Assembly: GCF_000027125.1 (NCBI RefSeq)
Contig: NC_017626.1
Direction: 5' to 3' (one strand)
Length of the DNA stretch: 64,000 nt
Source: Escherichia coli 042
GTDB lineage: Bacteria; Pseudomonadota; Gammaproteobacteria; Enterobacterales; Enterobacteriaceae
Shown here: piece after piece, positions 1 through 64,000 of the stretch
Position numbering within the stretch: the stretch's first letter is position 1
How the letters are laid out: each line of letters starts with the position of its first letter
The notes under the pieces: generated by a model
What the model saw: the letters and a program-made list of their open reading frames with translations, nothing else
Told to the model about the DNA's origin: nothing
The model's database searches: none
Made by a program: the position numbers and the translations under genes

Positions 1-159
1 ATTATCGAAGGCGCTTCGTCGTGGTTTGATATACAAGCCCCACACGAAATCACTTTTAATCTTGATGGCGAACCGTTGAGTGGGCAAAACTTCCATATTG
101 AAATACTTCCGGCGGCGTTACGTTGTCGATTACCACCAGATTGTCCATTATTGCGTTAA
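1..159 (+). CDS. yegS: 3' end of lipid kinase YegS-like gene (5' end lies upstream of the window)
   Basis: Frame 1 translates without interruption to ...LPPDCPLLR then TAA at 157-159; position immediately upstream of gatR matches known gene order. Confidence 0.75.
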
Positions 160-195
160 TCAAACTATTCTCTCTTGAACCAGGGAGAATCCGTA

Positions 196-232
196 ATGCC
201 GGATGCGGTGTAAAAACCTTATCCGGCATACA
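196..232. repeat. REP (repetitive extragenic palindrome) element
   Basis: gccggatgcggtgtaaaaaccttatccggc matches the REP consensus family; located between convergent yegS and gatR. Confidence 0.7.
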
Positions 233-240
233 GAACAATA

Positions 241-1020
241 CTACACCGTAATTAATTTCACCCGTGTCTTCTGCAATGCCAGTTTATCCACCTCTGACAC
301 AGCATCGTCGGTAATAATAATGTCGATTTTTTCGATTGGCAGTACCTGATTAAAACCGCGACGATTAAATTTCGATGAATCGAGAACGGCAATCACTTTA
401 TTTGCGGCTGTGACCATCGCCCCGCTAATCGAATAACCTTCATTAAAGGTCGTAATACCATTAACCGCATCAATACCATCAGCACCGACAAACATTAAAT
501 CGGCATTAATATCCTGCAATGAACGCTCGGCAATGGAACCATGCATCGAGCGTGTTTTATGGCGGACGGTCCCACCACAGACGACCAGAGTAATGTCTTT
601 ATTTTCGGAAAGGGCAAATGCTGCCGGGAGACTGTTGGTAATCACCGTGATATTTTTGGCGGTCATTAATCCTTCGGCGATAAGCATTGTGGTACTTCCG
701 CTGTCGAGAATAACGGTCATCCCTTCGTGGATCATTTTGACTGCCGCCTGCGCTATTCTGTTTTTTGGCGCACTGGCGAGCTGAAATCGCTCTTTAAACC
801 CAACTTCCTGGGTCTCGGTTTCACTATTACCGGACATTATTTTCGCCGCACCGCCATGAAAGCGCGTAACCACGCCTTTTTGTTCGAGAAAGCGCAAATC
901 GGCACGGATTGTCGCTTCCGAGGCAGCAAATACTCCCGCCAGATCCTGAACAAGCACGGTTCCCTGTTCATTCACTAATTGGATGATCTTATTCCTTCGC
1001 TCGAATGAATTCATCGTCAT
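241..1020 (-). CDS. gatR: DeoR-family galactitol operon repressor GatR, apparently intact
   Basis: 259-aa ORF with N-terminal HTH and DeoR C-terminal sugar-binding region; adjacent to gatD. Start may be the ATG two codons downstream (MNSF...). No insertion sequence interrupts it. Confidence 0.85.
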   Translation of the reverse strand: MTMNSFERRNKIIQLVNEQGTVLVQDLAGVFAASEATIRADLRFLEQKGVVTRFHGGAAKIMSGNSETETQEVGFKERFQLASAPKNRIAQAAVKMIHEGMTVILDSGSTTMLIAEGLMTAKNITVITNSLPAAFALSENKDITLVVCGGTVRHKTRSMHGSIAERSLQDINADLMFVGADGIDAVNGITTFNEGYSISGAMVTAANKVIAVLDSSKFNRRGFNQVLPIEKIDIIITDDAVSEVDKLALQKTRVKLITV

Positions 1021-1119
1021 TTACCCATATTCAATTGTGGCTAGTGTAAACGAAGGGGGACCATTGGTGAATGATCTGTTTTGCACAATACCGGGCCAGC
1101 ATCACGCTGGCCCGCGGTT

Positions 1120-2160
1120 TCAGGGAATGAGCAACACTTTGCCCGGCATAGCATTACGAGCGATGTCACGCACCGCCTGGGCGAAGCTTTCAAAGCTTCC
1201 ACGGTGAGCGATTAATGGCTCCAGGCTTAACTTACGTTCTGTCAGCAACCGGCTCGCCGTTTCCCACTCCTGCCCAGGCCAAGGGCTGGAGTAGTTCATC
1301 CAACTGCCGATAACCGTCAGCTCTTTACGTAATATTTTGCCAAACGTTGCCGATGTTAAATGCAAATCTTGATGCAACGTACCCACCAGCGCCAGCTGGG
1401 CATGAGGCCCGGCAATCTCTACCGCCAGTTCGACGGTTTGCGGGACGCCAGCCGTCTCGAGGATAAGCTGATTAAAGCGCAGCTCGCGTAAAATGCCCTG
1501 CATTTGCGGCGCGCTCATTTCAAGGCTGTTAAATGTTTGCATCGCACCGAAAGATTTTGCCAGTGCCAGTTTTTCTGAGCTAATGTCGATAGCCGTCACA
1601 CTCTTTGCTCCCAGCGCGACAGCGCACTGAATGGCCAGCAGGCCAATGGTTCCGGCACCAATAATAATAACGTTTTTATTCTCACAACCTTGCGCTAAAT
1701 GGAAAGCATGCAGGCCAACGGTAATCGGTTCAATAAAAGCCCCATCCTCAATAGGCATATCCGTGGGTAGAGCAAAGACATTTTTTCGGTTAACGACAAT
1801 ATATTCAGCAAATCCACCATCACGCCGCGAGCCAATAAAATCATATTTTGCGCACTGGGAATAAAACCCTTTCAAACACTCTGGACAAGTAAAACAGGGT
1901 AATAACGGCACACAGGCAACCGCATCGCCAGGGTGTAAATCATCAACACCGGATCCCACCGCATCAATATAGCCGCTAAATTCATGGCCTAACGTTATTG
2001 GATAATAATGTGCACCATTTTTAAATATCCTGGGTAAATCGGAACCACATAAGCCCGAGCTGGCAATTTTTACCCGTACCTCATCCTGATGTTTAATTTC
2101 AGGAATGACGCTTTCTGCAACGCGCACGATACCATCAGTATCATTCACCACTGATTTCAT
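1120..2160 (-). CDS. gatD: Galactitol-1-phosphate 5-dehydrogenase (Zn-dependent MDR family)
   Basis: 346-aa ORF with GHEFSG zinc-ADH motif and GAGTIG Rossmann motif; position in gat operon. Confidence 0.9.
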   Translation of the reverse strand: MKSVVNDTDGIVRVAESVIPEIKHQDEVRVKIASSGLCGSDLPRIFKNGAHYYPITLGHEFSGYIDAVGSGVDDLHPGDAVACVPLLPCFTCPECLKGFYSQCAKYDFIGSRRDGGFAEYIVVNRKNVFALPTDMPIEDGAFIEPITVGLHAFHLAQGCENKNVIIIGAGTIGLLAIQCAVALGAKSVTAIDISSEKLALAKSFGAMQTFNSLEMSAPQMQGILRELRFNQLILETAGVPQTVELAVEIAGPHAQLALVGTLHQDLHLTSATFGKILRKELTVIGSWMNYSSPWPGQEWETASRLLTERKLSLEPLIAHRGSFESFAQAVRDIARNAMPGKVLLIP

Positions 2161-2207
2161 AAAAACTCCTGATTGTTAAGGGGGATAAACTCCCCCTCAG
2201 GTAAAAA

Positions 2208-3563
2208 TTATTCTGCGAGAACGGCTTTCTCTTGTTTAATAAAACCACGCGCTCTACGCCAGGTCATGAAAATACCGGTAAGATAAATTGCGCCGATAAT
2301 AATGAAACCGGGACTATTTTGCGGGGAGAAAAGCTGAATCAGTAACCAGGTAATGGGAGAACCGCCCTGATCCATTGAAGCCACCATACCTCCGGCTTTT
2401 AACGCCCCAGCATTAGCCGCCAGTTGGGTGTGCAAACCAATAGTTTGCGTCGCGATCCACAGGGTGATGCTCATAATGATGACACCCGAGATCAAGGTGC
2501 GGAACAGATTTCCACGATGCACGGCAACTGCCATCGCCACAAAGAAGCCGATGGTGGCAAGATCGCCAAACGGCAGTACCTGATTACCCGGAACACAAAC
2601 AGCAATTAAAATGGTGAGCGGGATAAAAATCAGGCTTGCCGATACCACCGCCGTATGCCCCAGCAGTAATGCCGGATCCAGGCCAATCAGGAACTCCTGA
2701 CCGCCGAACTTCGCCTGCAAACGGCTACGCGCCTGCTTCGCAATAGGTGTTAAGCCATCCATGATGGGTTTAATCACCCGTGGCATCAGCAGCATAACTG
2801 CCGCCGTCTTTACCGCCAGCTGCAATACACCTTTGACATCGTAACCCGCGAGGATGCCGATAATCAGCCCCATCACAAAACCCACGGTGACAGGTTCGCC
2901 AAATGGGCCAAACTTGCGCTGAATATCATCGGCACTAAATTTAATTCGGTTAACGCCTGGGATTTTCTCGATAATGGCATCGACCAGCACCGCAATCGGC
3001 CCCATATACGCCGACGTACCGTGCGGAATAGCAATGCCTTCCAGCTCAAAGAAATTTCGGGTATCGCGGGCAAACCAGTCGCCGAGCTTATAAACAAACG
3101 CCGCGTGAATTACCACACCCGCCATCCCTATCATCCATGAACCGGTTGCCAGATGCAGCAATGCGCCGGTGAAGGTCATATGCCAGATATTCCAGATATC
3201 AACATTTACCACCCGCGTCATACGGGTCAGTAGCATCGCCACGTTAACCAGAATCGCAATCGGAATCGCCACCAGCGCAATTTGCGACGCCCAGGTCATT
3301 GGTGAAGAGCCCGGCCAGCCGACATCGACCACATGCAGATTCAGGTCAAAATTTTCCGCCATCGCTTTCGCCGCCGGGCCAATGGAATCCAGCATTAAGC
3401 CAATCACAAGGCCAATGCCAACAAAGCCAATCCCGATATGCAGGCCCGCTTTAAAGCAATCGCCTGCTTTCATGCCTAATATTTTAGAAAAAATAATGAT
3501 GACAATCGGCAGCATCACCGTAGGGCCGAGATCGAGAATATAACGCATGACTTCTGAAAACAT
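2208..3563 (-). CDS. gatC: PTS galactitol-specific EIIC permease
   Basis: 451-aa polytopic hydrophobic ORF between gatD and gatB. Confidence 0.9.
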   Translation of the reverse strand: MFSEVMRYILDLGPTVMLPIVIIIFSKILGMKAGDCFKAGLHIGIGFVGIGLVIGLMLDSIGPAAKAMAENFDLNLHVVDVGWPGSSPMTWASQIALVAIPIAILVNVAMLLTRMTRVVNVDIWNIWHMTFTGALLHLATGSWMIGMAGVVIHAAFVYKLGDWFARDTRNFFELEGIAIPHGTSAYMGPIAVLVDAIIEKIPGVNRIKFSADDIQRKFGPFGEPVTVGFVMGLIIGILAGYDVKGVLQLAVKTAAVMLLMPRVIKPIMDGLTPIAKQARSRLQAKFGGQEFLIGLDPALLLGHTAVVSASLIFIPLTILIAVCVPGNQVLPFGDLATIGFFVAMAVAVHRGNLFRTLISGVIIMSITLWIATQTIGLHTQLAANAGALKAGGMVASMDQGGSPITWLLIQLFSPQNSPGFIIIGAIYLTGIFMTWRRARGFIKQEKAVLAE

Positions 3564-3566
3564 AGG

Positions 3567-3851
3567 TCACCCCTGTAAGATAGTCAGAATTTTATTTTGT
3601 AATGCTTCGATACCGACACCAGAAACAAAAGGCATGCCGTGAACTAACGGAATATCGCCAAAACTACGATCCACTTTGGCAGTGGTGCATATCAAATGCA
3701 CGCCATCCATATAGGTTTCTATTTCATTAACCCGACACTGGATTAATTCAACAGGAATATTATGACTCTGACACAACTCTTTAATTTCTTCCGCCGCCAT
3801 CGTAGAGGTCGCAACCGCGCCTCCGCAAGCGACAATAATCTTGCGTTTCAT
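3567..3851 (-). CDS. gatB: PTS galactitol-specific EIIB
   Basis: 94-aa ORF with N-terminal Cys-containing motif ([11 protein letters not shown]) typical of EIIB. Confidence 0.9.
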
Positions 3852-3881
3852 AAATAGTCCTTTTTATTGTTACAGAGGGAT

Positions 3882-4334
3882 TTATTCGTCTGAATCTAAA
3901 ACATACTTTGTGAAGTATTCCTTTAACTGGGTTTCAGGAAGAGTGATTAGTGTCTCGACGATATCGGGCTGTTGTAACTTGCCAAATAAACAGCGTAAAA
4001 GTTTCAAATGCTGCTGCGGATTTTCCACAATCAACGCAATAACCAACGATACCGCCACGTCGTTATCATCATCCGCTTGCTGAAAATAAACTTTATTTGT
4101 TGGCCTTAACAGATAAATGGCTGACGACTTAGCATGAATCGCCTCACAATGCGGTATTGCAATGGCGTGCTGCTCAAGCATTATCCCAGTAGGGAATTCT
4201 GCTTCTCTGGCAATTAATGCCTGTGGCCAGGTATCATGAACCACACCTTTCGCGAGCATCTCATTACCGATATGGGTTAAAACTTCGCTACGATCGACAA
4301 AAGAAATTCCGCTACGAACAAACAGGTTAGTCAT
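3882..4334 (-). CDS. gatA: PTS galactitol-specific EIIA
   Basis: 150-aa ORF; operon position. Confidence 0.9.
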   Translation of the reverse strand: MTNLFVRSGISFVDRSEVLTHIGNEMLAKGVVHDTWPQALIAREAEFPTGIMLEQHAIAIPHCEAIHAKSSAIYLLRPTNKVYFQQADDDNDVAVSLVIALIVENPQQHLKLLRCLFGKLQQPDIVETLITLPETQLKEYFTKYVLDSDE

Positions 4335-4343
4335 ATATCGTCC

Positions 4344-5606
<1,263 letters not shown>

Positions 5607-5607
5607 A

Positions 5608-6600
<993 letters not shown>

Positions 6601-6602
6601 GG

Positions 6603-6632
6603 CAAAAAAACGGCCTCCCGATAGGGAAGCCG
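6603..6632 (-). terminator. Rho-independent terminator downstream of fbaB
   Basis: Hairpin cggcctccc-gata-gggaagccg preceded on the plus strand by A7, i.e. followed by U7 on the minus strand. Confidence 0.7.
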
Positions 6633-6654
6633 TAGCAAAGTGCGCGTGTTTTTA

Positions 6655-6680
6655 TGCCGGATGCGACGTAAACGCCTTTT
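6655..6680. repeat. Partial REP-like sequence
   Basis: tgccggatgcgacgtaaacgcc resembles one arm of a REP element. Confidence 0.35.
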
Positions 6681-6716
6681 CCGTCATAAGTGGTAGTGCT
6701 GTTCGTATGAGGCGTA

Positions 6717-7769
6717 TCAGGCGATAGTAATTTTGCTATCGAGATAAACGTCCTGCACGGCGTTAATCAGTTTCACGCCGTCAGCCATCGATTTCTTGAA
6801 CGCCTTACGTCCAAGAATCAGCCCCATTCCGCCAGCGCGTTTGTTGATGACCGCAGTACGCACTGCATCGCTGAGGTCAGTTTCACCGCCTGCAGCACCG
6901 CCGGAGTTTATCAACCCTGCCCGGCCCATATAGCAGTTAGCTAACTGATAACGCACCAGATCAATCGGGTTTTCGCTGGTCAACTTGCTGTACACACGAT
7001 CGTCGGTATAACCGTAATTAATCGCTTTATAGCCGCCGTTATTTTCCGCCATTTTTTGTTTGACGATATCCGCACCTATAGTCGCCGCCAGATGGTTTGC
7101 CTGACCGGTCAGGTCGGCGGAAACATGGTAATCAACGCCATCTTTCTTAAAGGCGGAGTTACGCAAATAGGCCCACAGCACTGTCACCATACCCAGCTCG
7201 TGCGCACGTTCAAAAGCCGCAGAAATTTCTTCAATCTGGCGACGTGACTCTTCCGAGCCAAAATAGATAGTCGCACCAACCGCAACCGCGCCCATGTTGA
7301 ACGCCTGCTCCACGCTGGCATACAGCGTTTGATCGTAGCTATTCGGGTAACTTAGCGTCTCGTTGTGATTAAGTTTGACGAGGAATGGAATGCGATGCGC
7401 GTAACGCCGCGATACCGACGCCAGCACGCCGTAAGTTGACGCCACACAGTTACAGCCCGCTTCGATCGCCAGTTCAACAATGTTTTTCGGGTCAAAGTAG
7501 AGCGGGTTAGCGGCAAATGAAGCTCCGGCAGAGTGCTCAACGCCCTGGTCAACCGGCAGAATAGAAAGATATCCTGTGCCAGCCAGACGCCCGGTGTTGT
7601 ACAACGTCTGCATATTACGTAACACCGCTGGCGGGCGATTATTGTCAATCATCACGCGGTCTACGTAGTCATGTCCGGGGAGATAAAGCTGGTCAGAAGG
7701 AATAGTCATACAACGGTGCTGTAAAAGGTTGTCGGCGTCTTTGCCAAGCAACTGCGCAATATCTGTCAT
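6717..7769 (-). CDS. fbaB: Fructose-bisphosphate aldolase class I
   Basis: Class I aldolase-like sequence; the ORF track extends 24 codons upstream (to 7841) but the MTDIAQ start gives the expected length of about 350 aa. Confidence 0.88.
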
Positions 7770-8025
7770 TACTATGCTCCCGTAAATTCCGATTGGATAT
7801 CGGCTATGGATTGTCCTGGCCCGCCTTTTGCGGGCAATCATAATCCTGGTCGTTACGGGCGAGTTTTTCCATCTTTTGGATGTTTTTTCAGCGTTTTCTG
7901 TTGGCTCGATTCATCAGAAAAAATGTTAGCGCGGTCAAGTTTTCACCGCAAAGGTATTTAAAAGGTATTATTAAGTGGTATTGTCATCGCGTACCTTACA
8001 TTACCTGTCATGAAGGAATTAAAAG

Positions 8026-9303
8026 ATGAAAACAACAGCAAAGCTGTCGTTCATGATGTTTGTTGAATGGTTTATCTGGGGCGCGTGGTTTGTGCCATTG
8101 TGGTTGTGGTTAAGTAAAAGCGGTTTTAGTGCCGGAGAAATTGGCTGGTCGTATGCCTGTACCGCCATTGCGGCGATCCTGTCGCCGATTCTGGTTGGCT
8201 CCATCACTGATCGCTTTTTCTCGGCGCAGAAAGTGCTGGCGGTATTGATGTTCGCTGGTGCGGCGCTGATGTATTTCGCTGCGCAACAGACCACTTTTGC
8301 CGGGTTCTTCCCGTTACTGCTGGCCTACTCGCTAACCTATATGCCGACCATTGCGCTGACTAACAGTATCGCTTTTGCCAACGTGCCGGATGTGGAGCGT
8401 GATTTCCCACGCATTCGTGTGATGGGCACTATCGGCTGGATTGCCTCTGGTCTGGCATGTGGATTTTTGCCGCAAATGCTGGGTTATGCCGATATCTCTC
8501 CGACTAACATCCCGCTGCTGATTACTGCCGGAAGTTCTGCTCTGCTCGGTGTGTTTGCGTTTTTCCTGCCCGACACGCCGCCAAAAAGCACCGGCAAAAT
8601 GGACATTAAAGTCATGCTCGGCCTGGATGCGCTGATCCTGCTGCGCGATAAAAACTTCCTCGTCTTTTTCTTCTGTTCATTCCTGTTTGCGATGCCACTG
8701 GCGTTCTATTACATCTTTGCCAACGGTTATCTGACCGAAGTCGGTATGAAAAACGCCACTGGCTGGATGACGCTCGGCCAGTTCTCTGAAATCTTCTTTA
8801 TGCTGGCATTGCCGTTTTTCACCAAACGCTTTGGTATCAAAAAGGTATTATTACTTGGTCTGGTCACCGCTGCGATCCGCTATGGCTTCTTTATTTACGG
8901 TAGTGCGGATGAATATTTCACCTACGCGTTACTGTTCCTCGGTATTTTGCTTCACGGCGTAAGTTACGATTTTTACTACGTTACCGCTTACATCTATGTC
9001 GATAAAAAAGCCCCCGTGCATATGCGTACCGCCGCGCAGGGGCTGATCACGCTCTGCTGCCAGGGCTTCGGCAGTTTGCTCGGCTATCGTCTTGGCGGTG
9101 TGATGATGGAAAAGATGTTCGCTTATCAGGAACCGGTAAACGGACTGACTTTCAACTGGTCCGGGATGTGGACTTTTGGCGCGGTGATGATTGCCATTAT
9201 CGCCGTGCTGTTCATGATTTTTTTCCGCGAATCCGACAACGAAATTACGGCTATCAAGGTCGATGATCGCGATATTGCGTTGACACAAGGGGAAGTTAAA
9301 TGA
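8026..9303 (+). CDS. yegT: MFS nucleoside:H+ symporter family transporter
   Basis: 425-aa polytopic membrane ORF; gene order yegT-yegU-yegV. Confidence 0.85.
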   Translation: MKTTAKLSFMMFVEWFIWGAWFVPLWLWLSKSGFSAGEIGWSYACTAIAAILSPILVGSITDRFFSAQKVLAVLMFAGAALMYFAAQQTTFAGFFPLLLAYSLTYMPTIALTNSIAFANVPDVERDFPRIRVMGTIGWIASGLACGFLPQMLGYADISPTNIPLLITAGSSALLGVFAFFLPDTPPKSTGKMDIKVMLGLDALILLRDKNFLVFFFCSFLFAMPLAFYYIFANGYLTEVGMKNATGWMTLGQFSEIFFMLALPFFTKRFGIKKVLLLGLVTAAIRYGFFIYGSADEYFTYALLFLGILLHGVSYDFYYVTAYIYVDKKAPVHMRTAAQGLITLCCQGFGSLLGYRLGGVMMEKMFAYQEPVNGLTFNWSGMWTFGAVMIAIIAVLFMIFFRESDNEITAIKVDDRDIALTQGEVK

Positions 9304-10304
9304 AAACAGAACGTATTCTCGGTGCTCTTTATGGGCAGGCGTTAGGGGATGCGATGGGGATGCCCTCCGAGCTTTGGCCACGCAGCCGCGTTAAAGCACA
9401 CTTTGGCTGGATTGATCGTTTTCTGCCTGGACCAAAGGAGAATAACGCAGCCTGTTATTTTAACCGCGCCGAATTCACCGACGATACCTCGATGGCGCTG
9501 TGTCTGGCGGATGCGTTACTGGAACGTGAAGGCAAGATCGATCCAGATCTGATTGGGCGTAATATTCTCGACTGGGCGCTGCGTTTCGACGCCTTTAACA
9601 AAAACGTACTAGGTCCGACCTCGAAGATTGCGCTTAACGCCATTCGCGACGGTAAACCCGTTGCTGAACTGGAAAATAACGGCGTGACCAACGGCGCAGC
9701 GATGCGCGTCTCGCCATTAGGTTGTTTGCTTCCAGCGCGTGATGTTGATTCCTTTATTGATGATGTGGCGCTGGCCTCCAGCCCGACACATAAATCCGAT
9801 CTGGCGGTTGCGGGGGCGGTAGTCATCGCATGGGCGATTTCTCGTGCCATTGACGGAGAAAGCTGGTCAGCAATTGTTGATTCACTGCCTTCAATTGCGC
9901 GACATGCTCAACAAAAACGCATCACTACCTTCAGCGCCTCACTGGCAGCACGTCTGGAGATTGCGCTGAAAATTGTGCGCAATGCCGACGGCATCGAATC
10001 CGCCAGCGAACAGCTTTACCAGGTCGTTGGCGCAGGTACCAGCACTATTGAGTCCGTTCCGTGCGCCATTGCGCTGGTTGAACTGGCACAAACCGACCCG
10101 AACCGTTGCGCCGTCCTGTGCGCTAACCTTGGCGGCGACACAGACACCATCGGTGCTATGGCGACGGCAATTTGCGGCGCATTGCATGGCGTTAACGCAA
10201 TCGATCCTGCGTTAAAGACGGAACTGGATGCGGTAAATCAGCTTGATTTCAACCGCTATGCCACGGCGCTGGCGAAGTATCGCCAACAACGGGAGGCGAT
10301 ATGA
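9300..10304 (+). CDS. yegU: ADP-ribosylglycohydrolase family protein
   Basis: 334-aa ORF; start overlaps yegT stop (ATGA). Confidence 0.85.
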   Translation: MKTERILGALYGQALGDAMGMPSELWPRSRVKAHFGWIDRFLPGPKENNAACYFNRAEFTDDTSMALCLADALLEREGKIDPDLIGRNILDWALRFDAFNKNVLGPTSKIALNAIRDGKPVAELENNGVTNGAAMRVSPLGCLLPARDVDSFIDDVALASSPTHKSDLAVAGAVVIAWAISRAIDGESWSAIVDSLPSIARHAQQKRITTFSASLAARLEIALKIVRNADGIESASEQLYQVVGAGTSTIESVPCAIALVELAQTDPNRCAVLCANLGGDTDTIGAMATAICGALHGVNAIDPALKTELDAVNQLDFNRYATALAKYRQQREAI

Positions 10305-11266
10305 GCGGCGCTCGATTACACACGCTGCTGCCTGAATTAGCCACGCGTCAGCCGGTGATGGTCGTCGGCGCGGCGGTCATTGATGTGATCGCCGACGCTT
10401 ATGCCCTCCCCTGGCGTGGGTGCGATATCGAACTGAAACAGCAGAGCGTTAACGTTGGCGGCTGCGCACTGAATATTGCCGTGGCGTTAAAGCGTCTCGG
10501 CATCGAAGCGGGTAATGCCTTGCCGCTCGGTCAGGGCGTGTGGGCGGAGATTATTCGCAACCGGATGGCGAAAGAGGGGTTAATCAGCCTGATCGATAAC
10601 GCCGAAGGCGATAACGGCTGGTGTCTGGCGCTGGTTGAGCCGGATGGCGAACGCACTTTTATGTCATTCAGCGGTGTGGAAAATCAATGGAATCGCCAAT
10701 GGTTGGCACGATTAACCGTTGCGCCTGGCAGCCTGCTCTATTTTTCCGGTTATCAACTGGCCTCGCCCTGCGGCGAATTGTTAGTGGAATGGCTGGAAGA
10801 GCTGCAAGACGTGACGCCGTTTATCGATTTTGGCCCACGTATTGGCGATATCCCGGACGCATTACTGGCGCGGATCATGGCCTGTCGACCTTTAGTGTCA
10901 CTCAATCGTCAGGAGGCTGAGATTGCCGCCGAACGTTTTGCTTTATCCGCAGAGATAACAACACTTGGCAAGCAATGGCAGGAGAAATTTGCCGCGCCGT
11001 TGATCGTTCGTCTCGATAAAGAAGGCGCATGGTATTTCAGCAACGACGCTTCTGGCTGCATTCCGGCATATCCAACGCAAGTTGTAGACACCATTGGGGC
11101 GGGCGACAGTCATGCAGGTGGCGTACTTGCCGGGCTGGCCTCTGGTCTGCCACTGGCGGATGCTGTATTACTGGGCAATGCAGTGGCGTCGTGGGTTGTC
11201 GGGCATCGGGGCGGTGATTGTGCGCCAACGCGCGAGGAACTACTCCTCGCACACAAAAACGTATAG
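10301..11266 (+). CDS. yegV: PfkB/ribokinase-family sugar or nucleoside kinase
   Basis: 321-aa ORF with C-terminal GAGDSHAGG anion-hole motif typical of ribokinase family; start overlaps yegU stop. Confidence 0.85.
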   Translation: MSGARLHTLLPELATRQPVMVVGAAVIDVIADAYALPWRGCDIELKQQSVNVGGCALNIAVALKRLGIEAGNALPLGQGVWAEIIRNRMAKEGLISLIDNAEGDNGWCLALVEPDGERTFMSFSGVENQWNRQWLARLTVAPGSLLYFSGYQLASPCGELLVEWLEELQDVTPFIDFGPRIGDIPDALLARIMACRPLVSLNRQEAEIAAERFALSAEITTLGKQWQEKFAAPLIVRLDKEGAWYFSNDASGCIPAYPTQVVDTIGAGDSHAGGVLAGLASGLPLADAVLLGNAVASWVVGHRGGDCAPTREELLLAHKNV

Positions 11267-11986
11267 ATCGCTGCGACAGTGGCTGATGCTGTACTCAATA
11301 GGCCGTTGCTGTTGGTCAAGCGCCACTTGCTTGATCACCAGCACCGGTATTTTGCTATCTAACTGAATATGTGACTGAAACTCGGCATCCGGCATCCGGG
11401 CACTAACGCGGGAACGCGTACGTTGTGGGTAAATGTGCTGGCTGCGGAAGTAGTCATAAAGAGAAATCCCGATGGCATCAACATCATGAATTAAATGTGC
11501 CGGAACCCACGATTCCTCAATCGATACCGCTTCTTCATCGACATAGCGAATACGCTTAAGCAAAAAGACATCACTTCCCGCTTCGACCGCCAGCTGCTGC
11601 GCGACTTCTTCGGGACATTTCACGACACGCTTGTTAACCCATAGTGTATCGGGCTTTTTCCCGCGCAATACCACCTGCTGAGAAAAACCTCGCGCTTCTT
11701 TCAACGAGTATTCGAAGATGTTGTTGATCTGCGTGCCGTAACCACGCGAACGCGTCACCACGCCCTCTTCTTCCAGCGCCTGCATCGCCTTGCGCACCGT
11801 AATGCGCGAAACGCCGGTTAACTGACTTAAATCACGCTCACCGGGCAAAATATTGCCATGCTCCAGCACCCCGCTGCGCACGGCATTTTTTACCGTTTCG
11901 GCAAACTTAATATAAAGCGGCGTGTTATCCGCCGCTAAAATACGTTCGTTCAGTTGGGCAATCAGCTGGGTATGCGCTTGTTCCAT
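11240..11986 (-). CDS. yegW: GntR-family transcriptional regulator (HutC/UTRA type)
   Basis: 248-aa ORF with N-terminal GntR HTH; convergent with yegV, 27-nt overlap. Confidence 0.85.
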   Translation of the reverse strand: MEQAHTQLIAQLNERILAADNTPLYIKFAETVKNAVRSGVLEHGNILPGERDLSQLTGVSRITVRKAMQALEEEGVVTRSRGYGTQINNIFEYSLKEARGFSQQVVLRGKKPDTLWVNKRVVKCPEEVAQQLAVEAGSDVFLLKRIRYVDEEAVSIEESWVPAHLIHDVDAIGISLYDYFRSQHIYPQRTRSRVSARMPDAEFQSHIQLDSKIPVLVIKQVALDQQQRPIEYSISHCRSDLYVFVCEE

Positions 11987-12037
11987 TTGTCTTTTTCCTG
12001 CCAGGGAGTCTGGTGGGAGTATATCACTGCTTCTTAT

Positions 12038-12865
12038 TTAAGGCGTTTCTTTAATCCCATCAACGAATGCCTGCAACTCCTCCACCGTGCCATTAAACAC
12101 ATTAAAATCCACCGGACCATTAATGCCATCTACCTGTCCACGGTCGGAATGCTGCCAGAAGCGCCAGGCTATTCCGTCATTGTCCGGACGACGTTGATAA
12201 TAGTGAGCCACCCACCACGGATATTCATTAAAATAGCCCGCCAGATTCGAGTGATAAAAAACGGCTCCTGAGTAAATAATCGGCTTTTTTCCCGTGCGTT
12301 TTTCGACCATTTTTAGCCACTGACTTACCCGCTTGCGTAATTCTTTTGCCGATAATTTTCCCCGTTCTTCTACGTCCAGCACGGCAGGGAGATCGCCGTG
12401 GGCAAAATCCACCGTTTGCAGAAATAATCGCGCCTGAACTGAAGCGGATACCGACGGGGAAAAATAATGATACGCCCCGCGCAGCAGGCCATTTTCGCGG
12501 CTTAGTTGCCAGTTACGCGAAAAATAGGGGTCCACCAGCTTTTCGCCTTCCGTCGCCTTAATAAAGGCAAATTGTAAGCGAATACCGTTATCGCGCATTT
12601 TTGCCACCCGCTGCCAGTCGATCCGCTCCTGCCAGCGCGAAACATCTATTCCGTGAATGGTGTAACTGGCAGGAATGCGAATAGCGAAAGATTTAACCGG
12701 GCGATAACCGTAGAAGTGGATGTAGTCTTTAATCTGAATTGCTGTCGAATAGAAAAAATTCACCGTCTGACGCGGATAAATTGCAACGATGGAAATTAGC
12801 CCAAGAGCGCATAATAAAGCGGTGAATTTTTTTCGACTGGTGATTCTCAACTGCATTGGTTTCAT
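12038..12865 (-). CDS. yegX: Glycoside hydrolase family 25 (lysozyme-like) protein with N-terminal membrane anchor
   Basis: 275-aa ORF; hydrophobic N-terminus followed by GH25-like domain. Confidence 0.8.
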   Translation of the reverse strand: MKPMQLRITSRKKFTALLCALGLISIVAIYPRQTVNFFYSTAIQIKDYIHFYGYRPVKSFAIRIPASYTIHGIDVSRWQERIDWQRVAKMRDNGIRLQFAFIKATEGEKLVDPYFSRNWQLSRENGLLRGAYHYFSPSVSASVQARLFLQTVDFAHGDLPAVLDVEERGKLSAKELRKRVSQWLKMVEKRTGKKPIIYSGAVFYHSNLAGYFNEYPWWVAHYYQRRPDNDGIAWRFWQHSDRGQVDGINGPVDFNVFNGTVEELQAFVDGIKETP

Positions 12866-12920
12866 CCCTGAATGTCAGCACCAAAGGCTGACAATAACCA
12901 AAGCGGCTATAGTACGGTGC

Positions 12921-13721
12921 TCACCACCAGGCGTGGAAGTGGTGAACCGGACCAATACCGTGACCAACTTCCAGCGTGTCGGCCTGGGCTAATGCCGATG
13001 AAAGCCAGCTTTTTGCCTCCTGTACGGTGTCAGCCCAGTTTGTATGGCGCGGGTGCAGTGCAGCCAACGCCGCAGAGAGCGTACAACCAGTGCCGTGAGT
13101 GTTTTTGGTCATAATGCGCTGTGCGGTAAACCGTTGTTCACCCTCGCGGGTAAACAGCCAGTCCGGGCTTTGCTCATCATCCAGATGACCACCTTTCATT
13201 AGCACTGCGCCACAGCCCATCGCCAACAGCGATCGCCCTTGTTCCAGCATTTCCTGTTCGGTGCGCGCGTGTGGCGCGTCGAGCAAGGCGGCTGCTTCGG
13301 GCAAGTTTGGCGTTATTAATGAAACCTGTGGCAATAATCGACTGCGTAGCGTGGCAACTGCCGAAGGTGAAAGCAGCGGGTCGCCGCTTTTTGCCAGCAT
13401 AACGGTGTCGAGTACCACGTTTTGGATCTGATAACGTTGCAGCCGTTCTGCCACCGCTTCAACAATATCGGTTTCCGCCAACATACCGATTTTAGTGGTA
13501 TCGATTCGCACATCGCTGAACACCGAATCGAGCTGGGCGGCGACAAAATCAGGCTCAATGCGATAAACCGACTGTACGCCACGGGTATTTTGCGCCACCA
13601 GCGCGGTGATTACCGAGCAACCATACGCACCTAGCGCCGAGAAGGTTTTAAGATCGGCCTGAATCCCCGCACCACCACTCGGATCAGTACCGGCAATCGT
13701 CAGAGCGTTAATTCGTTTCAT
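12921..13721 (-). CDS. thiD: Hydroxymethylpyrimidine/phosphomethylpyrimidine kinase
   Basis: 266-aa ORF; PfkB-like kinase directly downstream of thiM with 4-nt overlap. Confidence 0.92.
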
Positions 13722-14506
13722 GCCTGCACCTCCGGCGTCAATTGCCAGAGCGCATCAAGGAAATGTGGAACAAAACTGCCTGGCCCCTCGCTTCTGGCGA
13801 CTGCGCGTTCTCCGGCTTGTTTCATCCAGTGACAGGCAGATGCGACGTTTTCCAGCATATCGCCGGGTAACGCACAACAGGCAGCGACAACCGCCGATAA
13901 TGCACAGCCAGTTCCTACCACTTTGGTCATTAACGGATCGCCACCGTGAATGCCAATGATACGATGTCCATCGGTAACATAATCCACCTCGCCAGTGACC
14001 ACGACGATTGCGCCAGTTTCCCGTGCCAGTGTTTGTGCAGCGGGTATCGCATTAGCTGCGGCGTCAGTGGTATCCACTCCCCGTCCGCCATTAGCAATGC
14101 CAGCTAATGCCATGATTTCCGAAGCATTACCACGTATGGCTGTTGGCTTATGAGACAGAAGTTCCAGACAAAAACAGCGGCGATAGTCGAGTGCACCAAC
14201 CGCAACCGGATCAAGCGTCCAGGGTGTTTGAGAGCGTTTTGCTTGCTCAACGGCGGCACGCATCGCCTGTGCGCGTGGCTGCGTCAGTGTGCCAACGTTA
14301 ATCAGCAACGCACTGGCGATAGCCGCAAACTGACTGGCTTCTTCGGTTTCGATAACCATCGCTGGCGATGCACCGAGCGCCAGTAAGGTATTGGCAGTAA
14401 AAGTTTGCACCACATCATTGGTCATGCAATGCACAAGAGGGGAATGTTGGTGAAAAAGGTGTAACGCGTGCGCAGATTGCGCGGAACTCAGCAGGTCGAC
14501 TTGCAT
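13718..14506 (-). CDS. thiM: Hydroxyethylthiazole kinase
   Basis: 262-aa ORF preceded by a TPP riboswitch. Confidence 0.92.
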
Positions 14507-14509
14507 AGT

Positions 14510-14640
14510 TTGCTCCTGCCATAACGTGAAGAAGCAATGACCTGGTGGTCCGTGACTTCCCTACGCTGGCATTATCCAGATCAGGTGATACGGGTATTTC
14601 TCAGCCTTCACGCAGAAGGGCACCCCGAGTCGTTTGATTG
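14510..14640 (-). ncRNA. TPP (thiamine pyrophosphate) riboswitch, thiM leader
   Basis: Minus-strand sequence ...ACGACUCGGGGUGCCCUUCUGCGUGAAGGCUGAGAAAUACCCGUAUCACCUGAUCUGGAUAAUGCCAGCGUAGGGAAGU... contains the THI-box (CUGAGA) and matches the classic E. coli thiM aptamer as I recall it. Confidence 0.9.
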
Positions 14641-14728
14641 CGATGATAAATCGCAGAGGAGGATGGTAATGTCCAGCGCACCCGTTGTAAACGAGGAAAA
14701 ACGGCAGTTTTACAATCGCGTTAATAAA

Positions 14729-15001
14729 TTATTTGATATATGAATCCAGCACCTTCAGAACGACATCCAGATCTTCTTCACGTTTTAGCTCATCCCCCTG
14801 GTGAACGATGTGTTCCGTCAGATGACCTTTAATCACTTCCCGCATCAGACCGTTTACCGCGCCACGGATAGCAGCAATCTGTTGTAAAACTGCAGCGCAT
14901 TCGTGCGGCTCGTCGAGCATTTTCTTGAGCGCCACGACCTGGCCCTGAATCTTACTGGCACGCGCTTTCAGTTTCTGTTTATCACGGATGGTATGAGACA
15001 T
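14729..15001 (-). CDS. rcnR: Ni/Co-responsive transcriptional repressor RcnR (CsoR/RcnR family)
   Basis: 90-aa ORF starting [10 protein letters not shown] with conserved His/Cys ligands; divergent from rcnA. Confidence 0.92.
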
Positions 15002-15049
15002 GGCAACACCTGGTTAACAAGAATATGAAAAATCATAGCACTATTAATC

Positions 15050-15084
15050 TACTGGGGGGTAGTATCAGGTACTGGGGGGGAGTA
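15050..15084. promoter_or_regulatory. Two RcnR operator sites (TACT-Gn-N-AGTA) in the rcnR-rcnA divergent promoter region
   Basis: tactggggggtagta (15050-15064) and tactgggggggagta (15070-15084): inverted TACT/AGTA half-sites flanking G6 and G7 tracts. Confidence 0.85.
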
Positions 15085-15121
15085 GAATAAGATTGCCGAA
15101 TTAATACTAAGAATTATTATC

Positions 15122-15967
15122 ATGACCGAATTTACCACTCTTCTTCAGCAAGGAAACGCCTGGTTCTTCATCCCCAGCGCCATCTTACTTGGTGCGCTTC
15201 ATGGCCTGGAACCAGGGCACTCAAAAACGATGATGGCGGCGTTTATCATCGCCATCAAAGGCACCATTAAACAAGCGGTGATGCTCGGACTGGCAGCAAC
15301 TATTTCGCATACCGCAGTGGTCTGGTTAATTGCCTTTGGCGGGATGGTGATCAGCAAGCGCTTTACTGCTCAATCAGCAGAACCGTGGCTCCAGCTGATT
15401 TCCGCAGTGATCATTATTGGCACCGCGTTCTGGATGTTCTGGCGTACCTGGCGCGGCGAACGCAACTGGCTGGAGAATATGCACGAGTATGATTATGAGC
15501 ATCATCACCATCATCACGATCACGAACATCATCAAGACCACGAACATCACCACGACCATGGACATCATCACCATCACGAACATGGCGAGTATCAGGATGC
15601 CCATGCACGAGCCCATGCCAATGACATTAAACGACGCTTTGATGGTAGAGAGGTCACCAACTGGCAAATTTTGTTATTTGGCTTAACCGGTGGCCTTATC
15701 CCCTGCCCGGCAGCAATTACCGTGCTATTGATATGCATTCAGTTGAAAGCCCTGACACTGGGCGCAACACTGGTCGTCAGTTTCAGCATTGGCCTGGCGT
15801 TTACGCTTGTCACCGTAGGCGTTGGCGCAGCAATCAGCGTTCAGCAGGTCGCAAAACGCTGGAGCGGATTTAACACTCTCGCTAAACGCGCCCCCTATTT
15901 TTCCAGTCTGTTGATTGGCTTAGTCGGTGTGTATATGGGCGTACATGGCTTCATGGGCATAATGTGA
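15122..15967 (+). CDS. rcnA: Nickel/cobalt efflux protein RcnA with histidine-rich cytoplasmic loop
   Basis: 281-aa membrane ORF; central HEYDYEHHHHHHDHEHHQDHEHHHDHGHHHHHEH segment encoded by a codon repeat at about 15480-15600. Confidence 0.92.
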   Translation: MTEFTTLLQQGNAWFFIPSAILLGALHGLEPGHSKTMMAAFIIAIKGTIKQAVMLGLAATISHTAVVWLIAFGGMVISKRFTAQSAEPWLQLISAVIIIGTAFWMFWRTWRGERNWLENMHEYDYEHHHHHHDHEHHQDHEHHHDHGHHHHHEHGEYQDAHARAHANDIKRRFDGREVTNWQILLFGLTGGLIPCPAAITVLLICIQLKALTLGATLVVSFSIGLAFTLVTVGVGAAISVQQVAKRWSGFNTLAKRAPYFSSLLIGLVGVYMGVHGFMGIM

Positions 15968-16188
15968 TAACTCAATCCTTTAGGCTTGCATGTTATCTTC
16001 AGCCCAGGATGATTCTTAAATCAGCTATTTCCGCTGACTCTCTGCTCGCTAAGGATGCTTTTAGGGCATCCTTTCATTTACACTTTTTACGAAATCATGG
16101 GAGCACTAACAAAATATCGCTTGTCAGTTATATTGTATGGCAGGAAAGATATGCGACTGATATTACAGATCCCCAAAGTGGAGAGTTT

Positions 16189-16527
16189 ATGACCATTAAA
16201 AATAAGATGTTACTGGGTGCGCTTTTGCTGGTTACCAGTGCCGCCTGGGCCGCACCAGCCACCGCGGGTTCGACCAATACCTCGGGAATTTCTAAGTATG
16301 AGTTAAGTAGTTTCATTGCTGACTTTAAGCATTTCAAACCAGGGGACACCGTACCAGAAATGTACCGTACCGATGAGTACAACATTAAGCAGTGGCAGTT
16401 GCGTAACCTGCCCGCGCCTGATGCCGGGACGCACTGGACCTATATGGGTGGCGCGTACGTGTTGATCAGCGACACCGACGGTAAAATCATTAAAGCCTAC
16501 GACGGTGAGATTTTTTATCATCGCTAA
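16189..16527 (+). CDS. rcnB: Periplasmic protein RcnB (Ni/Co homeostasis)
   Basis: 112-aa ORF with signal peptide (MTIKNKMLLGALLLVTSAAWA); the ORF track's longer upstream extension is not supported by an RBS. Confidence 0.85.
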   Translation: MTIKNKMLLGALLLVTSAAWAAPATAGSTNTSGISKYELSSFIADFKHFKPGDTVPEMYRTDEYNIKQWQLRNLPAPDAGTHWTYMGGAYVLISDTDGKIIKAYDGEIFYHR

Positions 16528-16552
16528 AAAAATCCCCCTCATCATGAGGGGG
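16526..16552. terminator. Bidirectional hairpin terminator between rcnB and yehA
   Basis: A7 + ccccctc-atcat-gaggggg hairpin; minus-strand reading gives hairpin followed by U7. Confidence 0.7.
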
Positions 16553-16608
16553 AAATGCAGACACCTTGTTATTTTTTATTATTAGCCACTTGCTCGTCTT
16601 GCTTGTTA

Positions 16609-17643
16609 TTAGTCGTATTTCACGTTGATTAATGCGGTTGCCTCCAGTGCGCCAGATTTAACTTTGTTTGTATCGTAGACGTAGTAACTGGCTGTTATCG
16701 GAATTGAAACCGTTGTATCTGTAAGTTTTGACTTTGCCGCAATTTCTTTTAAATTTGTGTATCCTTTACTGCTGTTAGTGATATTTAAAAGTGTGACTGG
16801 CGAACCATTACTTTCAAGAATAAATCCTACGCCATTATCTTCCGCACCTTTCAGTATTGTGTTGCTGTTGGTTAACAAGTCAGAACTTGATAAATACACC
16901 TGCATTTTCCGTGATGTTTGATTTTGTTGACCTAATAAACTTTTACAACGCAGAATAATATCCCCTTGTTTACTATTTATTGTTGCTTTGTTACCTGTGG
17001 CTGGTAATTGTGAAACGGGAATGCTGTCTAAAGTAATTAATAAATCGTCCGGTTTGCAGGTTGTGGTTATCGGGTTGTATGACAATGTCAGATTAAAGGA
17101 ATAGACACCTGCATTTTGTGCCAATGCATTTCTGTAGTTATTTACACATGCATCCCATGACTTGCCACCTAATAAACACAGTAGAAATTGTACTGCGGCA
17201 CTCCCGCGTGTCGATGATGAAGCACTGGATAATGTCGCAACACCATTAATCATCACTGAACCGCCGCCCCCCGCAGAAACATTCACTTTTGCATTACTGG
17301 CCGCAGGTGTCACCGTAACTGAATAACCACTGGTGAAACTGGTCTGATTATTTGACAACGTGATGTTGTTTTTATTGGTCCATTCAAAATGTAAATTTAA
17401 TTTTATGGTATCGTTATAAAGTCCAACAATAATATCCGACGGGCTCATAGGGGTGATAGTATTTGTACTCACGCATGACGAATCATTAAAAGTATGCTCA
17501 TATGTCGCCATTTGTGTTTGACTAAGTGCAAAATCCCCCTGAACAACCAAGTTGTGCTGAACAGATAACTCACTATAACATGCCGCATAGCTCACAGGCA
17601 TAACCATCATCATTAATATAAATTGCATTATGCGAATTTCCAT
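16609..17643 (-). CDS. yehA: Fimbrial adhesin-like subunit of the Yeh chaperone-usher fimbriae
   Basis: 344-aa secreted ORF, Ser/Thr/Asn-rich, last gene of yehDCBA. Confidence 0.8.
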   Translation of the reverse strand: MEIRIMQFILMMMVMPVSYAACYSELSVQHNLVVQGDFALSQTQMATYEHTFNDSSCVSTNTITPMSPSDIIVGLYNDTIKLNLHFEWTNKNNITLSNNQTSFTSGYSVTVTPAASNAKVNVSAGGGGSVMINGVATLSSASSSTRGSAAVQFLLCLLGGKSWDACVNNYRNALAQNAGVYSFNLTLSYNPITTTCKPDDLLITLDSIPVSQLPATGNKATINSKQGDIILRCKSLLGQQNQTSRKMQVYLSSSDLLTNSNTILKGAEDNGVGFILESNGSPVTLLNITNSSKGYTNLKEIAAKSKLTDTTVSIPITASYYVYDTNKVKSGALEATALINVKYD

Positions 17644-17658
17644 AGAACCACCTGACTA

Positions 17659-20154
17659 TTACTGGCAAATATAATTTCTACTTTCATCAATCTCTTTACC
17701 GAAGGTGATTGTGCATGAAAGTCCTTGTTGCTTATCAATTGCTACATTAACCGATGGCGGAACTTCATTGGTGCGAATAAATAACTGGCTTCCCTGGCCG
17801 ACAACGCCAATATTATGACCATGGATATCATTGACTTCATAACCAAACGTTAATGGTTGCCCATCCGTTCTTAACGCTTTTATAAACCAGGGCTTGCGCT
17901 GATCGGTATCAAAATTAACCAGTACAACCGCGCCGCGATAAGGTGCGGCAATTTTCCGGTTACCGCGCAATTCTGCTTCGCTATCGCTTTGCGACACATC
18001 CAGCATCAGGTGATTTTCCCGATAAGGTGTCATTCCGTCGTATACCACCACTCCATTACGGTTTGTTGTGCGATATTTTTGCCCATTGACATAAGCATCT
18101 TTAATTCCTGGCGCATTCATCACTGCAAACGTTTCGGAAAGACGGTTCGCCAGATTAACGCCACCCGACCAGGCGACAATGCCCCCTGAAACACTGGCTC
18201 CAGCCTGTCGATAAGTACTCGACTGACTATAACTGCCATTCACCGTTGCCACCGGCGCGTTCCAGGTTAAATTCGCTCCAGCTGTTGTTTCATTTCCCTG
18301 ATGCTGATGACTCAGGTTGACCCCATAGTTAAATTGATCCCGGTTTCCAACGGTTCCCGATAATCCCGTATTATTTGAGGCAAAACCCTGATCATCAAAC
18401 GTCGTTGAGTTAGACATATATATTTGCCGACGAGGCGTCGTAACGTCATCACCCCAATCAAAGGGAATCGATATAAAAATATTAAAACGTTTCTCTTCAT
18501 GATGATTCTCGTCATAAGCCTGGCTTGCCGCGAGGGTATAGCTTATCCGTCGCAGGTTGTTGGAATAACTCAACTGATAATCCTTACTGCTGCCGCTACG
18601 CCCCCAGTAATCTCGCCATAACGTACTTAAGGACACAGAACCCCAGCCTTCTGGCAATGACTGGCTCATATTGGCAGAAAAGCTATTTTTACGGCCAAAA
18701 TCGTTCTGGTAATAATCGGCAATGTCATAGATATCGTTTTCATCACGGCGATAATTATCTTTATTGTTTGCCCAAACGTGATCGTTAAATGTCCGGTAAT
18801 CACGCGACGAATAACGCCAGGCCGCCAGACCAAAACGCGTCGACGTTTGGCTCACAAATTTGTTGTAGGCAATTTGATAACTTTGCCCGTCAAACACATC
18901 GCCGTTGTCTTGTTTACTATGCGACTTCGTGGCATCGACGGAAATGGCACCAATGCGTGTATTCCAGCTAGTCCCCAAAGTGAACGCGTAATAATTATTC
19001 GCGACCATCGATCCGCCATACAGCGTCAATAAGTTATTAAAACCATACTGATAACCCGCCTGGACAAAATCACTTTGTTTGCTCGCCCCTTCAATATGGC
19101 TACGACCCGCCGCAAAATCATATTTCGACACGCCAGGTTGCAGCATATTCGGCACCGCTGCATAAGGCACCAGATAGGTGGTTACCGAACCGTCCGCCTC
19201 TTTCACGCTGACATCAAGATCTGCTCCACCACCGGCCAACTGCAAATCTGTAATCGCAAACGGGCCAGGAGGAACCTCTTTCTGATAAACCACAAAACCG
19301 TTCTGTTCAATAGTTACCAGCGCGTTACTCTGAGCAATCCCCTGCACCCGTGGCGTAAAATTTTGTTTCGAGTTAGGCAACATCTGCATATCACGAAACA
19401 ACCGCACACCGCTGAAGCGAACAGAATCAAAAATATCGCTTGATGTGTACATATCACCCACGCGAAGCGTGCCGAGAAGTTGGGCAAATCCACGTTCCAG
19501 ATACAGGGTATTGCTTTTCCACACCCCTGGATTGTTATTTGTTTTACTGAAACTGGCATCAGAATGCAGTTGCCACCCCAGTAAATTTAACCCGCTGTTA
19601 AAACGTACATATGTACTCTTGTTATTACCCGACGCTTTATAGTCGCTGTAATACTGACTCACATAATAAGAGGTATAAAACGCATTAATACCCCGCTCCC
19701 AGTTTTCCGGTGGAACATAGCCACTTTCCAGTTCTTCCACCCAAGCCTGCGGGACACTGAAATCGAGACGAAAAACCCCGATATCCCAGCTATAGCTCCC
19801 ACCCTGAACAAGTTGCTCAAATGTTAAACATTGCTTACCACTGGCGAAGTTATCGCTATTAATGCCTAACCGCTTGATAACTTCTCTTGATAAACATGTT
19901 TCTTGCGGGTTGTCTTTAACAATGATCTCATATTTCCCGCGCCATTGCTTATTGACATAAATATCGATGTCATACTGCCCCGGCAAGGGTTGATTATCAT
20001 CAAGACGAATATTTGCAACCTGCTGGTCTTTCATTCCACCTATCATAAAATGGGTATCAAAGGTTTCTTCAGCTGCATAAGCTTCAATGCCGAGCAATAA
20101 CGCTACGATTGCTGATGCAAGTGGGGTCATTCTCAACATAGACAGCTCCTGCAA
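17659..20154 (-). CDS. yehB: Outer-membrane fimbrial usher
   Basis: About 830-aa ORF with usher-family features; start may be 15 nt downstream (MLRMTPLAS...). Confidence 0.88.
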   Translation of the reverse strand: MQELSMLRMTPLASAIVALLLGIEAYAAEETFDTHFMIGGMKDQQVANIRLDDNQPLPGQYDIDIYVNKQWRGKYEIIVKDNPQETCLSREVIKRLGINSDNFASGKQCLTFEQLVQGGSYSWDIGVFRLDFSVPQAWVEELESGYVPPENWERGINAFYTSYYVSQYYSDYKASGNNKSTYVRFNSGLNLLGWQLHSDASFSKTNNNPGVWKSNTLYLERGFAQLLGTLRVGDMYTSSDIFDSVRFSGVRLFRDMQMLPNSKQNFTPRVQGIAQSNALVTIEQNGFVVYQKEVPPGPFAITDLQLAGGGADLDVSVKEADGSVTTYLVPYAAVPNMLQPGVSKYDFAAGRSHIEGASKQSDFVQAGYQYGFNNLLTLYGGSMVANNYYAFTLGTSWNTRIGAISVDATKSHSKQDNGDVFDGQSYQIAYNKFVSQTSTRFGLAAWRYSSRDYRTFNDHVWANNKDNYRRDENDIYDIADYYQNDFGRKNSFSANMSQSLPEGWGSVSLSTLWRDYWGRSGSSKDYQLSYSNNLRRISYTLAASQAYDENHHEEKRFNIFISIPFDWGDDVTTPRRQIYMSNSTTFDDQGFASNNTGLSGTVGNRDQFNYGVNLSHQHQGNETTAGANLTWNAPVATVNGSYSQSSTYRQAGASVSGGIVAWSGGVNLANRLSETFAVMNAPGIKDAYVNGQKYRTTNRNGVVVYDGMTPYRENHLMLDVSQSDSEAELRGNRKIAAPYRGAVVLVNFDTDQRKPWFIKALRTDGQPLTFGYEVNDIHGHNIGVVGQGSQLFIRTNEVPPSVNVAIDKQQGLSCTITFGKEIDESRNYICQ

Positions 20155-20829
20155 TTAAATTTTGTCACTAATATAGTTGCCGTGGTCATCGATAATGGTC
20201 AGATACCAGTTGTTTGCATTATTACTTTTGACATTAACACTCTGACTTTCTAAGGGGGCAATCATAATAGTTTCATAATTGACTTTGACATTATTAGCTT
20301 TGACATCCGAAATCGTCACCCAATTAGCTGAGTCATTTTTTATCACCAATCCATTGCCACTGCGATTTATCAGTAACTTTTTAAAGGTCGCTTTATTCAC
20401 CGGAGCAATACCCGCCGGCCGGTAAAACAATTTGATTCTGTTTTGCATTGCAAATTTCAGTGCATTCTTGCCCTCTTGCTCTGGACTATTTGGTGGAATA
20501 TCCAGAACATTCAGATAAAAAATGCTCTCTTTATTAGTGGGCAGTTTATTCGGCATAATTTTGATTTTTACTTGCTGCCCGGAATTTTCCCCTATTTTTG
20601 CCACTGGTGGCGTTAACATGAAAGGAACCTGAATTTTTTCTGGTGGTAACGACGTATCACCATCATCAATCCACGCCTGCAGCAGCGAAGAACGGTTTCC
20701 CTGGTTCATCAACTGCACCATCACTTCTTTGTGCTCTGCCGGGTAAATAATACGCGTCCCGTAGATAACAATACCGGCATGTGCAGGAAGGACCATAGAA
20801 GAAATGAGTAAAGCTAATAATCCTTTCAT
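20155..20829 (-). CDS. yehC: Periplasmic fimbrial chaperone (PapD-like)
   Basis: 224-aa ORF with signal peptide and chaperone-like fold signature. Confidence 0.85.
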   Translation of the reverse strand: MKGLLALLISSMVLPAHAGIVIYGTRIIYPAEHKEVMVQLMNQGNRSSLLQAWIDDGDTSLPPEKIQVPFMLTPPVAKIGENSGQQVKIKIMPNKLPTNKESIFYLNVLDIPPNSPEQEGKNALKFAMQNRIKLFYRPAGIAPVNKATFKKLLINRSGNGLVIKNDSANWVTISDVKANNVKVNYETIMIAPLESQSVNVKSNNANNWYLTIIDDHGNYISDKI

Positions 20830-20909
20830 CTTAATGCCTCTTAAATTAAAAGGCCGCCATGGGGATAGCGGCCATGTTTATTAACTGGAGAAACTTGAAA
20901 TTTTATTTA

Positions 20910-21452
20910 TTAATCCTGCGCCACACGCATAACCAGAGAAGATAACACATCACCTGATTGCACTGAATTATCTGTCAGCTTCAGGTATTTTGCTTTAAAC
21001 GGAATAGCATATTGACCTTCCGCTGTTTTATAACTCTCAATGTTAAAAGGTGCAGAAACATCCAGGACATCGCTGTTATCACCTAAATAGAGATAGTACC
21101 CCACGGTATCGTTGCTACTGGCTATCGCCTTATCGTTTCCGGTTATTTTATCGTTGGTAATCAACGAGAGTTTTACACCAGCAACTTCTTTCGGACAGCT
21201 AATTTTTAACATGCTGCTGGTTACACCGACTGCATCATCATAGGTCGAGTATTTAGCTTTACCTTCAAAGACAGTGGTTGGTACAGTTGGCATATTAATA
21301 CTTACTGAATCGCCACCCGCTTCGAATTTACACGGAGATTCTGCAATATTCCCTTTAATGGTTAATGTTCCGGTATCAACGTCTGCGGCAAATACCCCAG
21401 CGCTCATAAAAAAAGAAGAAAAGACAGCGGCAGCAATAATTGAACGTTTCAT
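20910..21452 (-). CDS. yehD: Major fimbrial subunit
   Basis: 180-aa ORF with signal peptide and conserved Cys pair; first gene of the operon. Confidence 0.85.
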   Translation of the reverse strand: MKRSIIAAAVFSSFFMSAGVFAADVDTGTLTIKGNIAESPCKFEAGGDSVSINMPTVPTTVFEGKAKYSTYDDAVGVTSSMLKISCPKEVAGVKLSLITNDKITGNDKAIASSNDTVGYYLYLGDNSDVLDVSAPFNIESYKTAEGQYAIPFKAKYLKLTDNSVQSGDVLSSLVMRVAQD

Positions 21453-21675
21453 AATATGTTCCTTAATAAAATTTATTTTTGGTTGTTAAGAGTCTGTGTC
21501 TCTTGGAAACAAATTTCTCACATCAAAAAAGTTGCCGCAATGTAAACACATTGTTTTATTGATTTAAAACAAATTAACTATTGCAATATAAATACAACAA
21601 ATACTTAAGCATATTAAATATTTATCACATCTATTAATTAATGCAGATTTTTGTAAATGGTATTATTGATATCAA
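21453..21675 (-). promoter_or_regulatory. AT-rich promoter region of the yeh fimbrial operon
   Basis: About 220 bp of very AT-rich DNA upstream of yehD; such regions are typical of H-NS-silenced fimbrial promoters (inference). Confidence 0.45.
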
Positions 21676-21713
21676 TAAAAAAGCTGAAATCATTCACACG
21701 AATGATTTCAGCT
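21676..21713 (-). terminator. Rho-independent terminator downstream of yehE
   Basis: Perfect 14-bp inverted repeat agctgaaatcattc/gaatgatttcagct with 4-nt loop, followed on the minus strand by U5. Confidence 0.75.
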
Positions 21714-21746
21714 TTCTAAATCCGATTAAAAAACCAGGGTGGCAAA

Positions 21747-22028
21747 TTAATCGTAGCGATTTAACACGATTCGACGTTTGCTATCGCTACCTGCAACAAC
21801 CACTTCTGTCGTTACACCTTTGACTGGCGAAGAAACCTGATGACGGGTATCAACATCATACGTTAACTGACCACAATGCTGTTGAGGTTGACCATTAACC
21901 ATAGCCATACTGCATGTTGGGGGACTGATCCTGCCATTAATCGTTAATGTGGCAGTCTGTGAAGAGAACGCGGGAGAAGCCATTCCATAGGCAAGAAAAA
22001 TAATTCCTGACAGCCAGTACTTATTCAT
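21747..22028 (-). CDS. yehE: Small secreted protein of unknown function (DUF2574-like)
   Basis: 93-aa ORF with signal peptide; gene order. Confidence 0.7.
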   Translation of the reverse strand: MNKYWLSGIIFLAYGMASPAFSSQTATLTINGRISPPTCSMAMVNGQPQQHCGQLTYDVDTRHQVSSPVKGVTTEVVVAGSDSKRRIVLNRYD

Positions 22029-22290
22029 TGAACGTTATCCCTGTAGTAAAGGTTATGCCTGGATAGAATGAGTGCATAACAAACTATAGCTGTACATCCA
22101 CTACACAGCCACGAAGGATGATAATGAAGCATTGCCTGTACGATCAATCGACTTTATAGAGTTTCGGACGAAGGTCCGCAGAATATTCGCAGCATTAAAT
22201 AAGTGTTCATTAATGCGGCAAAAACAAATACACCGCATCAATGTAACATCTCTGCGGTGTATGAAAAGCAACCAAAAAGGTTAATACGCG

Positions 22291-23400
22291 TTAGACCGCG
22301 CGGAAGGAAATCTCGCCAGGAATGACTTCTCCCTGCCAATAAAGCTGGGCTGCAACGCGGTCAGCCAGCTGGCGGTAGATAGCGGTAAATTCGCTCTCCG
22401 GACGGCTGATAACCGTTGGCGTGCCTTTATCGAGATCTTCACGTAAGGAGATGTGTAACGGCATCTGCCCCAGCAACTGCGTGTGGTATTTCTCGGCCAG
22501 TTTCTCTGCACCACCGGTACCGAAAATCGGTTCATGGTGACCACAGTTACTGCAAATATGCACACTCATGTTCTCGACAATACCGAGCACCGGAACCTCG
22601 ACTTTCTCGAACATCACAATGCCTTTTTTCGCATCGATCAACGCAATGTCCTGCGGGGTGGTGACCACTACCGCGCCAGTTACTGGAATGTTTTGTGCCA
22701 GTGTCAATTGAATGTCACCGGTGCCTGGCGGCATATCAAGCACCAGATAGTCGAGATCCGGCCACAAGGTTTCCTGCAACATCTGCATTAACGCCTTGCT
22801 CGCCATCGGACCACGCCACACCATCGCATTGTCGTCAGTGACCAGATAACCAATTGAATTGGTTGCCAGTCCATGAGACATAATCGGTGCCATATGGGTA
22901 CCGTCCGGCGAAGTTGGACGCTGATTTTCTGCGCCCAGCATGGTGGGTATTGATGGGCCGTAGATATCGGCGTCCAGAATGCCGACTTTCGCCCCTTCCG
23001 CCGCCAGTGCCAGCGCCAGGTTTACCGCCGTGGAGGATTTACCCACGCCGCCTTTACCGGAGCTGACCGCAATGATGTTCTTCACGCCGTTAATTCCCGG
23101 CTGATTCTTCACGCGTTTTAAGGTGGCGATATTGTGCGACAGTTTCCAGTCGATAGCTTTCGCCCCGGTGATGCGCAGCAGTTCGGCGCTACATTGCTCT
23201 TTTAACTCTTCGAACGCGCTATGCCAGACGAATGGCATAACCAGTTCCACATGCAACGTGTCGTCCATCCAGGCGACATGGTGCAACGCTTTCAGCGTGG
23301 TGAGGTTATGCTTCAGGGTTGGGTGCTGAAAATTGGCCAGTGTCCCGGCGACCATTGCGCGCAAGGCTTCTGGTGATTTGGCCTGGGATTGTTCGTTCAT
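22291..23400 (-). CDS. apbC: Fe-S cluster carrier ATPase ApbC/Mrp
   Basis: P-loop GKGGVGKS Walker A and CxxC motif; the ORF track start at 23430 is a likely over-extension, MNEQSQ start preferred. Confidence 0.9.
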   Translation of the reverse strand: MNEQSQAKSPEALRAMVAGTLANFQHPTLKHNLTTLKALHHVAWMDDTLHVELVMPFVWHSAFEELKEQCSAELLRITGAKAIDWKLSHNIATLKRVKNQPGINGVKNIIAVSSGKGGVGKSSTAVNLALALAAEGAKVGILDADIYGPSIPTMLGAENQRPTSPDGTHMAPIMSHGLATNSIGYLVTDDNAMVWRGPMASKALMQMLQETLWPDLDYLVLDMPPGTGDIQLTLAQNIPVTGAVVVTTPQDIALIDAKKGIVMFEKVEVPVLGIVENMSVHICSNCGHHEPIFGTGGAEKLAEKYHTQLLGQMPLHISLREDLDKGTPTVISRPESEFTAIYRQLADRVAAQLYWQGEVIPGEISFRAV

Positions 23401-23531
23401 CCCGACTCCTTTTTTGTATAGATAAACCATCAGCTGATAGTTTACCTGAAGAATATAGAGAAGTACTTACTTAACATTTTCCCATTTGGTACTATCTAAC
23501 CCCTTTTCACTATTAAGAAGTAATGCCTACT

Positions 23532-25565
23532 ATGACTCAAGTCGCGAAGAAAATTCTGGTGACGTGCGCACTGCCGTACGCTAACGGCTCAATCCACCTC
23601 GGCCATATGCTGGAGCACATCCAGGCTGATGTCTGGGTCCGTTACCAGCGAATGCGCGGCCACGAGGTCAACTTCATCTGCGCCGACGATGCCCACGGCA
23701 CACCGATCATGCTGAAAGCTCAGCAGCTTGGTATCACTCCGGAGCAGATGATTGGCGAAATGAGTCAGGAGCATCAGACTGATTTCGCAGGCTTTAACAT
23801 CAGCTACGACAACTATCACTCGACGCACAGCGAAGAGAACCGCCAGTTGTCAGAACTTATTTATTCTCGCCTGAAAGAGAACGGTTTTATTAAAAACCGC
23901 ACCATCTCTCAGCTTTACGATCCGGAAAAAGGCATGTTCCTGCCGGACCGTTTTGTAAAAGGCACCTGCCCGAAATGTAAATCCCCGGATCAATACGGCG
24001 ATAACTGCGAAGTCTGCGGCGCGACCTACAGCCCGACTGAACTGATCGAGCCGAAATCGGTGGTTTCTGGCGCTACGCCGGTAATGCGTGATTCCGAACA
24101 CTTCTTCTTTGATCTGCCCTCTTTCAGCGAAATGTTGCAGGCATGGACCCGCAGCGGTGCGTTGCAGGAGCAGGTGGCAAACAAAATGCAGGAGTGGTTT
24201 GAATCCGGCCTGCAACAGTGGGATATCTCCCGCGATGCGCCGTACTTCGGTTTTGAAATTCCGAACGCACCGGGCAAATATTTCTACGTCTGGCTGGACG
24301 CGCCGATTGGCTACATGGGTTCCTTCAAGAATCTGTGCGACAAACGCGGCGACACCACCAGCTTCGATGAATACTGGAAGAAAGATTCCACCGCCGAGCT
24401 GTACCACTTCATCGGTAAAGATATCGTTTACTTCCACAGCCTGTTCTGGCCTGCCATGCTGGAAGGCAGCAACTTCCGCAAGCCGACTAACCTGTTTGTT
24501 CATGGCTATGTGACGGTGAACGGCGCGAAGATGTCCAAGTCTCGCGGCACCTTTATTAAAGCCAGCACCTGGCTGAATCATTTTGACGCCGACAGCCTGC
24601 GTTACTACTACACTGCGAAACTTTCTTCGCGCATTGATGATATCGATCTCAACCTGGAAGATTTCGTTCAGCGTGTGAATGCCGATATCGTGAATAAAGT
24701 GGTTAACCTGGCCTCCCGTAACGCGGGCTTTATCAACAAGCGTTTTGACGGTGTGCTGGCAAGCGAACTGGCTGACCCGCAACTGTACAAAACCTTCACG
24801 GATGCCGCTGAAGTGATTGGTGAAGCGTGGGAAAGCCGCGAATTTGGTAAAGCGATCCGCGAAATCATGGCGCTGGCAGATCTGGCTAACCGTTATGTCG
24901 ATGAACAGGCTCCGTGGGTGGTGGCGAAACAGGAAGGACGCGATGCCGACCTGCAGGCAATTTGCTCGATGGGCATAAACCTGTTCCGCGTGCTGATGAC
25001 TTACCTGAAGCCGGTACTGCCGAAACTGACCGAGCGTGCAGAAGCATTCCTCAATACAGAACTGACCTGGCATGGTATCCAGCAACCGCTGCTGGGCCAC
25101 AAAGTGAATCCGTTCAAGGCGCTGTATAACCGTATTGACATGAAGCAGGTTGAAGCACTGGTGGAAGCGTCTAAAGAAGAAGTGAAAGCAGCTGCCACGC
25201 CAGTAACTGGCCCACTGGCAGATGATCCGATTCAGGAAACCATCACCTTTGACGACTTCGCCAAAGTTGACCTGCGCGTGGCGTTGATCGAAAACGCAGA
25301 GTTTGTTGAAGGTTCTGACAAACTGCTGCGCCTGACGCTGGATCTCGGCGGTGAAAAACGCAATGTCTTCTCCGGCATTCGTTCTGCTTACCCGGATCCG
25401 CAGGCACTGATTGGTCGTCATACCATTATGGTGGCTAACCTGGCACCACGTAAAATGCGCTTCGGTATCTCCGAAGGCATGGTGATGGCTGCCGGTCCTG
25501 GCGGGAAAGATATTTTCCTGCTAAGCCCGGATGCTGGTGCTAAACCGGGTCATCAGGTGAAATAA
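23532..25565 (+). CDS. metG: Methionyl-tRNA synthetase
   Basis: HLGH (HIGH-class) motif near N-terminus, KMSKS motif, C-terminal tRNA-binding domain; start at MTQVAKK. Confidence 0.95.
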
Positions 25566-25576
25566 TCCCCCTTCAA

Positions 25577-25604
25577 GGCGCTGCATCGACAGCGCCTTTT
25601 CTTT
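25577..25604 (+). terminator. Rho-independent terminator of metG
   Basis: ggcgctg-catcga-cagcgcc hairpin followed by ttttctttat. Confidence 0.85.
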
Positions 25605-25705
25605 ATAAATTCCTAAAGTTGTTTTCTTGCGATTTTGTCTCTCTCTAACCCGCATAAATACTGGTAGCATCAGCATTCAACTGGATAAAATTACAGGGAT
25701 GCAGA

Positions 25706-28700
25706 ATGAGACACTTTATCTTTCAGGACGAAAAATCACATAAATTCTGGGCGGTGGAGCAACAGGGAAACGAGCTGCATATTAACTGGGGTAAAGTCGG
25801 CACTAACGGGCAAAGTCAGGTAAAAAGCTTTGCAGATGCTGCGGCGGCGGCAAAAGCGGAGCTTAAGCTGATCGCAGAGAAAACGAAAAAAGGCTATGTG
25901 GAAAATGCTTCAGCAAACGTGCATATCCCCCCCATCACCAAAGCCACTCCTGAAGTTGAAACCTCCCTTGAGAGTAAAAACAAACGCCCATGGCTGGCTG
26001 ATGATGCAGTCATTCCGGTCACTGACGATATTAATCGATTTGCTTTTCCTCATCGCTCTCGCCCCAGAGAGATCAATTATCTGTACAAAGATGGTCAAAT
26101 ATGGCAGCTCATCGCGAATAACACCAGGGCATATGATCCCGCCAACAATTACCGTTCTTATCCAGAAAACTGGCAGCAGGCTTTTGCTGAGTTACAAATG
26201 CGAGTTCAGGGTAATCAACAGACAGGGAGTGCACAATCTGATGCAGCATTGCTCTGGAGTTTCTGGAACTCTTACTCTGCAGATGAACTGGTCGATGACT
26301 TAGTCATTCGCTGTGGTCTGGAAAGTGCCGTTGAAATTGCCCTTCTCGCTCTTCAACTTAGATATAAACCAGTAAAAGGCGCAGTAACCACCATCATTCC
26401 ACCTAATCACAAAGCAGAATCGCTGCCGAGTTGGCATCAACGTCTATGTCATCATCTTTCACTCGCTTCAGAAGATGAGTGGCAACGCTGTGTAGATAAA
26501 GTACTCGCCGCCATTCCGACGCTATCCCCAGCACGGCAACCTTTTGCGGCGTTACTGCTCCCCGAATGCCCGGATATTGCCAATGCTATGGCGCTACGTT
26601 ATGCAGATCAAAACGTTCCGGCGATGACCTGGTTAAGACTGGTGGTAACCGATGACGCCGCTCTGACTACAGCAGAAAAATACGACTTCCCACCGTTGTA
26701 TCATGATTTTCGCGCTTATCTGGCAATGTTGCTGGCAAATAATGGGGTGCGCGGTGTAAGCCGGATACTTCTTGAGTTTACGGAAGAGCATTCTGACAAT
26801 CCCACTTATCTTTTCGAGCGTATCAGCGAGACTGAAGATCTTGTCAAATGGCTATGGAAAACGAATCACCCGGATGCGATTCAAATTCTGATCCTCGGTG
26901 TGATTGGCAAGAAAAAGCACCTGGAATACTTAAGCAAAGCCTGTCAAAAACATCCCGCTGCGGCTCTTGCCGCTTATGCTACTTTGCTGGCAATACATGA
27001 AGACAAAGAGTGGCGTAAAGCGCTTGTCAAACTGATTACCGCCACGCCAGAGTTAGTCACTGACGTCATTCCCAGGGTTAATGCTAAAGCGGCAGGAATT
27101 TTATCTGAATGTCGTACTCAGTTAGTCGCTGAAGAATGTGAATACGCCACTGCGGATATGTTGCCGGAGCTGTTTGTCGCTCCACCGTGGGTAATAAATA
27201 AGAAAACGAATGTAATACCCGTATTTGATTTACCGGTGCTTCCCATCCCTGCCGTCACTGACATCACGCCAGGAATTACAGAGTTAATCAGTCATACTGA
27301 CATATCCAGATTCAGTGAAATCGCGCAATTTCAGTCATCACAGCAAACCTTATTTACCGACCTGCCACTAATTGAAAAAGAAAGCTGGGAGACATCTTTC
27401 ATTCCTTTTACACCAGAACAACAAATCCTTTGGCAATTAGGTTTTAATGAATGGCTGCATTGCGAAGATGACTTACATGAAAAAAAATATATACCGCAAA
27501 GCGCTGTTGATGCGTTGTTGCGCTTTGATTTTCCAGCACTAAAAGCTGAGTTTGCGAAATATCACAACAATGCCAACAAAAGCTGGAATCTATCTGCGCT
27601 TTGTTACTTACCGGGACAACAGGCGATTTCATTTCTCAACCAAATAATCATTGAGGAGCGATATTCAGGTGAGAAAGAGATTCTGGCGGTTTTTGGTAGT
27701 ACAGCCATTCCTGCGTTTATGACCTGCTTGCAACGAGATCATCAACGACTGTGGATATTCACCCTCTTTATTGGGGCCAGTGAACTAGCCTTACCAATGG
27801 CGCAGCGGTTACAGAAAAAAATGGCTTACAAGGATGCCGTTAATTGGCTGGCAAATAACCCGCGCCATGCCACCGCCGGGCTACTGCCTTTGGCGCTGGG
27901 CAAACCGTGCCAAAATCGGGAATATGCCCGCCAGGCACTCCGCCTGCTAGTGAAATTAAACCAGCGAGAAACGATTGAAGAAATCGCCCGGAGATACAAC
28001 CAACCTGATGTTTTAGCTGCGCTGGCAACATTGTTCGATAGCGATCCGCTGGAAGAATATCCCGCTAAAATCGCCCCACCGCCCGGCTTTTATCAGTTCA
28101 CCTTATGGCGCAGACCACGGCTTAAAAGTAACAACCTGCCTCTGCCAGATGACGCTATGCGCCACCTGGGCACAATGTTGAGCTTTCCACGCGACATTAC
28201 CGCCTACGCTGGGCTGGCGACCATCAAAGAGACCTTCACCCGCGAATCACTGGCTGACTTTGGCTGGGATCTGTATACCGCATGGACAGAAGCTGGCGCA
28301 CCCGCAAAAGAAAACTGGGCATTTACTTCGCTGGGGATTCTAGGCAATGACGACACCGCGCGTAAACTAACCCCGCTCATCCGCGCCTGGCCGGGTGAAT
28401 CCCAGCATAAACGCGCGGTTTACGGGCTGGATGTGTTAGCCAGTATCGGTAGCGACATTGCGCTTATGTTGCTTAATGGCATTGCGCAAAAGATTAAATT
28501 CGTTGCATTACAGGAACATGCCAGCGACAGAATCAATATGGTCGCCGAAAATCGCGGACTGACAATGGCCGAACTGGAAGATCGCCTGGCACCGGATTTA
28601 GGGCTTGATAGCAGTGGCTCGCTGACACTGGATTTCGGCCCACGCCAATTCACCGTTGGTTTTGACGAAACTTTAAAACCTGTAGTGCGCGACGCAAACG

Positions 28701-29503
28701 GCAAAGTCCTGAAAGATTTGCCCAAACCAAACCAGAGCGATGAAAAAACTCAGGCAACTGACGCGGTTAATCTCTTCAAACAGTTGAAAAAAGATGTACG
28801 CGCCATAGCCAGCCAGCAGATTGATCGTCTGGAACAGGCTATGTGCCAGCGCAGACGCTGGACGGCAGAGCAGTTCCGCCTGTTTCTGGTGGAGCATCCG
28901 CTGGTACGTCACTTAACCCGACGGCTGTTATGGGGGGTTTATAACGATGAAAACGCCCTTATCACCTGTTTTCGCGTGGCAGAAGACAGCACTTACAGCG
29001 ATGCGCAGGATGAGTTATTCACGCTGCCAGCAGGAAACATCGGTATACCGCATGTGCTGGAAATCCCCCCTGAATCCGCCGCTGCATTCAGGCAAATTTA
29101 CGTTGATTACGAACTGCTTCCCCCTTTCCAACAGCTCGAACGTGGTAGTTACCACCTTGCTGATAACGAACGTAATGTCCATGAATTGTCACGCTGGGAC
29201 GGACGGCTCTGCCAGGCTGGTCGCATTGTCGGGCTGGAACGCAGAGGCTGGCAACGTCTGGAAGAAAGCGGCAGCGTCTATGCGATGCGCAAATCTACCC
29301 CTTATGGTGCTCTCGAACTTGAAACAGAACCTTTTTCATTAATTTATGGCGAAACGGGGTATAGCGACCTGCTGCCTGTCGAAAGCGTAAAAATCACCGC
29401 CCCTTATGATCGCTATGGTAAACAATCCTCACCCACTTTCTCCGTGCTCGACGACATCACCGCCAGCGAGCTGATTAACGACATTGAATCACTGTTTGAT
29501 TAA
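25706..29503 (+). CDS. molR: Large WGR-domain / DUF4132-like protein, paralog 1 (molR-like, intact here)
   Basis: 1265-aa uninterrupted ORF; N-terminal about 75 aa (KFWAVEQQGNELHINWGKVGTNGQ...KKGY) fits the WGR domain pattern; C-terminal two-thirds homologous to paralogs 2 and 3. Symbol is a tentative assignment. Confidence 0.75.
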   Translation: MRHFIFQDEKSHKFWAVEQQGNELHINWGKVGTNGQSQVKSFADAAAAAKAELKLIAEKTKKGYVENASANVHIPPITKATPEVETSLESKNKRPWLADDAVIPVTDDINRFAFPHRSRPREINYLYKDGQIWQLIANNTRAYDPANNYRSYPENWQQAFAELQMRVQGNQQTGSAQSDAALLWSFWNSYSADELVDDLVIRCGLESAVEIALLALQLRYKPVKGAVTTIIPPNHKAESLPSWHQRLCHHLSLASEDEWQRCVDKVLAAIPTLSPARQPFAALLLPECPDIANAMALRYADQNVPAMTWLRLVVTDDAALTTAEKYDFPPLYHDFRAYLAMLLANNGVRGVSRILLEFTEEHSDNPTYLFERISETEDLVKWLWKTNHPDAIQILILGVIGKKKHLEYLSKACQKHPAAALAAYATLLAIHEDKEWRKALVKLITATPELVTDVIPRVNAKAAGILSECRTQLVAEECEYATADMLPELFVAPPWVINKKTNVIPVFDLPVLPIPAVTDITPGITELISHTDISRFSEIAQFQSSQQTLFTDLPLIEKESWETSFIPFTPEQQILWQLGFNEWLHCEDDLHEKKYIPQSAVDALLRFDFPALKAEFAKYHNNANKSWNLSALCYLPGQQAISFLNQIIIEERYSGEKEILAVFGSTAIPAFMTCLQRDHQRLWIFTLFIGASELALPMAQRLQKKMAYKDAVNWLANNPRHATAGLLPLALGKPCQNREYARQALRLLVKLNQRETIEEIARRYNQPDVLAALATLFDSDPLEEYPAKIAPPPGFYQFTLWRRPRLKSNNLPLPDDAMRHLGTMLSFPRDITAYAGLATIKETFTRESLADFGWDLYTAWTEAGAPAKENWAFTSLGILGNDDTARKLTPLIRAWPGESQHKRAVYGLDVLASIGSDIALMLLNGIAQKIKFVALQEHASDRINMVAENRGLTMAELEDRLAPDLGLDSSGSLTLDFGPRQFTVGFDETLKPVVRDANGKVLKDLPKPNQSDEKTQATDAVNLFKQLKKDVRAIASQQIDRLEQAMCQRRRWTAEQFRLFLVEHPLVRHLTRRLLWGVYNDENALITCFRVAEDSTYSDAQDELFTLPAGNIGIPHVLEIPPESAAAFRQIYVDYELLPPFQQLERGSYHLADNERNVHELSRWDGRLCQAGRIVGLERRGWQRLEESGSVYAMRKSTPYGALELETEPFSLIYGETGYSDLLPVESVKITAPYDRYGKQSSPTFSVLDDITASELINDIESLFD

Positions 29504-29515
29504 AAGGATTTAACA

Positions 29516-32500
29516 ATGAAAACCTATATTTATCAGGACGAAAAATCACATAAATTCTGGGCGGTGGAGCAGCAGAGAAACGAGCTGCATATCAACTGGG
29601 GCAAAGTCGGCACTAACGGGCAAAGTCAGGTAAAAAGCTTTGCTGATGCTGCGGCGGCAGAAAAAGCGGAACTGAAGCTGATTGCGGAGAAAACAAAAAA
29701 GGGCTACGTAGAAGAAGTATCCGTGATAACACCGACATCTGTCCCCGTCCAGGTTATCGAATGCCCCGAAATAGCCCCTTTGCCACAAGACAAACCAGTA
29801 TTTGTTGGAGACAACCTCCCCTGGCTGGCAGACGACGCCCAAATCATTTTACCGACAGAGGTTGCGCCAACCACACTAAGTCATCGACGCTGGCCTGGCG
29901 ATCCTGTGCCACAGGAGAATGAATTAACTCTGCTACGCTCCGTCGCCGCGAATACTCACCGACGTTTTAAAAAGGTGATCACCTTCGATTACAGCACCTG
30001 TTCACTGGACTGGCAGCAGGCGATAACACAAGCAGTGGGCCTTATCGACTCGCCGATTAGCACCACGCTACCACCGATGGTTCTGGCGGTACTGGTTGCG
30101 CTGGAACAAGGCTTCAATCGTAACGATCACGAAGAGTTAATGGATCAAATTGTCCAGGAAGGTGGTCTGGAATATGCCACTGAGGTTGTCATTGCACTGC
30201 AATTCATCCGCTTCGACTGGGATTATGATGCCCATCTTATTACGTTCACCCCGGATGACAGGCAGCCTGGCTATCTGTTGCGCTTTGCCTCGGTTGAAAT
30301 GCGCCTGCGTAAGCATTTCTCACTTGCAAATGACGATGTATGGCAGCGCTGCGCCGACAAACTGATTGCCGCTCTCGGAAACATGCCCGCCTGGCACCAG
30401 CCGCTGGTTGCACTATTGTTGCCGGAAAAACCAGAAGTAGCTCATGAGATTGCCAGACATTTTTGCGGGCAAAAAGGGTTATATGCGCTGGAATGGCTAA
30501 AACTGACGGTCACCGATGCTCAGGTATTAGCAGACCTGGAAAAATACTATCCAGGACAGCCTGGGCAGGTATTTGATGATTACTATGGCGGTAACATCTG
30601 GTGTGCGACAGCACTCCAGGAGCAAGGAGTCACTGCGCTGGCCCGTTTTGCCCATTACGCTACTGGTGACACATGTGGTGAAGTGTTGATGCATATCAAC
30701 CACCCGCAGGCACTTACACTACTTATCCATGCAAGCGAGCAAGGAAAGCGTTGCCACGATCGCATGACAAAGGCTTTCGTTCGCTTCCCACACGCAGCGC
30801 TGGCGGCATTAGCAGAACTTCTGGCACAAAAAGATGAAAAGCGCTGGCGCATGATGCTAATGACGATGCTTATCTCGCAACCGATACTAGCAGAACAGGT
30901 CATTCCCTGGCTCTCGACACCCGCAGTTGCCGTACTGAAATCATGCCAGCAACAACTGAAACAGCCCTCAAACCATGCCAGCGCCGATATGCTGCCAGCC
31001 ATATTAGTCTCACCGCCCTGGCTTTCGAAAAAGAAAAAATCTGTAATGCCGGTATTGGATTTAACGCCATTACCGCTGGAGTCATGCTGCACATTGACCG
31101 AGACGGCAGAAAAAGAGATTCATGCAAGGCATCGCTGGCACGCACATCAAATAGACATCGGCCAAAAAGAGGATATTCAGAACTACCTGACACGTCTGGG
31201 TTTCAATCGCTGGAATAATGGCCAGTATATGAAAGCGTCTGATGCTGTTGTAGAACTCTGGCAGAGGGGAGATTATTCTGCGCTAATCAGCGAATTTAAA
31301 ACCTTCTGGCACTCCTATCAACGGGAATGGCAACTTTACATGTTAGCCGCCCTGCCTATCGAAAAAACAGCGCAGGCGTGGAATGTCCTCAGTAAAGAGC
31401 CACACGTCGGTGTCGAGTTTGTCATGACGCACCTGCAACTCGCTGGGTTACAGGGTTTTATTCACTCCTTTTCACGCTATCCACAAGAAGCTCTGCCTGT
31501 AGCACAATATTTTGCGGCTATCGAATTAGCGCCACTGATCGCCCGCGCCTTCAACAAACTCAAAACCCTACGACAAGACGCCCGTAGCTGGCTGCTGAAA
31601 TACCCGGAACACGCCATTACCGGCCTGCTGCCCGCGGCGCTCGGCAAAGCCGGTGAAGCCCAGGATAACGCCCGCGCTGCCTTGCGTATGCTTACCGAAA
31701 ACGGTCATCAGCCATTACTGCAAGAAATCGCCCGGCGTTATAACCAGCCGGAAGTAACCGATGCGGTGAACGCTCTGCTTGCGCTCGATGCCTTAGATAA
31801 TCACCCGACAAAAATCCCCACTCTTCCGGCCTTTTATCAGCCATCGCTCTGGACCCGCCCGGTATTAAAAGCAAATGCCCAATCACTGCCAGATAGCGCC
31901 CTCCTACGCCTCGGTGAAATGCTCCGCTTCCCTCAGGAAGAGGCACTGTATCCGGGATTATTGCAGGTGAAAGCCGCCTGTACCGCCGACTCACTGGCTG
32001 AATTTGCCTGGGATCTGTTTACCGCCTGGCAGACCGCTGGCGCACCGTCTAAAGAAAGCTGGGCATTCACTGCGTTAGGTGTTCTCGGCAACGATGACAC
32101 CGCCCGCAAACTGACGCCTTTGATTCGCGCCTGGCCTGGCGAATCCCAGCATAAACGCGCCACCGTCGGGCTTGATATCCTCGCCGCTATCAGCAGCGAT
32201 ATCGCCCTGATGCAGCTTAACGGCATCGCCCAGAAACTGAAATTCAAAGCCTTACAGGAGCGGGCGAAAGAGAAAATTGCCGACATTGCCGAAAGCCGCG
32301 AACTCACGGTAGCGGAGCTTGAAGATCGCCTGGCCCCGGATCTGGGACTGGATGATAACGGTTCGCTGCTGCTGGATTTTGGCCCACGTCAGTTCACCGT
32401 CAGCTTTGATGAAACCTTAAAACCGTTTGTGCGCGATGCTTCCGGCAGCCGCCTGAAAGACCTGCCCAAACCAAACAAAAGCGATGATGAATCGCGGGCT

Positions 32501-33277
32501 GATGAGGCGGTAAACCGCTACAAACTCCTGAAAAAAGATACGCGTACCGTCGCCGCCCAGCAGGTGACAAGGCTTGAATCCGCCATGTGCCTGCGCCGCC
32601 GCTGGTCGCCGGAAAACTTTCAGCTCTTCCTGGTTGAACACCCGCTGGTTCGCCACTTAACCCGCCGTCTGATTTGGGGCGTTTATAGCGCCGAAAACAA
32701 GCTACTGGCTTGCTTTCGGGTGGCGGAAGATAACAGCTACAGCACCGCTGACGATGATCTTTTCACCCTGCCAGAAGGCGATATCTCTGTTGGCATTCCT
32801 CACGTTCTGGAAATATCACCCACGGATGCCGCTGCCTTTGGTCAGCTTTTTGCCGACTACGAACTGTTACCGCCGTTCCGCCAGCTCGACCGTAACAGTT
32901 ACGCCCTGACAGAAACCGAGCGCAATGCCAGCGAATTGATCCGCTGGGCAGGCAGAAAATGCCCGAGCGGTCGGGTAATGGGGCTGGCGAATAAAGGCTG
33001 GATGCGTGGTGAACCGCAGGACGGTGGCTGGATCGGCTGGATGATCAAACCTCTGGGCCGCTGGTCGTTAATCATGGAAATCGATGAAGGTTTTGCGGTC
33101 GGCATGTCGCCAGCCGAACTCAGTGCCGAGCAACTCTTAAGCAAGCTGTGGCTATGGGAAGGCAAAGCGGAAAGCTATGGCTGGGGGAGTAATTCAACAC
33201 AGGAAGCGCAGTTCTCCGTACTCGATGCCATCACCGCCAGCGAACTCATTAACGATATTGAAGCCCTGTTTGAATAA
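29516..33277 (+). CDS. Large WGR-domain / DUF4132-like protein, paralog 2
   Basis: 1253-aa ORF; first about 200 nt nearly identical to paralog 1, central region divergent, C-terminal region similar at protein level; 12-nt gap with SD after paralog 1. Confidence 0.75.
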   Translation: MKTYIYQDEKSHKFWAVEQQRNELHINWGKVGTNGQSQVKSFADAAAAEKAELKLIAEKTKKGYVEEVSVITPTSVPVQVIECPEIAPLPQDKPVFVGDNLPWLADDAQIILPTEVAPTTLSHRRWPGDPVPQENELTLLRSVAANTHRRFKKVITFDYSTCSLDWQQAITQAVGLIDSPISTTLPPMVLAVLVALEQGFNRNDHEELMDQIVQEGGLEYATEVVIALQFIRFDWDYDAHLITFTPDDRQPGYLLRFASVEMRLRKHFSLANDDVWQRCADKLIAALGNMPAWHQPLVALLLPEKPEVAHEIARHFCGQKGLYALEWLKLTVTDAQVLADLEKYYPGQPGQVFDDYYGGNIWCATALQEQGVTALARFAHYATGDTCGEVLMHINHPQALTLLIHASEQGKRCHDRMTKAFVRFPHAALAALAELLAQKDEKRWRMMLMTMLISQPILAEQVIPWLSTPAVAVLKSCQQQLKQPSNHASADMLPAILVSPPWLSKKKKSVMPVLDLTPLPLESCCTLTETAEKEIHARHRWHAHQIDIGQKEDIQNYLTRLGFNRWNNGQYMKASDAVVELWQRGDYSALISEFKTFWHSYQREWQLYMLAALPIEKTAQAWNVLSKEPHVGVEFVMTHLQLAGLQGFIHSFSRYPQEALPVAQYFAAIELAPLIARAFNKLKTLRQDARSWLLKYPEHAITGLLPAALGKAGEAQDNARAALRMLTENGHQPLLQEIARRYNQPEVTDAVNALLALDALDNHPTKIPTLPAFYQPSLWTRPVLKANAQSLPDSALLRLGEMLRFPQEEALYPGLLQVKAACTADSLAEFAWDLFTAWQTAGAPSKESWAFTALGVLGNDDTARKLTPLIRAWPGESQHKRATVGLDILAAISSDIALMQLNGIAQKLKFKALQERAKEKIADIAESRELTVAELEDRLAPDLGLDDNGSLLLDFGPRQFTVSFDETLKPFVRDASGSRLKDLPKPNKSDDESRADEAVNRYKLLKKDTRTVAAQQVTRLESAMCLRRRWSPENFQLFLVEHPLVRHLTRRLIWGVYSAENKLLACFRVAEDNSYSTADDDLFTLPEGDISVGIPHVLEISPTDAAAFGQLFADYELLPPFRQLDRNSYALTETERNASELIRWAGRKCPSGRVMGLANKGWMRGEPQDGGWIGWMIKPLGRWSLIMEIDEGFAVGMSPAELSAEQLLSKLWLWEGKAESYGWGSNSTQEAQFSVLDAITASELINDIEALFE

Positions 33278-33286
33278 GGAAAGAGC

Positions 33287-42975: not shown

Positions 42976-44972
42976 ATTCACTACGTCCGGAATTATTAGA
43001 ACTGACACCACAAGCTTTGACGGCGTTAAGCAATGCCGGTTTTGTTAAGCGCAGCCTTAAAGAACTGGAAAATGGCAACGTCCCGGAAATCAGCCATGAG
43101 AACGGCGCTTTAATCGCCACCTTCAGTGACGGTGTCCGCACCCAGCTGGCGAACGGTCAGGCACTGAAAGAGGCTCAGTGCAGCTGCGGGGCCAGCGGCA
43201 TGTGCCGTCATCGCGTGATGCTGGTGTTAAGTTATCAACGACTTTGTGCCAACGCCCAGCCTACGGAAAAGGAAGAAGAGTGGGATCCGGCAATCTGGCT
43301 GGAAGAACTGGCTACCCTGCCCGATGCCACCCGCAAACGCGCACAGGCGCTGGTCGCTAAAGGCATCACCATTGAGTTGTTCTGTACGCCGGGCGAAATT
43401 CCCTCTGCCCGCTTACCGATGAGCGATGTACGTTTTTATTCCCGCAGCAGCATTCGCTTCGCACGCTGTGATTGTATTGAAGGAACACTTTGCGAACATG
43501 TCGTACTGGCAGTACAGGCCTTTGTCCAGGCCAAAGCGCAGCAAGCGGAATTTACTCATTTAATCTGGCAGATGCGCAGCGAACACGTCACATCATCTGA
43601 CGATCCGTTTGCCAACGATGAGGGCGACGCGTGTCGTCAATATGTTCAGCAATTAAGCCAGGCGTTATGGCTTGGCGGCATCAGCCAGCCGCTTATTCAT
43701 TACGAGGCTGCTTTCAGCCGCGCGCAGCAAGCGGCGGAACGCTGCAACTGGCGCTGGGTAAGTGAATCACTACGACAGCTACGGGCAAGCGTTGATGCCT
43801 TCCACGCCCGCGCCAGTCACTATCATGCCGGAGAATGCTTACGTCAGCTTGCGGCATTAAACAGTCGATTAAATTGCGCACAAGAGATGGCGCGGCGCGA
43901 CAGTGTTGGTGAAGTTCCTCCTGTGCCGTGGCGCACGGTCGTTGGTGCTGGCATTGCCGGAGAAGCAAAGCTTGATCATCTGCGGCTGGTGTCTTTAGGT
44001 ATGCGTTGCTGGCAGGATATTGAGCAGTATGGTTTACGCATCTGGTTTACCGATCCCGACACCGGCAGTATTTTGCATCTTTCACGTAGTTGGCCGAGAA
44101 GCGAACAGGAAAACTCACCGGCAGCGACGCGTCGGCTTTTTAGCTTTCAGGCTGGCGCACTGGCTGGTGGGCAAATTGTTTCACAAGCAGCAAAACGCAG
44201 TGCCGATGGCGAGCTGCTGTTAGCTACCCGCAACCGCTTGAGTAGTGTTGTTCCACTGTCGCCAGACGCCTGGCAAATGTTGAGCGCGCCGTTGCGCCAG
44301 CCGGGCATTGTGGCTTTGCGGGAATATTTACGCCAGCGTCCCCCCGCCTGCATACGACCACTCAACCAGGTCGATAACTTATTTATTCTGCCGGTAGCGG
44401 AGTGTATTTCGCTTGGTTGGGATAGCAGCCGCCAGACACTGGATGCGCAGGTCATTAGCGGCGAAGGGGAAGATAATGTGCTGACGTTATCCCTTCCGGC
44501 ATCTGCCTGTTCTCCTTTTGCCGTTGAACGCATGGCGGCGCTTTTGCAACAAACAGACGACCCCGTGAGTCTGGTTTCTGGCTTTGTCAGCTTTGTAGAG
44601 GGGCAATTGACACTGGAACCACGGGTGATGATGACAAAAACTCGCGCCTGGGCGCTGGACGCAGAAACTGCGCCTGTGGCACCGCTACCTTCTGCCAGCG
44701 TCTTGCCTGTGCCGTCTACCGCTCATCAGTTGCTGATGCGCTGCCAGGCGTTACTTATTCAACTGCTCCATAACGGCTGGCGCTATCAGGAACAGAGTGC
44801 TATTGGTCAGGCAGAGTTGCTGGCGAATGACCTCTCCGCGGTGGGTTTTTATCGGCTGGCACATGTGTTGGCACAATTTCGTAATACAGAAAGCGAGGCA
44901 CGGGTAGAAGCAATGAATAACGGTGTTTTACTTTGCGAACAATTATTCCCCATGCTTCAGCAACAAGGATGA
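42972..44972 (+). CDS. yehQ: SWIM zinc-finger protein with two CxCx5CxH motifs
   Basis: 666-aa ORF; CSCGASGMCRH and CDCIEGTLCEH; ATGA start/stop overlap with yehP. Confidence 0.85.
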   Translation: MNSLRPELLELTPQALTALSNAGFVKRSLKELENGNVPEISHENGALIATFSDGVRTQLANGQALKEAQCSCGASGMCRHRVMLVLSYQRLCANAQPTEKEEEWDPAIWLEELATLPDATRKRAQALVAKGITIELFCTPGEIPSARLPMSDVRFYSRSSIRFARCDCIEGTLCEHVVLAVQAFVQAKAQQAEFTHLIWQMRSEHVTSSDDPFANDEGDACRQYVQQLSQALWLGGISQPLIHYEAAFSRAQQAAERCNWRWVSESLRQLRASVDAFHARASHYHAGECLRQLAALNSRLNCAQEMARRDSVGEVPPVPWRTVVGAGIAGEAKLDHLRLVSLGMRCWQDIEQYGLRIWFTDPDTGSILHLSRSWPRSEQENSPAATRRLFSFQAGALAGGQIVSQAAKRSADGELLLATRNRLSSVVPLSPDAWQMLSAPLRQPGIVALREYLRQRPPACIRPLNQVDNLFILPVAECISLGWDSSRQTLDAQVISGEGEDNVLTLSLPASACSPFAVERMAALLQQTDDPVSLVSGFVSFVEGQLTLEPRVMMTKTRAWALDAETAPVAPLPSASVLPVPSTAHQLLMRCQALLIQLLHNGWRYQEQSAIGQAELLANDLSAVGFYRLAHVLAQFRNTESEARVEAMNNGVLLCEQLFPMLQQQG

Positions 44973-45096
44973 AATAGTGCTTTTTACTAAGAGTTCTACT
45001 CCAGTTCCGGACTGCTCACGCCACAGTATTAGGCATATCCTATATAGCCCCTGGTGAGAGTCACCAGTTCCTTGATTAAATAAAATGGAGTTTTAC

Positions 45097-45558
45097 ATGA
45101 AGGCTTTCAATAAGCTGTTTTCCCTCGTTGTTGCATCTGTTCTGGTTTTCTCTCTTGCTGGCTGCGGTGACAAAGAAGAATCGAAAAAATTCAGCGCCAA
45201 TCTGAACGGTACTGAAATTGCCATTACCTATGTCTACAAAGGTGACAAGGTGCTTAAGCAATCTTCTGAAACCAAAATTCAATTTGCCTCCATTGGTGCA
45301 ACCACCAAAGAAGACGCTGCCAAGACACTTGAGCCGTTAAGCGCCAAATACAAAAACATTGCGGGTGTTGAAGAAAAATTAACCTATACCGATACCTACG
45401 CGCAGGAAAACGTGACTATCGATATGGAAAAAGTGGATTTCAAAGCCCTGCAGGGTATTTCAGGAATCAACGTTTCTGCTGAAGATGCCAAAAAAGGTAT
45501 CACTATGGCGCAAATGGAACTGGTGATGAAAGCCGCTGGTTTTAAAGAAGTGAAATAA
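45097..45558 (+). CDS. yehR: Lipoprotein of unknown function (DUF1307-like)
   Basis: Signal peptide with lipobox LAGC; start at MKAFNK. Confidence 0.8.
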   Translation: MKAFNKLFSLVVASVLVFSLAGCGDKEESKKFSANLNGTEIAITYVYKGDKVLKQSSETKIQFASIGATTKEDAAKTLEPLSAKYKNIAGVEEKLTYTDTYAQENVTIDMEKVDFKALQGISGINVSAEDAKKGITMAQMELVMKAAGFKEVK

Positions 45559-45564
45559 TCTGTC

Positions 45565-45590
45565 GGCGGCCATGTTTTTACATGGCCGCC
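45565..45590. terminator. Hairpin between convergent yehR and yehS
   Basis: 10-bp perfect stem ggcggccatg/catggccgcc with ttttta loop. Confidence 0.55.
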
Positions 45591-45599
45591 ATACCCGTC

Positions 45600-46070
45600 T
45601 TAGCTTTTCTTCACATGCTGGCGCGCTGCCAGTCCACGCAGAAAATAACGTAAAAATTGATCGCCGCATTCGCGGAAGTTTTTATGATCCGGTGCACGCA
45701 TCATCGCCGTAATTTCCGGCATCGAAACGCGGAACTGCTGTTCTGTAAGGATCGCCAGAATGTCATCGGTTTTCAGCGAAAACGCGATGCGTAATTTTTT
45801 CAGCACGATGTTGTTATTAATGCGACGTTCCGGCTCCAGTGCCGGAGCAGACTCATCCTTGCCGCGTTTTTCATAAATCAGGCCATTGAGGAATGACGAC
45901 AAAACAATGTCCGGACAACGCTGAAAACCCTCTTCGTCTTCTTTACGTAGCCAGACGGCGATCTGTTCCGCGGTGGCTTCGACATTACCCAGCGCCAGAA
46001 TACGCACCAGGTCATTATTATTGGCTTTCAAAATGTAGCGCACGCTGCGCAGAATATCGTTACTTAGCAT
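45600..46070 (-). CDS. yehS: DUF1456-family protein
   Basis: 156-aa ORF from MLSNDILRSV; the ORF track start is a likely over-extension. Confidence 0.75.
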   Translation of the reverse strand: MLSNDILRSVRYILKANNNDLVRILALGNVEATAEQIAVWLRKEDEEGFQRCPDIVLSSFLNGLIYEKRGKDESAPALEPERRINNNIVLKKLRIAFSLKTDDILAILTEQQFRVSMPEITAMMRAPDHKNFRECGDQFLRYFLRGLAARQHVKKS

Positions 46071-46116
46071 GAGGCCTTCAGGTGTTGATGAGGCAAAAAG
46101 CCATTTTAGCAGTCTT

Positions 46117-46836
46117 TTACAGGCCAATCGCCTCTTTTAAGCTTTTCAGATAACGGCGGCTGACCGGCACGGTTAAGCCATTACGCAAAATCAACTCGGC
46201 CTGGCCGTTATCTTCCAGACGAATCTCCTGTAAATGCGCGAGGTTAACCAGATACTGACGATGGCAGCGCAGTAGTGGTGTACGACTTTCCAGGGTACGT
46301 AATGTCAATTCGGTAAAGCCCTCTTTCCCTTCGTGGCTGGTAACGTAGACACCGCTCATCCGACTGCTGACAAATGCCACATCTTTCATTTGCAGTAAAT
46401 AAATCCGACTATGCCCCGTACAAGGGATAAATTTTAGCGCCTGTTGATTTTCCGGTAACAGCGAAACATCCTGCTTACTGCGTTCCTGACGCAAACGCGC
46501 CAGCGTTTTCTCCAGTCGCGCTTCATCAATTGGCTTCAGCAGATAGTCAAAGGCATGTTCTTCAAAGGCTTTAATAGCGTATTCGTCAAACGCGGTGAGA
46601 AAAACGATATACGGTCGATGTTCGGGGTCGAGCATCCCCACCATTTCCAGACCACTGATGCGCGGCATCTGGATATCGAGAAACAGCACATCCGGGCGCA
46701 GTTTATGCACCGCGCCGATCCCTTCTACGGCGTTTGAACACTCTCCAACGATTTCAATATCGCTCTGCTCCTGCAAAAATACGCGCAGGTTCTCCCGTGC
46801 TAACGGTTCATCATCGACAATTAAGACTTTAATCAT
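46117..46836 (-). CDS. btsR: LytTR-family response regulator BtsR (YehT)
   Basis: Receiver domain (VDDEP...D) plus C-terminal LytTR DNA-binding domain; overlaps btsS end. Confidence 0.88.
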
Positions 46837-48518
46837 GCCTCGTCCCTCCATGGTAGTCGTAACGTTATTCGGGTGTAACTATCAGGCTCACAGGCGACGC
46901 TTATCCCATAGTCATCGCCAAACCGTTCACGTAAACGCTTATCCACCAGATTCATCCCCAGCCCACTGGCATTGGTTACCGGTTGATACAAACCGGCATT
47001 GTCTTCGATCTCCAGCATCAAATGTTGCCCCTCACGTCGGGCGCTGATTGCCACTCGCCCTGTATCGAGCAGTTGTGATGTCCCATGTTTAATGGCGTTT
47101 TCCACTATCGGTTGCAGGGTAAACGCGGGCAATTGCTGCTGGGATAATTCTTGCGGAATAGCAATGTTGACCTGCAACCGCGACTGGAAGCGCGCCTTTT
47201 CAATTTGCAGATAAGCGTTCACATGTTCAATTTCGTCTGCGAGAGTAACAAACTCCGAAGGCCGCTTTAAGTTTTTGCGGAAAAAAGTGGAAAGATACTG
47301 GACCAGCTGGCTGGCCTGTTCGCTGTCGCGGCGGATCACCGCTTTAATGGTGTTAAGCGCATTAAACAAAAAATGGGGGTTCACCTGGGCGTGAAGCAGT
47401 TTGATCTCTGACTGGGTGAGCATCGCTTTTTGCCGCTCATATTGCCCGGCGAGGATCTGCGCCGAAAGCAGTTGCGCAATCCCCTCGCCCAGCGTGCGGT
47501 TGATTGAACTGAATAAACGGTTTTTGGCTTCATACAATTTGATGGTGCCCATCACCCGCTGATTTTCACCACGCAACGGAATTACCAGCGTCGACCCCAG
47601 TTTGCATTGCGGATGCAAAGAGCAACGATAAGGTACTTCGTTGCCATCAGCGTAGACCACTTCACCGGTTTCAATCGCTTTTAAGGTGTAAGTCGAAGAA
47701 ATCGGTTTGCCGGGTAAATGGTGATCGTCACCAATTCCGGTAAAGGCCAGCAATTTCTCTCGATCGGTAATCGCGACTGCACCAATATCCAGCTCCTGAT
47801 ACAGCACCTGTGCCACTTTCATGCTGTTAACTTCGTTAAACCCCTGGCGCAAAATGCCTTCCGTCGAGGCAGCCACTTTTAGCGCAGTGGCAGAAAAAGC
47901 CGAAGTGTATTTTTCAAACATCGCGCGTTTATCGAGCAATATACGCATAAACAGCGCCGCGCCGACGGTATTGGTAACCATCATTGGCGCAGCAATATTA
48001 CTCACCAGACGCACCGCATCTTCATAAGGTCGGGCGATCGCCAGGATGATCAACATTTGCACCATTTCAGCGACGAACGTGACGGCACCGGCGGTAATGG
48101 GGTTAAAGACTTTATCAGTGCGCCCGCGACGGATCAGGATGCTGTGTACCAGGCCGCCGAGCAATCCTTCAACGATGGTCGAGATCATGCAACTTAGCGC
48201 GGTCATGCCCCCCATCGAATATCGATGTAACCCGCCGGTCAGACCAACCAGCCCACCGACGACCGGACCGCCGAGCAAGCCGCCCATTACCGCGCCTATC
48301 GCACGGGTATTGGCAATAGAATCGTCAATGTGCAACCCAAACCAGGTGCCCATGATGCAGAAGATGGAAAAGACGATGTAGCAGAGAAATTTATGCGGCA
48401 GACGAACCGTGACCTGCATTAACGGTATGAATAATGGCGTTTTACTCATTAACCACGCAATGACTAAAAAAACGCACATCTGCTGAAGCAGCAGCAACAC
48501 CAGATTAAAATCGTACAT
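46833..48518 (-). CDS. btsS: LytS-type sensor histidine kinase BtsS (YehU), pyruvate-sensing two-component system
   Basis: N-terminal multi-TM 5TMR-LYT-like region, GAF-like segment, C-terminal HisKA_3/HATPase; start at MYDFNL. Confidence 0.88.
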
Positions 48519-48739
48519 ACCCGCAAACCACACTTCCCTTTAAAACGCGTAACATACATTGCCTGCGTTTAACTTTCTTTGAACTCTTGCAGAAAAATGA
48601 GAATTCGTGAGTACGATCACTCAAAATCGCCTGGCAAAAATAAAATCACCCTATAGATGCACAAAAAACGGGCAAAACTACCTGGTTCGCAAAACTGCGT
48701 CTAAAGTTAAACCGGGACCTCGCGAGCAAGGGTGAGACG

Positions 48740-49471
48740 ATGGCGCTTTACACAATTGGTGAAGTGGCGTTGCTTTGTGATATTAACCCTGTCACGTTAC
48801 GCGCGTGGCAGAGGCGTTACGGATTGCTGAAACCGCAACGGACAGACGGCGGTCATCGGCTGTTCAATGATGCCGATATTGACCGGATCCGCGAGATCAA
48901 ACGCTGGATCGACAACGGCGTGCAGGTCAGCAAAGTAAAAATGCTGCTCAGTAATGAAAATGTTGATGTGCAGAACGGCTGGCGCGATCAGCAAGAAACA
49001 TTACTGACTTACCTGCAAAGCGGCAATCTGCATAGCCTGCGAACGTGGATCAAAGAGCGCGGTCAGGATTACCCCGCCCAGACACTCACCACGCATCTGT
49101 TTATTCCTCTGCGCCGACGACTTCAGTGCCAACAACCGACCCTCCAGGCGCTGCTGGCGATCCTCGACGGCGTACTGATCAACTACATCGCCATTTGCCT
49201 GGCTTCGGCACGTAAAAAACAGGGTAAAGATGCGCTGGTGGTTGGCTGGAATATTCACGATACCACCCGTCTGTGGCTGGAGGGCTGGATTGCCAGTCAA
49301 CAAGGATGGCGCATTGATGTCCTCGCCCACTCGCTCAATCAACTACGCCCTGAACTGTTCGAAGGCCGTACATTGCTGGTGTGGTGCGGTGAAAATCGAA
49401 CCTCCGCCCAACAGCAGCAACTCACCAGTTGGCAGGAACAAGGCCATGATATTTTCCCACTCGGCATTTAA
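48740..49471 (+). CDS. mlrA: MerR-family transcriptional regulator MlrA (csgD activator)
   Basis: 243-aa ORF with N-terminal MerR HTH (YTIGEVALLCDINPVTLRAWQRRYGL). Confidence 0.88.
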   Translation: MALYTIGEVALLCDINPVTLRAWQRRYGLLKPQRTDGGHRLFNDADIDRIREIKRWIDNGVQVSKVKMLLSNENVDVQNGWRDQQETLLTYLQSGNLHSLRTWIKERGQDYPAQTLTTHLFIPLRRRLQCQQPTLQALLAILDGVLINYIAICLASARKKQGKDALVVGWNIHDTTRLWLEGWIASQQGWRIDVLAHSLNQLRPELFEGRTLLVWCGENRTSAQQQQLTSWQEQGHDIFPLGI

Positions 49472-49530
49472 TGATTCGTTAACAAATGCGCTTTACTGTA
49501 CAATCCTTTCGTTAACATAAGGAGTGCATT

Positions 49531-49638
49531 ATGCGCATAGCTAAAATTGGGGTCATCGCCCTGTTCCTGTTTATGGCGTTAGGCGGAATTGGTGGCGTCA
49601 TGCTCGCAGGTTATACCTTTATTTTGCGTGCTGGCTAA
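49531..49638 (+). CDS. yohO: 35-aa small membrane protein
   Basis: ATG with [41 protein letters not shown]; overlaps the 3' end of convergent yehW by 20 nt. Not in the ORF track (under 60 aa). Confidence 0.6.
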
Positions 49639-50350
49639 GCGCCTGCACCAGCCTTTCAAACAGGCGGTCTGCAATGATCGCCGCCAGTGCCACCAGTAAC
49701 GCCCCCTGGATCACATACGCGGTATTAAATCCGCTAAGCCCGATGATGATCGGCGTACCCAGCGTGCTGGCCCCTACCGTTGAGGCGATCGTCGCCGTAC
49801 CAATGTTGATAATCACCGAAGTTCGCACGCCCGCCAGAATCACCGGAGCCGCCAGCGGTAGCTCGACCTTACGCAGTCGCTGACCACGGCTCATTCCCAT
49901 ACCTTTCGCAACTTCTGTCACGCTGGCATCAATCGCTCCCAGCCCGGCAAGTGTTGCCTGCAGGACGGGCAGCACGCCGTAAAGGATCAAGGCGATAATC
50001 GCGGGTTGCAGACCAAAGCCGATCACCGGAACGGCAATCGCCAGCACCGCGACGGGCGGAAAAGTCTGTCCAACGGCGGCAATAGTTTCCACCAGTGGGC
50101 GAAATTCCGCGCCCCAAGGGCGAGTGACAGCAATTCCGGCACCAGTACCAATGATCACCGCAAACAAACTCGAAATTCCCACCAGCCAGAAATGAGCCAG
50201 TGCCAGAACTGCAAAACTTTCTTGCTGATAAACGGGTCGTGGCAGTTGTGGGAACAAGGCTGCAAACAGCGGCTGGCTGTAAGGCAGCCAGAAAATCAGC
50301 GCCACAAACAGAGCAATGAGCCAGAACAGCGGATCGCGCAACATCTTCAT
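49619..50350 (-). CDS. yehW: Osmoprotectant ABC transporter permease
   Basis: 243-aa membrane ORF with ABC permease EAA-like loop; operon osmF-yehYXW. Confidence 0.88.
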
Positions 50351-50354
50351 ACGT

Positions 50355-51281
50355 TTACGCCTCCACCAGCAGATCCTGAAAATGCAGCGTGCCGCAAGGC
50401 TCGCCCTGCGTGTTCACCACCGGCAGCACTTCACATCCCCGCGCGACAAACAGGGAGAGTGCATCGCGTAGCGTCATCTCTTCTGCCAGCGCCTCACCTT
50501 CTGCCCGTTCTTCGCGACGCACGTAATCCGCCACGCTACGTAACGAAAGCAGGCGGACACCCAGTTCACTATGCCCAAAAAACTGGCGGACAAAATCATT
50601 CGCCGGACGAGTCAGCATCGTCAGCGGATTGCCCTGCTGCACCACTTCACCGTGATCCATCAACACCAGATGTTCTGCCAGCCGTAGCGCCTCATCAATA
50701 TCATGAGTGACCAGCACAATAGTGCGCCCCAGCAAACGGTGAATGCGCGTCATCTCTTGTTGCAACGCGCCGCGCGTTACCGGGTCCAGCGCGCCAAAAG
50801 GTTCATCCATCAGTAAGACTTGCGGATCGGCAGCCAGTGCGCGCGCCACTCCCACACGTTGCTGCTGACCACCGGAAAGCTGATGCGGATAACGCTCACG
50901 CAAATTTGGCTCCAGCCCCAGTAGCGCCATTAATTCGTCGATACGATCGTCGATCCGCGCCCGTGACCATTTTTGTAATTGCGGCACGGTGGCAATATTT
51001 TGCGCCACGCTCCAGTGGGGAAACAGGCCAATAGATTGAATGGCATAGCCCATCCGGCGGCGCAACTCCAGCACTGGCAGCGAGCGAATTTCTTCTCCGG
51101 CAAAGCGGATCACGCCACTGTCATGCTCCACCAGGCGGTTAATCATTTTCAGAGTGGTGGATTTACCGGAGCCTGATGTACCAATCAGCACCGAAAAACT
51201 CCCCTCCTGAAAATTGAGATTGAGATCGTTAACGGCTTTTTGTATGCCGAACAGTTTGCTGACATGGCTAAATTCAATCAT
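50355..51281 (-). CDS. yehX: Osmoprotectant ABC transporter ATP-binding protein with C-terminal CBS domains
   Basis: Walker [10 protein letters not shown], signature LSGGQQQR, Walker B LLMDEP. Confidence 0.9.
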
Positions 51282-52431
51282 TACGTTTCACCTTCAGCAG
51301 TGCGATAAGCAAATCGAACAGCGCATCGATCAGCACCGCCAGAACAATTACCGGGATCACCCCTAGCAACACTAAATCAATGGCACTGCTTAGCAGCCCC
51401 TGGAAAACCAGCGCACCAAAACCGCCTGCGCCGATTAACGCCGCAATCACCGCCATGCCGACGGTTTGCACCATCACCACCCGCAGGCTACGCAGAAATA
51501 CCGGTAACGCCAGTGGTAACTGAACATGCAGGAATCGCTGCGCCCCGCTCATGCCCATCGCTCTGGCGCTCTCCAGCACATCGCGCGGGATCTGGTTCAA
51601 GCCGACTACCACGCCGCGCACCAGCGGCAGCAAGGCATAGAGCACCAGCGCAATCAGTGCGGGTGTCATTCCGGTTCCTGCTATGCCGAGCTTACCCAGC
51701 CACGGAAAGGCCGTAACCAGTGCGGCAAGCGGCGCAATCAACAGGCCAAAGAGCGCCACCGAAGGCACGGTCTGAATGACATTCAGCAGAGAAAAAATCG
51801 CCCCCTGCCGCGCAGTGGAAAAGTAGCACCAGACGCCCAGCGGCACACCAATCACTAACGCAGGCAGCACCGCACCAAACAGCAACGTCAGATGTTGCGC
51901 CAGCGCGTCATCAAACACATCCCGACGGTTGGCGTATTCTTTCATTAGCGAGAGATCGTTAAGCGTGCCGGAGTACAGCAACCACAGCGGAATAATGGCA
52001 ATCTGCATATGCAACAACCAGCGCCACAGCGGATGCGTGGAGATTCGGCGGATGGCATCGCTACAGGCCAGCAATGCCAGCGCCGCAGCCAGCCAGAAAC
52101 CACTGCCGAGGCTGGTACGCGCCAGCGCACTGCCATTTTGTGCCAGTTGTGTCGCCGCCTTTCCTGCTCCCCACACCAGCGATACGAAGACGAATTGCGC
52201 CAGAATGAGTGCAAAAATGCTGCCTTTTTTAGCGGGAATAAAACAGGCTGTCATCCAGGCGCAACCAACGCCCACCAGCATCCAGATCGTTTGCGGCCAA
52301 AGCTGCCAGAGATGACGCCCCTCACCCGAAACTAAACGATTAGGCGCGTAACTGATAAACGGCAGCGCCGCTGCGATTGCCGTCAGCAACAGCAGCAGCG
52401 CCAGAACAGGATTAATACGTAGATAAGTCAC
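51274..52431 (-). CDS. yehY: Osmoprotectant ABC transporter permease
   Basis: 385-aa polytopic membrane ORF. Confidence 0.88.
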
Positions 52432-52437
52432 GGGAAA

Positions 52438-53355
52438 TTACTTCGTCCACCCTTTTTGTTTCAGGTAGTCGGCAGCCACTTTTTTGGCATCCAGTCCTTC
52501 CACAGCAATGCTGGCATTCAGTTGCTGCAATGTTTTTTCATCGAGGCTGGCGAAGACTGGCTGTAGCCACTGTGCCATTTGCGGATACTCCTTCAACACC
52601 GATTCACGCACCACTGGTGCAGGCGCGTAGATAGGTTGCACGCCTTGCGGATCGCTTAAGGTTTGCAGCCCCAGCGCCGCGACCGGACCGTCGGTACCGT
52701 AAGCCATTGCGGCATTAACGCCAGAGGTTTGCTGAGCAGCGGCTTTGATCGTCACTGCCGTATCGCCACCAGCCAGTGACAGCAACTGATCCTGACCGAG
52801 CTTAAAGCCATAGGCTTTTTCAAACGCGGGTAAGGCATCGGCGCGTTCAATAAATTCTGCCGAGGCCGCCAGTTTGAAGGTGCCGCCCTCTTTCAGATAA
52901 CGACTCAGGTCGGCAAGCGAAGTGAGTTTGTTTTTCTCTGCCACATCCTGACGCACGGCGATGGTCCAGGTGTTATTTGCAGGCGCAGGCGTCAGCCAGA
53001 TTAACTTGTTTTGTTCTGCATCGAGCTTTTTGACTTTCTCGTAGCCTTGCCCGGCATTTTTCCACGCCGCATCGTTTTCATCTTTAAAGAAAAACGCGCC
53101 ATTGCCGGTATATTCCGGATAGATATCCAGTTCACCGGAAGTAATCGCCCCGCGCACCACGGGAGTCGTTCCCAGTTGCACTTTATTTACCGTAGGAACA
53201 CCGTGACTTTCCAGCACCTGCAAAATGATATTGCCGAGCAGCGCGCCTTCGGTATCGATTTTTGAACCGACCTTAACGGGGGAAGCCGCCTGTAGCGGCA
53301 GGCTCACGGCTGCCAACAAAACCAATGAACCTGCCCAGAGCTTTGAGAGTGGCAT
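52438..53355 (-). CDS. osmF: Periplasmic glycine betaine-binding protein OsmF (YehZ)
   Basis: 305-aa ORF with signal peptide. Confidence 0.88.
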   Translation of the reverse strand: MPLSKLWAGSLVLLAAVSLPLQAASPVKVGSKIDTEGALLGNIILQVLESHGVPTVNKVQLGTTPVVRGAITSGELDIYPEYTGNGAFFFKDENDAAWKNAGQGYEKVKKLDAEQNKLIWLTPAPANNTWTIAVRQDVAEKNKLTSLADLSRYLKEGGTFKLAASAEFIERADALPAFEKAYGFKLGQDQLLSLAGGDTAVTIKAAAQQTSGVNAAMAYGTDGPVAALGLQTLSDPQGVQPIYAPAPVVRESVLKEYPQMAQWLQPVFASLDEKTLQQLNASIAVEGLDAKKVAADYLKQKGWTK

Positions 53356-53469
53356 GATGCTTTCCTCATTCTTTTACTGTTGTTTTCAGCGAATTAAGAG
53401 AAAAGCATAGTTGATAATGACAGGGTTAGCCTGTCTGGGCAGATTCAGTTGCAGAATCAGATAAATACT

Positions 53470-53495
53470 TAAAGGGCGCAAACGTCGCGCCCTTA
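53470..53495 (-). terminator. Putative terminator downstream of bglX
   Basis: gggcgc-aaacgtc-gcgccc hairpin followed on the minus strand by uuuaag. Confidence 0.5.
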
Positions 53496-53503
53496 CTAAA
53501 GCA

Positions 53504-55801
53504 TTACAGCAACTCAAACTCGCCTTTCTTAACGCGTGCGGAATCAGTGCCGATGAAGACATTGAACTTGCCAGGCTCGGCGTCATATTTCATCTGTTGA
53601 TTCCAGAACTTCAGCGCCTCGATATCAATCGGGAAGCTGACGGTCTGAGTTTCGCCCGGTTTCAGGGTGATTTTCTCAAAGCCTTTCAGCTGCTTCACCG
53701 GACGACTCATGGAAGCCGTCACATCCTGCAAGTACATCTGCACTACCGTCGCCCCTTCGCGCTTACCGGTGTTCGTCACCTGCACACTGGCGGTCACTTT
53801 GCCGTCACGCTTCATGGTCGGCGCAGAAAGTTTCACATCAGAGACGGTGAAAGTGGTGTAGCTCAGACCATAACCGAACGGATACAGCGCCCCGTTAGCT
53901 TCATCAAAATAACGCGAAGTGTATTTGTTCGGCTTGTCGGCATTATACGGACGCCCGGTATTCAGATGGCTGTAGTACACAGGGATCTGCCCGACAGAAC
54001 GCGGGAAGGACATCGGTAGCTTACCGGACGGGTTGTAATCGCCAAACAATACATCGGCAATCGCATTACCCCCTTCCGTACCCGCAAACCAGGTTTCCAG
54101 AATCGCATCAGCCTGCTGATCTTCTTTCACCAGCGCCAGCGGACGCCCATTCATCAGCACCAGCACCAGCGGTTTACCAGTGGCTTTCAACGCCGCAATC
54201 AAGTCACGTTGGCTTTGCGGAATAGTAATATCGGTACGGCTGGAGGCCTCGTGCGCCATCCCCTGAGCTTCACCGACCACAGCCACCACCACATCAGATT
54301 GTTTCGCGGTTTGCACCGCTTCATCAATCATCTCTTGCGGCGAACGCGGATCGACTTTGACCGCCTCTTCATACTGATTCAGGAAATCGATAATGCCTTT
54401 GTCACTGGTGACGTTCGCCCCTTTGGCGTACAGCACTTTACCGTTTTCACCGACGGCATTTTTAATCCCGGTCAGTACGGTCACGGATTGATCGGCAACA
54501 CCGGCTGCGGACCAGCTGCCCATCACGTCACGTTTACTGTCCGCCAGTGGCCCAACCACCGCAATGGTGGCCGATTTTTTCAGCGGTAACGTTTCGAGAC
54601 GGTTTTTCAGCAACACCAGGCTTTCACGCGCCACTTCACGCGCTTCTTTGCGGTGCAGGCGGCTTTCGGCATTGGTATCCACCGGGTCAGACTCTTTCGG
54701 CCCCAAATGGCTGTATGGGTCGTTAAACAACCCCATATCATATTTAACGTTCAGTACATGACGGGTAGCGTCATCCAGCTCTTCCATCGTCACTTTGCCG
54801 GATTTGATCAACCCAGGCAGATACTTCGAGTAGTACTCGTCGCTCATACTCATGTTGATGCCGGATTTCAGCGCCACGCGCACCGCATCTTCCGGGTCTG
54901 CCGCCGTGCCATGTTTAATCAGCTCTTTGATTGCGCCGTGATCGGAAACGGTGATGCCTTTAAAGCCCCACTGGTCGCGCAGAACATCTTTCAGCAGCCA
55001 TGAATCGGAGGTGGCTGGCGTGCCGTTCAGCGAGTTCAGCGCCACCATCACCGCGCCGCTGCCTGCGTCCAGCCCCGCTTTGTACGGCGGCATATAATCA
55101 TTAAACAGGCGCTGCGGACTCATATCGACGGTGTTGTACTCTTTACCGCCTTCTACCGCACCGTATGCGGCAAAGTGTTTGACGCTGGTCATCACCGAGT
55201 AGCGATCTGCCGGACTTTTACCCTGCATCGCTTCCACCATGGTTTTACCCATTGTTGAAGTGAGATACGTATCTTCGCCAAAACCTTCGGAAGCACGTCC
55301 CCAGCGCGGATCGCGCGAGACATCGACCATCGGTGCCCAGGTCATATTCAGGCCATCATCTGCCGCTTCATAAGCAGAGACACGCCCGACTGTTTTCACC
55401 GCATCGAGGTTAAAAGACGAGGCCAGGCCGAGGCTAATCGGGAACACCGTGCGCTGACCGTGCAGCACGTCGTAAGCAAAGAAAAGAGGAATTTTCAGGC
55501 GGCTTAATTCCATCACCTGATCCTGCATGGCGCGGATATCCTGACGGGTTACGGTGTTGAAAATCGCCCCAACCTGACCGTCTTTGATCATCTCGCGGAT
55601 CGCCTCTTTCGGATTATCCGGGCCGACGCTGATTAAGCGCAGCTGACCAATTTTCTCATCAACTGTCATTTTCTTAAGCAGTTCGGTGACGAACGCATCC
55701 CGCGCTTCGGGCGTTAATGGATGGTTGCCGAATAAATCATCTGCCAGTGCTGGCTGCAGGGCCAGACTCACCGCGATTCCTACTGAACATAGCCATTTCA
55801 T
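53504..55801 (-). CDS. bglX: Periplasmic beta-glucosidase (GH3)
   Basis: 765-aa ORF from MKWLCSVGIA with signal peptide; GH3 family. Confidence 0.92.
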   Translation of the reverse strand: MKWLCSVGIAVSLALQPALADDLFGNHPLTPEARDAFVTELLKKMTVDEKIGQLRLISVGPDNPKEAIREMIKDGQVGAIFNTVTRQDIRAMQDQVMELSRLKIPLFFAYDVLHGQRTVFPISLGLASSFNLDAVKTVGRVSAYEAADDGLNMTWAPMVDVSRDPRWGRASEGFGEDTYLTSTMGKTMVEAMQGKSPADRYSVMTSVKHFAAYGAVEGGKEYNTVDMSPQRLFNDYMPPYKAGLDAGSGAVMVALNSLNGTPATSDSWLLKDVLRDQWGFKGITVSDHGAIKELIKHGTAADPEDAVRVALKSGINMSMSDEYYSKYLPGLIKSGKVTMEELDDATRHVLNVKYDMGLFNDPYSHLGPKESDPVDTNAESRLHRKEAREVARESLVLLKNRLETLPLKKSATIAVVGPLADSKRDVMGSWSAAGVADQSVTVLTGIKNAVGENGKVLYAKGANVTSDKGIIDFLNQYEEAVKVDPRSPQEMIDEAVQTAKQSDVVVAVVGEAQGMAHEASSRTDITIPQSQRDLIAALKATGKPLVLVLMNGRPLALVKEDQQADAILETWFAGTEGGNAIADVLFGDYNPSGKLPMSFPRSVGQIPVYYSHLNTGRPYNADKPNKYTSRYFDEANGALYPFGYGLSYTTFTVSDVKLSAPTMKRDGKVTASVQVTNTGKREGATVVQMYLQDVTASMSRPVKQLKGFEKITLKPGETQTVSFPIDIEALKFWNQQMKYDAEPGKFNVFIGTDSARVKKGEFELL

Positions 55802-55996
55802 ATGGATTTTTCTTCCTCTGTTGCCCGACGAGGCAGCGAAAATAGTGCAAAAACCGTAGTTTGCCATAAGCATGATAGAGAGAGAAAAAGAATGCTCAGT
55901 TTATTGTCTGAATTTTCAAAATATTCACTCGCTGAATTGTCATACAAGGCGCTATTCTAGTTTGTGATATTTTTTCGCCACCACAAGGAGTGGAAA

Positions 55997-57712
55997 ATGT
56001 CTTCCATGACAACAACTGATAATAAAGCCTTTTTGAATGAACTTGCCCGACTGGTGGGTTCTTCACACCTGCTCACCGATCCCGCAAAAACGGCCCGCTA
56101 TCGCAAGGGCTTCCGTTCTGGTCAGGGCGATGCACTGGCTGTCGTTTTCCCTGGCTCACTACTGGAATTGTGGCGGGTGCTGAAAGCCTGCGTCACCGCC
56201 GACAAAATTATTCTGATGCAGGCAGCCAATACAGGTCTGACCGAAGGCTCGACGCCAAACGGTAACGACTATGATCGCGATATCGTGATCATCAGCACCC
56301 TGCGTCTCGACAAGCTGCACGTTCTTGGCAAGGGCGAACAGGTGCTGGCCTATCCGGGCACCACGCTTTATTCGCTGGAAAAAGCCCTCAAACCGCTGGG
56401 ACGCGAACCGCACTCGGTGATTGGCTCATCGTGTATAGGCGCATCGGTCATCGGCGGTATTTGTAACAACTCCGGCGGCTCGCTGGTGCAGCGTGGCCCG
56501 GCGTATACCGAAATGTCGTTATTCGCGCGTATAAATGAAGACGGCAAACTGACGCTGGTGAACCATCTGGGGATTGATCTGGGCGAAACGCCGGAGCAGA
56601 TCCTTAGCAAGCTGGATGACGATCGCATCAAAGATGACGATGTGCGCCACGATGGTCGTCACGCCCACGATTATGACTATGTCCACCGCGTTCGTGATAT
56701 TGAAGCCGACACGCCCGCACGTTATAACGCCGATCCGGATCGGTTATTTGAATCTTCTGGTTGCGCCGGGAAGCTGGCCGTCTTTGCGGTACGTCTTGAT
56801 ACCTTCGAAGCGGAAAAAAATCAGCAGGTGTTTTATATCGGCACCAACCAGCCAGAAGTACTGACCGAAATCCGCCGTCATATTCTGGCTAATTTCGAAA
56901 ATCTGCCGGTTGCCGGGGAATATATGCACCGGGATATCTACGATATTGCGGAAAAATACGGCAAAGACACCTTCCTGATGATTGATAAGTTAGGCAGCGA
57001 CAAGATGCCGTTCTTCTTTAATCTCAAGGGGCGCACCGATGCGATGCTGGAGAAAGTGAAATTCTTCCGTCCGCATTTTACCGACCGTGCGATGCAAAAA
57101 TTCGGTCACCTGTTCCCCAGCCATTTACCGCCGCGCATGAAAAACTGGCGCGATAAATACGAGCATCATCTGCTGTTAAAAATGGCGGGCGATGGCGTCG
57201 GTGAAGCCAAATCGTGGCTGGTGGATTATTTCAAACAGGCCGAAGGCGATTTCTTTGTCTGTACGCCGGAGGAAGGTAGCAAAGCGTTTTTACACCGTTT
57301 CGCCGCTGCGGGCGCAGCAATTCGTTATCAGGCGGTGCATTCCGATGAAGTCGAAGACATTCTGGCACTGGATATCGCTCTGCGGCGTAACGACACCGAG
57401 TGGTATGAGCATTTACCGCCGGAAATCGACAGCCAGCTGGTGCACAAGCTCTATTACGGCCATTTTATGTGCTATGTCTTCCATCAGGATTACATCGTTA
57501 AAAAAGGCGTGGATGTGCATGCGTTGAAAGAACAGATGCTGGAACTGCTGCAGCAGCGTGGCGCGCAATATCCTGCCGAACATAACGTCGGTCATTTGTA
57601 TAAAGCACCGGAGACGTTGCAGAAGTTTTATCGCGAGAACGATCCGACCAACAGTATGAATCCGGGGATCGGTAAAACCAGTAAGCGGAAAAACTGGCAG
57701 GAAGTGGAGTAA
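55997..57712 (+). CDS. dld: FAD-dependent D-lactate dehydrogenase (quinone)
   Basis: 571-aa ORF from MSSMTTTDNK. Confidence 0.92.
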   Translation: MSSMTTTDNKAFLNELARLVGSSHLLTDPAKTARYRKGFRSGQGDALAVVFPGSLLELWRVLKACVTADKIILMQAANTGLTEGSTPNGNDYDRDIVIISTLRLDKLHVLGKGEQVLAYPGTTLYSLEKALKPLGREPHSVIGSSCIGASVIGGICNNSGGSLVQRGPAYTEMSLFARINEDGKLTLVNHLGIDLGETPEQILSKLDDDRIKDDDVRHDGRHAHDYDYVHRVRDIEADTPARYNADPDRLFESSGCAGKLAVFAVRLDTFEAEKNQQVFYIGTNQPEVLTEIRRHILANFENLPVAGEYMHRDIYDIAEKYGKDTFLMIDKLGSDKMPFFFNLKGRTDAMLEKVKFFRPHFTDRAMQKFGHLFPSHLPPRMKNWRDKYEHHLLLKMAGDGVGEAKSWLVDYFKQAEGDFFVCTPEEGSKAFLHRFAAAGAAIRYQAVHSDEVEDILALDIALRRNDTEWYEHLPPEIDSQLVHKLYYGHFMCYVFHQDYIVKKGVDVHALKEQMLELLQQRGAQYPAEHNVGHLYKAPETLQKFYRENDPTNSMNPGIGKTSKRKNWQEVE

Positions 57713-57716
57713 AAAT

Positions 57717-57745
57717 TACGGATGGCAGAGTATCGCCATCCGAAT
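57717..57745. terminator. Hairpin between convergent dld and pbpG
   Basis: ggatggc-agagtat-cgccatcc inverted repeat in the 37-nt convergent intergenic gap. Confidence 0.5.
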
Positions 57746-57749
57746 TCAC

Positions 57750-58682
57750 TTAATCGTTCTGTGCCGTCTGCCCCGCCGCCGCCATTTGGGCGGCTTTTTG
57801 TTTTTTATAGCTCAACGCTGCTGCCGGAACAGGCATCACTTTACCGGTCTCAATCCAGGTACGCAGGCGGCTGGCATCGGCAAAATGGGTATATTTGCCA
57901 AACGCGTCCATCACTACCAGCGCCACCGGTTTATTATTGATAACCGTACGCATCACCAGACAATGGCCCGCCGCATTGGTAAAGCCGGTTTTGGTTAACT
58001 GAATATTCCAGTTATCGCGATACACCAGATGGTTAGTATTGCGGAACGGCAGCGTATACGTCGGGTTAGAGAAGGTTGCCATATCTTCCCGGGTGGTACT
58101 TAACTGCCCGATCAACGGATATTGTTTGCTGGCAATGAGCAGTTTGGTTAAGTCACGGGCGGTTGAAACGTTATGCACCGACAATCCGGTCGGTTCAACA
58201 AAGCGCGTGTTGTTCATTCCGAGCGATTTCGCTTTCGCATTCATCGCCTTAATAAAGGCTTTGTAACCACCGGGATAATGGTGCGCAAGGCTTGCCGCCG
58301 CGCGGTTTTCTGAAGACATCAGCGCCAGCAACAGCATATCTTTACGGCTGATTTCGCTATTCAGTCGTACGCGCGAATAGACCCCTTTCATCTCCGGCGT
58401 CTGGCTGATATCCACTTTTAGTTTTTCATCCAGCGGCAGTCGCGCATCCAGCACGACCATCGCGGTCATTAATTTGCTGATAGACGCAATCGGACGCACC
58501 AGATCCGGGTGGTTCGAATAGATCACTTTGTTGGTATTCAGATCAACAATCATCGCGCTACCGGAGGCAATTTCCGGCTGTGAAGCGGTGGTAGCGGCTG
58601 CCGTTTTCGCAACGGCCTGCGGTGCCAAAGGCACAGCCAGCATCAGGGCCAGGCTAAATAAAGAAACTCGAAATTTCGGCAT
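57750..58682 (-). CDS. pbpG: D-alanyl-D-alanine endopeptidase PBP7
   Basis: SxxK motif (SISK), signal peptide; start at MPKFRV. Confidence 0.9.
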
Positions 58683-58855
58683 GATGAGCATTCAGATAGT
58701 GGTTCACGCGCACGGGTTGCGCACCGCCGGAGTAAGGATTTACTGAGGCTAGCGACGCCATCATAACGAGCAAAAAGTGCGATCGTCAAAGGAGAATCGT
58801 GAGGAAATGCTGCATTGCTGACATTTACGCCAGCAATGCAACACAAAAGTACTTT

Positions 58856-59443
58856 CTAGAACAAACGATAACCGTAGCCCCATAGTATAACGGTAAGGGC
58901 GAGCAGCACTTCCAGCACCAGCACGCCAATCGCCAGCGTCGAACTGGAGAAGCTAAGGCCTTCCTCTTTGTTGATATTCAGGAAGCTCGGAATACCGAGA
59001 TAAAGCAGGTAGCCGGTGTAAAACAGCGCCACCGTGCCGACCAGCGCACACAACCAGACCAGTGGATAAAGCGCCACCAGACCGCTTAAAAACAGCGGAG
59101 TTGCAACGTAGCCCGCGAAGACCATGCAGTGCGCAAGTGATGGACGTTGCGGATAATTGCGCGCCATCCACCAGATGACCCGCCCCATCACCGCGACCCC
59201 AGCCAGCATAACGCCATAAAACAAGACAGCCAGCGCCAGTCCGGTAAACCAGGATAACTTCAGGATAGTGCCATCGCCAAAATTCCAGCCAATCTGTGTA
59301 GTGCCAATGAAGGCGCAAATCACCGGAATCGCCGCCATCAGCAAAACGTGGTGGGTGTAATGGTGAGAAATCGTTTCGTTTTCGCGATTAATCACCTGCA
59401 TTTCACGATCGGGATGGGAAAACAGTCCCCAGACATGGCTCAT
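58856..59443 (-). CDS. yohC: Yip1-family inner membrane protein
   Basis: About 195-aa polytopic membrane ORF; start choice (MSHVWG) uncertain. Confidence 0.75.
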   Translation of the reverse strand: MSHVWGLFSHPDREMQVINRENETISHHYTHHVLLMAAIPVICAFIGTTQIGWNFGDGTILKLSWFTGLALAVLFYGVMLAGVAVMGRVIWWMARNYPQRPSLAHCMVFAGYVATPLFLSGLVALYPLVWLCALVGTVALFYTGYLLYLGIPSFLNINKEEGLSFSSSTLAIGVLVLEVLLALTVILWGYGYRLF

Positions 59444-59612
59444 ACCGCCCCCTTGTTGTGAGTTCATGAACCTGACAGTTCAAGTATAAGTCAGCTTGTG
59501 ATTATTTTTTGTTCGTTCATGTAATTTGCACCGTCTGATGTACGTCCTTTTTCAGCGTGAACTATTCACAGGGTGTATGCTTACAGGCAAGCAAAGGGAG
59601 ACAGACTGGCCT

Positions 59613-60191
59613 ATGGATCTCAATACACTCATCTCACAATATGGTTATGCCGCGCTGGTGATCGGTAGCCTGGCGGAAGGTGAAACCGTGACTTTGCTGG
59701 GAGGCGTTGCGGCACATCAGGGGCTATTAAAGTTCCCGCTGGTGGTACTTTCTGTGGCGCTTGGCGGCATGATTGGCGACCAGGTGCTTTATCTGTGCGG
59801 GCGGCGCTTTGGCGGCAAGCTATTACGCCGTTTCTCGAAACATCAGGATAAAATTGAGCGGGCGCAGAAACTTATCCAACGCCATCCGTATCTGTTTGTC
59901 ATTGGTACGCGTTTTATGTATGGCTTTAGGGTGATTGGCCCGACGCTGATTGGTGCCAGCCAGCTGCCGCCGAAAATCTTTCTGCCACTGAATATCCTTG
60001 GCGCATTTGCCTGGGCGTTGATTTTTACCACTATCGGTTACGCTGGTGGTCAGGTGATTGCGCCGTGGTTGCACAATCTCGACCAGCATTTGAAGCACTG
60101 GGTCTGGTTGATTCTGGTCGTGGTTCTGGTGGTAGGCGTGCGCTGGTGGCTGAAACGGCGCGGGAAGAAAAAGCCGGATAATCAGGCATAA
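59613..60191 (+). CDS. yohD: DedA-family inner membrane protein
   Basis: 192-aa ORF from MDLNTLISQYGY; the ORF track start is an over-extension. Confidence 0.8.
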   Translation: MDLNTLISQYGYAALVIGSLAEGETVTLLGGVAAHQGLLKFPLVVLSVALGGMIGDQVLYLCGRRFGGKLLRRFSKHQDKIERAQKLIQRHPYLFVIGTRFMYGFRVIGPTLIGASQLPPKIFLPLNILGAFAWALIFTTIGYAGGQVIAPWLHNLDQHLKHWVWLILVVVLVVGVRWWLKRRGKKKPDNQA

Positions 60192-60243
60192 AGCAGTTGC
60201 CACAGATAAGCATTCACGCCACATCCGGCACCGGATGTTCCAT

Positions 60244-60280
60244 GCCTGATGCGACGCTGGCGTGTCTTATCTGGCCTAAC
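60244..60280. repeat. REP element
   Basis: gcctgatgcgacgctggcgtgtcttatctggcctaac matches REP consensus; between convergent yohD and yohF. Confidence 0.7.
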
Positions 60281-60309
60281 CCAATGAAATAACCACGCAC
60301 CTCACTGCG

Positions 60310-61071
60310 CTATTCTGGGTTGAACTGCGGATTCGCCAACATAAAGCCGCCATCCACTATCAACGACTGCCCAGTGGTGTAATTTGCGCCCTCCGAACAA
60401 AGCCACATCACCAGGCTGGCAATCTCATGCGTTGCGCCAAAACGCCGCAAGGGAATCGAAGGCTCCGCGCCGGGCTTCACGTCGCCATCATCCATGCCGT
60501 TCATTGGCGTGGCGATCGCCCCAGGTGCAACCGCATTCACCAAAATCTTATGCCTGACCAGCTCCAGCGCCATCGCTTTGGTTAACCCGCCGAGCGCATG
60601 TTTAGCGGCTGTGTAGGCGCTGGCATCCGGCAACGGCGTATGTTCATGCACCGACGTAATGTTGATGATGCGACCACCCTGCCCTTGTTTCACCATCTGG
60701 CGGGCAGCAATTTGCGAGCATAAAAATGCACCATCGACATCAACGGTAAAAATCTTGCGCCACTCATCGAAAGCCATATCAAGAAACGGCGCTTTGGTCA
60801 TTGCGCCCGCATTATTCACCAGCACATCAATACGCCCCAGCCGTTGAATGAGTTTCTCCAGCGCCAGTGCCCCTTCTGGTAGATTGCCGAGATCCAGCTG
60901 CACGATCTCCGCACGTACGCCGTGGCTAACCACCTCACGCGCGGTATCTTTTGCCCCTTCTTCATCAGAGTGCCAGGTAATACCAATATCAAACCCCTGC
61001 TGCGCCAGTAATAACGCGCACTCTTTGCCGATCCCCGAATCGGAGGCGGTAATAATCGCAACCTGTGCCAT
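60310..61071 (-). CDS. yohF: Short-chain dehydrogenase/reductase
   Basis: N-terminal TASDSGIG Rossmann motif; catalytic YxxxK (YTAAK). Confidence 0.88.
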   Translation of the reverse strand: MAQVAIITASDSGIGKECALLLAQQGFDIGITWHSDEEGAKDTAREVVSHGVRAEIVQLDLGNLPEGALALEKLIQRLGRIDVLVNNAGAMTKAPFLDMAFDEWRKIFTVDVDGAFLCSQIAARQMVKQGQGGRIINITSVHEHTPLPDASAYTAAKHALGGLTKAMALELVRHKILVNAVAPGAIATPMNGMDDGDVKPGAEPSIPLRRFGATHEIASLVMWLCSEGANYTTGQSLIVDGGFMLANPQFNPE

Positions 61072-61123
61072 CGAGTTCTCCACTTAACGCTGAATAAACG
61101 TTAAGTATAGAAGGCGCATATCA

Positions 61124-62560
61124 TCAGCGTTTGTAACCCCCGCCCAACGCACCAGTGAGTTGAATGGAGGCATCCAGCCACTGCCCTTGCAATAACAGGC
61201 CATTGGCCCGCTCGCGAAGCGCCGGGATTCTGGCTTCGCTGACGCGGGAACCGGCAATGATGCCCGCGTTAAAGCGCGCCTGCGCAAGACCTACTACACG
61301 CAAGGCATCGCGCTCAATTTGCGCCTGATGCTGGTTTTTCTCCGCCAGTGTCTGAACCTGACTGGCTGCCCGCGCCACGTCATTCACCGCTTCAACCACC
61401 GCTTTGTTGTAGCTGGCGATAGACAAGTTGCTTTCGGCTTTTGCGATATCGAGGTTGGCGTTAAGACGACCACTATCGAAAATGGGTAGCGTCAGGCCTG
61501 CCGTAACGCCCATTTGCTGCGCGGAATGACGGAACAGATCGCTTAAGTGCAACGCATCCTGTTGCAGGAAGGCCATCAGGTTGATGTCAGGATAAAATGC
61601 CGCTTTTGCCGCATCAATGGTGCTTAGCGATGACTCAACGTACCAGTGCGCCGCCTGCAAATCTGCCCGCCGGGCCAGTAAGGAGTACCCCAGTTCATCA
61701 GGAAGCTGGCTTGCCACTTTCGGCAACGCGACCGGTTTAAGCTTCAGTGACTTTGTCTGGTGATTTGTGAGTGCATTTAACCGTGCCTCAATAATTTTCA
61801 TTTTCCCCGCGACATCGTTGAGCTGCTGCCGGGTTTTGCTGGCATTAATATCGGTTTCCACACCTTCAACTGAAGAAGTAATCCCGTTCTGATATAGCTG
61901 GCGATCGGTGGCGATAATGGTGTTCTGCTCTTTTTCGATTTGCTGTAAGACAGTGTTTAACGCCGCCTGGGTTTGCCACTCCCAGTACAGACGGGCTACG
62001 CTGCCAGCCAGCAATTGGCGGGTTTGCTCGCGTTCCGCCGCCCGTGCTTTAACCGTACCCAGGCGAGCAGTAACCTCCGCCCGATTCTTTCCCCAGATAT
62101 CGAGATGCCAGCCCGCCGTTAAGCCAAAAGTACCGTTGGTGTACCACGGACCGGTCGTACCTGCGGCAGGATCGTTCAGAGCAAACGGCCCCATTAACCC
62201 TTCTGCCGACATTTTTTGCCGCTCCATATCCGCAGAAAAGTCGATCTGCGGACCATCCTGAGTGGCAACTGCCTTCGCCTGGGCTTCAGCCAGCTGAATG
62301 CGCTGTTCAGCCACCTGCATATCCGGTGCGTTCTGTAGTGCATTGTTAATTAATGAAGTGAGTTGATTATCGTGATACTCCAGCCACCATTGGCTGTCTG
62401 GCCAACCATTTTTCAGCGCCGTGGGTAATGCGGTGTCAACTTGTGAAGCGGGCGTTTGCTGGCTTAACGCCTGGCGGGTTTCATGCATAGGCGCACACCC
62501 GGCCAGCATCAGTAACAGCGGAAAACAGGCGATGGCGGGATAAAAGGAATCACGATTCAT
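61124..62560 (-). CDS. mdtQ: Outer-membrane efflux lipoprotein (OMF/NodT family), apparently intact
   Basis: About 478-aa uninterrupted ORF with lipoprotein signal (LLLMLAGC) from MNRDSF; this gene is recalled as a pseudogene in K-12. Confidence 0.75.
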   Translation of the reverse strand: MNRDSFYPAIACFPLLLMLAGCAPMHETRQALSQQTPASQVDTALPTALKNGWPDSQWWLEYHDNQLTSLINNALQNAPDMQVAEQRIQLAEAQAKAVATQDGPQIDFSADMERQKMSAEGLMGPFALNDPAAGTTGPWYTNGTFGLTAGWHLDIWGKNRAEVTARLGTVKARAAEREQTRQLLAGSVARLYWEWQTQAALNTVLQQIEKEQNTIIATDRQLYQNGITSSVEGVETDINASKTRQQLNDVAGKMKIIEARLNALTNHQTKSLKLKPVALPKVASQLPDELGYSLLARRADLQAAHWYVESSLSTIDAAKAAFYPDINLMAFLQQDALHLSDLFRHSAQQMGVTAGLTLPIFDSGRLNANLDIAKAESNLSIASYNKAVVEAVNDVARAASQVQTLAEKNQHQAQIERDALRVVGLAQARFNAGIIAGSRVSEARIPALRERANGLLLQGQWLDASIQLTGALGGGYKR

Positions 62561-62783
62561 GGGGGAATAATCAGGTAAGAAAAGGTGCGCGGAGATTACC
62601 GTGTGTTGCGATATATTTTTTAGTTTCGCGTGGCAATACATCAGTAGCAATAAAACGACATATCCAGAAAAATATACACTAAGTGAATGATATCTTCCGA
62701 TTTATCTTAATCGTTTATGGATAACGGCAAAGGGCTTCGTTTTTTCCTATACTTATTCAGCACTCACAAATAAAGGAACGCCA

Positions 62784-62867
62784 ATGAAAATTATACTCTG
62801 GGCTGTATTGATTATTTTCCTGATTGGGCTACTGGTGGTGACTGGCGTATTTAAGATGATATTTTAA
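62784..62867 (+). CDS. yohP: 27-aa small membrane protein
   Basis: MKIILWAVLIIFLIGLLVVTGVFKMIF with AGGAA SD 7 nt upstream; below the ORF-track size cut-off. Confidence 0.6.
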   Translation: MKIILWAVLIIFLIGLLVVTGVFKMIF

Positions 62868-62939
62868 AATTAATTAATGTCATCAGATCCGAAAATAACG
62901 AGAATATTTCAGTCTCTCATCCTGTTGCGCTCCTGTCAT

Positions 62940-63200
62940 GTGCATTGCTTCATATAATCACTGGCGCAAGGAGCGCGCAGGGGGCGACCAATCGCCGCCG
63001 CCCCCTGCACCCCCGGGCTCTGGCGAACAAAATCGCCGCTGCGCGGTGCCCTCGGCTTATCCCTTACGGCTACCGGGTCGGGCGCGAGGTAACATCCCTG
63101 TAAAACGCGCCCTCAGCCCACATCCATGTGGGCTGCCCCGGCCTTCGGGGAACGCCTCGGCGATTTTGACGCCACCAAACAACCGTGCGGCCTATTGATA
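62940..63200. repeat. GC-rich non-coding block with nested hairpins (unclassified structured element)
   Basis: Local GC visibly far above neighbouring intergenic DNA; hairpins cagggggcg...cgccccctg, cagcccacat-cc-atgtgggctg, ccccggccttcgggg. Confidence 0.4.
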
Positions 63201-63239
63201 AAGAGCTAACACATTGTCAAAAAACATCACTATGGTTTT

Positions 63240-64000
63240 TTAGAGTTTCTCGATATCAATTGCCTGAATAGCCCTTGCAATATCAGGGGAATTATTCAAC
63301 ACCCGAACATGCTGAAATAATTCCGTTGCTTCATCGTATTCTTTACGCAAATAACTCAACCACTGTTTAATCCGCGCAACGTGATATAACCCGGTATCGC
63401 CCTGCTTTTCCAGACGGGTATATTTTTGCAGCAAAGCAACTACCTCCGGCCACGGCATTCGCGGTTCGTTATATTTTACCACCCGGCTCAGGTTGGGAAT
63501 ATTGAGCGCCCCGCGACCAATCATCACTGCGTCACAGCCGCTGATCGCCATGCATTGTTGCGCGCTCTGCCAGTCCCAGATTTCACCGTTGGCAATCACC
63601 GGAATATTCAGCCGCTGGCGAATCTCGCCAATCGCCTGCCAGTCAATATGCTCCGCGCGGTAACCCTGCTCTTTCGTCCGCCCATGCACCACCAGCTCTG
63701 TAGCACCAGCCTGTTGAACCGCATCGGCGATTTCAAATTTCTTCTCACCGCTGTCCCAGCCCAGACGCACTTTTACGCTGACGGGCAAATGCGCCGGTAC
63801 AACTTCACGCATCGCTTTTGCCCCCTGGTAGATGAGTTCAGGATCTTTGAGTAACGTCGCGCCGCCGCCGCTACCGTTAACCGTTTTCGACGGGCAGCCG
63901 CAATTGAGATCCACACCCCAGGAACCTAACTCGACCGCACGGGCGGCATTCTCTGCCAGCCATTGTGGGAACTGACTTAACAACTGCACGCGCACCAGCG
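63240..64000 (-). CDS. dusC: tRNA-dihydrouridine synthase C, 3' portion (5' end beyond window)
   Basis: TIM-barrel Dus family sequence; ORF runs off the right edge of the window. Confidence 0.85.

Follow-up and report, generated by a model that had tools for sequence, protein, structure and literature searches.

The question raised by the yegTUV locus of Escherichia coli 042, located in the 64,000-nucleotide stretch of DNA that was analysed (the window), is which compound is handled by a nucleoside permease, an ADP-ribosylglycohydrolase (ARH)-fold enzyme and a PfkB kinase encoded side by side. We give somewhat better than even chances to the reading that yegTUV is a YegW-repressed uptake-and-cleavage module for a non-canonical ribofuranoside, with the kinase acting before the hydrolase. 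As a preliminary description had placed them, yegT (8026-9303, 425 aa), yegU (9300-10304, 334 aa) and yegV (10301-11266, 321 aa) are located on the plus strand and yegW (ggaR; 11240-11986, 248 aa) on the minus strand. The ATGA overlaps claimed for both junctions were found at 9300-9303 (yegT/yegU) and 10301-10304 (yegU/yegV), and the checked coordinates confirm the 27-nt overlap of the convergent yegV and yegW 3' ends (11240-11266, assigned to neither strand). The regulator, called divergent in the title of that description, is convergent with yegTUV as its own text has it, while the gene truly divergent from yegT is fbaB. The family assignments (NHS permease, ARH, PfkB, GntR) are borne out by the profile matches.

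As 4-base start/stop overlaps are common in E. coli operons, with thiM/thiD as an example in the same window, the ATGA overlaps by themselves give only a hint of an operon; close yegT-yegU-yegV junctions are seen again in Enterobacterales and Vibrio loci. The proposed operon is substantiated by a published Northern blot displaying a single yegTUV mRNA of 3.3 kb (PMC10819704). The 27-nt overlap was deduced for 15 further Enterobacterales loci, those with a YegV at least 65% identical, and the yegV-yegW pair has been listed as an excludon on the basis of RNA-seq coverage (PMC12288877). The locus was found in 5424 of 5426 complete E. coli genomes, with the region 100% identical to E. coli chromosomes; yegTUV with yegW is a core E. 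coli locus, which is already published.

YegW combines a GntR domain (wHTH, PF00392) with a UTRA effector domain (PF07702), which places it in the HutC subfamily. Renamed GgaR, it is a dedicated repressor of yegTUV, as reported from EMSA, Northern blot, RT-qPCR and ChIP-chip with one target only; yegTUV is derepressed about 30-fold in the yegW deletion mutant and undetectable in LB unless yegW is deleted (PMC10819704). The yegTUV operon is normally silent in E. coli. LB is rich in ordinary nucleosides, and the silence of yegTUV in this medium was counted in favour of a non-canonical substrate.

A candidate sigma-70-like yegTUV promoter (7942-7971, plus strand), retrieved by a consensus scan and defined by its match to the consensus (-35 TTCACC at 7942-7947, 18-nt spacer, -10 TATTAT at 7966-7971), falls in the ~190 bp upstream of yegT bound by GgaR in EMSA (PMC10819704). 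The candidate primary GgaR/YegW operator O1 (7950-7982, plus strand) matches the location of the published strong GgaR site (PMC10819704) and consists of three direct GGTATT repeats (7953-7958, 7964-7969 and 7977-7982) spaced by 11 and 13 nt, with the -10 hexamer contained in the second repeat. The paired-repeat pattern has 2 matches against 0.05 expected by chance. Across 18 aligned upstream regions, from the window and 17 Enterobacterales/Vibrio loci, the O1 block AAAGGTATTTAAAAGGTATTAT..TGGTAT is kept, with slight changes in the remotest loci, while the flanks diverge; the GGTAT unit is similar to HutC-type half-sites. The same alignment delineates a conserved 5'-UTR block GTACC...TTACCTGTCATGAAGGA (7991-8017, plus strand) with a Shine-Dalgarno-like AAGGA (8013-8017), the yegT ATG following 8 nt further on; as the reverse complement of a GGTAC half-site, the GTACC of this block may belong to the operator. 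A candidate secondary operator O2 inside yegT (8831-8861, plus strand; TTGGTATCAAAAAGGTATTATTACTTGGTCT), with GGTAT/GGTAT/GGTCT repeats at the 11- and 13-nt spacing of O1, is contained in the weaker GgaR-bound fragment (yegT ORF nt 571-869, window 8596-8894; PMC10819704), and its conservation is mostly accounted for by the conserved peptide RFGIKKVLLLGL. The conserved triple GGTAT covering the -10 element of yegTUV is, as defined in this analysis, a candidate operator.

What might be imported? YegT, an NHS-family (MFS) H+ symporter (PF03825 E = 1.6e-183; TIGR00889 score 653.9 vs cutoff 446) and predicted riboside importer, has a published crystal structure and, as purified protein, did not bind U, A, C or G in ITC; PDB 8ZOJ, a K267A variant, is near-identical. 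With respect to the NHS nucleoside:H+ symporters NupG and XapB, YegT shares the MFS fold and 27% identity with NupG (RMSD 1.57 A). R131, T135 and E255 are identical to the NupG ribose contacts R136, T140 and E264, and Q252 and the GXXXD proton site (G311-D315) are kept as well, whereas the base-contact positions W138, A226, Y229, H310 and Y314 are altered. The earlier proposal that an unusual nucleoside is taken up and catabolised thus gains circumstantial support from ribose contacts retained without the base contacts and from the ITC result on canonical nucleosides.

YegU (PF03747 E = 1.9e-66), an ARH-fold binuclear-metal hydrolase and predicted glycosidase on a ribosyl 5'-phosphate, has an AF2 model with pLDDT 97 whose best fold match is MJ1187 (1t5j), with an ARH-related protein of Thermus, ARH3 and DraG next in line. 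E24, T60-D61-D62, H164 and D280-T-D282-T283 align with ARH3 E41, T76-D77-D78, H182, D314, D316 and T317; across 28 homologues each of these YegU residues is invariant or reaches 90% conservation or more, apart from E24, which is only the majority residue. Judged by this alignment, every ARH catalytic and metal residue is retained in YegU. With DraG, ARH1, ARH3, Tri1 and the uncharacterised MJ1187, YegU has in common the fold, the catalytic Glu and the binuclear metal site, and chemistry at C1 of a 5-phosphorylated ribose would be expected for YegU as for this family. On the other hand, DraG, ARH1, ARH3 and Tri1 strip ADP-ribose from proteins, poly(ADP-ribose) or O-acetyl-ADP-ribose, while YegU belongs to an operon for small-molecule uptake and elsewhere occurs fused to a kinase. 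Non-aromatic YegU residues align with the aromatic pair that clamps adenine in ARH3. To our knowledge, the 5'' position is phosphorylated in all characterised ARH substrates, and the substrates of the characterised enzymes that we know of are alpha-linked ADP-ribosyl conjugates and not nucleoside monophosphates, so that the reaction proposed for YegU would be without biochemical precedent in the family.

YegV (PF00294 E = 7.3e-56), of the PfkB/ribokinase superfamily and a predicted riboside 5'-kinase, keeps the Asp binding the ribose 2',3'-OH, the GG motif, the Asn, NxxE and the catalytic GAGD. The respective residues D28, G53-G54, N58, N202/E205 and G266-A-G-D269 are kept in at least 50 of 52 ARH-linked kinases, with D28, G54, E205, G266, G268 and D269 present in all 52. 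YegV has V26, C55 and A154 in place of RbsK N14, K43 and E143; the N14 position is hydrophobic in all 52 linked kinases, the K43 position is Cys in 43, and the E143 position is variable with Glu in 14. By residue comparison, YegV has lost the anomeric (O1)-side contacts of ribokinase and retained the ribose-2',3'-OH and catalytic residues.

That hydrolase and kinase belong together is indicated by gene context. Within 78 loci from Proteobacteria, Firmicutes, Actinobacteria, Chloroflexi and Thaumarchaeota, a PfkB kinase is encoded no more than 4 kb from the YegU homologue in 59, and in 42 of the 48 with a homologue at least 40% identical. Nine of ten long homologues scanned are ARH+PfkB fusions, with both domain orders occurring; linkage and fusions argue for functional coupling of YegU and YegV. 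The transporter slot is filled by NHS (17 loci), NCS1 (23) or PnuC-family (13) carriers, and an ECF system adjoins one ARH+PfkB fusion. Linkage across phyla and riboside- or vitamin-type carriers in place of the transporter are further circumstantial support for an unusual nucleoside. Pnu carriers work by facilitated diffusion followed by trapping by a co-encoded kinase (PMC5749112), as in the PnuC-NadR and PnuT-thiamine kinase pairs, a design repeated in Lachnospiraceae where a PnuC-family carrier follows the YegU-YegV pair; this pairing speaks for the imported molecule itself being the kinase substrate. E. coli YegT is a proton symporter and not a facilitator, and the phosphorylated YegTUV product is predicted to be cleaved while the Pnu pairs build theirs into a cofactor. 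A conserved fourth gene indicating a given aglycone was not found among the related loci, and the hints from single loci conflict, a Leuconostoc locus carrying NadC together with an NrtR-like regulator and one of a Burkholderiaceae MAG an adenine deaminase; the statement that the substrate cannot be deduced from sequence still holds.

Alternatively, YegU could split the unphosphorylated riboside into ribose and base, with YegV phosphorylating ribose or another product, the logic of Rih nucleoside hydrolases working with ribokinase. This order agrees with ribokinases as the top curated-family matches of YegV (TIGR02152 E = 5.4e-23; PDB ribokinases), and linkage and fusions are silent on enzyme order; we nevertheless regard it as unlikely, as YegV scores well under the ribokinase cutoff (81.8 vs 299.65), two of the three anomeric-side RbsK residues are consistently replaced in linked kinases with the third being Ala in YegV, the PnuC-type pairing implies trapping of the transported molecule, RbsK is already present in E. 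coli, and ARH enzymes, as far as we know the family, bind substrates phosphorylated at 5''. With the same chemistry as our preferred module, yegTUV could serve micronutrient salvage by freeing a valuable base, such as a vitamin or cofactor precursor; an NR/NaR-like riboside could yield a pyridine base, for instance, and an alpha-riboside the lower ligand of a cobamide. Typical vitamin/micronutrient carriers are PnuC, ECF and NCS1, and in one Leuconostoc locus the module comes directly after the NrtR-like regulator, an MFS carrier and NadC. Alpha-NAD+ is hydrolysed by ARH enzymes, and the ARH3 crystal with alpha-NAD+ (PDB 7arw) shows at any rate that ARH3 binds an alpha-N-ribosyl pyridinium. 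A purpose of this kind is quite unlikely, however, with a substrate-type GntR repressor instead of a vitamin riboswitch or NiaR/NadR, an NAD context in 1 of 78 loci only, PnuC and NadR already available for NR in E. coli and no downstream salvage gene conserved. A regulatory role for YegU in removing ADP-ribose from proteins or nucleic acids, in the manner of DraG, ARH1/3 and Tri1 and with transporter and kinase unrelated to it, is extremely improbable: besides Pfam membership and the intact ARH active site, DraG and Tri1 are the best, though weak, curated matches of YegU, yet it scores far under their equivalog cutoffs (79.7 vs 337 and 69 vs 490), the locus is without an ADP-ribosyltransferase partner, YegU is translationally coupled to a small-molecule kinase with which it is fused elsewhere, and the residues aligned with the ARH3 adenine clamp are non-aromatic.

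The published reading is that yegTUV acts directly on ADP-glucose (ADPG) or glycogen precursors by import, production or turnover, with YegW/GgaR a dedicated ADPG sensor setting glycogen accumulation. ADPG at 10-100 uM, the sole effector shown, frees GgaR from DNA in vitro, while the only controls in this EMSA, ADP and glucose, do not (PMC10819704). Glycogen is ~2x at 6 h in the ggaR deletion, yegTUV mRNA is up ~3-fold in 1% vs 0.25% glucose, the yegV deletion is glycogen-deficient on ADPG medium, and NupG, an NHS relative, has been implicated in ADPG uptake. These glycogen phenotypes are the sole ones reported and count against a module for ribosides, as the only published physiology ties operon and regulator to ADPG and glycogen and not to nucleoside catabolism. 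Still, we judge direct action on ADPG very unlikely. ADPG has no ribosyl C1'' conjugate for ARH cleavage and needs no kinase, and glucose induction is just ~3-fold compared with 30-fold upon full derepression. As ADP-ribose, NMPs and riboside phosphates were absent from the effectors tried, ADPG may mimic the true ligand. Furthermore, the gut Firmicutes module has PnuC, NCS1 and ECF carriers with no glg among recurrent neighbours, and removing yegV may impair the 3' end of yegW, with which it overlaps.

To the published single transcript, YegW repression and two binding regions (PMC10819704), and to the likewise published lack of YegT binding to U, A, C or G, this analysis adds the intact catalytic motifs, the linkage and fusion of the enzymes across phyla, the transporter swapping and the conserved operator. 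A precedent for the favoured module, with a gene set as in yegTUV/yegW, is found in Salmonella STM4065-STM4066-STM4067 with the GntR repressor STM4068, comprising a permease, a PfkB kinase and an ARH-family protein (STM4067, putative ARH); aminoimidazole-riboside kinase activity has been demonstrated for STM4066, and an STM4067 deletion is attenuated in the pig gut. The permease and GntR repressor STM4068 of the STM4065-4067 operon were reportedly described by Dougherty and Downs in 2003. This is a different locus from yegTUV, with STM4066 (PDB 1TYY) distant from YegV (E = 6.9e-5). The three-part logic is also that of E. coli pseudouridine catabolism, in which a nucleoside carrier (PsuT, YeiM), a PfkB 5'-kinase (PsuK, YeiC) and a 5'-phosphate glycosidase (PsuG, YeiN) turn a modified nucleoside unusable by ordinary phosphorylases into ribose 5-phosphate and base. 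The parts differ, as PsuG is of the YeiN/indigoidine-A family with a fold unrelated to the ARH fold, PsuT is NupC-type while YegT is NHS, and YegV reaches 18 bits against a PsuK model cutoff of 540.

For the uptake-and-cleavage module that we favour, we infer the kinase-before-hydrolase order, the 5'-OH as the phosphorylated position, the ribose 5-phosphate product and a non-canonical ribofuranoside as the substrate. YegW would bind the three GGTAT repeats overlapping the -10 element and a weaker site in yegT, and the ligand that releases it would probably be the phosphorylated intermediate or a closely similar compound. YegT would import the riboside by proton symport, recognizing ribose as NupG does but having a different base pocket, YegV would then phosphorylate the 5'-OH and thereby trap the compound in the cell, and YegU, as a two-metal hydrolase, would cut the C1' bond of the ribosyl 5'-phosphate, with ribose 5-phosphate and the aglycone as products.

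In Escherichia coli 042 (contig NC_017626.1), yegT (8026-9303), yegU (9300-10304) and yegV (10301-11266) are plus-strand open reading frames, with yegW (11240-11986) on the opposite, minus strand. The ATGA stop/start overlaps claimed in the preliminary description can be read directly at 9300-9303 between yegT and yegU (...GTTAAATGAAAAC...) and at 10301-10304 between yegU and yegV (...GCGATATGAGCGG...), each preceded by a purine-rich Shine-Dalgarno-like stretch, and a consensus scan did not show promoter- or terminator-like sites to be over-represented within yegTUV. The three genes have the characteristics of a single operon, namely one strand, overlapping stop/start codons and, according to the literature, one mRNA; the proposed co-transcription is borne out by these junctions together with a 3.3-kb transcript detected with yegT and yegV probes alike, and only upon yegW deletion (Saito et al., 2024, PMC10819704). 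The described 27-nt overlap of convergent yegW with the operon end is likewise correct, as yegV ends at 11266 and yegW at 11240, with the final eight codons of yegW and its stop codon located within yegV. The same overlap was inferred in 16 of 16 Enterobacterales loci whose YegV is 65% or more identical, and the gene pair appears in the ExcludonFinder list of overlapping transcripts (PMC12288877). The observations of the preliminary description are confirmed and its interpretation is supported in part; the 'divergent' GntR regulator of its title has to be corrected, as yegW is convergent and the divergent neighbour is fbaB.

The annotated fbaB start at 7769 leaves a 256-bp spacer to yegT (7770-8025); the mechanical fbaB reading frame extends over 6717-7841 on the minus strand (374 aa), and the RefSeq start at 7769 gives 350 aa (MTDIAQ...). 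On the same strand as yegW and 51 bp upstream of it, yegX (12038-12865, minus) encodes a lysozyme-like (GH25) glycoside hydrolase whose N-terminus includes a hydrophobic segment, and may be co-transcribed with yegW. The yegTUV-yegW segment matches E. coli chromosomes with 100% identity and is annotated there as yegT/U/V/W; of 5426 complete genomes of the species, 5424 contain it. Locus, operon and regulator are already published and annotated and, as a finding, ordinary.

Elsewhere in the window, a TPP riboswitch (RF00059, 14541-14637, minus, 71.8 bits) upstream of thiM-thiD, two genes which overlap by 4 nt, is the ordinary annotated thiMD leader; the adjacency of thiMD to yegTUV is not seen outside Enterobacteriaceae and was set aside as plain synteny rather than functional linkage. 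The OrzO-P antitoxin sRNA family (RF02083) occurs twice (37673-37746, plus, 91.7 bits, and 38281-38356, plus, 101.3 bits), which indicates a tandem zor-orz type I toxin-antitoxin locus, presumably absent from K-12. The Peptidase-S11 RNA motif (RF03039), a cis-regulatory candidate, scores 72.8 bits at 58687-58767 (minus), where the gathering score is 34.8.

YegW consists of a GntR winged helix (PF00392, residues 29-87) and a UTRA domain of the HutC subfamily (PF07702, residues 108-242). Renamed GgaR, the protein has a single genomic target in ChIP-chip, with a strong site in the fbaB/yegT spacer and a weaker one within yegT (ORF nt 571-869), and deletion of yegW derepresses yegTUV approximately 30-fold, leaves fbaB unaffected and increases glycogen accumulation (Saito et al., 2024, PMC10819704). 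In the spacer, the consensus scan identified a promoter-like TTCACC-18-TATTAT element (7942-7971, plus), which is overlapped by the three direct GGTATT repeats of the candidate primary operator O1 (7953, 7964 and 7977, plus), with the -10 hexamer within repeat 2; 0.05 paired GGTATT-type repeats are expected by chance. Eighteen upstream regions were aligned, that of the window and those of 17 loci in Escherichia, Citrobacter, Enterobacter, Cedecea, Mangrovibacter, Hafnia, Rahnella, Pectobacterium and Vibrio; the block AAAGGTATTTAAAAGGTATTAT..TGGTAT is conserved between diverging flanks and varies slightly in the loci that are furthest away. O1 is therefore the leading candidate for the operator bound by GgaR and fits repression through promoter occlusion. 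The repeat arrangement recurs with identical 11/13 spacing in the candidate operator O2 (TTGGTATCAAAAAGGTATTATTACTTGGTCT, 8831-8861, plus), which falls inside the published weaker GgaR-binding fragment; the conservation of O2 is not claimed as selection for binding, as the encoded peptide explains most of it. GGTAT repeat operators were found upstream of the ADP-ribosylglycohydrolase (ARH) gene in none of 57 loci from other phyla, and this operator is specific to Enterobacterales and Vibrio.

The overlap of yegV and yegW suggests two further consequences. Read-through from the derepressed operon would run antisense into yegW and, with about 10 repressor dimers per cell, could reinforce induction. 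As the 3' end of yegW lies inside yegV, a yegV deletion may alter YegW, a potential caveat for the published phenotype of the yegV deletion, which is among the glycogen-deficient mutants on ADP-glucose medium (Almagro et al., 2018).

The family assignments of the preliminary description, a nucleoside:H+ symporter (NHS), an ARH-type hydrolase, a PfkB kinase and a GntR regulator, to which the UTRA domain can be added, were all recovered by profile searches. YegT matches the NHS family (MFS, TC 2.A.1.10) over its full length (PF03825, residues 1-405, E = 1.6e-183; TIGR00889, 653.9, cutoff 446.1). In our alignment, R131, T135 and E255 of YegT correspond to the NupG ribose contacts R136, T140 and E264, the TM10 GXXXD proton site is kept as G311-D315, Q252 is also kept, and W138, A226, Y229, H310 and Y314 are changed relative to NupG. 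This reproduces the comparison in the NupG structure paper, which found the ribose contacts R136, T140 and E264 identical in YegT and the base contacts different. The structure of YegT has been solved (8ZOJ), and isothermal titration calorimetry with uridine, adenosine, cytidine and guanosine gave no significant signal (Xiao et al., 2025).

YegU scores 225 bits against PF03747 (cutoff 26.2) and is predicted by AlphaFold2 as an all-helical ARH fold with a pLDDT of 97 in the model built with a 28-sequence alignment, which was used instead of the single-sequence model (pLDDT 42). Foldseek matched this model to MJ1187 (1t5j, TM 0.82/0.90), ARH3 (0.75-0.79), a Thermus ARH-related protein and DraG, and none of these solved close relatives has a defined small-molecule substrate. 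With E41, T76-D77-D78, D314, D316 and T317 of ARH3 as the reference set for membership, E24, T60-D61-D62, H164 and D280-T-D282-T283 of YegU align with the ARH3 catalytic Glu and metal ligands; among the 28 sequences, 31-71% identical, D61, H164 and D282 are invariant and T60, D62, D280 and T283 at least 90% conserved, and E24 is the majority residue only. Non-aromatic residues occupy in the YegU alignment the ARH3 positions which we take to be adenine-stacking. A function as a DraG-like protein de-ADP-ribosylase, to which the shared fold might point, is most improbable; YegU lies far below the equivalog cutoffs for DraG (79.7 vs 337) and Tri1 (69 vs 490). Among the homologues listed for YegU, the matches were only Enterobacteriaceae orthologues of at least 82% identity.

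YegV belongs to the PfkB/ribokinase superfamily (PF00294, 190 bits) and falls below the equivalog cutoffs for RbsK (TIGR02152, 81.8 vs 299.65; NF008353, 58 vs 341). YegV and 51 further ARH-linked kinases were aligned with E. coli RbsK. The residues D28, G54, E205, G266, G268 and D269 occur in 52 of 52 linked kinases, and D28, G53-G54, N58, the NxxE motif and GAGD in at least 50 of 52, a level reached by each of the PfkB hallmarks of YegV (G53-G54, N202/E205 of NxxE and the catalytic G266-A-G-D269). The Asp of RbsK equivalent to D28 presumably binds the 2',3'-hydroxyls. N14, K43 and E143 of RbsK, assumed here to be contacts on the anomeric (ribose O1) side, are replaced by V26, C55 and A154 in YegV; across the linked kinases the N14 position is hydrophobic in 52/52, the K43 position is Cys in 43/52 and the E143 position is variable. 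Such replacements would be expected for a kinase that accepts ribose with a C1 substituent. By their conserved residues, both YegU and YegV look active.

The Salmonella operon STM4065-4067 has the same architecture as yegTUV, with aminoimidazole-riboside (AIRs) kinase activity of STM4066 and with STM4067 an ARH protein, deletion of which attenuates the organism in the pig gut. The relationship of YegV to the STM4066 kinase (1TYY) is only distant (E = 6.9e-5), which rules out orthology with the Salmonella AIRs kinase and indicates that the kinase-ARH pairing spans distinct subfamilies. PsuT/PsuK/PsuG follow the same logic as proposed for yegTUV, but the PsuG glycosidase is of the YeiN family, unrelated to the ARH fold of YegU, and the PsuK model NF007355 gives 18.4 bits on YegV (cutoff 540); as proposed, yegTUV would work like PsuKG without belonging to that system.

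An exhaustive search among 1.84 billion representatives returned 236 YegU homologues at E <= 1e-30. Nine of ten long homologues scanned are ARH+PfkB fusions, five in the order ARH-PfkB and four PfkB-ARH, with at least one in the cultured actinobacterium Arsenicicoccus piscis. P0162, a 692-aa protein from the same search, has two matched ARH stretches and is probably a tandem ARH duplication, not an ARH-kinase fusion. A genome scan provided 78 loci with a YegU homologue, taken from Enterobacterales, Vibrio, Bacillales, Lachnospiraceae, Negativicutes, Lactobacillales, Actinobacteria, Chloroflexi and Thaumarchaeota. According to tblastn, 59/78 loci carry a PfkB gene no more than 4 kb from the YegU homologue (42/48 for homologues of 40% identity or more), 44 carry a GntR/UTRA regulator in that range, and 53 a PfkB gene plus one of three carrier families. 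The carrier type varies with lineage: NHS (YegT-like) carriers occur in 17 loci, in Enterobacterales and Vibrio only, an NCS1 permease (PF02133) in 23, mostly between the ARH and PfkB genes (gap ~1.4-1.7 kb) and in the rest after the kinase gene, and a PnuC-family carrier (representative vs TIGR01528, 148, cutoff 42) in 13, immediately 3' of the kinase gene. An ECF transporter with T component adjoins one PfkB-ARH fusion, under a GntR/UTRA regulator. Pnu carriers are facilitators whose substrate is trapped by a co-encoded kinase (PMC5749112). Beyond carrier and GntR regulator, no recurrent fourth enzyme that would name the aglycone was found in loci with at least 40% identity.

Individual loci have further neighbours. 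In Leuconostoc holzapfelii (L042, ~4.5-11.5 kb) ARH-NCS1-PfkB comes immediately after an NrtR-like Nudix regulator (weak match), an MFS carrier of the aromatic-acid/H+ type and NadC (277 bits, cutoff 198), the sole NAD-metabolism context among the 78 loci. In a Burkholderiaceae MAG (L037) ARH-PfkB-NCS1 is followed on the same strand by an adenine deaminase (TIGR01178, 572 bits vs 472), a hint of an adenine-type aglycone for this lineage that is at odds with the NAD context of L042. Downstream of a PfkB-ARH fusion in L080/L081, same-strand genes for a phosphopentomutase-like metalloenzyme, a second NCS1 permease, a DeoC-family aldolase and alcohol dehydrogenases look like a pentose or deoxypentose-phosphate catabolic set.

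On balance, we lean towards a pathway under YegW control in which YegT would import a non-canonical riboside, YegV would add a 5'-phosphate and YegU would cleave at C1' to yield ribose-5-phosphate and the aglycone. This kinase-first order is favoured because of the pairing with Pnu carriers, the missing anomeric-side contacts in YegV and the phosphorylated 5'' position carried, to our knowledge, by all known ARH substrates; on the same grounds the reverse order, with YegU acting ahead of YegV on the riboside, is unlikely. Micronutrient salvage as the purpose of the pathway, a variant of the main reading, is also quite unlikely. A role of yegTUV in ADP-glucose and glycogen metabolism is the sole reading with direct experimental support, in that 10-100 µM ADP-glucose frees GgaR from its probe, an effect seen with neither glucose nor ADP (Saito et al., 2024, PMC10819704). 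This support comprises an electrophoretic mobility shift assay with two control ligands only and a 3-fold in vivo effect, and the reading fits neither the chemistry of the three proteins nor the cross-phylum contexts, which makes it improbable.

Candidate substrates of the riboside pathway are N-ribosides of non-aromatic or amidine/urea-type bases such as dihydrouridine, ring-opened nucleosides and aminoimidazole ribosides, pyridinium ribosides (NR/NaR-like), and alpha-ribosides such as cobamide lower-ligand ribosides. More tentatively, and with somewhat less than even confidence, YegU-type proteins might constitute an unrecognised ARH class of small-molecule ribosyl-5'-phosphate glycohydrolases. 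Coupled by pairing or fusion to a dedicated PfkB riboside kinase with a 'GGC motif', and supplied by four interchangeable carrier types, they would form a widespread gut-bacterial route for a non-canonical riboside beyond the ordinary nucleoside phosphorylases and hydrolases, and ADP-glucose would only mimic the true YegW effector. The literature surveyed contains no characterised YegU or YegV function and nothing on PnuC with ARH, papers later than those on the regulator and YegT assign no function to the locus, and NCBIfam (June 2026) and RefSeq give the yegTUV products generic names only.

The residual interest lies in the identity of the riboside and in YegU as a possible metabolic small-molecule ARH branch, and the comparative data narrow the substrate search and make the latter idea directly testable. 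Among E. coli core genes, yegT, yegU and yegV are three of those still without a known biochemical function; gut Firmicutes commonly carry the same kinase-hydrolase module, and a related module in Salmonella promotes persistence in the pig intestine. Should the proposed mechanism hold, the published ADP-glucose and glycogen phenotypes would become indirect effects, the ARH fold, known for reversal of ADP-ribosylation, would gain a metabolic role, and a new nucleoside-salvage or catabolic route would emerge, possibly for an abundant modified nucleoside.

Follow-up and report, generated by a model that had tools for sequence, protein, structure and literature searches.

The thiM TPP riboswitch of Escherichia coli 042 in its native, uninterrupted context, and its aptamer DNA as a candidate attachment site for integrative elements in other E. 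coli genomes

The stretch of DNA analyzed here, a segment of 64,000 nucleotides from contig NC_017626.1 of Escherichia coli 042 (hereafter, the window), carries a locus on its minus strand with the putative order rcnR, promoter, a leader of ~150 nt (measured from the inferred transcription start to thiM), and thiM-thiD (Table 1). The products of four of four genes at the locus (thiM, thiD, rcnR, and rcnA) score above their NCBIfam cut-offs. Both thiM and thiD are full length, with ThiM exceeding the equivalog cut-off of TIGR00694 (336.9 bits versus 256.4) and ThiD that of TIGR00097 (361.9 bits versus 204.95), and thiD overlaps the stop codon of thiM (ATGA). The first 25 kb of the window find their best match, at 99.3% identity, in E. 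coli strain MMC-J-0105. The region itself was matched in 5424 of 5426 complete E. coli genomes, and in the RefSeq annotations of the matching genomes a 'TPP riboswitch' occupies the corresponding place, with rcnR on one side and thiM on the other. RcnA (window 15122-15967, plus strand) comprises 281 aa as compared to 274 aa in the K-12-type genome, a difference in length that is assumed to be a polymorphism in a histidine-rich loop (HHHHHHDHEHHQDHEHHHDHGHHHHHEH).

Table 1. Features of the thiM locus and other RNA loci in the window. Coordinates are window positions; nucleotide N in the 165-thiM numbering corresponds to window position 14642-N.
Feature	Position	Strand	Basis or remark
Promoter-like site, TTTACA-17 nt-TACCAT	14663..14691	-	Consensus scan, 9/12 matches
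Small hairpin in the 5' leader ahead of the aptamer, UGCGAU-UUAUC-AUCGCA	14638..14655	-	Present in free and aptamer-enforced folds
TPP (THI-element) aptamer, P1-P5	14541..14637; helix-bounded core ~14632..14553	-	RF00059
THI-box CUGAGA (C38-A43 of 165-thiM), pyrimidine-sensor part of the TPP pocket	14599..14604	-	
Anti-Shine-Dalgarno (anti-SD), UUGCUUCUU	14528..14536	-	Constrained folding
Shine-Dalgarno (SD), AGGAG	14513..14517	-	
thiM, hydroxyethylthiazole kinase, 262 aa; start codon 14506..14504	13718..14506	-	ORF and TIGR00694
thiD, HMP/HMP-P kinase, 266 aa	12921..13721	-	ORF and TIGR00097
C-rich, G-poor stretch in early thiM, ~+191..+225	14431..14465	-	25-nt scan
Candidate empty attachment site in aptamer DNA	14559..14601	.	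Junction alignments
rcnR	15001..14729	-	Upstream of the thiM leader; rcnA divergent
zor-orz pair components	37338-37427, 37673-37746, 37946-38035, 38281-38356	-, +, -, +	

When the whole window was searched by cmscan with gathering thresholds applied, a single match to the TPP riboswitch family (RF00059) was returned, namely the aptamer in the thiM leader. This match scores 71.8 bits against a gathering threshold of 54.3, has an E-value of 3.6e-12 for the whole window searched against all 4227 Rfam families, and spans positions 1-105 of the 105 positions of the model, indicating a complete rather than a truncated element. The minus-strand sequence reads ...GACUCGGGGUGCCCUUCUGCGUGAAGGCUGAGAAAUACCCGUAUCACCUGAUCUGGAUAAUGCCAGCGUAGGGAAGUC..., and 34 nt separate the 3' end of the aptamer from the AUG of thiM, which follows it on the same strand. 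Helices P1, P2, P3, P4, and P5 are all able to form, and the variable and optional P3a is absent, as it is in the K-12-type sequence. Of the 23 base pairs of the model, 21 are canonical; the remaining two are C.A pairs, for which the K-12-type sequence has the same bases. The original prediction placed a TPP riboswitch upstream of thiM on the minus strand, with a legible CUGAGA THI-box, and named a sub-threshold Rfam score as the outcome that would speak against it. The score lies well above threshold, the THI-box was found on that strand, the downstream gene belongs to TIGR00694, and the interval of 14510-14640 given for the element takes in the aptamer and the expression platform down to the SD; strand and coordinates are thus as originally called.

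Two junctions form the ligand pocket of TPP riboswitches, with the CUGAGA junction serving as the pyrimidine sensor and the P4/P5 junction as the pyrophosphate sensor. In the window, the whole core of the aptamer is identical to that of the TPP-responsive E. coli sequence. In E. coli thiM, the reactivities of U39, G40, A41, A43, and G60 change with TPP (PMC1920254). Given the identity of the core to the RNA studied biochemically and structurally in that work, the window aptamer would be expected to bind TPP directly and selectively. It should be noted that the CUGAGA hexamer alone is not diagnostic of a TPP aptamer, and that the evidence is the score of the covariance model. CTGAGA or its complement TCTCAG occurs 5 times in the window as compared to 18.0 +/- 4.0 times in dinucleotide-preserving shuffles, and 100 of 100 shuffles contained at least 5 copies. 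The hexamer is therefore under-represented in the window, and it is uninformative on its own, with 5 occurrences against about 18 expected by chance.

The same scan recovered other RNA elements in the window. Tandem zor-orz type I toxin-antitoxin loci lie between yehK and yehL and comprise two OrzO-P antitoxin RNAs (91.7 and 101.3 bits) and two identical ZorO-like toxin ORFs of 29 aa (MDTLTQKLTVLIAVLELLVALLRLIDLLK), one per OrzO-P RNA. In the closest complete genome that was found, the gap between yehK and yehL is only ~300 nt, and the zor-orz locus therefore appears to be missing from that genome. Additionally, a Peptidase-S11 RNA (RF03039; 58687-58767, minus strand; 72.8 bits) overlaps the start of a minus-strand ORF of 313 aa (58691..57750) that corresponds to pbpG (D-alanyl-D-alanine endopeptidase) by its position in the closest annotated genome.

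The transcription start was estimated at approximately 14656 (+/-1) from the numbering of Bastet 2017 and from the distance to the -10 hexamer; a start at this position would be 7-8 nt past the -10-like hexamer. In the Bastet 2017 numbering, nt 174-271 correspond to codons 9-40 (PMC5499598), and the AUG consequently falls near +150. A total of 461 nt were aligned base by base to the K-12-type genome (L001), end to end and without indels. Between a point ~105 nt ahead of the inferred start and the end of the leader, only two differences were observed: 14682 (G/C), which lies in the spacer of the promoter-like site, and 14637 (T/C), which is the unpaired first position of the Rfam match and the sole difference from the K-12-type sequence between the inferred start and the AUG. 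No base changes are present in the aptamer core, anti-SD, SD, or AUG. The description of the element as apparently intact is borne out by this comparison, in that the promoter-like site, leader, aptamer, anti-SD, SD, and AUG follow one another without interruption and a single unpaired base separates the transcribed leader from its K-12-type counterpart.

The closest known system is the thiM riboswitch of E. coli K-12, which occupies the same locus (rcnR-thiM-thiD) and agrees with the window at every base of the aptamer core, anti-SD, SD, and start codon. The '165 thiM' RNA is reportedly that of Winkler, Nahvi, and Breaker in 2002. By a numbering derived from the positions given by Rentmeester et al. 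(PMC1920254), in which G40 falls in CUGAGA and the SD at nt 126-130, this K-12 construct corresponds to window positions 14641..14477, and crystal structures of the thiM aptamer are cited in PMC1920254. The window strain is not K-12, and it differs in the leader at 14637 and in the promoter spacer at 14682. Differences are more numerous in the coding sequence, where window thiM departs from the K-12-type gene at 38 nt and 9 aa; five of these substitutions fall at +168 to +260 in early thiM, among them a C-to-T change at +227, close to where termination has been mapped. Four of the nine ThiM differences cluster at residues 111-122 (C111H, L114H, H119F, and T122A; window residue, then K-12-type), which suggests a small patch of recombination. 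The thiC and tbpA (thiB) riboswitches of E. coli share the Rfam family and the ligand but are different loci, neither of which is in the window. These, too, couple translational control with effects at the mRNA level (PMC11487190); the Rho-binding site lies inside the riboswitch for thiC and in the coding region for thiM, where 20-34 codons are needed (PMC11487190; PMC5499598).

Folding of the leader points to a switch between two pairings of the anti-SD. In the free minimum free energy (MFE) structure, the anti-SD (14536..14528) pairs with GGGAAG-UCA of the 3' side of the aptamer; when the aptamer pairs from Rfam are enforced, it pairs instead with AGGAGCAA, which contains the SD (14517..14513). 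The partner of the anti-SD thus changes in silico from GGGAAGUCA to AGGAGCAA, and the probability that the SD is unpaired falls from 0.15-0.41 in the free ensemble to 0.00-0.03 with the aptamer enforced. Constrained folding puts the cost of enforcing the aptamer pairs at 9.0 kcal/mol, a cost judged to be of the order that TPP binding could supply. In published probing of the TPP-free RNA, nt 71-86 formed a helix with nt 108-125 and chemical modification reached the SD (nt 126-129), a state that is reversed by TPP (PMC1920254); the computed free-state helix agrees with these data. The unconstrained MFE was rejected as a test for the riboswitch in favor of the covariance model and constrained folding, as the unconstrained leader was no more stable than shuffled sequences (z = -0.48) and its MFE structure did not recover the aptamer; such a lack of signal is expected for a bistable switch.

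A second arm of regulation may act through Rho. In addition to translational repression, it has been reported that TPP lowers the level of thiM mRNA via Rho, which was found to terminate transcription at +231, +237, and +262, the rut site being placed near +200 (PMC5499598), and that Rho-dependent termination in thiM needs 20-34 codons (PMC5499598; summarized in PMC11487190 and PMC10450168). A scan with 25-nt windows identified a stretch at +191..+225 (14465..14431) with a C content of 36-40% and a G content of 4-8%. Based on the identity of position, this stretch probably corresponds to the published rut region.

Control by an intrinsic terminator is common across the TPP riboswitch family. 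A Rho-independent terminator and antiterminator, as in many Bacillus TPP riboswitches, might accordingly act on thiM in place of SD sequestration, and B. subtilis has been contrasted with E. coli in this respect (PMC11487190). However, a scan of 14400-15150 for GC-rich hairpins followed by a T-run returned 0 terminator-like sites, such that no hairpin and T-run lie between the aptamer and thiM. The alternative pairing of anti-SD and SD is present, moreover, and experiments on the same leader sequence support it (PMC5499598; PMC1920254). Assignment to the intrinsic-terminator type was rejected for want of a terminator hairpin and U-tract, and termination of this kind is considered exceedingly unlikely here. 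The chance that the aptamer merely resembles the TPP model by coincidence is smaller still, to the point of being negligible: the only point in its favor is that CTGAGA alone is a common hexamer, and against it stand the E-value obtained for the whole window against 4227 families, the location of the match at the correct place and on the same strand upstream of a thiamine gene, and the conservation of that position across E. coli genomes.

A further alternative is that the aptamer is present but the switch has been decoupled or has decayed, either through insertion of a mobile element that cuts the promoter or the link to thiM or through disabling mutations. That this can happen in the species is suggested by the 697 of the 5424 matching complete E. 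coli genomes (~13%) that lack a contiguous match from rcnR through the riboswitch to thiM, and by genomes with one such insertion (element A, below) in which the thiM-side remnant of the aptamer scores only 33-34 bits. In the window, however, the sequence is contiguous from rcnR to thiM, aligns to the K-12-type sequence without indels, and yields 71.8 bits, and every base of the aptamer core, anti-SD, SD, and AUG is unchanged. Decoupling or decay of the switch in E. coli 042 is therefore very unlikely.

The element in the window is best explained as the E. coli thiM TPP riboswitch in its native and uninterrupted context, acting by SD sequestration and Rho termination, a reading to which a probability of roughly 0.96 is assigned. 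It rests on the match to the aptamer model, the near-identity to the K-12-type sequence, the two alternative pairings in silico, the intact thiM and thiD genes, and the absence of a terminator-like site. At low TPP, the anti-SD (UUGCUUCUU) would be paired to the 3' part of the aptamer (GGGAAGUCA; P4'/P1'), leaving the SD and AUG free such that thiMD would be translated. When TPP is bound, the aptamer is predicted to close into P1-P5 around the ligand, which would be held by the CUGAGA and P4/P5 junctions; the released anti-SD would then pair with the SD (AGGAGCAA) and initiation of translation would be blocked. Untranslated early thiM mRNA would in turn expose the C-rich rut site, and Rho would be expected to terminate transcription within approximately the first 40 codons, thereby lowering thiMD mRNA as well. 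In this model, TPP binding, repression in vivo, and the involvement of Rho are carried over from published work on the same leader sequence and are to be read as expectations for E. coli 042. The riboswitch is ordinary and already known, in that it is the E. coli thiM riboswitch itself and not a mere relative, and nothing new was found at the riboswitch in the window.

In other E. coli genomes, the DNA that encodes the thiM aptamer harbors two types of insertion, and in the 697 genomes without a contiguous match the breakpoints fall inside or at the edge of the aptamer. The corresponding site in the window is empty and contiguous. Both types of element encode tyrosine integrases, which share no significant pairwise similarity (E = 0.24).

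The first type, element A, was seen in L009 (1-260 and 11000-11260), where ~10.5 kb separate two copies of the core, and in the O157 strain Al Ain (L002:2850-3122). It encodes a tyrosine integrase of 406 aa, a primase, a single-stranded DNA-binding protein (SSB), a major head protein, a head decoration protein, an AlpA-like excisionase, and a small terminase, a gene set that resembles that of phage satellites. The terminase region next to thiM in the Al Ain sequence returned only distant matches (~77% identity). The direct repeat of element A, AGAAATACCCGTAT, is identical to window positions 14601..14588, and the right end of the element was detected in 76 genomes at a query coverage of at least 80%. 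Element A splits the aptamer, and its insertion should leave thiMD without control by TPP.

The second type, element B, is exemplified by strain YSP8-1 (L005:110-340 and 11640-11870), in which ~11.5 kb lie between two copies of the aptamer. Its genes encode an integrase of 435 aa, an HNH endonuclease, an AIPR protein, a resolvase, a DUF6998 protein, and an HTH_73 protein; the integrase region had no megablast match in the phage collection. The repeat of element B runs through ...GCGTAGGG (to 14559). The element is flanked by two TPP aptamers that both pass the Rfam threshold, one of 60.2 bits before int and one of 73.6 bits before thiM. The former is a hybrid (L005:178-272) that lies 69 nt upstream of int on the same strand and behind the native thiM promoter. 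The latter (L005:11722-11818) is a full copy that takes its 5' half from the element, hereafter also island B, and it scores higher than the native aptamer in the window (71.8 bits). In the half supplied by island B, the distal part of P3 differs from the native sequence at 11 consecutive positions, yet an 18-nt hairpin (GCCCCAUCAAUGAUGGGC) can still form at -7.5 kcal/mol versus -5.8 kcal/mol for the native P3; further, at the base of P1, where the native aptamer has a C.A mismatch, the C has given way to a U, making a U-A pair possible. The island B aptamer is a natural, structure-preserving variant carried on a mobile element. A promoter scan of the YSP8-1 region found no same-strand sigma-70-like site upstream of the aptamer supplied by island B.

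The left junction of island B was found in 182 genomes. Its right end directly adjoins the aptamer in 468-515 genomes, O157:H7 EDL933 among them. In these 468-515 genomes, DNA derived from island B lies between rcnR and the aptamer and replaces the promoter region of the K-12 type. In strain 2009C-4687 (L004:840-3003), with which EDL933 shares the right end of island B, this DNA comprises genes for an outer membrane protein and a hypothetical protein and an HTH_73 gene, and the part of the insert covered by the analysis retains no integrase.

Taken together, the junction alignments make it reasonably probable that the aptamer DNA at ~14601..14559 doubles as an empty attachment site for at least two integrative elements, of which element A (~10.5 kb) splits the aptamer and element B (~11.5 kb) rebuilds a riboswitch that passes the Rfam threshold. 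Such use of the site would be the riboswitch counterpart of the targeting of tRNA genes. Integrative elements that target tRNA or tmRNA genes carry a copy of the part they displace and thereby reconstitute the gene, and element B likewise supplies the 5' half of the aptamer. In contrast to tRNA and tmRNA targeting, the target here is a cis-regulatory mRNA leader rather than a stable RNA gene, replacement is needed for the 5' part and the promoter, and element A restores nothing. The literature searched, which included few subscription journals, yielded no account of integration at thiM or at a TPP riboswitch, and novelty is not thereby proven.

For the window itself, the riboswitch provides a calibration point that supports the calls of strand and coordinates made for this region in the original prediction, which had valued this well-described element mainly as an internal check; it is indeed the textbook riboswitch. 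The feedback of TPP on the kinases that salvage thiazole and pyrimidine, through SD sequestration and Rho termination, is likewise textbook biology. The implications of the attachment site are broader. If confirmed, the site would indicate that riboswitch sequence can serve as an integration target at which elements either destroy or rebuild the regulator, and the regulation of thiMD may differ between lineages of E. coli, including O157:H7.

Follow-up and report, generated by a model that had tools for sequence, protein, structure and literature searches.

The apo form of RcnR represses both of the divergent promoters, that of rcnR and that of rcnA. [quoted passage not shown] The second element of the locus, a repeat in the part of rcnA that encodes a His-rich loop, has been known for about 20 years as a marker for MLVA, under the names O157-19, TR7, or VNTR-19 in E. 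coli O157 and STTR5 in Salmonella. TR7, which is the same as O157-19, is built of a 6-bp unit, for which 15 isolates plus the EDL933 control yielded 5 alleles (PMC3768571). STTR5 lies in Salmonella yohM (the rcnA of that genus) “between two domains of YohM”; in vitro, its copy number changes one unit at a time within 50 generations, and up to 26 copies have been reported (PMC5183578).

In this study, we compared a copy of this locus from E. coli 042 with its counterparts in other E. coli genomes and in other species. The window, that is, the whole stretch of DNA analysed, is 64,000 nucleotides long, and the region considered within it comprises the divergent rcnR-rcnA control region and the first two thirds of rcnA, on the E. 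coli chromosome. The locus is an ordinary one and is largely known, its operator from biochemistry and its VNTR from two decades of MLVA outbreak typing. Our reading of the whole is that of a known tandem operator with constrained G tracts next to a coding VNTR loop, with no switch involved (probability about 0.85). If so, the locus would hold two slippage-prone sequences with opposite evolutionary behaviour, the operator tracts being constrained and the loop variable. Novelty is confined to the list of one-base operator alleles and their fixation in O121:H19 and O111 clones, and it is minor, at the population level.

The gene order around the locus is thiM-rcnR-rcnA-rcnB-yehA. The genes and RcnR sites of the window are the following:

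14729-15001, minus strand: rcnR, Ni(II)/Co(II)-responsive repressor, 90 aa (open reading frame; NCBIfam RcnR equivalog NF011613, 197 bits; annotated as rcnR in homologous RefSeq loci)
15050-15064, plus strand: RcnR site 1, TACT-G6-T-AGTA, TACTGGGGGGTAGTA, with G6 at 15054-15059; matches the published consensus
15070-15084, plus strand: RcnR site 2, TACT-G6-G-AGTA, TACTGGGGGGGAGTA, with G7 at 15074-15080, the more length-variable tract
15089, plus strand: A/C SNP; the A of the window is the minority base and C the K-12 type (the 85-nt allele of the window is exact in only 366 genomes)
15122-15967, plus strand: rcnA, nickel/cobalt efflux protein, 281 aa (274 aa in K-12; NCBIfam nickel/cobalt efflux transporter, 563 bits)

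In homologous RefSeq loci the two genes are likewise annotated as rcnR and rcnA, and the RcnR protein of the window is 100% identical to other E. coli RcnR. The intergenic region between the two genes is 120 nt long and holds both RcnR sites; over this length the window differs from K-12 by one SNP, the one at 15089. With regard to the other end of rcnA, the reading frame finishes in the window as ...GIM-TGA (15962-15967), while K-12 and most alleles end in ...GIMR, the final Arg codon CGA having become TGA. The rcnA product of strain ECCTRSRTH03 (WP_000134584.1) also has 281 aa, as in the window.

The two sites of the window are the published tandem type-1 RcnR operator, whose identity was already known, as judged from the sequence: both match the consensus, they lie between the divergent rcnR and rcnA, and the sequence, the number of sites, the spacing of 20 nt from start to start, and the position all equal those of the E. 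coli operator (Iwig and Chivers, 2009), with no difference in the window. The pattern TACTGGGGGGNAGTA occurs exactly twice in the 64 kb, at these two sites (0.00 occurrences expected from shuffles). The preliminary description had noted a G6 run in one site and a G7 run in the other, and these are present as it stated; the difference in G-tract length, however, is not one in the length of the sites. Both sites are 15 nt long with a spacer of 7 nt between TACT and AGTA, and the contrast comes from a substitution at the N position of TACT-G6-N-AGTA, T in site 1 and G in site 2. Slippage between the sites as the origin of G6 versus G7 was considered and rejected, as genera from Escherichia to Vibrio share the T/G difference. 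Given this conserved arrangement, the difference is ancient and has been maintained, and is not the trace of a recent slippage event.

The depth of the conservation was assessed on rcnR loci from 80 Enterobacterales species representatives. A two-site layout between rcnR and rcnA was found in 70 of them. The distal spacer (site 1) is GGGGGGT in 59 of the 70 two-site loci, the proximal one (site 2) is GGGGGGG in 73 of 79 loci, and the sites are 20 nt apart, start to start, in 67 of the 70. Overall, about 90% of the 80 representatives keep the G6T/G7 arrangement, which occurs in Escherichia, Citrobacter, Salmonella, Raoultella, Kosakonia, Rahnella, Hafnia, Erwinia, Morganella, and a Vibrio. Column conservation over the 70 two-site loci is at least 90% across both sites, against 30-50% in the flanks. 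This pattern, read from the aligned sequences, indicates that the 7-bp spacer is under purifying selection and would not be a tunable tract; both the 20-bp site spacing and the 7-bp spacer would be held in this way across the Enterobacterales.

One-base tract variants are nevertheless found among the species representatives, at roughly the 5% seen in E. coli (below). In the proximal tract these are Citrobacter sp. R56 (G6), Enterobacter sp. R1 (G8), and one Morganella (G8), and at the distal site S. enterica arizonae (G5) and C. amalonaticus AUH (G7T). Such scattered cases would fit recurrent mutation that selection purges over time. In addition, operators with a single site occur naturally in Edwardsiella, Erwinia psidii, Morganella, and Enterobacter sp. 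CC120223-11.

Tract alleles in E. coli were counted with the 63-nt segment 15026-15088, chosen to avoid two common flanking SNPs, in the 5,343 complete E. coli genomes that have the locus. As the query is shorter than 100 nt, its “≥99%” band holds exact matches only, although partial matches can also enter it (for G5/G7, 28 genomes lie in the band and 19 match at full length). The alleles are given as site 1/site 2:

G6/G7: 4,815 genomes, 90.1%
G6/G6: 126 genomes, 2.4%
G6/G8: 105 genomes, 2.0%
G7/G7: 29 genomes, 0.5%
G5/G7: 19 genomes at full length, 0.4%
65-nt alleles (G7/G8 or G8/G7): 3 genomes, 0.06%

The remaining 246 genomes (4.6%) have other alleles, mostly substitutions, such as TAGTA to TAGCA in EA7. 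One-base tract variants are thus present in about 5% of the 5,343 genomes, and in nine variant loci that were fetched all single-base intergenic indels fall within a G tract. The suggestion that the tracts differ in length between strains is therefore not refuted by this broad panel, since the lengths are not invariant in it.

A larger change was found in E. coli 97_3250 (NZ_CP074773.1; intergenic 2477-2576, corresponding to 15050-15084 of the window), in which an exact 20-nt deletion between the direct-repeat sites leaves one hybrid site. This site is identical to site 2, TACTGGGGGGGAGTA, and has the sequence of the natural single-site operators of the other genera; the thiM and rcnA proteins of the strain are those of O111 strains. 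A junction query for the single-site allele gave 53 genomes in the “≥99%” band, which include normal two-site genomes with the halves of the query joined, and only 97_3250 is documented. The departures from the published E. coli operator, namely the one-base tract alleles and this one deletion allele, thus belong to genomes other than the window. No description of either kind of allele was found in the literature searched.

It must be considered whether all of the G-tract variants arose as homopolymer errors when long reads or 454 data were assembled, the operator being truly invariant in E. coli. Some of the variants do look like errors: two of the first seven single-base variant loci fetched, LAU-OXA and M37H, combine a variant tract with a frameshifted rcnA within 1 kb; the K-12 derivative ER2683, a laboratory strain, has G6/G6 on an otherwise K-12 haplotype; and clonal groups such as ST131 contain scattered variants (ZH193, SaT040). 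From the two frameshifted loci and ER2683, some of the sporadic variants are likely to be assembly errors. The same alleles, however, recur where different laboratories have assembled genomes of one lineage independently. The G8 genomes include at least eight O121-type STEC from several laboratories, of which RM8352 and FWSEC0006 have an identical 1,864-nt locus with G8, and the O111 genomes 11128 (a reference genome) and FWSEC0005 have an identical locus with G6/G6. This recurrence in O121:H19 (G8) and O111 (G6) implies that part of the variation is real. Enterobacter sp. R1, whose assembly is of the SPAdes style (NODE_), has G8 as well.

A control run also speaks against an explanation by errors alone. 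The window has no G7 tract within an essential gene to serve for this purpose. The only other 7-mer G/C run of the window, C7 at 25927-25933, lies in the open reading frame 25706-29503, which encodes a 1,265-aa protein with DUF4132/WGR domains according to the RefSeq annotation. At this run, 483 genomes matched the reference allele exactly, 2 had C6 and none C8, plus one C8 on a SNP background, so that frameshifting one-base alleles are very rare there. One-base variants thus amount to 4.6% at the operator G7 tract and 0.4% at the coding C7, roughly a tenfold difference (odds ratio about 12), where the Fisher test is indicative only because the genomes are phylogenetically related, and where the control is a weaker one in that its 63-nt surroundings were matched in only about 1,600 of 5,426 genomes, a large number of these being O157:H7 genomes, possibly sequenced on a different mix of platforms. 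In attention to both lines of evidence, we consider it quite improbable that errors account for all variants. The G7 tract is probably a true, if minor, hot spot for indels, in which variants are tolerated and now and then become fixed, some of the sporadic cases probably being errors. This is the new piece of the present analysis: the operator G runs behave as an indel hot spot (about 5% of genomes, some ten times the coding control) despite the deep conservation of the 7-bp spacer.

Regulatory G runs with one-base alleles in the population are also a property of the phase-variable promoters and operators of Neisseria and Haemophilus, and the G tracts of rcnR-rcnA could be imagined as a contingency element of that kind, with frequent and reversible slippage selected as a means of diversifying the set-points of Ni/Co efflux. 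The recurrence of one-base alleles on many backgrounds, above the control rate, is what such an element would produce, and the G7 tract probably lies between the conserved TAGTAT and a putative −10 hexamer TAGAAT, 17 nt apart, so that one base would change the geometry of the promoter. Phase-variable homopolymers are typically of 8 or more nt, and these tracts, of 6 and 7 nt, are shorter. Contingency loci of Neisseria and Haemophilus also differ from this operator in that its dominant allele is conserved across a bacterial order and there is no evidence of on/off states or rapid switching: the exact G6T/G7 is kept by 90% of E. coli genomes and by about 90% of species representatives, each variant reaches at most 2.4%, and no lineage was mixed in the pairs fetched, the two O121 loci being identical to each other and the two O111 loci likewise. 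The literature search returned no published report of phase variation at these tracts. We therefore regard a phase-variable element as highly improbable. Instead, we infer that the tract alleles are mildly deleterious or near-neutral variants and do not form a switch. One-base gains and losses in the short G runs would be infrequent, giving alleles found in about 5% of genomes and fixed in a few clones.

The possible effect of a tract change depends on the promoters. A consensus promoter scan gave a single hit, which was implausible as its −10 abuts the rcnA ATG, and the promoters were placed by cross-species conservation instead. Literature searches for mapped transcription starts of rcnA or rcnR yielded nothing usable. 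The elements concerned are:

15032-15040, minus strand: putative extended −10 of rcnR, TGCTATGAT; 62 of 70 species loci have a TGnTAnnnT motif here
15060-15065, plus strand: TAGTAT, 17 nt upstream of the putative −10 of rcnA
15083-15088, plus strand: putative −10 hexamer of rcnA, TAGAAT, placed by conservation only; overlaps the 3′ half-site of site 2

In the 70 species loci, the conserved columns continue for 4 nt beyond site 2, the last of them being the final T of TAGAAT, and the hexamer keeps the form TAnnnT in most genera; on these two grounds TAGAAT was taken as the −10 of rcnA. Under this placement of the promoter, gain or loss of one base in the G7 tract would alter the spacing of the half-sites of site 2 from 7 to 6 or 8 bp and, at the same time, the spacer of the rcnA promoter. 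Spacings of 6-9 bp are tolerated by type-1 sites of this family, according to a passage of PMC3902906. Considering this tolerance and the existence of natural single-site operators, it is plausible that the variants would keep partial function.

The clones in which one-base alleles are found include STEC O121:H19 (G8), and O111 and a subset of O157:H7 (G6). It is conceivable, although we regard it as rather doubtful, that these alleles, by altering the 7-bp spacer of site 2 together with the putative 17-bp spacer of the rcnA promoter, give such pathogenic clones a heritably different basal or induced efflux of Ni and Co. The literature searched gave no functional data for spacers altered by one base or for loops of different length, and the suggestion of the preliminary description that variation in the tracts or the loop could tune the regulation or the capacity of metal efflux is not supported by the present results. 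If repression is changed by the O121:H19 and O111 alleles, important pathogens would carry natural variants in the regulation of metal efflux, and these would offer a natural series for studying how spacer length affects recognition in the CsoR/RcnR family.

The second slippage-prone element, the His-rich loop of RcnA, behaves differently. Its position and that of the published typing primers are as follows:

15404-15439, plus strand: site of the PulseNet VNTR-19 (O157-19/TR7) forward primer (primer from PMC8461963), 2 mismatches in the window and 0 in O157:H7 (locus L008)
15482-15598, plus strand: repeat encoding the His/Asp/Glu-rich loop, 117 nt, 39 codons, an imperfect array of period 9/18
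15681-15709, minus strand: site of the PulseNet VNTR-19 reverse primer, 3 mismatches in the window and 1 in O157:H7 (L008)

The low-complexity His-codon repeat reported in the preliminary description was confirmed. Tandem Repeats Finder gave arrays of period 9 and 18 at 15500-15583 (score 101, 80% matches), a repeat search found 11 registers at 9-nt spacing over 15476-15600, and the codons are cat, cac, gat, gac, gaa, and gag. The repeat also gives rise, as had been proposed, to spurious open reading frames, at 15374-15667 (minus strand, 97 aa), 15414-15608 (minus strand, 64 aa), and 15417-15686 (plus strand, 89 aa). This is a caution for annotation pipelines, as a low-complexity His repeat yields long spurious frames in three other reading frames.

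The expectation that the loop varies in length between strains is supported, as it is highly polymorphic in multiples of 3, both in E. coli and across the Enterobacterales. Ten length classes, from 78 to 132 nt, were present in 17 E. coli loci, and the matches of a 1,239-nt query ranged from 1,197 to 1,249 nt, mostly 1,215 (the K-12 type), the others differing in steps of 3 except in the G-tract cases. The loop of the window is 24 nt longer than that of K-12, by 6 nt (two His codons) and one 18-nt unit encoding HHQDHE. Perfect arrays in E. coli include (GACCAC)4, 7, and 8 in the O157-type strains PNUSAE146744, 118/EC4115, and NZRM4165, respectively, (CACGAG)5 in a mink isolate, and (CATGAT)1 versus 2. 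In other species the loop may have almost no His or extend to 54 residues, and the hexamer arrays include (GACCAC)23 in Hafnia alvei, (GACCAC)12 in Salmonella, and (CATGAG)10 in a Citrobacter. Of the slippage-driven variation that had been proposed for both elements, the loop part therefore stands, and so do the rare G-tract variants, but not the G6/G7 contrast itself.

This repeat corresponds to the known typing markers. The published VNTR-19 primers flank the loop, and the 6-bp unit varies in copy number between strains. The predicted amplicon measures 306 bp in the window against 297 bp in O157:H7; for alleles of O157 type the predicted sizes, 297-321 bp, fall inside the published range of 283-357 bp. 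Literature searches found no direct statement that TR7 (also CVN014 or Z3274) lies in rcnA, and the link was made here by primer mapping. The primers of the O157:H7 marker flank the same loop as in the window; the O157 alleles, however, are (GACCAC)4, 7, or 8, and the window, besides its 2 and 3 primer mismatches, has an interrupted array of period 9/18. STTR5 of S. Typhimurium is in the orthologous gene and the same loop, and in the Salmonella loci fetched it is likewise a (GACCAC)n hexamer array, with 12 copies in S. enterica diarizonae and 9 in arizonae. These arrays are long and perfect (9-12 copies), unlike the degenerate one of the window, where no perfect unit exceeds 2 copies. From this interruption, the allele of the window is probably among the more stable forms.

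As for the origin of the variation, the loop, which is cytoplasmic and encoded by degenerate 3-, 6-, and 18-nt repeats, would grow and shrink in frame by replication slippage and, tolerating large changes in length, would behave as a classic coding VNTR. Its length might instead be tuned adaptively, the number of repeats setting the capacity or selectivity of Ni/Co efflux under selection by niche. The loop is rich in residues that serve as metal ligands (H, D, E), and its length differs widely among lineages and species; for STTR5, alleles of middle length predominate and extreme ones mutate back toward the middle, from which the authors suggest a possible functional constraint (PMC5183578). 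On the other hand, some species have almost no His in the loop, so a long loop is dispensable, the rapid change exploited in outbreak typing fits near-neutral slippage, and the literature search found no experiment tying loop length to efflux. Adaptive tuning is, on this balance, unlikely, and the reading of the loop as a coding VNTR is preferred.

Some further observations were made on the surroundings of the locus. The TPP riboswitch of the thiMD leader lies at about 14540-14640 (minus strand), between thiM (13718-14506, minus strand) and rcnR, on the basis of homologous RefSeq annotation; a 68-aa open reading frame at 14537-14743 (plus strand) overlaps it and is probably spurious. While thiM and the riboswitch are upstream of rcnR in the window and in most E. 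coli, the 900 nt preceding rcnR in two O157:H7 loci (L008 and L102) contain genes for a hypothetical protein and for an “outer membrane protein”. This arrangement implies that the O157:H7 lineage has an insertion separating thiM from rcnR. A common T/C SNP at about 15024 (AAGAATATG versus AAGAACATG) is found just upstream of the putative rcnR −10, for example in O157:H7 and EA7. Most of the 1,249 genomes that one E. coli operator search placed in its 95-99% band are probably explained by this SNP. About 5,345 places in E. coli genomes match the rcnR-rcnA operator, one of them on a plasmid record, and rcnR/rcnA are also mentioned in papers on mcr-9 IncHI2 plasmids.

Finally, in the species representative of Escherichia whittamii, Sa2BVA5, about 150 nt have apparently been lost between two 14-nt direct repeats, GGCAACACCTGGTT and GGAAACGCCTGGTT, which correspond to 15002-15015 and 15152-15165 of the window. 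The loss may be real or an artefact. The whole operator-promoter region and the first 10 or so codons of rcnA would be gone in this locus, and the start of rcnR would abut rcnA at about codon 11.

What the first reader, a model, noticed from the sequence alone, without database searches (positions are those of the whole stretch)
25706..44972. Co-localisation of the paralog array, type I TA tandem and yehLMPQ, with pseudogenisation in several members
Within 19 kb there are three large paralogs (one frameshifted), two toxin-antitoxin units and a four-gene ATPase/VWA/SWIM operon whose ATPase carries a nonsense codon. Variable content between strains (the TA tandem absent from K-12 as I recall, molR state differing, yehI and yehL disrupted here) suggests an evolutionarily fluid accessory island inside otherwise conserved core genome. 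Whether the WGR/DUF4132 proteins act with YehLMPQ is unknown but testable.
Basis: inference. Interest (0 to 1): 0.65.

Follow-up and report, generated by a model that had tools for sequence, protein, structure and literature searches.

The report
Split, decaying five-gene MoxR–VWA operon
The three big paralogs and yehLMPQ are not chance neighbours but one ancient five-part ATPase system found across bacterial phyla, which in Escherichia was split by a known toxin-antitoxin insertion and is now breaking down in many strains, including this one.

Summary
The interval holds three WGR/DUF4132 paralogs, with yehI broken by a 13-bp deletion. It also holds yehK, two zor-orz type I TA units, and yehLMPQ with an amber codon in yehL.

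The reading as an "accessory island" is only partly right. The locus sits at this site in at least 96% of 5,426 E. coli genomes. Intact yehLMPQ alleles are under purifying selection (dN/dS 0.03-0.12), with synonymous divergence like metG.

In 74 of 77 evaluable loci from six phyla the order DUF4132(x1-3)-MoxR-DUF5682-VWA-SWIM is conserved. The paralog array and yehLMPQ are therefore one system. Only the DUF4132 gene duplicates, independently in several lineages.

yehK and zor-orz are Escherichia-only insertions that split the operon. In a systematic sample of 20 genomes, yehLMPQ is broken in 8 by independent lesions. Paralog number is 2 or 3, and zor copy number is 0, 1 or 2. K-12 is a double mutant (molR, yehQ).

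The first paralog carries the published SOS box. The MoxR, DUF5682 and VWA genes are orthologous to a Deinococcus operon that matches the radiation-induced ddrTUVWX. A DNA-damage role is inferred, not shown.

The parts
25679..25698 (+). SOS (LexA) box candidate AACTGGATAAAATTACAGGG, 7 bp before the par1 start codon
   Evidence: It has the CTG-N10-CAG form. It is identical in 18 of 19 sampled E. coli genomes where the intergenic region was retrieved, ahead of the first paralog whether that is par1 or the par2 type. molR is listed among LexA genes with a known SOS box (PMC6590174). LexA binding was not tested here.
25706..29503 (+). par1: intact WGR + helical repeats + DUF4132 protein (1265 aa), present in only about 40% of sampled E. 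coli
   Evidence: ORF. Pfam WGR at residues 5-69 and DUF4132 at 999-1182. Absent from two-paralog genomes such as K-12. 116 of the 194 differences from genome A10 cluster here.
29516..33277 (+). par2: intact WGR/DUF4132 paralog (1253 aa), ortholog of K-12 molR. The N-terminal ~800 codons exist as deeply divergent alleles in E. coli.
   Evidence: The first paralog of two-paralog strains is 92% identical in protein to the EC15 par2 allele and 47% to par1. Between the window type and the EC38/K-12 type, identity per 100 alignment columns is 31-83% over columns 1-800 and 92-99% beyond. dS is 0.6 to saturated in the N-terminal part.
33287..36918 (+). yehI pseudogene: DUF4132 paralog without a WGR domain, frameshifted by a 13-bp deletion at about 33344
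   Evidence: Length is 3632 nt. The deletion was mapped against K-12 and EC15. It is shared with A10 and with 31 records. There is no WGR hit at E<=10.
36979..37284 (+). yehK, a 101-aa protein of unknown function found only in Escherichia
   Evidence: ORF. Homologs appear in only 2 of 80 loci, both Escherichia. No family hits. Annotated as frameshifted in 6 of 20 sampled genomes.
37293..37316 (.). GC-rich palindrome AAGGGGGAAACGGTATTCCCCCTT just after yehK. It is a likely two-way terminator ending the paralog-yehK transcript and the zor mRNA. A repeat copy lies at 37901-37924.
   Evidence: Inverted repeat I1. Function is inferred; the consensus terminator scan did not list it.
37338..37427 (-). 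zor toxin gene, copy 1 (29 aa, MDTLTQKLTVLIAVLELLVALLRLIDLLK)
   Evidence: ORF. Promoter-like TTGCAA/TATAAT at 37636-37609, matching the published zor elements (PMC11264685).
37673..37746 (+). Orz antitoxin sRNA, copy 1
   Evidence: Rfam RF02083 OrzO-P, 91.7 bits against a gathering score of 60. Promoter-like site at 37631-37659. A 26-nt match to the toxin 5' UTR region lies at 37495-37520 and 37661-37686.
37946..38035 (-). zor toxin gene, copy 2 (identical 29-aa product)
   Evidence: Promoter-like site at 38244-38217.
38281..38356 (+). Orz antitoxin sRNA, copy 2
   Evidence: Rfam RF02083, 101.3 bits. Promoter-like site at 38239-38267.
38468..39556 (+). yehL pseudogene: MoxR-type AAA+ ATPase with an amber codon at 39164-39166 (codon 233), which removes the C-terminal third
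   Evidence: Walker A GEPGTAKS and the motif RFEEITR (read as Walker B) are conserved in at least 90% of 84 sequences. The nearest solved relatives by sequence are Midasin AAA modules and MoxR 2r44. No other genome carries the stop.
39567..41846 (+). yehM: DUF5682 protein (759 aa), with an N-terminal TraB/ChaN-like alpha/beta domain and a C-terminal HEAT-like solenoid
41839..42975 (+). yehP: VWA protein (378 aa) with an intact MIDAS motif
   Evidence: DQSGSM 222-227, T256 and D307 are conserved in at least 90% of 81 sequences. Full-length match to the Deinococcus VWA protein, E=5e-64.
42972..44972 (+). yehQ: SWIM zinc-finger protein (666 aa), intact here but truncated at codon 615 in K-12
   Evidence: Pfam SWIM at residues 56-88. 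C70, C72, C78 and H80 are conserved in at least 90% of 77 sequences. K-12 stop.

Best explanation
The interval is one ancestral operon for a five-component MoxR-VWA machine. In Escherichia it was later interrupted and is now eroding.

Components:
- One to three large adaptor proteins. Each has an optional N-terminal WGR domain, a variable helical-repeat middle, and a conserved C-terminal HEAT-like region ending in the DUF4132 domain.
- YehL, a MoxR AAA+ ATPase.
- YehM, with a TraB/ChaN-like, possibly hydrolytic, domain plus a HEAT-like solenoid.
- YehP, a VWA protein with a MIDAS site.
- YehQ, a SWIM zinc-finger protein.

Shown here:
- The gene order is conserved across six phyla.
- Only the adaptor gene duplicates.
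- Catalytic and binding motifs are conserved.
- Intact E. coli alleles are under purifying selection.
- yehK plus the zor-orz tandem occur only in Escherichia, between the adaptors and yehL.
- Independent inactivating lesions are frequent.

From the literature:
- The first adaptor gene (molR) is LexA-controlled.
- The yehL-yehM intergenic region is H-NS bound, and the genes are derepressed in hns/stpA mutants.
- In Deinococcus, ddrTUVWX and a DUF4132 gene are induced by radiation or mitomycin C. An operon matching ddrTUVWX shares orthologs of YehL, YehM and YehP.

Inferred mechanism:
- After DNA damage the adaptors are made. Their WGR and variable regions recognise a nucleic-acid or protein target.
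- Their conserved C-terminus docks on the YehLMPQ core.
- The YehP MIDAS site hands the target to the YehL hexamer for ATP-driven remodelling. YehM may process it.

In this genome the system is probably dead, through the yehL amber codon and the lineage-fixed yehI deletion. The two zor-orz units are an unrelated, already described TA locus.
For: Synteny:
- Of 80 loci found through YehM, YehL is present in 80, YehP in 78, YehQ in 76 and a DUF4132 gene in 74. All lie on one strand. The order is DUF4132-L-M-P-Q, except in two Burkholderia loci where the DUF4132 gene follows Q.
- Three of the six loci lacking DUF4132 are cut at the contig end, giving 74 of 77 evaluable.
- A Bacillus mycoides plasmid has the same order.
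- 24 of 30 plasmid records with DUF4132 carry a YehM homolog within about 4 kb.

Duplication:
- Paralogs cluster by lineage in the tree: Enterobacteriaceae, Massilia, Lentzea, Actinomadura, Glycomyces.

Constraint:
- Functional motifs are conserved.
- dN/dS is 0.034 (yehL), 0.064 (yehP), 0.10 (yehQ) and 0.12 (yehM), against 0.025 for metG.

Insertion:
- yehK occurs only in Escherichia loci.
- Klebsiella has a gap of about 190 bp between the last paralog and yehL. Here the gap between yehK and yehL is 1184 bp, against 306 bp in K-12.

Decay:
-.

Damage link:
- The SOS box is conserved, and molR is listed as a LexA gene.
- ddrTUVWX is radiation-induced.
- The D. taeanensis operon SWIM-DUF5691-AAA-DUF5682-VWA has a perfect RDRM 20 bp upstream.
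- It matches YehL, YehP and YehM over their full length, at E=8e-75, 5e-64 and 4e-37.
- D. radiodurans DRA0166 (DUF4132) and DR2173 (WGR) are induced by mitomycin C.

Silencing:
- H-NS.
Against: - No experiment links any of these proteins to DNA repair. No physical interaction was tested.
- No LexA-type box was found upstream of the DUF4132 genes in other taxa. SOS control may therefore be specific to Escherichia.
- The Deinococcus variant has DUF5691 instead of DUF4132, and no relation between the two was detected. The damage link for the core and for the adaptors rests on separate observations.
- Identity of the D. taeanensis operon with D. deserti ddrTUVWX rests on domain order and the RDRM motif, not on sequence comparison.
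- Whether yehLMPQ is still co-regulated with the paralogs in E. coli is unknown.
- The 20-genome sample is small. Some annotated frameshifts may be assembly errors.
Confidence: 0.6

Rival explanations
1. The cassette is an anti-phage or anti-mobile-element conflict system. The diversifying WGR/DUF4132 proteins would sense invader molecules. The MoxR-VWA core, together with the YehM hydrolase-like domain, would execute the response. SOS induction would couple it to prophage induction or incoming DNA.
For: - Only the putative sensor gene duplicates, and it does so repeatedly.
- The N-terminal two thirds of par2 exist as alleles only 31-83% identical within one species, while the C-terminus is 92-99% identical.
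- The system is frequently lost, as is typical of dispensable immunity genes.
- It is silenced by H-NS.
- Copies occur on large plasmids in several phyla.
- A type I TA locus sits inside it.
Against: - None of the eight proteins hits PADLOC.
- The locus is fixed at one chromosomal site in at least 96% of E. coli, not in a variable defence island.
- It is absent from phage genomes.
- The divergent alleles have saturated dS, which points to old lineages or recombination rather than demonstrated positive selection.
- No recognisable nuclease, NADase or pore effector is present.
Confidence: 0.25
2. The paralog array, the TA tandem and yehLMPQ are functionally unrelated neighbours in a recombination-prone, poorly expressed region. 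The shared decay would simply reflect relaxed selection on several useless genes.
For: - In E. coli the two halves are separated by yehK, terminator-like hairpins and 1.2 kb of TA sequence.
- Only the first half has an SOS box.
- D. radiodurans has a DUF4132 gene but no ddrTUVWX.
- 6 of 30 plasmid records carry DUF4132 without a listed YehM homolog.
Against: - Adjacency in one orientation in 74 of 77 evaluable loci across six phyla is far beyond chance.
- Intact alleles are under purifying selection, so the genes are not useless.
- The statement does hold for the TA tandem and yehK, which are Escherichia-only insertions.
Confidence: 0.08
3. The lesions in this window are sequencing or assembly artefacts, and the system is intact here.
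For: The yehL stop is a single C>T change seen in no other genome. Annotated frameshifts in some long-read assemblies may be errors.
Against: - The yehI lesion is a 13-bp deletion, identical in 31 independent assemblies from different hosts and laboratories.
- Many lesions in other strains are stops, IS insertions or deletions.
Confidence: 0.07

Closest known systems
Deinococcus ddrTUVWX, the radiation-induced five-gene operon of the IrrE/DdrO regulon (PMC5552922, PMC2669436)
   Same: It has five genes including a SWIM protein, a MoxR AAA+ ATPase and a CoxE-like VWA protein. A D. taeanensis operon matching that description also has a DUF5682 protein. Its AAA, DUF5682 and VWA proteins match YehL, YehM and YehP over their full length (E=8e-75, 4e-37, 5e-64). 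It is controlled by DNA damage, and the function is unknown.
   Different: The gene order is SWIM-DUF5691-AAA-(78 aa)-DUF5682-VWA. It has a DUF5691 protein in place of the WGR/DUF4132 adaptors, and no homology between them was detected. Its SWIM protein matches YehQ only weakly at the zinc finger (E=0.019). It is regulated by DdrO/RDRM, not LexA.
MoxR-VWA chaperone pairs (RavA-ViaA, CbbQ-CbbO, NorQ-NorD, CoxD-CoxE, GvpN)
   Same: A MoxR-class AAA+ ATPase is encoded with a VWA/MIDAS partner. Walker and MIDAS motifs are conserved. YehP is CoxE-like and YehL resembles GvpN weakly. Established knowledge of these families suggests ATP-driven remodelling of a specific client.
   Different: Three extra obligatory partners (DUF5682, a SWIM protein, a DUF4132 adaptor) are not found in those systems. 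The client is unknown. There is no neighbouring metabolic enzyme complex.
zorO-orzO / zorP-orzP type I toxin-antitoxin locus of E. coli O157:H7 (PMC3919570, PMC11264685)
   Same: It has a tandem duplicated unit, a 29-aa toxin, divergently transcribed Orz sRNAs with TTGCAA/TATAAT promoters, and Rfam OrzO-P matches. The 0, 1 or 2 copy distribution with about one third orz-only genomes reproduces the published survey.
   Different: Both toxins here have the ZorO-type sequence, with T3 and A20. Otherwise nothing differs: this part is already known.
LexA (SOS) regulon gene molR
   Same: par1 and par2 are the intact counterparts of the K-12 molR pseudogene. They share its upstream CTG-N10-CAG box (PMC6590174).
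   Different: The old name, molybdate metabolism regulator, has no support. Nothing in the domain content relates to molybdate.

Membership tests
zor-orz type I toxin-antitoxin | Small hydrophobic toxin of 29 aa of the ZorO/ZorP type | tested here: met
   There are two identical 29-aa ORFs. The O157-like strain UTME-1 has the same sequence plus the T3S (ZorP) variant, consistent with PMC11264685.
zor-orz type I toxin-antitoxin | Divergently encoded Orz sRNA matching Rfam RF02083 | tested here: met
   91.7 and 101.3 bits against a gathering score of 60.
zor-orz type I toxin-antitoxin | Toxicity of Zor and its repression by Orz | not testable with these tools
   Shown for the EDL933 locus in PMC3919570. 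Not tested for this allele.
MoxR AAA+ ATPase (YehL) | Walker A and Walker B motifs and a sensor-1 motif of the AAA+ fold | tested here: met
   GEPGTAKS 83-90, RFEEITR 154-160 and ATANT 200-204 are conserved in at least 90% of 84 sequences. The assignment of the last two as Walker B and sensor 1 is my reading. The nearest solved sequences are Midasin AAA modules and MoxR 2r44.
MoxR AAA+ ATPase (YehL) | An intact protein in this genome | tested here: not met
   Amber codon 233 removes the C-terminal third.
VWA/MIDAS partner of MoxR (YehP) | MIDAS motif DxSxS...T...D | tested here: met
   DQSGSM 222-227, T256 and D307 are conserved in at least 90% of sequences.
DdrTUVWX-type system | Orthologous MoxR, DUF5682 and VWA genes in one operon with a SWIM protein | tested here: met
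   For the SWIM protein, only the zinc-finger domain is comparable.
DdrTUVWX-type system | DUF5691 protein as the fifth component | tested here: not met
   E. coli has WGR/DUF4132 proteins instead. hhalign finds no relation. This locus is therefore a sister variant, not a member.
LexA regulon | SOS box CTG-N10-CAG at the promoter | tested here: met
   The box at 25679-25698 is conserved in the sampled genomes. LexA binding comes from the literature only.
LexA regulon | SOS control of the whole cassette, including yehLMPQ | not testable with these tools
   No box was found upstream of yehL. Terminator-like hairpins and the TA units lie in between.
Known anti-phage defence systems (PADLOC-DB 2.0) | A match of any component to a defence-system model | tested here: not met
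   Zero families for eight proteins at E<=0.01.
Genomic (accessory) island | Patchy presence among strains, with a mobility gene or tRNA at the border | tested here: not met
   The interval is present in 5,412 of 5,426 genomes at the same site. Only metG and yehR flank it, and no integrase or tRNA gene is annotated there. No dedicated tRNA scan was run.
TraB/ChaN/erythromycin-esterase-like superfamily (YehM N-terminal domain) | The shared alpha/beta fold with two GxxH motifs and a conserved Glu | tested here: inconclusive

The most novel reading that the evidence does not exclude
WGR/DUF4132 adaptors plus YehLMPQ form a previously unrecognised DNA-damage-inducible machine that spans several phyla and is sister to Deinococcus DdrTUVWX. 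A MoxR-VWA motor and a TraB-like hydrolase would be aimed at damaged or foreign nucleic-acid-protein targets by diversifying adaptors. It would have escaped study because E. coli K-12 is a natural double mutant (molR and yehQ) and the downstream half is H-NS silenced.
Probability: 0.35. Interest if true: 0.8.

Novelty: new variant of a known kind. Interest (0 to 1): 0.55.

Why it matters
It would assign a unit, and a testable context of DNA damage, to eight y-genes of E. coli and to the unexplained ddrTUVWX operon of Deinococcus. Both belong to the large set of MoxR-VWA systems whose clients are unknown.

It also explains why the model strain gave no phenotype: K-12 lacks intact molR and yehQ. 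Natural isolates with a fully intact cassette are named here (EC38, F437, L725, 25POL, JJ1887, TB06053).

The locus is also an example of a TA insertion splitting an operon, followed by silencing and piecemeal gene loss.

Tried and rejected
- PADLOC scan of eight proteins: no hit.
- NCBIfam: only a WGR-level match and weak MoxR and VWA matches.
- PDB sequence search: nothing for YehM or YehQ, and only the WGR domain for par1.
- LexA-type or Cheo-type boxes upstream of the first DUF4132 gene in 60 loci from other taxa: none. The recurrent CTGGGAAGTGGAGCAG lies in the WGR coding sequence.
- A strict LexA consensus in the window: none within 3 mismatches. Only the weaker published-type box was found.
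- hhalign of DUF5691 against the DUF4132 C-terminus and against YehQ: no relation. The test is weak because the DUF5691 side was a single sequence.
- YehM in phage genomes: one unannotated 14-kb faecal contig only.
- The molybdate-regulator reading was rejected. Nothing in the domains supports it, and the Deinococcus authors saw no change in molybdate genes.
- I first took the low identity of the interval to other E. coli (93-94% against 97.5% in the flank) to mean the whole locus is hyperdivergent. Per-gene dS shows that only the paralogs are.

Full report
**1. What is in the window**

The interval lies between metG (ending at 25565) and yehR. All protein genes are on the plus strand.

- par1, 25706-29503, 1265 aa.
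- par2, 29516-33277, 1253 aa.
- yehI, 33287-36918.
- yehK, 36979-37284.
- A 1.18-kb spacer.
- yehL 38468-39556, yehM 39567-41846, yehP 41839-42975, yehQ 42972-44972.

Pfam finds a WGR domain (residues 5-69) and DUF4132 (residues 999-1182) in par1. It finds DUF5682 across YehM and a SWIM finger in YehQ.

The closest public genome is E. coli A10, at 99.4% identity. The window's own genome is not among the 5,426 complete RefSeq genomes searched. The downstream 18 kb is 100% identical to strain CB6837 and about 97.5% identical to most E. coli.

**2. The lesions**

- yehI is 3632 nt. The frameshift is a 13-bp deletion at about 33344, near codon 20.
- The same allele is in A10 and in 31 records from human, cattle, poultry and wild-bird isolates. 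It is genuine and marks a lineage.
- yehL carries CAG>TAG at codon 233, the only difference from A10 in that gene. No other genome has it.
- The yehL stop is either a very recent mutation or a base-call error. If real, it removes the C-terminal third of the ATPase.

**3. The toxin-antitoxin tandem**

The spacer holds two 608-bp repeat units that are 91% identical. Each unit has:

- a 29-aa toxin ORF on the minus strand;
- an Rfam OrzO-P sRNA on the plus strand;
- back-to-back TTGCAA/TATAAT promoter-like sites.

This is the published zor-orz locus (PMC3919570). Across E. coli I find three classes in roughly equal shares:

- about 37% of matching genomes have two units;
- about 27% have one unit;
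- about 36% have only a 215-bp remnant that covers orz.

K-12 belongs to the last class. It has an OrzO-P match of 99.9 bits and no toxin ORF. This reproduces the survey in PMC11264685, which reports more than 30% orz-only genomes, including MG1655. This part of the finding is already known.

**4. Is the interval fluid?**

I fetched every second row of a ranking spread over all 5,414 matching records, plus A10 and K-12. That gives 20 genomes.

- Eight have three paralogs and twelve have two.
- In two-paralog strains the missing gene is par1. Their first gene is the ortholog of par2: 92% protein identity to the EC15 par2 allele and 47% to par1.
- All components are intact in 6 of 20.
- yehLMPQ is intact in 12 of 20.

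The eight yehLMPQ disruptions are independent:

- a yehP frameshift;
- a yehL frameshift together with a yehM stop;
- two yehM frameshifts;
- a yehM stop;
- IS421 in yehM;
- a yehQ stop (K-12, codon 615);
- a deletion fusing yehI to yehM.

Paralogs are hit by stops, frameshifts and IS1. Published cases add a TnMB1860 insertion in ST131 and a deletion of yehM, yehL and zorO in Shigella sonnei. Variation and recurrent pseudogenisation are therefore real.

**5. But it is not an accessory island**

- The interval matches in 5,412 of 5,426 genomes, and yehL in 5,216. It always lies between metG and yehR.
- No mobility gene or tRNA gene is annotated at its borders in the sampled genomes.
- Among intact alleles, dS is 0.12-0.14 for yehLMPQ, the same as metG (0.11).
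- dN/dS is 0.034 (yehL), 0.064 (yehP), 0.10 (yehQ) and 0.12 (yehM). The genes are maintained by selection wherever they are intact.

Only the paralogs are unusually diverse (dS 0.16-0.37, dN/dS 0.20-0.26). The first ~800 codons of par2 exist as alleles 31-83% identical in protein, while the last ~500 are 92-99% identical. Synonymous sites in the divergent part are near saturation. That pattern points to old allelic lineages or imported segments. Positive selection is not demonstrated.

**6. The key result: one system**

I used an alignment of YehM homologs to fetch 80 loci from one genome per species. I then searched their six-frame ORFs with the E. coli proteins.

- YehL is present in 80 loci, YehP in 78, YehQ in 76 and a DUF4132 protein in 74.
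- All are on the same strand. The order is DUF4132(x1-3)-L-M-P-Q, except in two Burkholderia loci where the DUF4132 gene follows Q.
- Three of the six loci without DUF4132 are cut by the contig end just before L. That leaves 74 of 77 evaluable.
- The taxa span Gamma- and Betaproteobacteria, Myxococcota, Actinomycetota and Acidobacteriota.
- A Bacillus mycoides plasmid has the same five genes in the same order.
- In the reverse direction, 24 of 30 plasmid records with DUF4132 carry a YehM homolog within about 4 kb.
- yehK is found only in Escherichia.
- In Klebsiella the last paralog is about 190 bp from yehL.

The paralog array and yehLMPQ are therefore one ancestral operon. yehK and zor-orz are later insertions that split it in Escherichia.

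**7. Anatomy of the parts**

- A tree of the conserved C-terminal ~600 residues shows that duplications of the DUF4132 gene are lineage-specific. L, M, P and Q are never duplicated.
- WGR is present in 60 of 96 near-full-length DUF4132 proteins, and YehI has none.
- YehL keeps its Walker A motif and the motifs I read as Walker B and sensor 1. YehP keeps a full MIDAS site. YehQ keeps the CxC...CxH finger. Each is conserved in at least 90% of about 80 sequences.
- Two GxxH motifs and a glutamate in YehM are invariant or nearly so. From my own knowledge this is the signature of that superfamily, so a hydrolase role is possible but unproven.
- The adaptor C-terminus (pLDDT 91.4) is HEAT-like, followed by a small alpha/beta domain. 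That domain has only marginal matches.
- None of the proteins matches a PADLOC model. YehM and YehQ have no solved relative by sequence.

**8. Link to DNA damage**

- molR is a canonical LexA-regulated gene with a known SOS box (PMC6590174).
- The box-like sequence AACTGGATAAAATTACAGGG sits 7 bp before par1. It is identical in 18 of 19 sampled genomes, whichever paralog comes first.
- In Deinococcus deserti a five-gene operon, ddrTUVWX, is among the most radiation-induced genes of the IrrE/DdrO regulon. It encodes a SWIM protein, an unknown protein, a MoxR ATPase, another unknown protein and a CoxE-like VWA protein.
- A D. taeanensis plasmid carries SWIM-DUF5691-AAA-(78 aa)-DUF5682-VWA. A perfect RDRM palindrome lies 20 bp upstream.
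- Its AAA, VWA and DUF5682 proteins match YehL, YehP and YehM over their full length, at E=8e-75, 5e-64 and 4e-37.
- In D. radiodurans, which lacks ddrTUVWX, a DUF4132 protein and a WGR protein are DdrO targets induced by mitomycin C.

Both halves of the E. coli cassette therefore have relatives that respond to DNA damage under two unrelated regulators.

Several caveats apply:

- No SOS-type box was found upstream of the cassette in other taxa.
- DUF5691 shows no detectable relation to DUF4132.
- The identity of the D. taeanensis operon with ddrTUVWX rests on domain order and the RDRM motif, not on sequence comparison.

**9. Proposed working**

Shown:

- a conserved five-gene unit;
- motif conservation;
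- adaptor-only duplication and diversification;
- purifying selection on intact alleles;
- Escherichia-specific splitting of the operon;
- frequent independent inactivation.

From the literature: LexA control of the first gene, H-NS binding at the yehL-yehM intergenic region with derepression in hns/stpA mutants, and damage induction of the Deinococcus relatives.

Inferred:

- The adaptors recognise a target through the WGR domain and the variable repeats.
- They dock on the core by their conserved C-terminus.
- The YehP MIDAS site couples the target to the YehL hexamer for ATP-driven remodelling. YehM may process it.
- The insertion of yehK and zor-orz, with terminator-like hairpins, probably uncoupled yehLMPQ from the SOS promoter. 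That would favour silencing and decay.

The main rival is a conflict (anti-phage or anti-plasmid) system. It fits the adaptor hypervariability, the frequent loss and the plasmid copies. It has no positive test and is not exclusive of SOS control.

**10. Verdict**

- The "accessory island" part is not supported.
- The TA tandem is a known, unrelated insertion.
- The useful new point is that the paralogs and yehLMPQ form one widely conserved, uncharacterised MoxR-VWA system related to ddrTUVWX.
- K-12 and this genome are natural mutants of that system.

Noticed in passing
window 26000-29999: 116 of the 194 differences between the window and its closest genome, A10, fall inside par1, while the next 16 kb differ at 2 positions. 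This looks like a recombination patch in the first paralog.
   Followed up: partly
window 19935 and 20633: There are single-base indels relative to A10 in the yehB/yehC fimbrial genes, which are annotated as frameshifted in A10. Their state in the window was not checked.
   Followed up: no
L002 14847-14922 (K-12 yehK-yehL spacer): K-12 keeps an orphan OrzO-P antitoxin gene (99.9 bits) without any zor toxin ORF. This agrees with the published orz-only class.
   Followed up: yes
window 34660-35013 (yehI middle): A roughly 350-bp segment of yehI aligns to the K-12 and EC15 alleles only with many compensating in-frame indels. This is a second hypervariable patch, inside the third paralog.
   Followed up: no
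L095 7915-11607 (strain NRZ88308): A deletion fuses the start of yehI to yehM and removes yehK, zor-orz and yehL. It resembles the deletion reported for Shigella sonnei lineages 2 and 3.
   Followed up: partly
L098 5570-8602 (strain TB06053): This is a third par2 allele of only 1010 aa, lacking about alignment columns 600-900. It is annotated as intact.
   Followed up: no
L101 4723-4739 (Deinococcus taeanensis plasmid): A perfect radiation/desiccation response motif, TTATGTTTCTGGCGTAA, lies 20 bp upstream of the SWIM gene of a ddrTUVWX-like operon. This predicts DdrO control in this species.
   Followed up: partly
L103 4183-12422 (Hymenobacter plasmid) and plasmid hits: More distant DUF5682 systems occur in Bacteroidota, Alphaproteobacteria (Rhizobium, Methylosinus), Fusobacterium and Proteus. 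Some have a 1009-aa DUF5691 protein and no separately annotated SWIM gene. The family is wider than the 80 loci studied.
   Followed up: no
window 20000-22000: GC content is low (0.38-0.41) over the yeh fimbrial operon upstream of the interval. It is lower than anything inside the interval except the zor-orz spacer (0.41-0.43).
   Followed up: no

Follow-up and report, generated by a model that had tools for sequence, protein, structure and literature searches.

YohP is a small membrane protein of Escherichia coli and Salmonella that is produced on starvation or on entry into stationary phase (PMC5437024, PMC12719787). When chromosomally tagged, it is made from its own promoter in both E. coli (PMC12719787) and Salmonella (PMC5437024), and sigma-S dependence has been demonstrated for the Salmonella ortholog (PMC5437024). 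Work reported jointly in four papers (PMC7549839, PMC10066597, PMC12719787, PMC5437024) describes a post-translational insertion of YohP into the membrane via the SRP to SecYEG or YidC, an SRP-free alternative in which the protein is inserted from membrane-bound mRNA, a dimerization of the protein, and a non-lethal drop in membrane potential caused by YohP, which leads to the phage-shock and stringent (ppGpp) responses and to slower metabolism. YohP also condenses the nucleoid; its phenotypes come mostly from premature expression from plasmids, while deletion phenotypes are only mild (PMC12719787). For YohO, Ribo-seq coverage has been reported in the correct frame (bioRxiv 10.1101/2020.05.05.079178), the same preprint, as a secondary source, terms the protein membrane-bound, and top-down mass spectrometry has picked it up (PMC12529367).

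Both genes lie in the 64-kb stretch of E. coli 042 DNA analyzed here (the window), in which a sequence-only reading had proposed two tiny hydrophobic reading frames at the two ends of the interval 49531-62867. Our analysis recovered both ORFs to the base (Table 1), and the names proposed for them agree with the RefSeq labels ("protein YohO" and "small membrane protein YohP"), with the K-12 MG1655 counterparts (yohO, b4542; yohP, b4679), and with equivalog models of NCBIfam. YohO scores 80.1 bits with NF010225 (UPF0387; curated cut-off 57) over positions 1-35 of 35, and YohP matches NF011345 with 67.3 bits (cut-off 58) and Pfam PF25659 with 50.6 bits (cut-off 27); Pfam PF27791 (UPF0387_membrane) is recorded on YohO orthologs. 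B12D was considered as the Pfam family of YohO and rejected as a chance match (E 0.36). The interval itself is the mere span between two unrelated genes, and the intervening stretch of approximately 13 kb, from yehW to mdtQ, falls outside the feature. The flanks of yohP are mdtQ, which is divergent, and dusC, which is convergent, a setting that has been described previously (PMC12719787).

Table 1. Features at the yohO and yohP loci, in window coordinates.
Feature	Position	Strand	Remarks
mlrA (MerR-type regulator)	48740..49471	+	59 nt upstream of yohO, same strand
ArcA box ttgttaacgaatcattaa	49468..49485	-	overlaps mlrA stop codon and yohO -35 region
-10-like TACAAT	49499..49504	+	TATAAT in most other species; predicted from alignment
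second conserved GTTAACA	49511..49517	+	33 nt further downstream than the first, close to the expected transcription start
yohO Shine-Dalgarno AGGAG (in TAAGGAG)	49520..49524	+	6 nt 5' of ATG
yohO CDS	49531..49638	+	ATG start, 35 aa plus stop
yohO/yehW coding overlap	49619..49638	both	20 nt tail-to-tail; covers the final 6 codons and the stop codon in each gene
yehW	49619..50350	-	glycine betaine ABC transporter permease gene at the end of osmF-yehYXW; convergent with yohO
predicted sigma-S-type extended -10 CTATACTT	62747..62754	+	about 30 nt upstream of yohP ATG
yohP Shine-Dalgarno AGGA (in AAAGGAA)	62774..62777	+	6 nt 5' of ATG
yohP CDS	62784..62867	+	ATG start, 27 aa plus stop; product MKIILWAVLIIFLIGLLVVTGVFKMIF

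The sequence-only reading had also credited both genes with a credible Shine-Dalgarno (SD) sequence, and both sites are indeed strong; it had described their products as single-helix peptides of 35 and 27 aa, in keeping with best 19-residue Kyte-Doolittle windows of 2.41 for YohO and 2.96 for YohP and with a model of YohO as one helix. Its remark that the ORF track could not see the two genes is correct for a length cut-off anywhere close to the customary 60 aa. The window contains 570 ATG ORFs of 20-50 aa, only four of which combine an SD core (5 nt or longer, 4-10 nt upstream) with a hydrophobic window scoring 2.0 or more; these are yohO, yohP, and two copies of the zorO toxin gene, whereas the mean of thirty first-order Markov randomizations is 0.03 passing ORFs per window. 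This simple filter retrieves all known small membrane-peptide genes of the window with zero false positives. Taken together, it is nearly certain that each ORF is a real gene, transcribed on its own and translated into a single-pass inner-membrane peptide; both are already annotated in E. coli. That one or both should instead be chance frames, or that their transcripts should act as non-coding sRNAs, is scarcely credible. Such a reading could appeal to the shortness of both ORFs, to the absence of a consensus sigma-70 promoter in a simple scan, and to the Salmonella yohP transcript having first been catalogued as the sRNA STnc1330 (PMC5437024), but it runs counter to the low chance expectation, to the protein-level purifying selection on yohO, and to the existence of curated families for both proteins. 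It is in effect already refuted by the published Ribo-seq, mass spectrometry, and epitope-tag detection; the proposed check for ribosome occupancy has, in effect, a positive answer in the literature, and we saw no hint of a dual coding and RNA role.

Within E. coli the two genes are nearly universal: the yohO region is found in 5423 of 5426 complete genomes, and yohP with its promoter in 5421 of the same set, with at least 99% identity in 5354. The conservation of yohP across genera rests on published work (PMC12719787, PMC5437024). The consensus sigma-70 scan returned no plus-strand promoter for yohO or yohP, and promoter-like sites on the minus strand were at chance level in the same scan. 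For yohP, the predicted element CTATACTT presumably serves as the promoter -10, as it fits the sigma-S -10 consensus.

The distribution of yohO was determined from a species sample collected by searching genome contigs with YehW, and this sample is thus unbiased with respect to yohO. A YohO homolog adjoins yehW in 79 of 80 Enterobacteriaceae species representatives and is intact in 78. The start codon is ATG throughout and is preceded by an AGGAG-like SD, which is mostly kept among 26 aligned species and weakened in a few to AGGAA, GGGAG, TGGAG, or CGGAG. With a pN/pS of 0.27-0.28 at a pS of 0.57, yohO is by this measure under purifying selection. A single-sequence search with YohO against 1.84 billion representatives returned 17 matches only, with many frameshifted or chimeric calls among them, which shows the family to be narrow; YohO is confined to the Enterobacteriaceae and their close relatives. 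The alignment contains nine invariant columns, with a core of M15 A16 .. G19 .. G22 V M L. G27 Y28, and AlphaFold2, supplied with a 22-ortholog alignment, models the protein as one helix spanning residues 3-33 with a kink at G19 (mean pLDDT 90). YohO is, on this model, one kinked helix bearing an invariant glycine-rich face (G19, G22, G27), and may act through helix-helix packing in the membrane.

Expression of yohO is likely connected to ArcA. An in vivo ArcA ChIP-seq site has been assigned to yohO (PMC3798270 Tables S1, S3, S4, S8), and the site published under this peak is letter-identical to ttgttaacgaatcattaa on the minus strand of the window (PMC3798270). The peak is weak (2.5 and 1.9), the log2 expression of yohO is 7.17 in the wild type versus 7.77 in an arcA deletion, which amounts to an approximately 1.5-fold derepression at low expression, and the yohO entry carries the remark "no TSS" (PMC3798270). 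In Shigella under anaerobiosis, yohO is reported to go down by log2 2.96. The box, made up of two direct repeats 11 bp apart, is conserved at yohO across 26 species of several genera, and the second conserved GTTAACA (Table 1) is possibly a further ArcA repeat element. ArcA would accordingly be expected to repress yohO when respiration is limited. An interpretation of TTAATGATTCGTTAA as a Fur-like or MerR-type palindrome was dropped, as TGTTAA repeats phased at 11 bp matched the published ArcA site.

The sequence-only reading had placed a 20-nt overlap between yohO and the convergent yehW, which we find as described, and had expected transcripts antisense to each other at their ends. Such an overlap has been observed: the pair is listed as a convergent excludon by ExcludonFinder, in at least 50% of 58 MG1655 transcriptomes (PMC12288877). 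Since the coding regions themselves overlap by 20 nt, the mRNAs must overlap, and since neither strand offers an intrinsic terminator, pairing of the two transcripts must extend over 20 nt or more. Between 49350 and 49800, neither strand showed a terminator-like site that could serve yehW or yohO. Downstream of yehW the minus strand folds no better than shuffled sequences (z -0.15), and downstream of yohO the plus strand has a fold z of -1.7 and no U-tract. A plus-strand "terminator" at 49548-49563 was unconvincing and falls inside yohO. The overlap is kept in all 78 intact yohO copies, measuring 17 nt in 2 loci, 20 nt in 35, and 26 nt in 41, and is also present at six additional loci that carry the two most divergent orthologs. 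It persists where the upstream neighbor has changed: this gene is mlrA in 74 of 79 species and another gene in the rest, with metG, an HTH regulator gene, or a TonB-dependent receptor gene among the replacements seen at yohO loci. The tail-to-tail overlap of yohO and yehW predates the divergence of these genera.

The sequence-only reading had also put the overlap forward as a possible point of mutual regulation. In a functional excludon, the yohO and yehW transcripts would pair and then be cut by an enzyme such as RNase III, or the polymerases would collide; expressing one gene would lower the other, coupling redox state, through ArcA, to osmoprotectant uptake. The universal retention of the overlap, the terminator-free junction, and the catalog entry all point in this direction, but we consider it unlikely. 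Simple inheritance is enough to account for the pattern, as the three overlap lengths require no more than a single 6-nt indel and a single shift of the stop. Inside the overlap the sequence of YohO is conserved whereas the YehW tail varies freely, a pattern that looks more like tolerance than like selection for pairing. The catalog entry, moreover, reflects read coverage alone, without a test of reciprocal expression (PMC12288877), and overlap by itself is common, with 165 such pairs in E. coli. The literature consulted yielded no experiment in which expressing one of the two genes lowered the other. A broader proposal, which we hold to be rather improbable, is that the junction is a conserved regulatory module in which yohO transcription or the YohO peptide modulates OsmF-YehYXW, by antisense pairing or by packing of its helix against the permease. 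The OsmF-YehYXW betaine transporter is sigma-S- and osmotically induced, and such a module would link respiratory state to osmoprotectant uptake in the Enterobacteriaceae.

The invariant small-residue face of YohO, suited to helix packing, also invites the suggestion that the peptide serves the YehZYXW (OsmF) ABC transporter as an accessory or regulatory subunit, as KdpF, AcrZ, and MgtS do their partner transporters. This would explain why yohO is never found apart from yehW, the two being neighbors in 79 of 79 species loci having yohO and in the six divergent loci despite the replacement of mlrA. Physical overlap alone, however, forces this linkage, the two genes are convergent and have different promoters, and one genome with a 75%-identical yehW has pta downstream and no yohO, indicating that the transporter does not need YohO. 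A search for YohO interaction data found none, and a subunit role is in our view very doubtful. Of the three peptides named, KdpF alone is co-transcribed with its partner; AcrZ and MgtS are encoded elsewhere.

By its size, single helix, and hydrophobicity, YohO further resembles type I toxins, and it passes the same ORF filter in the window as zorO-orzO, a true type I example. It could on these grounds be pictured as a toxin-like depolarizing peptide akin to YohP, with the antisense yehW 3' end, whose transcript spans the yohO 3' end (PMC12288877), as its antitoxin RNA. We regard this as highly improbable: Rfam searches for antitoxin families gave none at yohO at gathering thresholds and none at yohP at either gathering thresholds or permissive ones; for zorO, in the same window, OrzO-P was found at once. 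Typical type I loci also differ from yohO, which occurs in single copy, is inherited vertically, and is syntenic, and no report of YohO toxicity was found in the literature consulted.

In conclusion, yohO and yohP, their translation, the mechanism of YohP, the ArcA site, and the overlap of the yohO and yehW transcripts were already known. Our analysis adds the presence of YohO and its purifying selection across species, the invariant retention of the yehW overlap, and the conserved ArcA box at the promoter. The linkage to yehW, the invariant glycine face, and the cross-genus ArcA box together provide a concrete starting point for the function of YohO.

Compared with the families to which they belong, the two genes of this strain hold few surprises. 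YohP is identical to the K-12 protein and has the same position between mdtQ and dusC, the same SD, and a putative sigma-S-type -10 element, with the one disparity that the neighboring mdtQ is an intact ORF in this strain and a pseudogene in K-12. YohO is likewise identical to YOHO_ECOLI of the UPF0387 family and occupies the same mlrA-yohO-yehW arrangement, with no difference seen. Like other convergent excludons, among which it is itself catalogued, the yohO-yehW pair has overlapping transcripts; in the excludons that have been studied in depth the antisense transcript is long and its reciprocal effect has been demonstrated, whereas for yohO-yehW the overlap alone is documented. As a single-helix peptide encoded next to a transporter gene, YohO is comparable to KdpF, AcrZ, and MgtS, from which it differs in having a gene that is convergent to yehW. 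Finally, YohO and YohP share with the type I toxins TisB and ZorO a length under 50 aa and one transmembrane helix, and YohP also lowers membrane potential. Unlike these toxins, neither has a cognate antisense antitoxin gene, the effect of YohP is non-lethal, and yohO and yohP are core and syntenic rather than patchy in their distribution.

Both of the tiny genes proposed in the sequence-only reading, yohO and yohP, were recovered at the claimed coordinates once the ORF-calling threshold was set at 20 amino acids (table below). Each is preceded by a credible SD region (TAAGGAG for yohO and AAAGGAA for yohP) that ends 6 nt 5' of the ATG. The predicted hydrophobicity of the 35- and 27-residue products is borne out by best 19-residue Kyte-Doolittle windows of 2.41 for YohO and 2.96 for YohP, strong values in both cases. 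AlphaFold2, supplied with an alignment of 22 orthologues, models YohO as one helix spanning residues 3-33, with a kink at G19 and a mean pLDDT of 90, and the 20-nt overlap attributed to yohO and the convergent yehW is seen at 49619-49638.

Coordinates of the features discussed, with the basis of each assignment
Feature	Position	Strand	Basis or remark
yohO	49531..49638	+	35 aa; ORF call with threshold at 20 aa
yohP	62784..62867	+	27 aa, MKIILWAVLIIFLIGLLVVTGVFKMIF; ORF call with threshold at 20 aa
Convergent 243-aa ORF (yehW)	49619..50350	-	ORF call
TAyAAT -10 element of yohO	49499-49504	+	conserved, 26-species alignment
ATTAACA	14 nt upstream of -10 element	+	conserved, 26-species alignment
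Near-palindrome TTAATGnTTCATTAA	overlapping mlrA stop codon		conserved, 26-species alignment
Second GTTAACA	33 nt downstream of first		conserved, 26-species alignment
29-aa ORFs, zorO-type toxins	37338-37427; 37946-38035	-	filter and neighbouring Rfam OrzO-P matches
OrzO-P RNAs	37673-37746; 38281-38356	+	Rfam
Peptidase-S11 RNA motif	58687-58767	-	Rfam, above gathering score
TPP riboswitch	14541-14637	-	Rfam, above gathering score

The whole window was filtered for ATG ORFs of 20-50 amino acids that have a hydrophobic window of 2.0 or higher and an SD core, 5 nt or longer, lying 4-10 nt before the start. Of the 570 small ATG ORFs, four qualified: yohO and yohP, plus a 29-amino-acid ORF that is present twice. 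Randomised sequence yields 0.03 such ORFs per window, and the small-membrane-peptide observation is therefore specific and beyond chance. The two 29-amino-acid ORFs adjoin Rfam OrzO-P antitoxin matches, which identifies them as zorO-type toxins. The zorO-orzO type I toxin-antitoxin unit is present in tandem at 37256-38390, as two copies that are 91% identical and 608 nt apart; this locus is not known to occur in K-12, so that a strain other than K-12 is probable.

Both genes are already known (b4542 and b4679 in K-12 MG1655), and the earlier finding is correct and carefully observed. Their exact protein sequences stand in public collections under the same names, and both score above the curated cut-offs of NCBIfam equivalog models. 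YohP matches Pfam PF25659, PF27791 (UPF0387_membrane) is recorded on YohO orthologues, and the two proteins are type members of their families, showing all the family features that can be tested. The window is part of an E. coli chromosome. Of 5426 complete genomes of this species, 5423 have the yohO region, annotated as mlrA, yohO, yehW, and 5421 have yohP with its promoter (identity of at least 99% in 5354). On our own reading of the sequence, we take CTATACTT at 62747-62754 to fit a sigma-S-type -10 element.

Species-representative loci (n=80) were collected with YehW rather than YohO as the probe, so that retrieval was independent of the presence of yohO. In 79 of them a gene for a YohO homologue converges on yehW, and 78 of these copies are intact, with an ATG start, 34-37 amino acids, and an AGGAG-type SD. 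The sole disrupted copy, in Citrobacter amalonaticus AUH_CA_2023_1 (locus L007, 3780-3800), carries an extra T in a T-run that shifts the frame, which is more probably a homopolymer error of the assembly than a true pseudogene. Pairwise pN/pS of 0.27-0.28 at a pS of 0.57 indicates purifying selection on the protein, in which M1, G19, G22, V23, M24, L25, G27, Y28, and I31 are invariant. The family is narrow: out of 1.84 billion representatives, 17 match at E ≤0.001, and many of these are mis-called variants. The gene upstream of yohO is mlrA in 74 of the 79 loci. For the two orthologues that diverge most, this place is taken by metG or a gene for an HTH regulator or TonB-dependent receptor, and yohO still overlaps the permease gene by 20 nt. 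Enterobacterales bacterium CwR94 (locus L080, 3726-3790) has a 75% identical yehW orthologue without yohO, with pta convergent downstream, and marks a lineage beyond the range of yohO. Thus, in the loci seen, yohO never occurs apart from yehW, while yehW can occur without yohO.

Since the coding regions overlap, the two mRNAs must also overlap, and the proposal that they are antisense to each other at their 3' ends is supported; yohO-yehW is one of 165 pairs that ExcludonFinder, working from read coverage, calls as convergent excludons in 50% or more of 58 MG1655 transcriptomes (PMC12288877). A search near the junction for terminator-like structures of yohO or yehW found none, so the transcripts probably share more than 20 nt. 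All 78 intact yohO copies overlap yehW. Most do so by 26 nt (41 loci) or 20 nt (35 loci), and 2 loci have an overlap of 17 nt, these classes being set apart by a 6-nt indel within the overlap and one stop shift. Such conservation is compatible with selection, but descent from a single ancestral arrangement explains it equally well, and within the overlap the YehW tail is variable (QHAK, RHVK, HRREQ, and others) against a conserved YohO tail, which looks like tolerance rather than selection for overlap. We regard a real regulatory role for the overlap as unlikely, and consider it more doubtful still that YohO is an accessory subunit.

The 75 nt 5' of yohO, aligned across 26 species, contain conserved promoter elements that read on the minus strand as TGTTAA-type repeats in 11-bp phase, which led us to suspect ArcA. 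Binding of ArcA at yohO is already known, as a ChIP-seq and ChIP-chip peak with the box ttgttaacgaatcattaa has been published (Park et al. 2013 supplement, PMC3798270) and is matched exactly by the minus strand at 49468-49485. The same study, which maps no start site for yohO, gives its log2 expression as 7.17 in the wild type versus 7.77 in an arcA deletion (PMC3798270), and yohO falls by log2 2.96 in anaerobic Shigella (PMC4229854). That ArcA represses yohO is plausible, if weakly supported. The ArcA box, which overlaps the stop codon of mlrA, and the second GTTAACA (49468-49517) are kept across the 26 Enterobacteriaceae species; this cross-genus conservation is, as far as we could find, new here, and suggests that redox control of yohO is ancestral.

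The proposed check of ribosome occupancy had already been run by others, and the genes passed. YohO, described as membrane-bound, shows in-frame Ribo-seq coverage (bioRxiv 10.1101/2020.05.05.079178) and has also been found by top-down proteomics (PMC12529367). SPA-tagged chromosomal YohP, expressed from its own promoter, builds up in stationary-phase cells, during growth in minimal medium, and when oxygen is limiting (PMC12719787). The Salmonella orthologue, originally catalogued as the sRNA STnc1330, is almost gone as a FLAG-tagged protein when rpoS is mutated (PMC5437024). SRP recognises YohP post-translationally and passes it on to SecYEG or YidC (PMC7549839); when SRP is inhibited, YohP is inserted from membrane-bound mRNA (PMC10066597). 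Its topology is mainly N-out/C-in, with dimerization via a single mid-helix glycine (PMC7549839, PMC12719787). When YohP is produced, membrane potential and fluidity fall, cardiolipin rises, Psp proteins and (p)ppGpp are induced, and metabolism slows, and deletion of yohP raises sensitivity to ciprofloxacin and oxidative stress (PMC12719787).

Elsewhere in the window, mdtQ (61124-62650, minus strand) is a long intact ORF, as in most RefSeq genomes, and a pseudogene in the K-12 MG1655 annotation. Between yohP and dusC, a GC-rich segment (62925-63205, especially 63021-63179 on the minus strand) shows a full-length, sub-threshold match to the Rfam TwoAYGGAY RNA (RF01731; 28.5 bits, where the gathering score is 43), with an outer stem and a pair of hairpins whose loops are CAUGGAUG and CAGGGAUG. 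E. coli carries this segment as a dispersed repeat that is not annotated, in a median of 3 places in each genome. Coverage of a query spanning 62560-63300 is below 80% in about 40% of genomes, and the yohP-dusC intergenic region is therefore variable. By coordinate transfer from strain 51008369SK1, the Peptidase-S11 motif lies directly upstream of pbpG. Several direct-repeat families at 25705-35831 (spacing about 3.7 kb, 71-89% identity) suggest that two or three paralogous genes stand there in tandem; by coordinate transfer, the region holds genes that a related strain's annotation gives as DUF4132 proteins.

The possibility that yohO and yohP are type I toxin-antitoxin loci was rejected, as Rfam detected no antitoxin RNA at yohO with gathering thresholds or at yohP with gathering and permissive thresholds. 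In this they differ from zorO-orzO, a true type I pair in the window, whose antitoxin RNA is readily detected. In their mode of action, YohO and YohP are instead likened to the stress-induced single-helix membrane peptides.

Follow-up and report, generated by a model that had tools for sequence, protein, structure and literature searches.

The window analysed here is a stretch of 64,000 nucleotides from Escherichia coli 042 (NC_017626.1), and coordinates refer to it unless K-12 is named. Close to its end a non-coding block of 273 bp with 64.5% GC (62924-63196) lies inside the AT-rich spacer between yohP (62784-62867, plus strand) and the 3' end of dusC (minus strand, stop codon at 63240-63242), the right end of the unit being 43 bp from the dusC stop. 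The GC fraction, taken in segments of 100 nt, is 0.62-0.69 across 62950-63199 vs 0.32-0.34 in the flanking spacer, which bears out the GC-rich block that the original prediction had placed in the yohP-dusC interval; the block is real, but its earlier limits, 62940-63200, had to give way to a slightly larger unit. The edges of this unit were set at about 62923-63206 by alignment of paralogues, and at 62924-63196 by the two distances published by Li et al. An open reading frame of 86 aa (62938-63198) in the open reading frame list covers the block. It was rejected as a coding sequence, since homologous copies vary from 194 to 198 nt in single-nucleotide steps and the variation across its codon positions is nearly flat (0.72/0.69/0.86), in keeping with the earlier view that no convincing reading frame exists here. 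A chance feature and an assembly artefact, the latter a concern raised at the outset, are both ruled out by the presence of the repeat in 5425 of 5426 complete E. coli genomes.

Two further observations were made in the surroundings. The mdtQ gene (61124-62650, minus strand) is an intact open reading frame of 508 codons in the window; it is annotated as intact in 118UI and as a pseudogene in K-12. On the plus strand an Rfam match to AgvB, the anti-GcvB sRNA, straddles the left end of the repeat (62890-62950), and with 22.9 bits, a gathering threshold of 56 and E = 0.18 it is probably a chance match.

The block is the repeat of E. coli that has already been described as TRIP1c and as RRS-dusC. 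The element was listed as early as 1999 (Rudd 1999) and was characterised in 2023-2024. Three TRIP1 repeats are known in K-12 (Li et al. 2024, PMC10888264): TRIP1a at aqpZ-ybjE; TRIP1b at putP-ycdN, a partial copy without an internal 125 bp; and TRIP1c, a unit of 273 bp located 43 bp downstream of the yohI (dusC) stop and 363 bp upstream of the yohG (mdtQ) start. TRIP1d at alx-sstT and TRIP1e at copA-ybaP were added by the same authors, who found 62-65% GC and predicted a stable 'double-Y' RNA fold for all types, and who reported that TRIP1 repeats mediate chromosomal rearrangements and that TRIP1c is polymorphic in its orientation (2952 forward, 2789 reverse). "Replication Risk Sequence" (RRS) is the name that Pham et al. 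gave to the dusC and lysO copies (Pham et al. 2024, PMC10592627; also PMC11194060).

The identity of the block with this element is supported by every property that could be compared. The unit is 98.9% identical to K-12 2229122-2229394 (273 bp, 3 mismatches, no gaps), an interval which satisfies both published distances (43 bp to the dusC stop, 363 bp to the mdtQ start), and the identity is 99.0% over 301 nt to K-12 2229113-2229413. The neighbours and the spacing are those of K-12, with yohP on the plus strand, dusC on the minus strand and the same 43 bp to the dusC stop, and the block has the orientation of the K-12 dusC copy. The second full-length copy of K-12, at aqpZ-lysO, is inverted relative to the dusC copy, in agreement with the RRS paper. 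The published G-quadruplex (G4) motif GGGGGTGCAGGGGGCGGCGG was found as an exact match at 62995-63014 on the minus strand, which is the G-rich strand. Thus sequence, locus (the dusC/yohI side of the yohP-dusC spacer), length, GC content, G4 motif and aqpZ-lysO paralogue all match, with no difference as to identity, and the published traits of 62-65% GC, about 222-273 bp and extensive secondary structure reappear in the block as 64.5%, 273 bp and nine covarying helices.

The element itself is therefore already known, but the published accounts are confined to E. coli (Li et al.) or put the emphasis on the G4 (Pham et al.). The words Rfam, CsrA and TwoAYGGAY are absent from both texts (PMC10592627 and PMC10888264), the word hairpin from that of Pham et al. 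(PMC10592627), and covariation and RRS from that of Li et al. (PMC10888264). What is new here compared with both papers, and reported in neither, is the multi-helix fold with its covariation across genera, the wobble bias towards the minus strand and the resemblance to TwoAYGGAY.

In order to describe the fold, 112 copies from about 15 enterobacterial genera were aligned, the pattern used for their collection requiring the loop CAUGGAUG; the structure model combines RNAalifold, our own pair scan and the inspection of representative rows. It consists of nine covarying helices: P0, P1, the rod P2-P4-P8-P5, the side hairpin P3 and the terminal hairpins P6 and P7. Standard pairs occupy 88.0% of the cells in the 112 copies vs 36-45% when the partners are slid by 1-3 columns. 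Both sides change in 44 of the 64 pairs, which amounts to 883 cells vs 274 in shuffles, and the covariation score of 0.335 (0.140 in shuffles) was reached by none of 500 shuffled alignments. The prediction that the block is structured was thus strongly confirmed.

Seen from the left end, the first hairpin is P0 (62927-62976, minus strand; stem 62927-34/62969-76, loop of about 35 nt), which lies outside the 112-copy alignment; 107 of 111 copies have it, and its stem shows at least four compensatory variants: GCGCTCCT/AGGAGCGC, GCGCTCCC/GGGAGCGC, CCGTTCAC/GTGAACGG and CCGTTCGC/GCGAACGG. It is followed by P1 (62977-63008, minus strand), whose GC-rich stem is an exact inverted repeat of 10 bp (62977-86/62999-63008). 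This is the first of the predicted hairpins, cagggggcg/cgccccctg, and it is kept by compensatory changes in the 112 homologues: five of its outer pairs covary, for example as GC/AU/CG and AU/CG/UA. The G4 motif at 62995-63014 overlaps the arm of P1 that lies 3' on the plus strand.

The core domain (63021-63174, minus strand) was delimited by covariation, by our own scan and by the weak TwoAYGGAY match treated below. Its rod, all on the minus strand, is built of P2 (63021-25/63170-74 and 63028-35/63161-68), P4 (63050-55/63155-60, with a conserved UC/UC mismatch), P8 (63061-64/63147-50) and P5 (63073-77/63137-41), together 26 pairs that enclose P6 and P7; the side hairpin P3 (63036-39/63043-46, minus strand) branches from it, and a long-range inverted repeat of 16 nt connects 63028-43 with 63153-68. 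P6 (63080-63112, minus strand) has an outer stem at 63080-86/63106-12 and an inner one at 63092-94/63099-101, and its stem covaries. P7 (63114-63135, minus strand; stem 63114-22/63127-35) is an exact inverted repeat in which seven of the nine pairs change on both sides; it contains the second predicted hairpin, cagcccacat/atgtgggctg, an exact inverted repeat of 10 bp (63114-23/63126-35) that compensatory changes have also kept in the 112 homologues. The third one, ccccg/cgggg (63136-40/63146-50), found no support, the family pairing 63137-41 with 63073-77 and 63147-50 with 63061-64.

No part of the element is better conserved than the loops of the two terminal hairpins and their distance from each other. 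Read on the minus strand, the P7 loop is ACAUGGAUGU and the P6 loop is ACAGGGAUGU; within the family the P7 loop is R-CAUGGAUG-Y in 102 of 112 copies, the P6 loop is CA-N-GGA-Y-G in about 108 of 112, and the two are always 28-30 nt apart. Since the collection pattern required the P7 loop, only the conservation of the P6 loop is an independent result.

The next question was which strand carries the selected fold. Where pairs alternate between Watson-Crick types related by transition, mid-helix G.U intermediates occupy about 85 cells when the minus strand is read and about 6 when the plus strand is read, with counts of 30 and 0, for example, at columns 171/184, and of 22 and 1 at columns 166/190. 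In 108 of 110 copies the minus strand folds more stably than the plus strand (mean -120.7 vs -108.7 kcal/mol), and in the block it is also the G-rich strand. Because the wobble intermediates, the folding energy and the G-richness all favour it, selection seems to act on the minus strand in its single-stranded form, to which RNA and single-stranded DNA answer alike. The strand indicated by the wobble pairs is the same as the one implicated by the experiments of Pham et al.

The copies form a dispersed family, as a search for additional copies established: a query of 281 nt matched at 18,856 places, spread over 5425 of the 5426 complete E. coli genomes. The median genome has 3 such places and no genome more than 10; aqpZ-lysO and alx-sstT are other loci of the family in this species. 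One K. pneumoniae chromosome contains 13 places, and K. aerogenes and Citrobacter also carry the family. An exact-pattern scan of a collection with one genome per species returned 104 stretches, nearly all from Enterobacteriaceae (Escherichia, Citrobacter, Enterobacter, Klebsiella, Raoultella, Leclercia, Silvania, Pseudescherichia, Pseudocitrobacter, Kluyvera and Atlantibacter). Copies on MAGs or contigs labelled Desulfacinum, Proteobacteria, Sporobacter and Bacillus (L023, L035, L072, L085) are of E. coli or Klebsiella type with 83-94% identity and lie on short or low-coverage contigs; they are most likely enterobacterial contamination of the assemblies. The loci differ between genera and the copy number varies widely, many copies being present in some genomes; therefore a location at two symmetric sites is not a property of the family.

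The arrangement of the copies is also variable. Inverted alleles were confirmed at dusC in strain M24 (L116, 89% identical) and at aqpZ-lysO in an O157:H7 strain (L118). In both cases the spacer on either side of the inverted element is also unrelated to that of the other allele, so that these alleles look like replacements of the whole spacer and not like inversions in place. At alx-sstT 1659 genomes carry the element, and the others have one of two unrelated spacers with a Box C-like repeat. In K-12 this spacer (L115 5547-5944; see also L120) holds, in place of TRIP1d, another GC-rich repeat with the pairs CCCTCTCCC/GGGAGAGGG and GGGGTGAGGG/CCCTCACCCC, which we take to be of the Box C kind from its appearance; the third haplotype has a shorter version of it.

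Several other arrangements were noticed among the homologues. A copy of a divergent subfamily stands in the yegH-asmA spacer of E. coli SCPM-O-B-8794 (L032 8777-9011; also L073 and L098); it is REP-flanked and about 85% identical over 177 nt, with the stem GTGAACG/CGTTCAC replacing AGGAGCGC/GCGCTCCT, and its locus, at which K-12 has no copy, is outside the five TRIP1 types of Li et al. Many loci of Citrobacter and Atlantibacter hold two diverged copies that belong to different subfamilies, share about 70% identity and face each other, with an AT-rich spacer of 60-100 bp between them (for example L024 597-886 on the plus and 955-1215 on the minus strand; likewise L010, L014, L030, L031, L066, L078, L080, L081, L083, L086 and L087). 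Klebsiella copies (L102-L107, K. pneumoniae ATCC 13883) are usually bracketed on both sides by the same REP/PU in direct orientation, and one Klebsiella locus has two tandem copies 437 bp apart (L006 2501-2715 and 2938-3152). At aqpZ-lysO on a chromosomal piece filed as a plasmid (L005 4994-5125), the two-hairpin core, about 63019-63135 of the window, is removed by an internal deletion whose end points are at the short direct repeat CCCCGG(N)CT; this copy resembles TRIP1b with its missing internal 125 bp.

The only experimentally shown activity of the element is at the level of DNA, as a trigger of replication gaps in K-12, and it was demonstrated by others (PMC10592627). [quoted passage not shown] Wherever the RRS was placed in that orientation, gaps arose that reached up to 2 kb and were loaded with SSB and RecA, and no gaps were formed by the inverted RRS (PMC10592627). 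[quoted passage not shown] The topological relief valve at the boundary of the Ter macrodomain, which these authors suggested, is their hypothesis and not a demonstrated mechanism (PMC10592627).

On these grounds we consider it likely that the block in E. coli 042 is the dusC copy of TRIP1 / RRS in the functional sense as well, in which the folded G-rich template of the lagging strand stalls the polymerase and leaves a post-replication gap. The G-rich minus strand, stated to be the lagging-strand template in K-12, would have the same position here according to the identical local gene order. After the replisome has unwound the duplex, the minus strand could fold, forming the G-quadruplex at 62995-63014 as proposed by Pham et al. 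and the nine-helix fold indicated by the comparative data. The folded template would stop the lagging-strand polymerase, which would restart downstream, and a transient gap of up to 2 kb might be left behind and loaded with SSB and RecA; according to the authors' proposal this gap could act as a topological relief valve at the Ter macrodomain boundary. The copy of E. coli 042 would thereby behave as the K-12 copy does.

The part played by the G4 in this mechanism deserves a separate consideration. The exact G4 motif was found in 21 of 112 family members, and the mean G4Hunter score in the motif region is 2.29 in the E. coli/Klebsiella type and 1.34 elsewhere; therefore the G4 alone cannot explain the conservation within the family. 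Furthermore, hairpin P1 competes with the G4 for the same G-run, and P1 covaries. We infer that the conserved hairpin fold may contribute to the block of the polymerase beside or instead of the G4. The natural orientation is not fixed, which a gap function dependent on orientation must accommodate, and the variable copy number and loci fit poorly with a role tied to two symmetric positions. The pilE G-quadruplex of Neisseria gonorrhoeae was cited by Pham et al. as the single other bacterial sequence in which a G4 on a template strand triggers gaps (PMC10592627); its sequence is unrelated, and it is a short G4 for antigenic variation and not a large conserved fold.

The fold itself leads to another family. 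The only structural match of the core in Rfam is TwoAYGGAY (RF01731), which extends over its full length on the minus strand (63179 to 63021) with 28.5 bits. The scan suggested at the start thus returned a full-length match, but one below the gathering threshold of 43, and since this threshold is not reached, membership in the family is not established. Two paralogues scored 29.9 and 31.5 bits, and a C. freundii copy (L101 7597-7665) 42.5 bits with E = 0.0019. The architectural likeness is clear: in each, two neighbouring hairpins bear AUGGAU and AGGGAY loops, arranged in the same order, and a closing helix and a long outer stem are present; both occur in multiple copies per genome without a fixed gene association. 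The P7 loop AUGGAU fits AYGGAY, and the P6 loop (AGGGAU/AGGGAC) has a G in place of Y. The members in Psychromonas also show AGGGAC and, present in multiple copies, have the same pair of loops, ACAUGGAUGU coming first and ACAGGGACGU second; the closing P1 stem of TwoAYGGAY is often very long (Weinberg et al. 2010), a trait to which the rod P2-P4-P8-P5 with its 26 pairs corresponds. On the other side, the enterobacterial element is GC-rich and has the additional hairpins P0 and P1, the side hairpin P3 and the G4 motif, and TwoAYGGAY is a presumed RNA of unknown function while the RRS has a demonstrated activity at the DNA level. That the RRS/TRIP1 core is the enterobacterial branch of TwoAYGGAY, in the Csr-Rsm clan, is therefore put forward as a tentative suggestion, which we regard as possible but rather doubtful.

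This likeness brings up the alternative that the element works also, or instead, as an RNA: as the minus-strand 3' UTR of dusC it would adopt a TwoAYGGAY-type fold, in which a single CsrA dimer would be bound by the two CANGGAYG loops at their distance of 28-30 nt, the RNA then serving as local decoy or mRNA-stability element. The loops of P6 and P7 presumably fit the CsrA/RsmE consensus, and they belong, with their spacing, to the best conserved part of the element. CsrB and CsrC share their Rfam clan with TwoAYGGAY, and their GGA motifs stand in hairpin loops of CAGGAUG type; they differ in having many sites and their own promoters and terminators and in dominating the CsrA CLIP data. In the element the sites number two or three, and neither expression nor CsrA cross-linking was seen. 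The RNA alternative can also draw on the weak full-length TwoAYGGAY match on the minus strand of every copy tested, on the loop pair shared in order with the multi-copy Psychromonas members, on the CsrA binding proposed for TwoAYGGAY by RMfam and on the stable double-Y RNA predicted for TRIP1 (PMC10888264). Moreover, the half-life of the dusC mRNA fell from 3.25 to 1.74 min in a csrA mutant, a change flagged by the authors as not significant (Potts et al. 2017).

Most of the evidence, however, stands against such an RNA. No promoter-like or terminator-like site was found within the element, the sole promoter-like hit (62883-62856) being left of the unit, and there is no room for a promoter of its own on the 5' side of the conserved unit because the K. 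pneumoniae paralogues lose their likeness about 20 nt outside the first helix. No 3' ends appear in the Term-seq data of Adams et al. in K-12 2229000-2229599, and dusC, asmA and ybjE carry a 'No' under CsrA CLIP-seq as well as under three earlier lists of targets, by assignment at gene level (Potts et al. 2017, Supplementary Data 2). Between tandem genes 15 copies are sense and 14 antisense, an orientation that is random relative to transcription; the window copy is below the Rfam gathering threshold; and the RRS phenotypes were reproduced with DNA templates in vitro (PMC10592627). A Rho-termination site antisense to yegH was considered as evidence of transcription and dropped, K-12 having no copy in yegH-asmA. 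The evidence for the RNA/CsrA reading is thus negative or weak, with no positive sign of expression or binding found, and we hold a function as RNA to be unlikely.

Even less probable is that the element is a selfish or neutral dispersed repeat of the REP, ERIC or MITE type, tolerated downstream of genes, whose fold serves its own spread through a single-stranded intermediate, or recombination. Its variable copy number and the polymorphism of its presence and orientation at fixed loci would suit such a repeat, as would the greater likeness of copies within a genome than between genera, the enrichment between convergent genes (37 copies) with depletion between divergent ones (3), the frequent adjacency of REP/PU sequences, the rearrangements reported by Li et al. 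(PMC10888264) and the existence of natural internal deletions (TRIP1b; L005 at aqpZ-lysO). However, terminal inverted repeats, target-site duplications and clean empty sites were not found: the ends GTTGCGCTCC and GTGCGGCCTATT are not inverted repeats, the flanks of the paralogues share nothing, and yohP-dusC, aqpZ-lysO and alx-sstT gave whole-spacer allele replacements only. A MITE or transposon was consequently rejected. The comparison of the yohP-dusC interval across strains revealed variation as alternative spacers and not as insertion and clean empty site; and from the readings offered originally 'repeat' and 'structured' can be kept, 'MITE-like' has to be given up, and a structured RNA is possible at the level given above. 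No autonomous partner gene was detected either: when the ORFs within 1.5 kb of about 120 copies were clustered, only housekeeping neighbours and spurious GC-rich ORFs recurred, with no transposase among them. A phage origin was rejected, there being no match in the phage collection, and the 'plasmid' matches proved to be chromosomal pieces filed as plasmids. The failure of Pham et al. to delete both copies without a compensating amplification (PMC10592627) also speaks against a neutral repeat.

A relation to REP had been denied from the beginning, and correctly: the block gives no naRNA4/REP match, and true REPs nearby do match. One REP/BIME between yohD and yohF (60172-60276) gives a sub-threshold match to naRNA4 (CssrE) of 44.6 bits vs a gathering threshold of 59.5. 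REP/BIME and the element are both GC-rich, intergenic, palindromic and dispersed, they are often adjacent, and BIME-2 is implicated in chromosome topology; but they have no sequence relation, REPs being hairpins of about 35 bp in hundreds of copies and the element a multi-branched unit of 273 bp in 1-13 copies.

Finally, a functional plus strand, that is an RNA whose C-rich UCC(C) loops pair with the Shine-Dalgarno GGA of target mRNAs, is extremely improbable and was dropped as an interim reading after the counts of mid-helix intermediates (about 85 to 6 for the minus strand) and the folding energies: the excess of plus-strand G.U pairs (213) over A.C pairs (110) across all cells comes for 177 of the 213 from three columns (63094/63099, 63073/63141 and alignment columns 43/58), of which two are at a loop edge or helix end and the third is an alignment register shift, the plus strand is rich in C and its fold is the less stable one in 108 of 110 copies, no promoter was found for it, and the Rfam match is on the minus strand.

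We return, then, to the replication-gap element as the preferred reading of the block. Very few bacterial sequences are reported to programme a gap in replication; this element is among them, and it is also said to be conditionally essential. The present comparison adds that the nine-helix fold, and especially its two hairpins with GGA loops, appears to be under selection on the G-rich strand across many genera, the G4 motif being limited to certain lineages. Through the likeness to TwoAYGGAY, two bodies of literature without mutual citation are brought together. If common descent or a common function lies behind this likeness, TwoAYGGAY would be a single-stranded DNA element of replication gaps, present also in Psychromonas, Clostridiales and gut metagenomes, or else the RRS phenotypes would involve a transcript that binds CsrA; and in either case, because the G4 motif is retained by only 21 of the 112 members, it would be the dual-hairpin fold and not the G-quadruplex that is conserved as the agent. 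The question of fold versus G4 and the TwoAYGGAY link are thus parts of the main interest that this element still holds.
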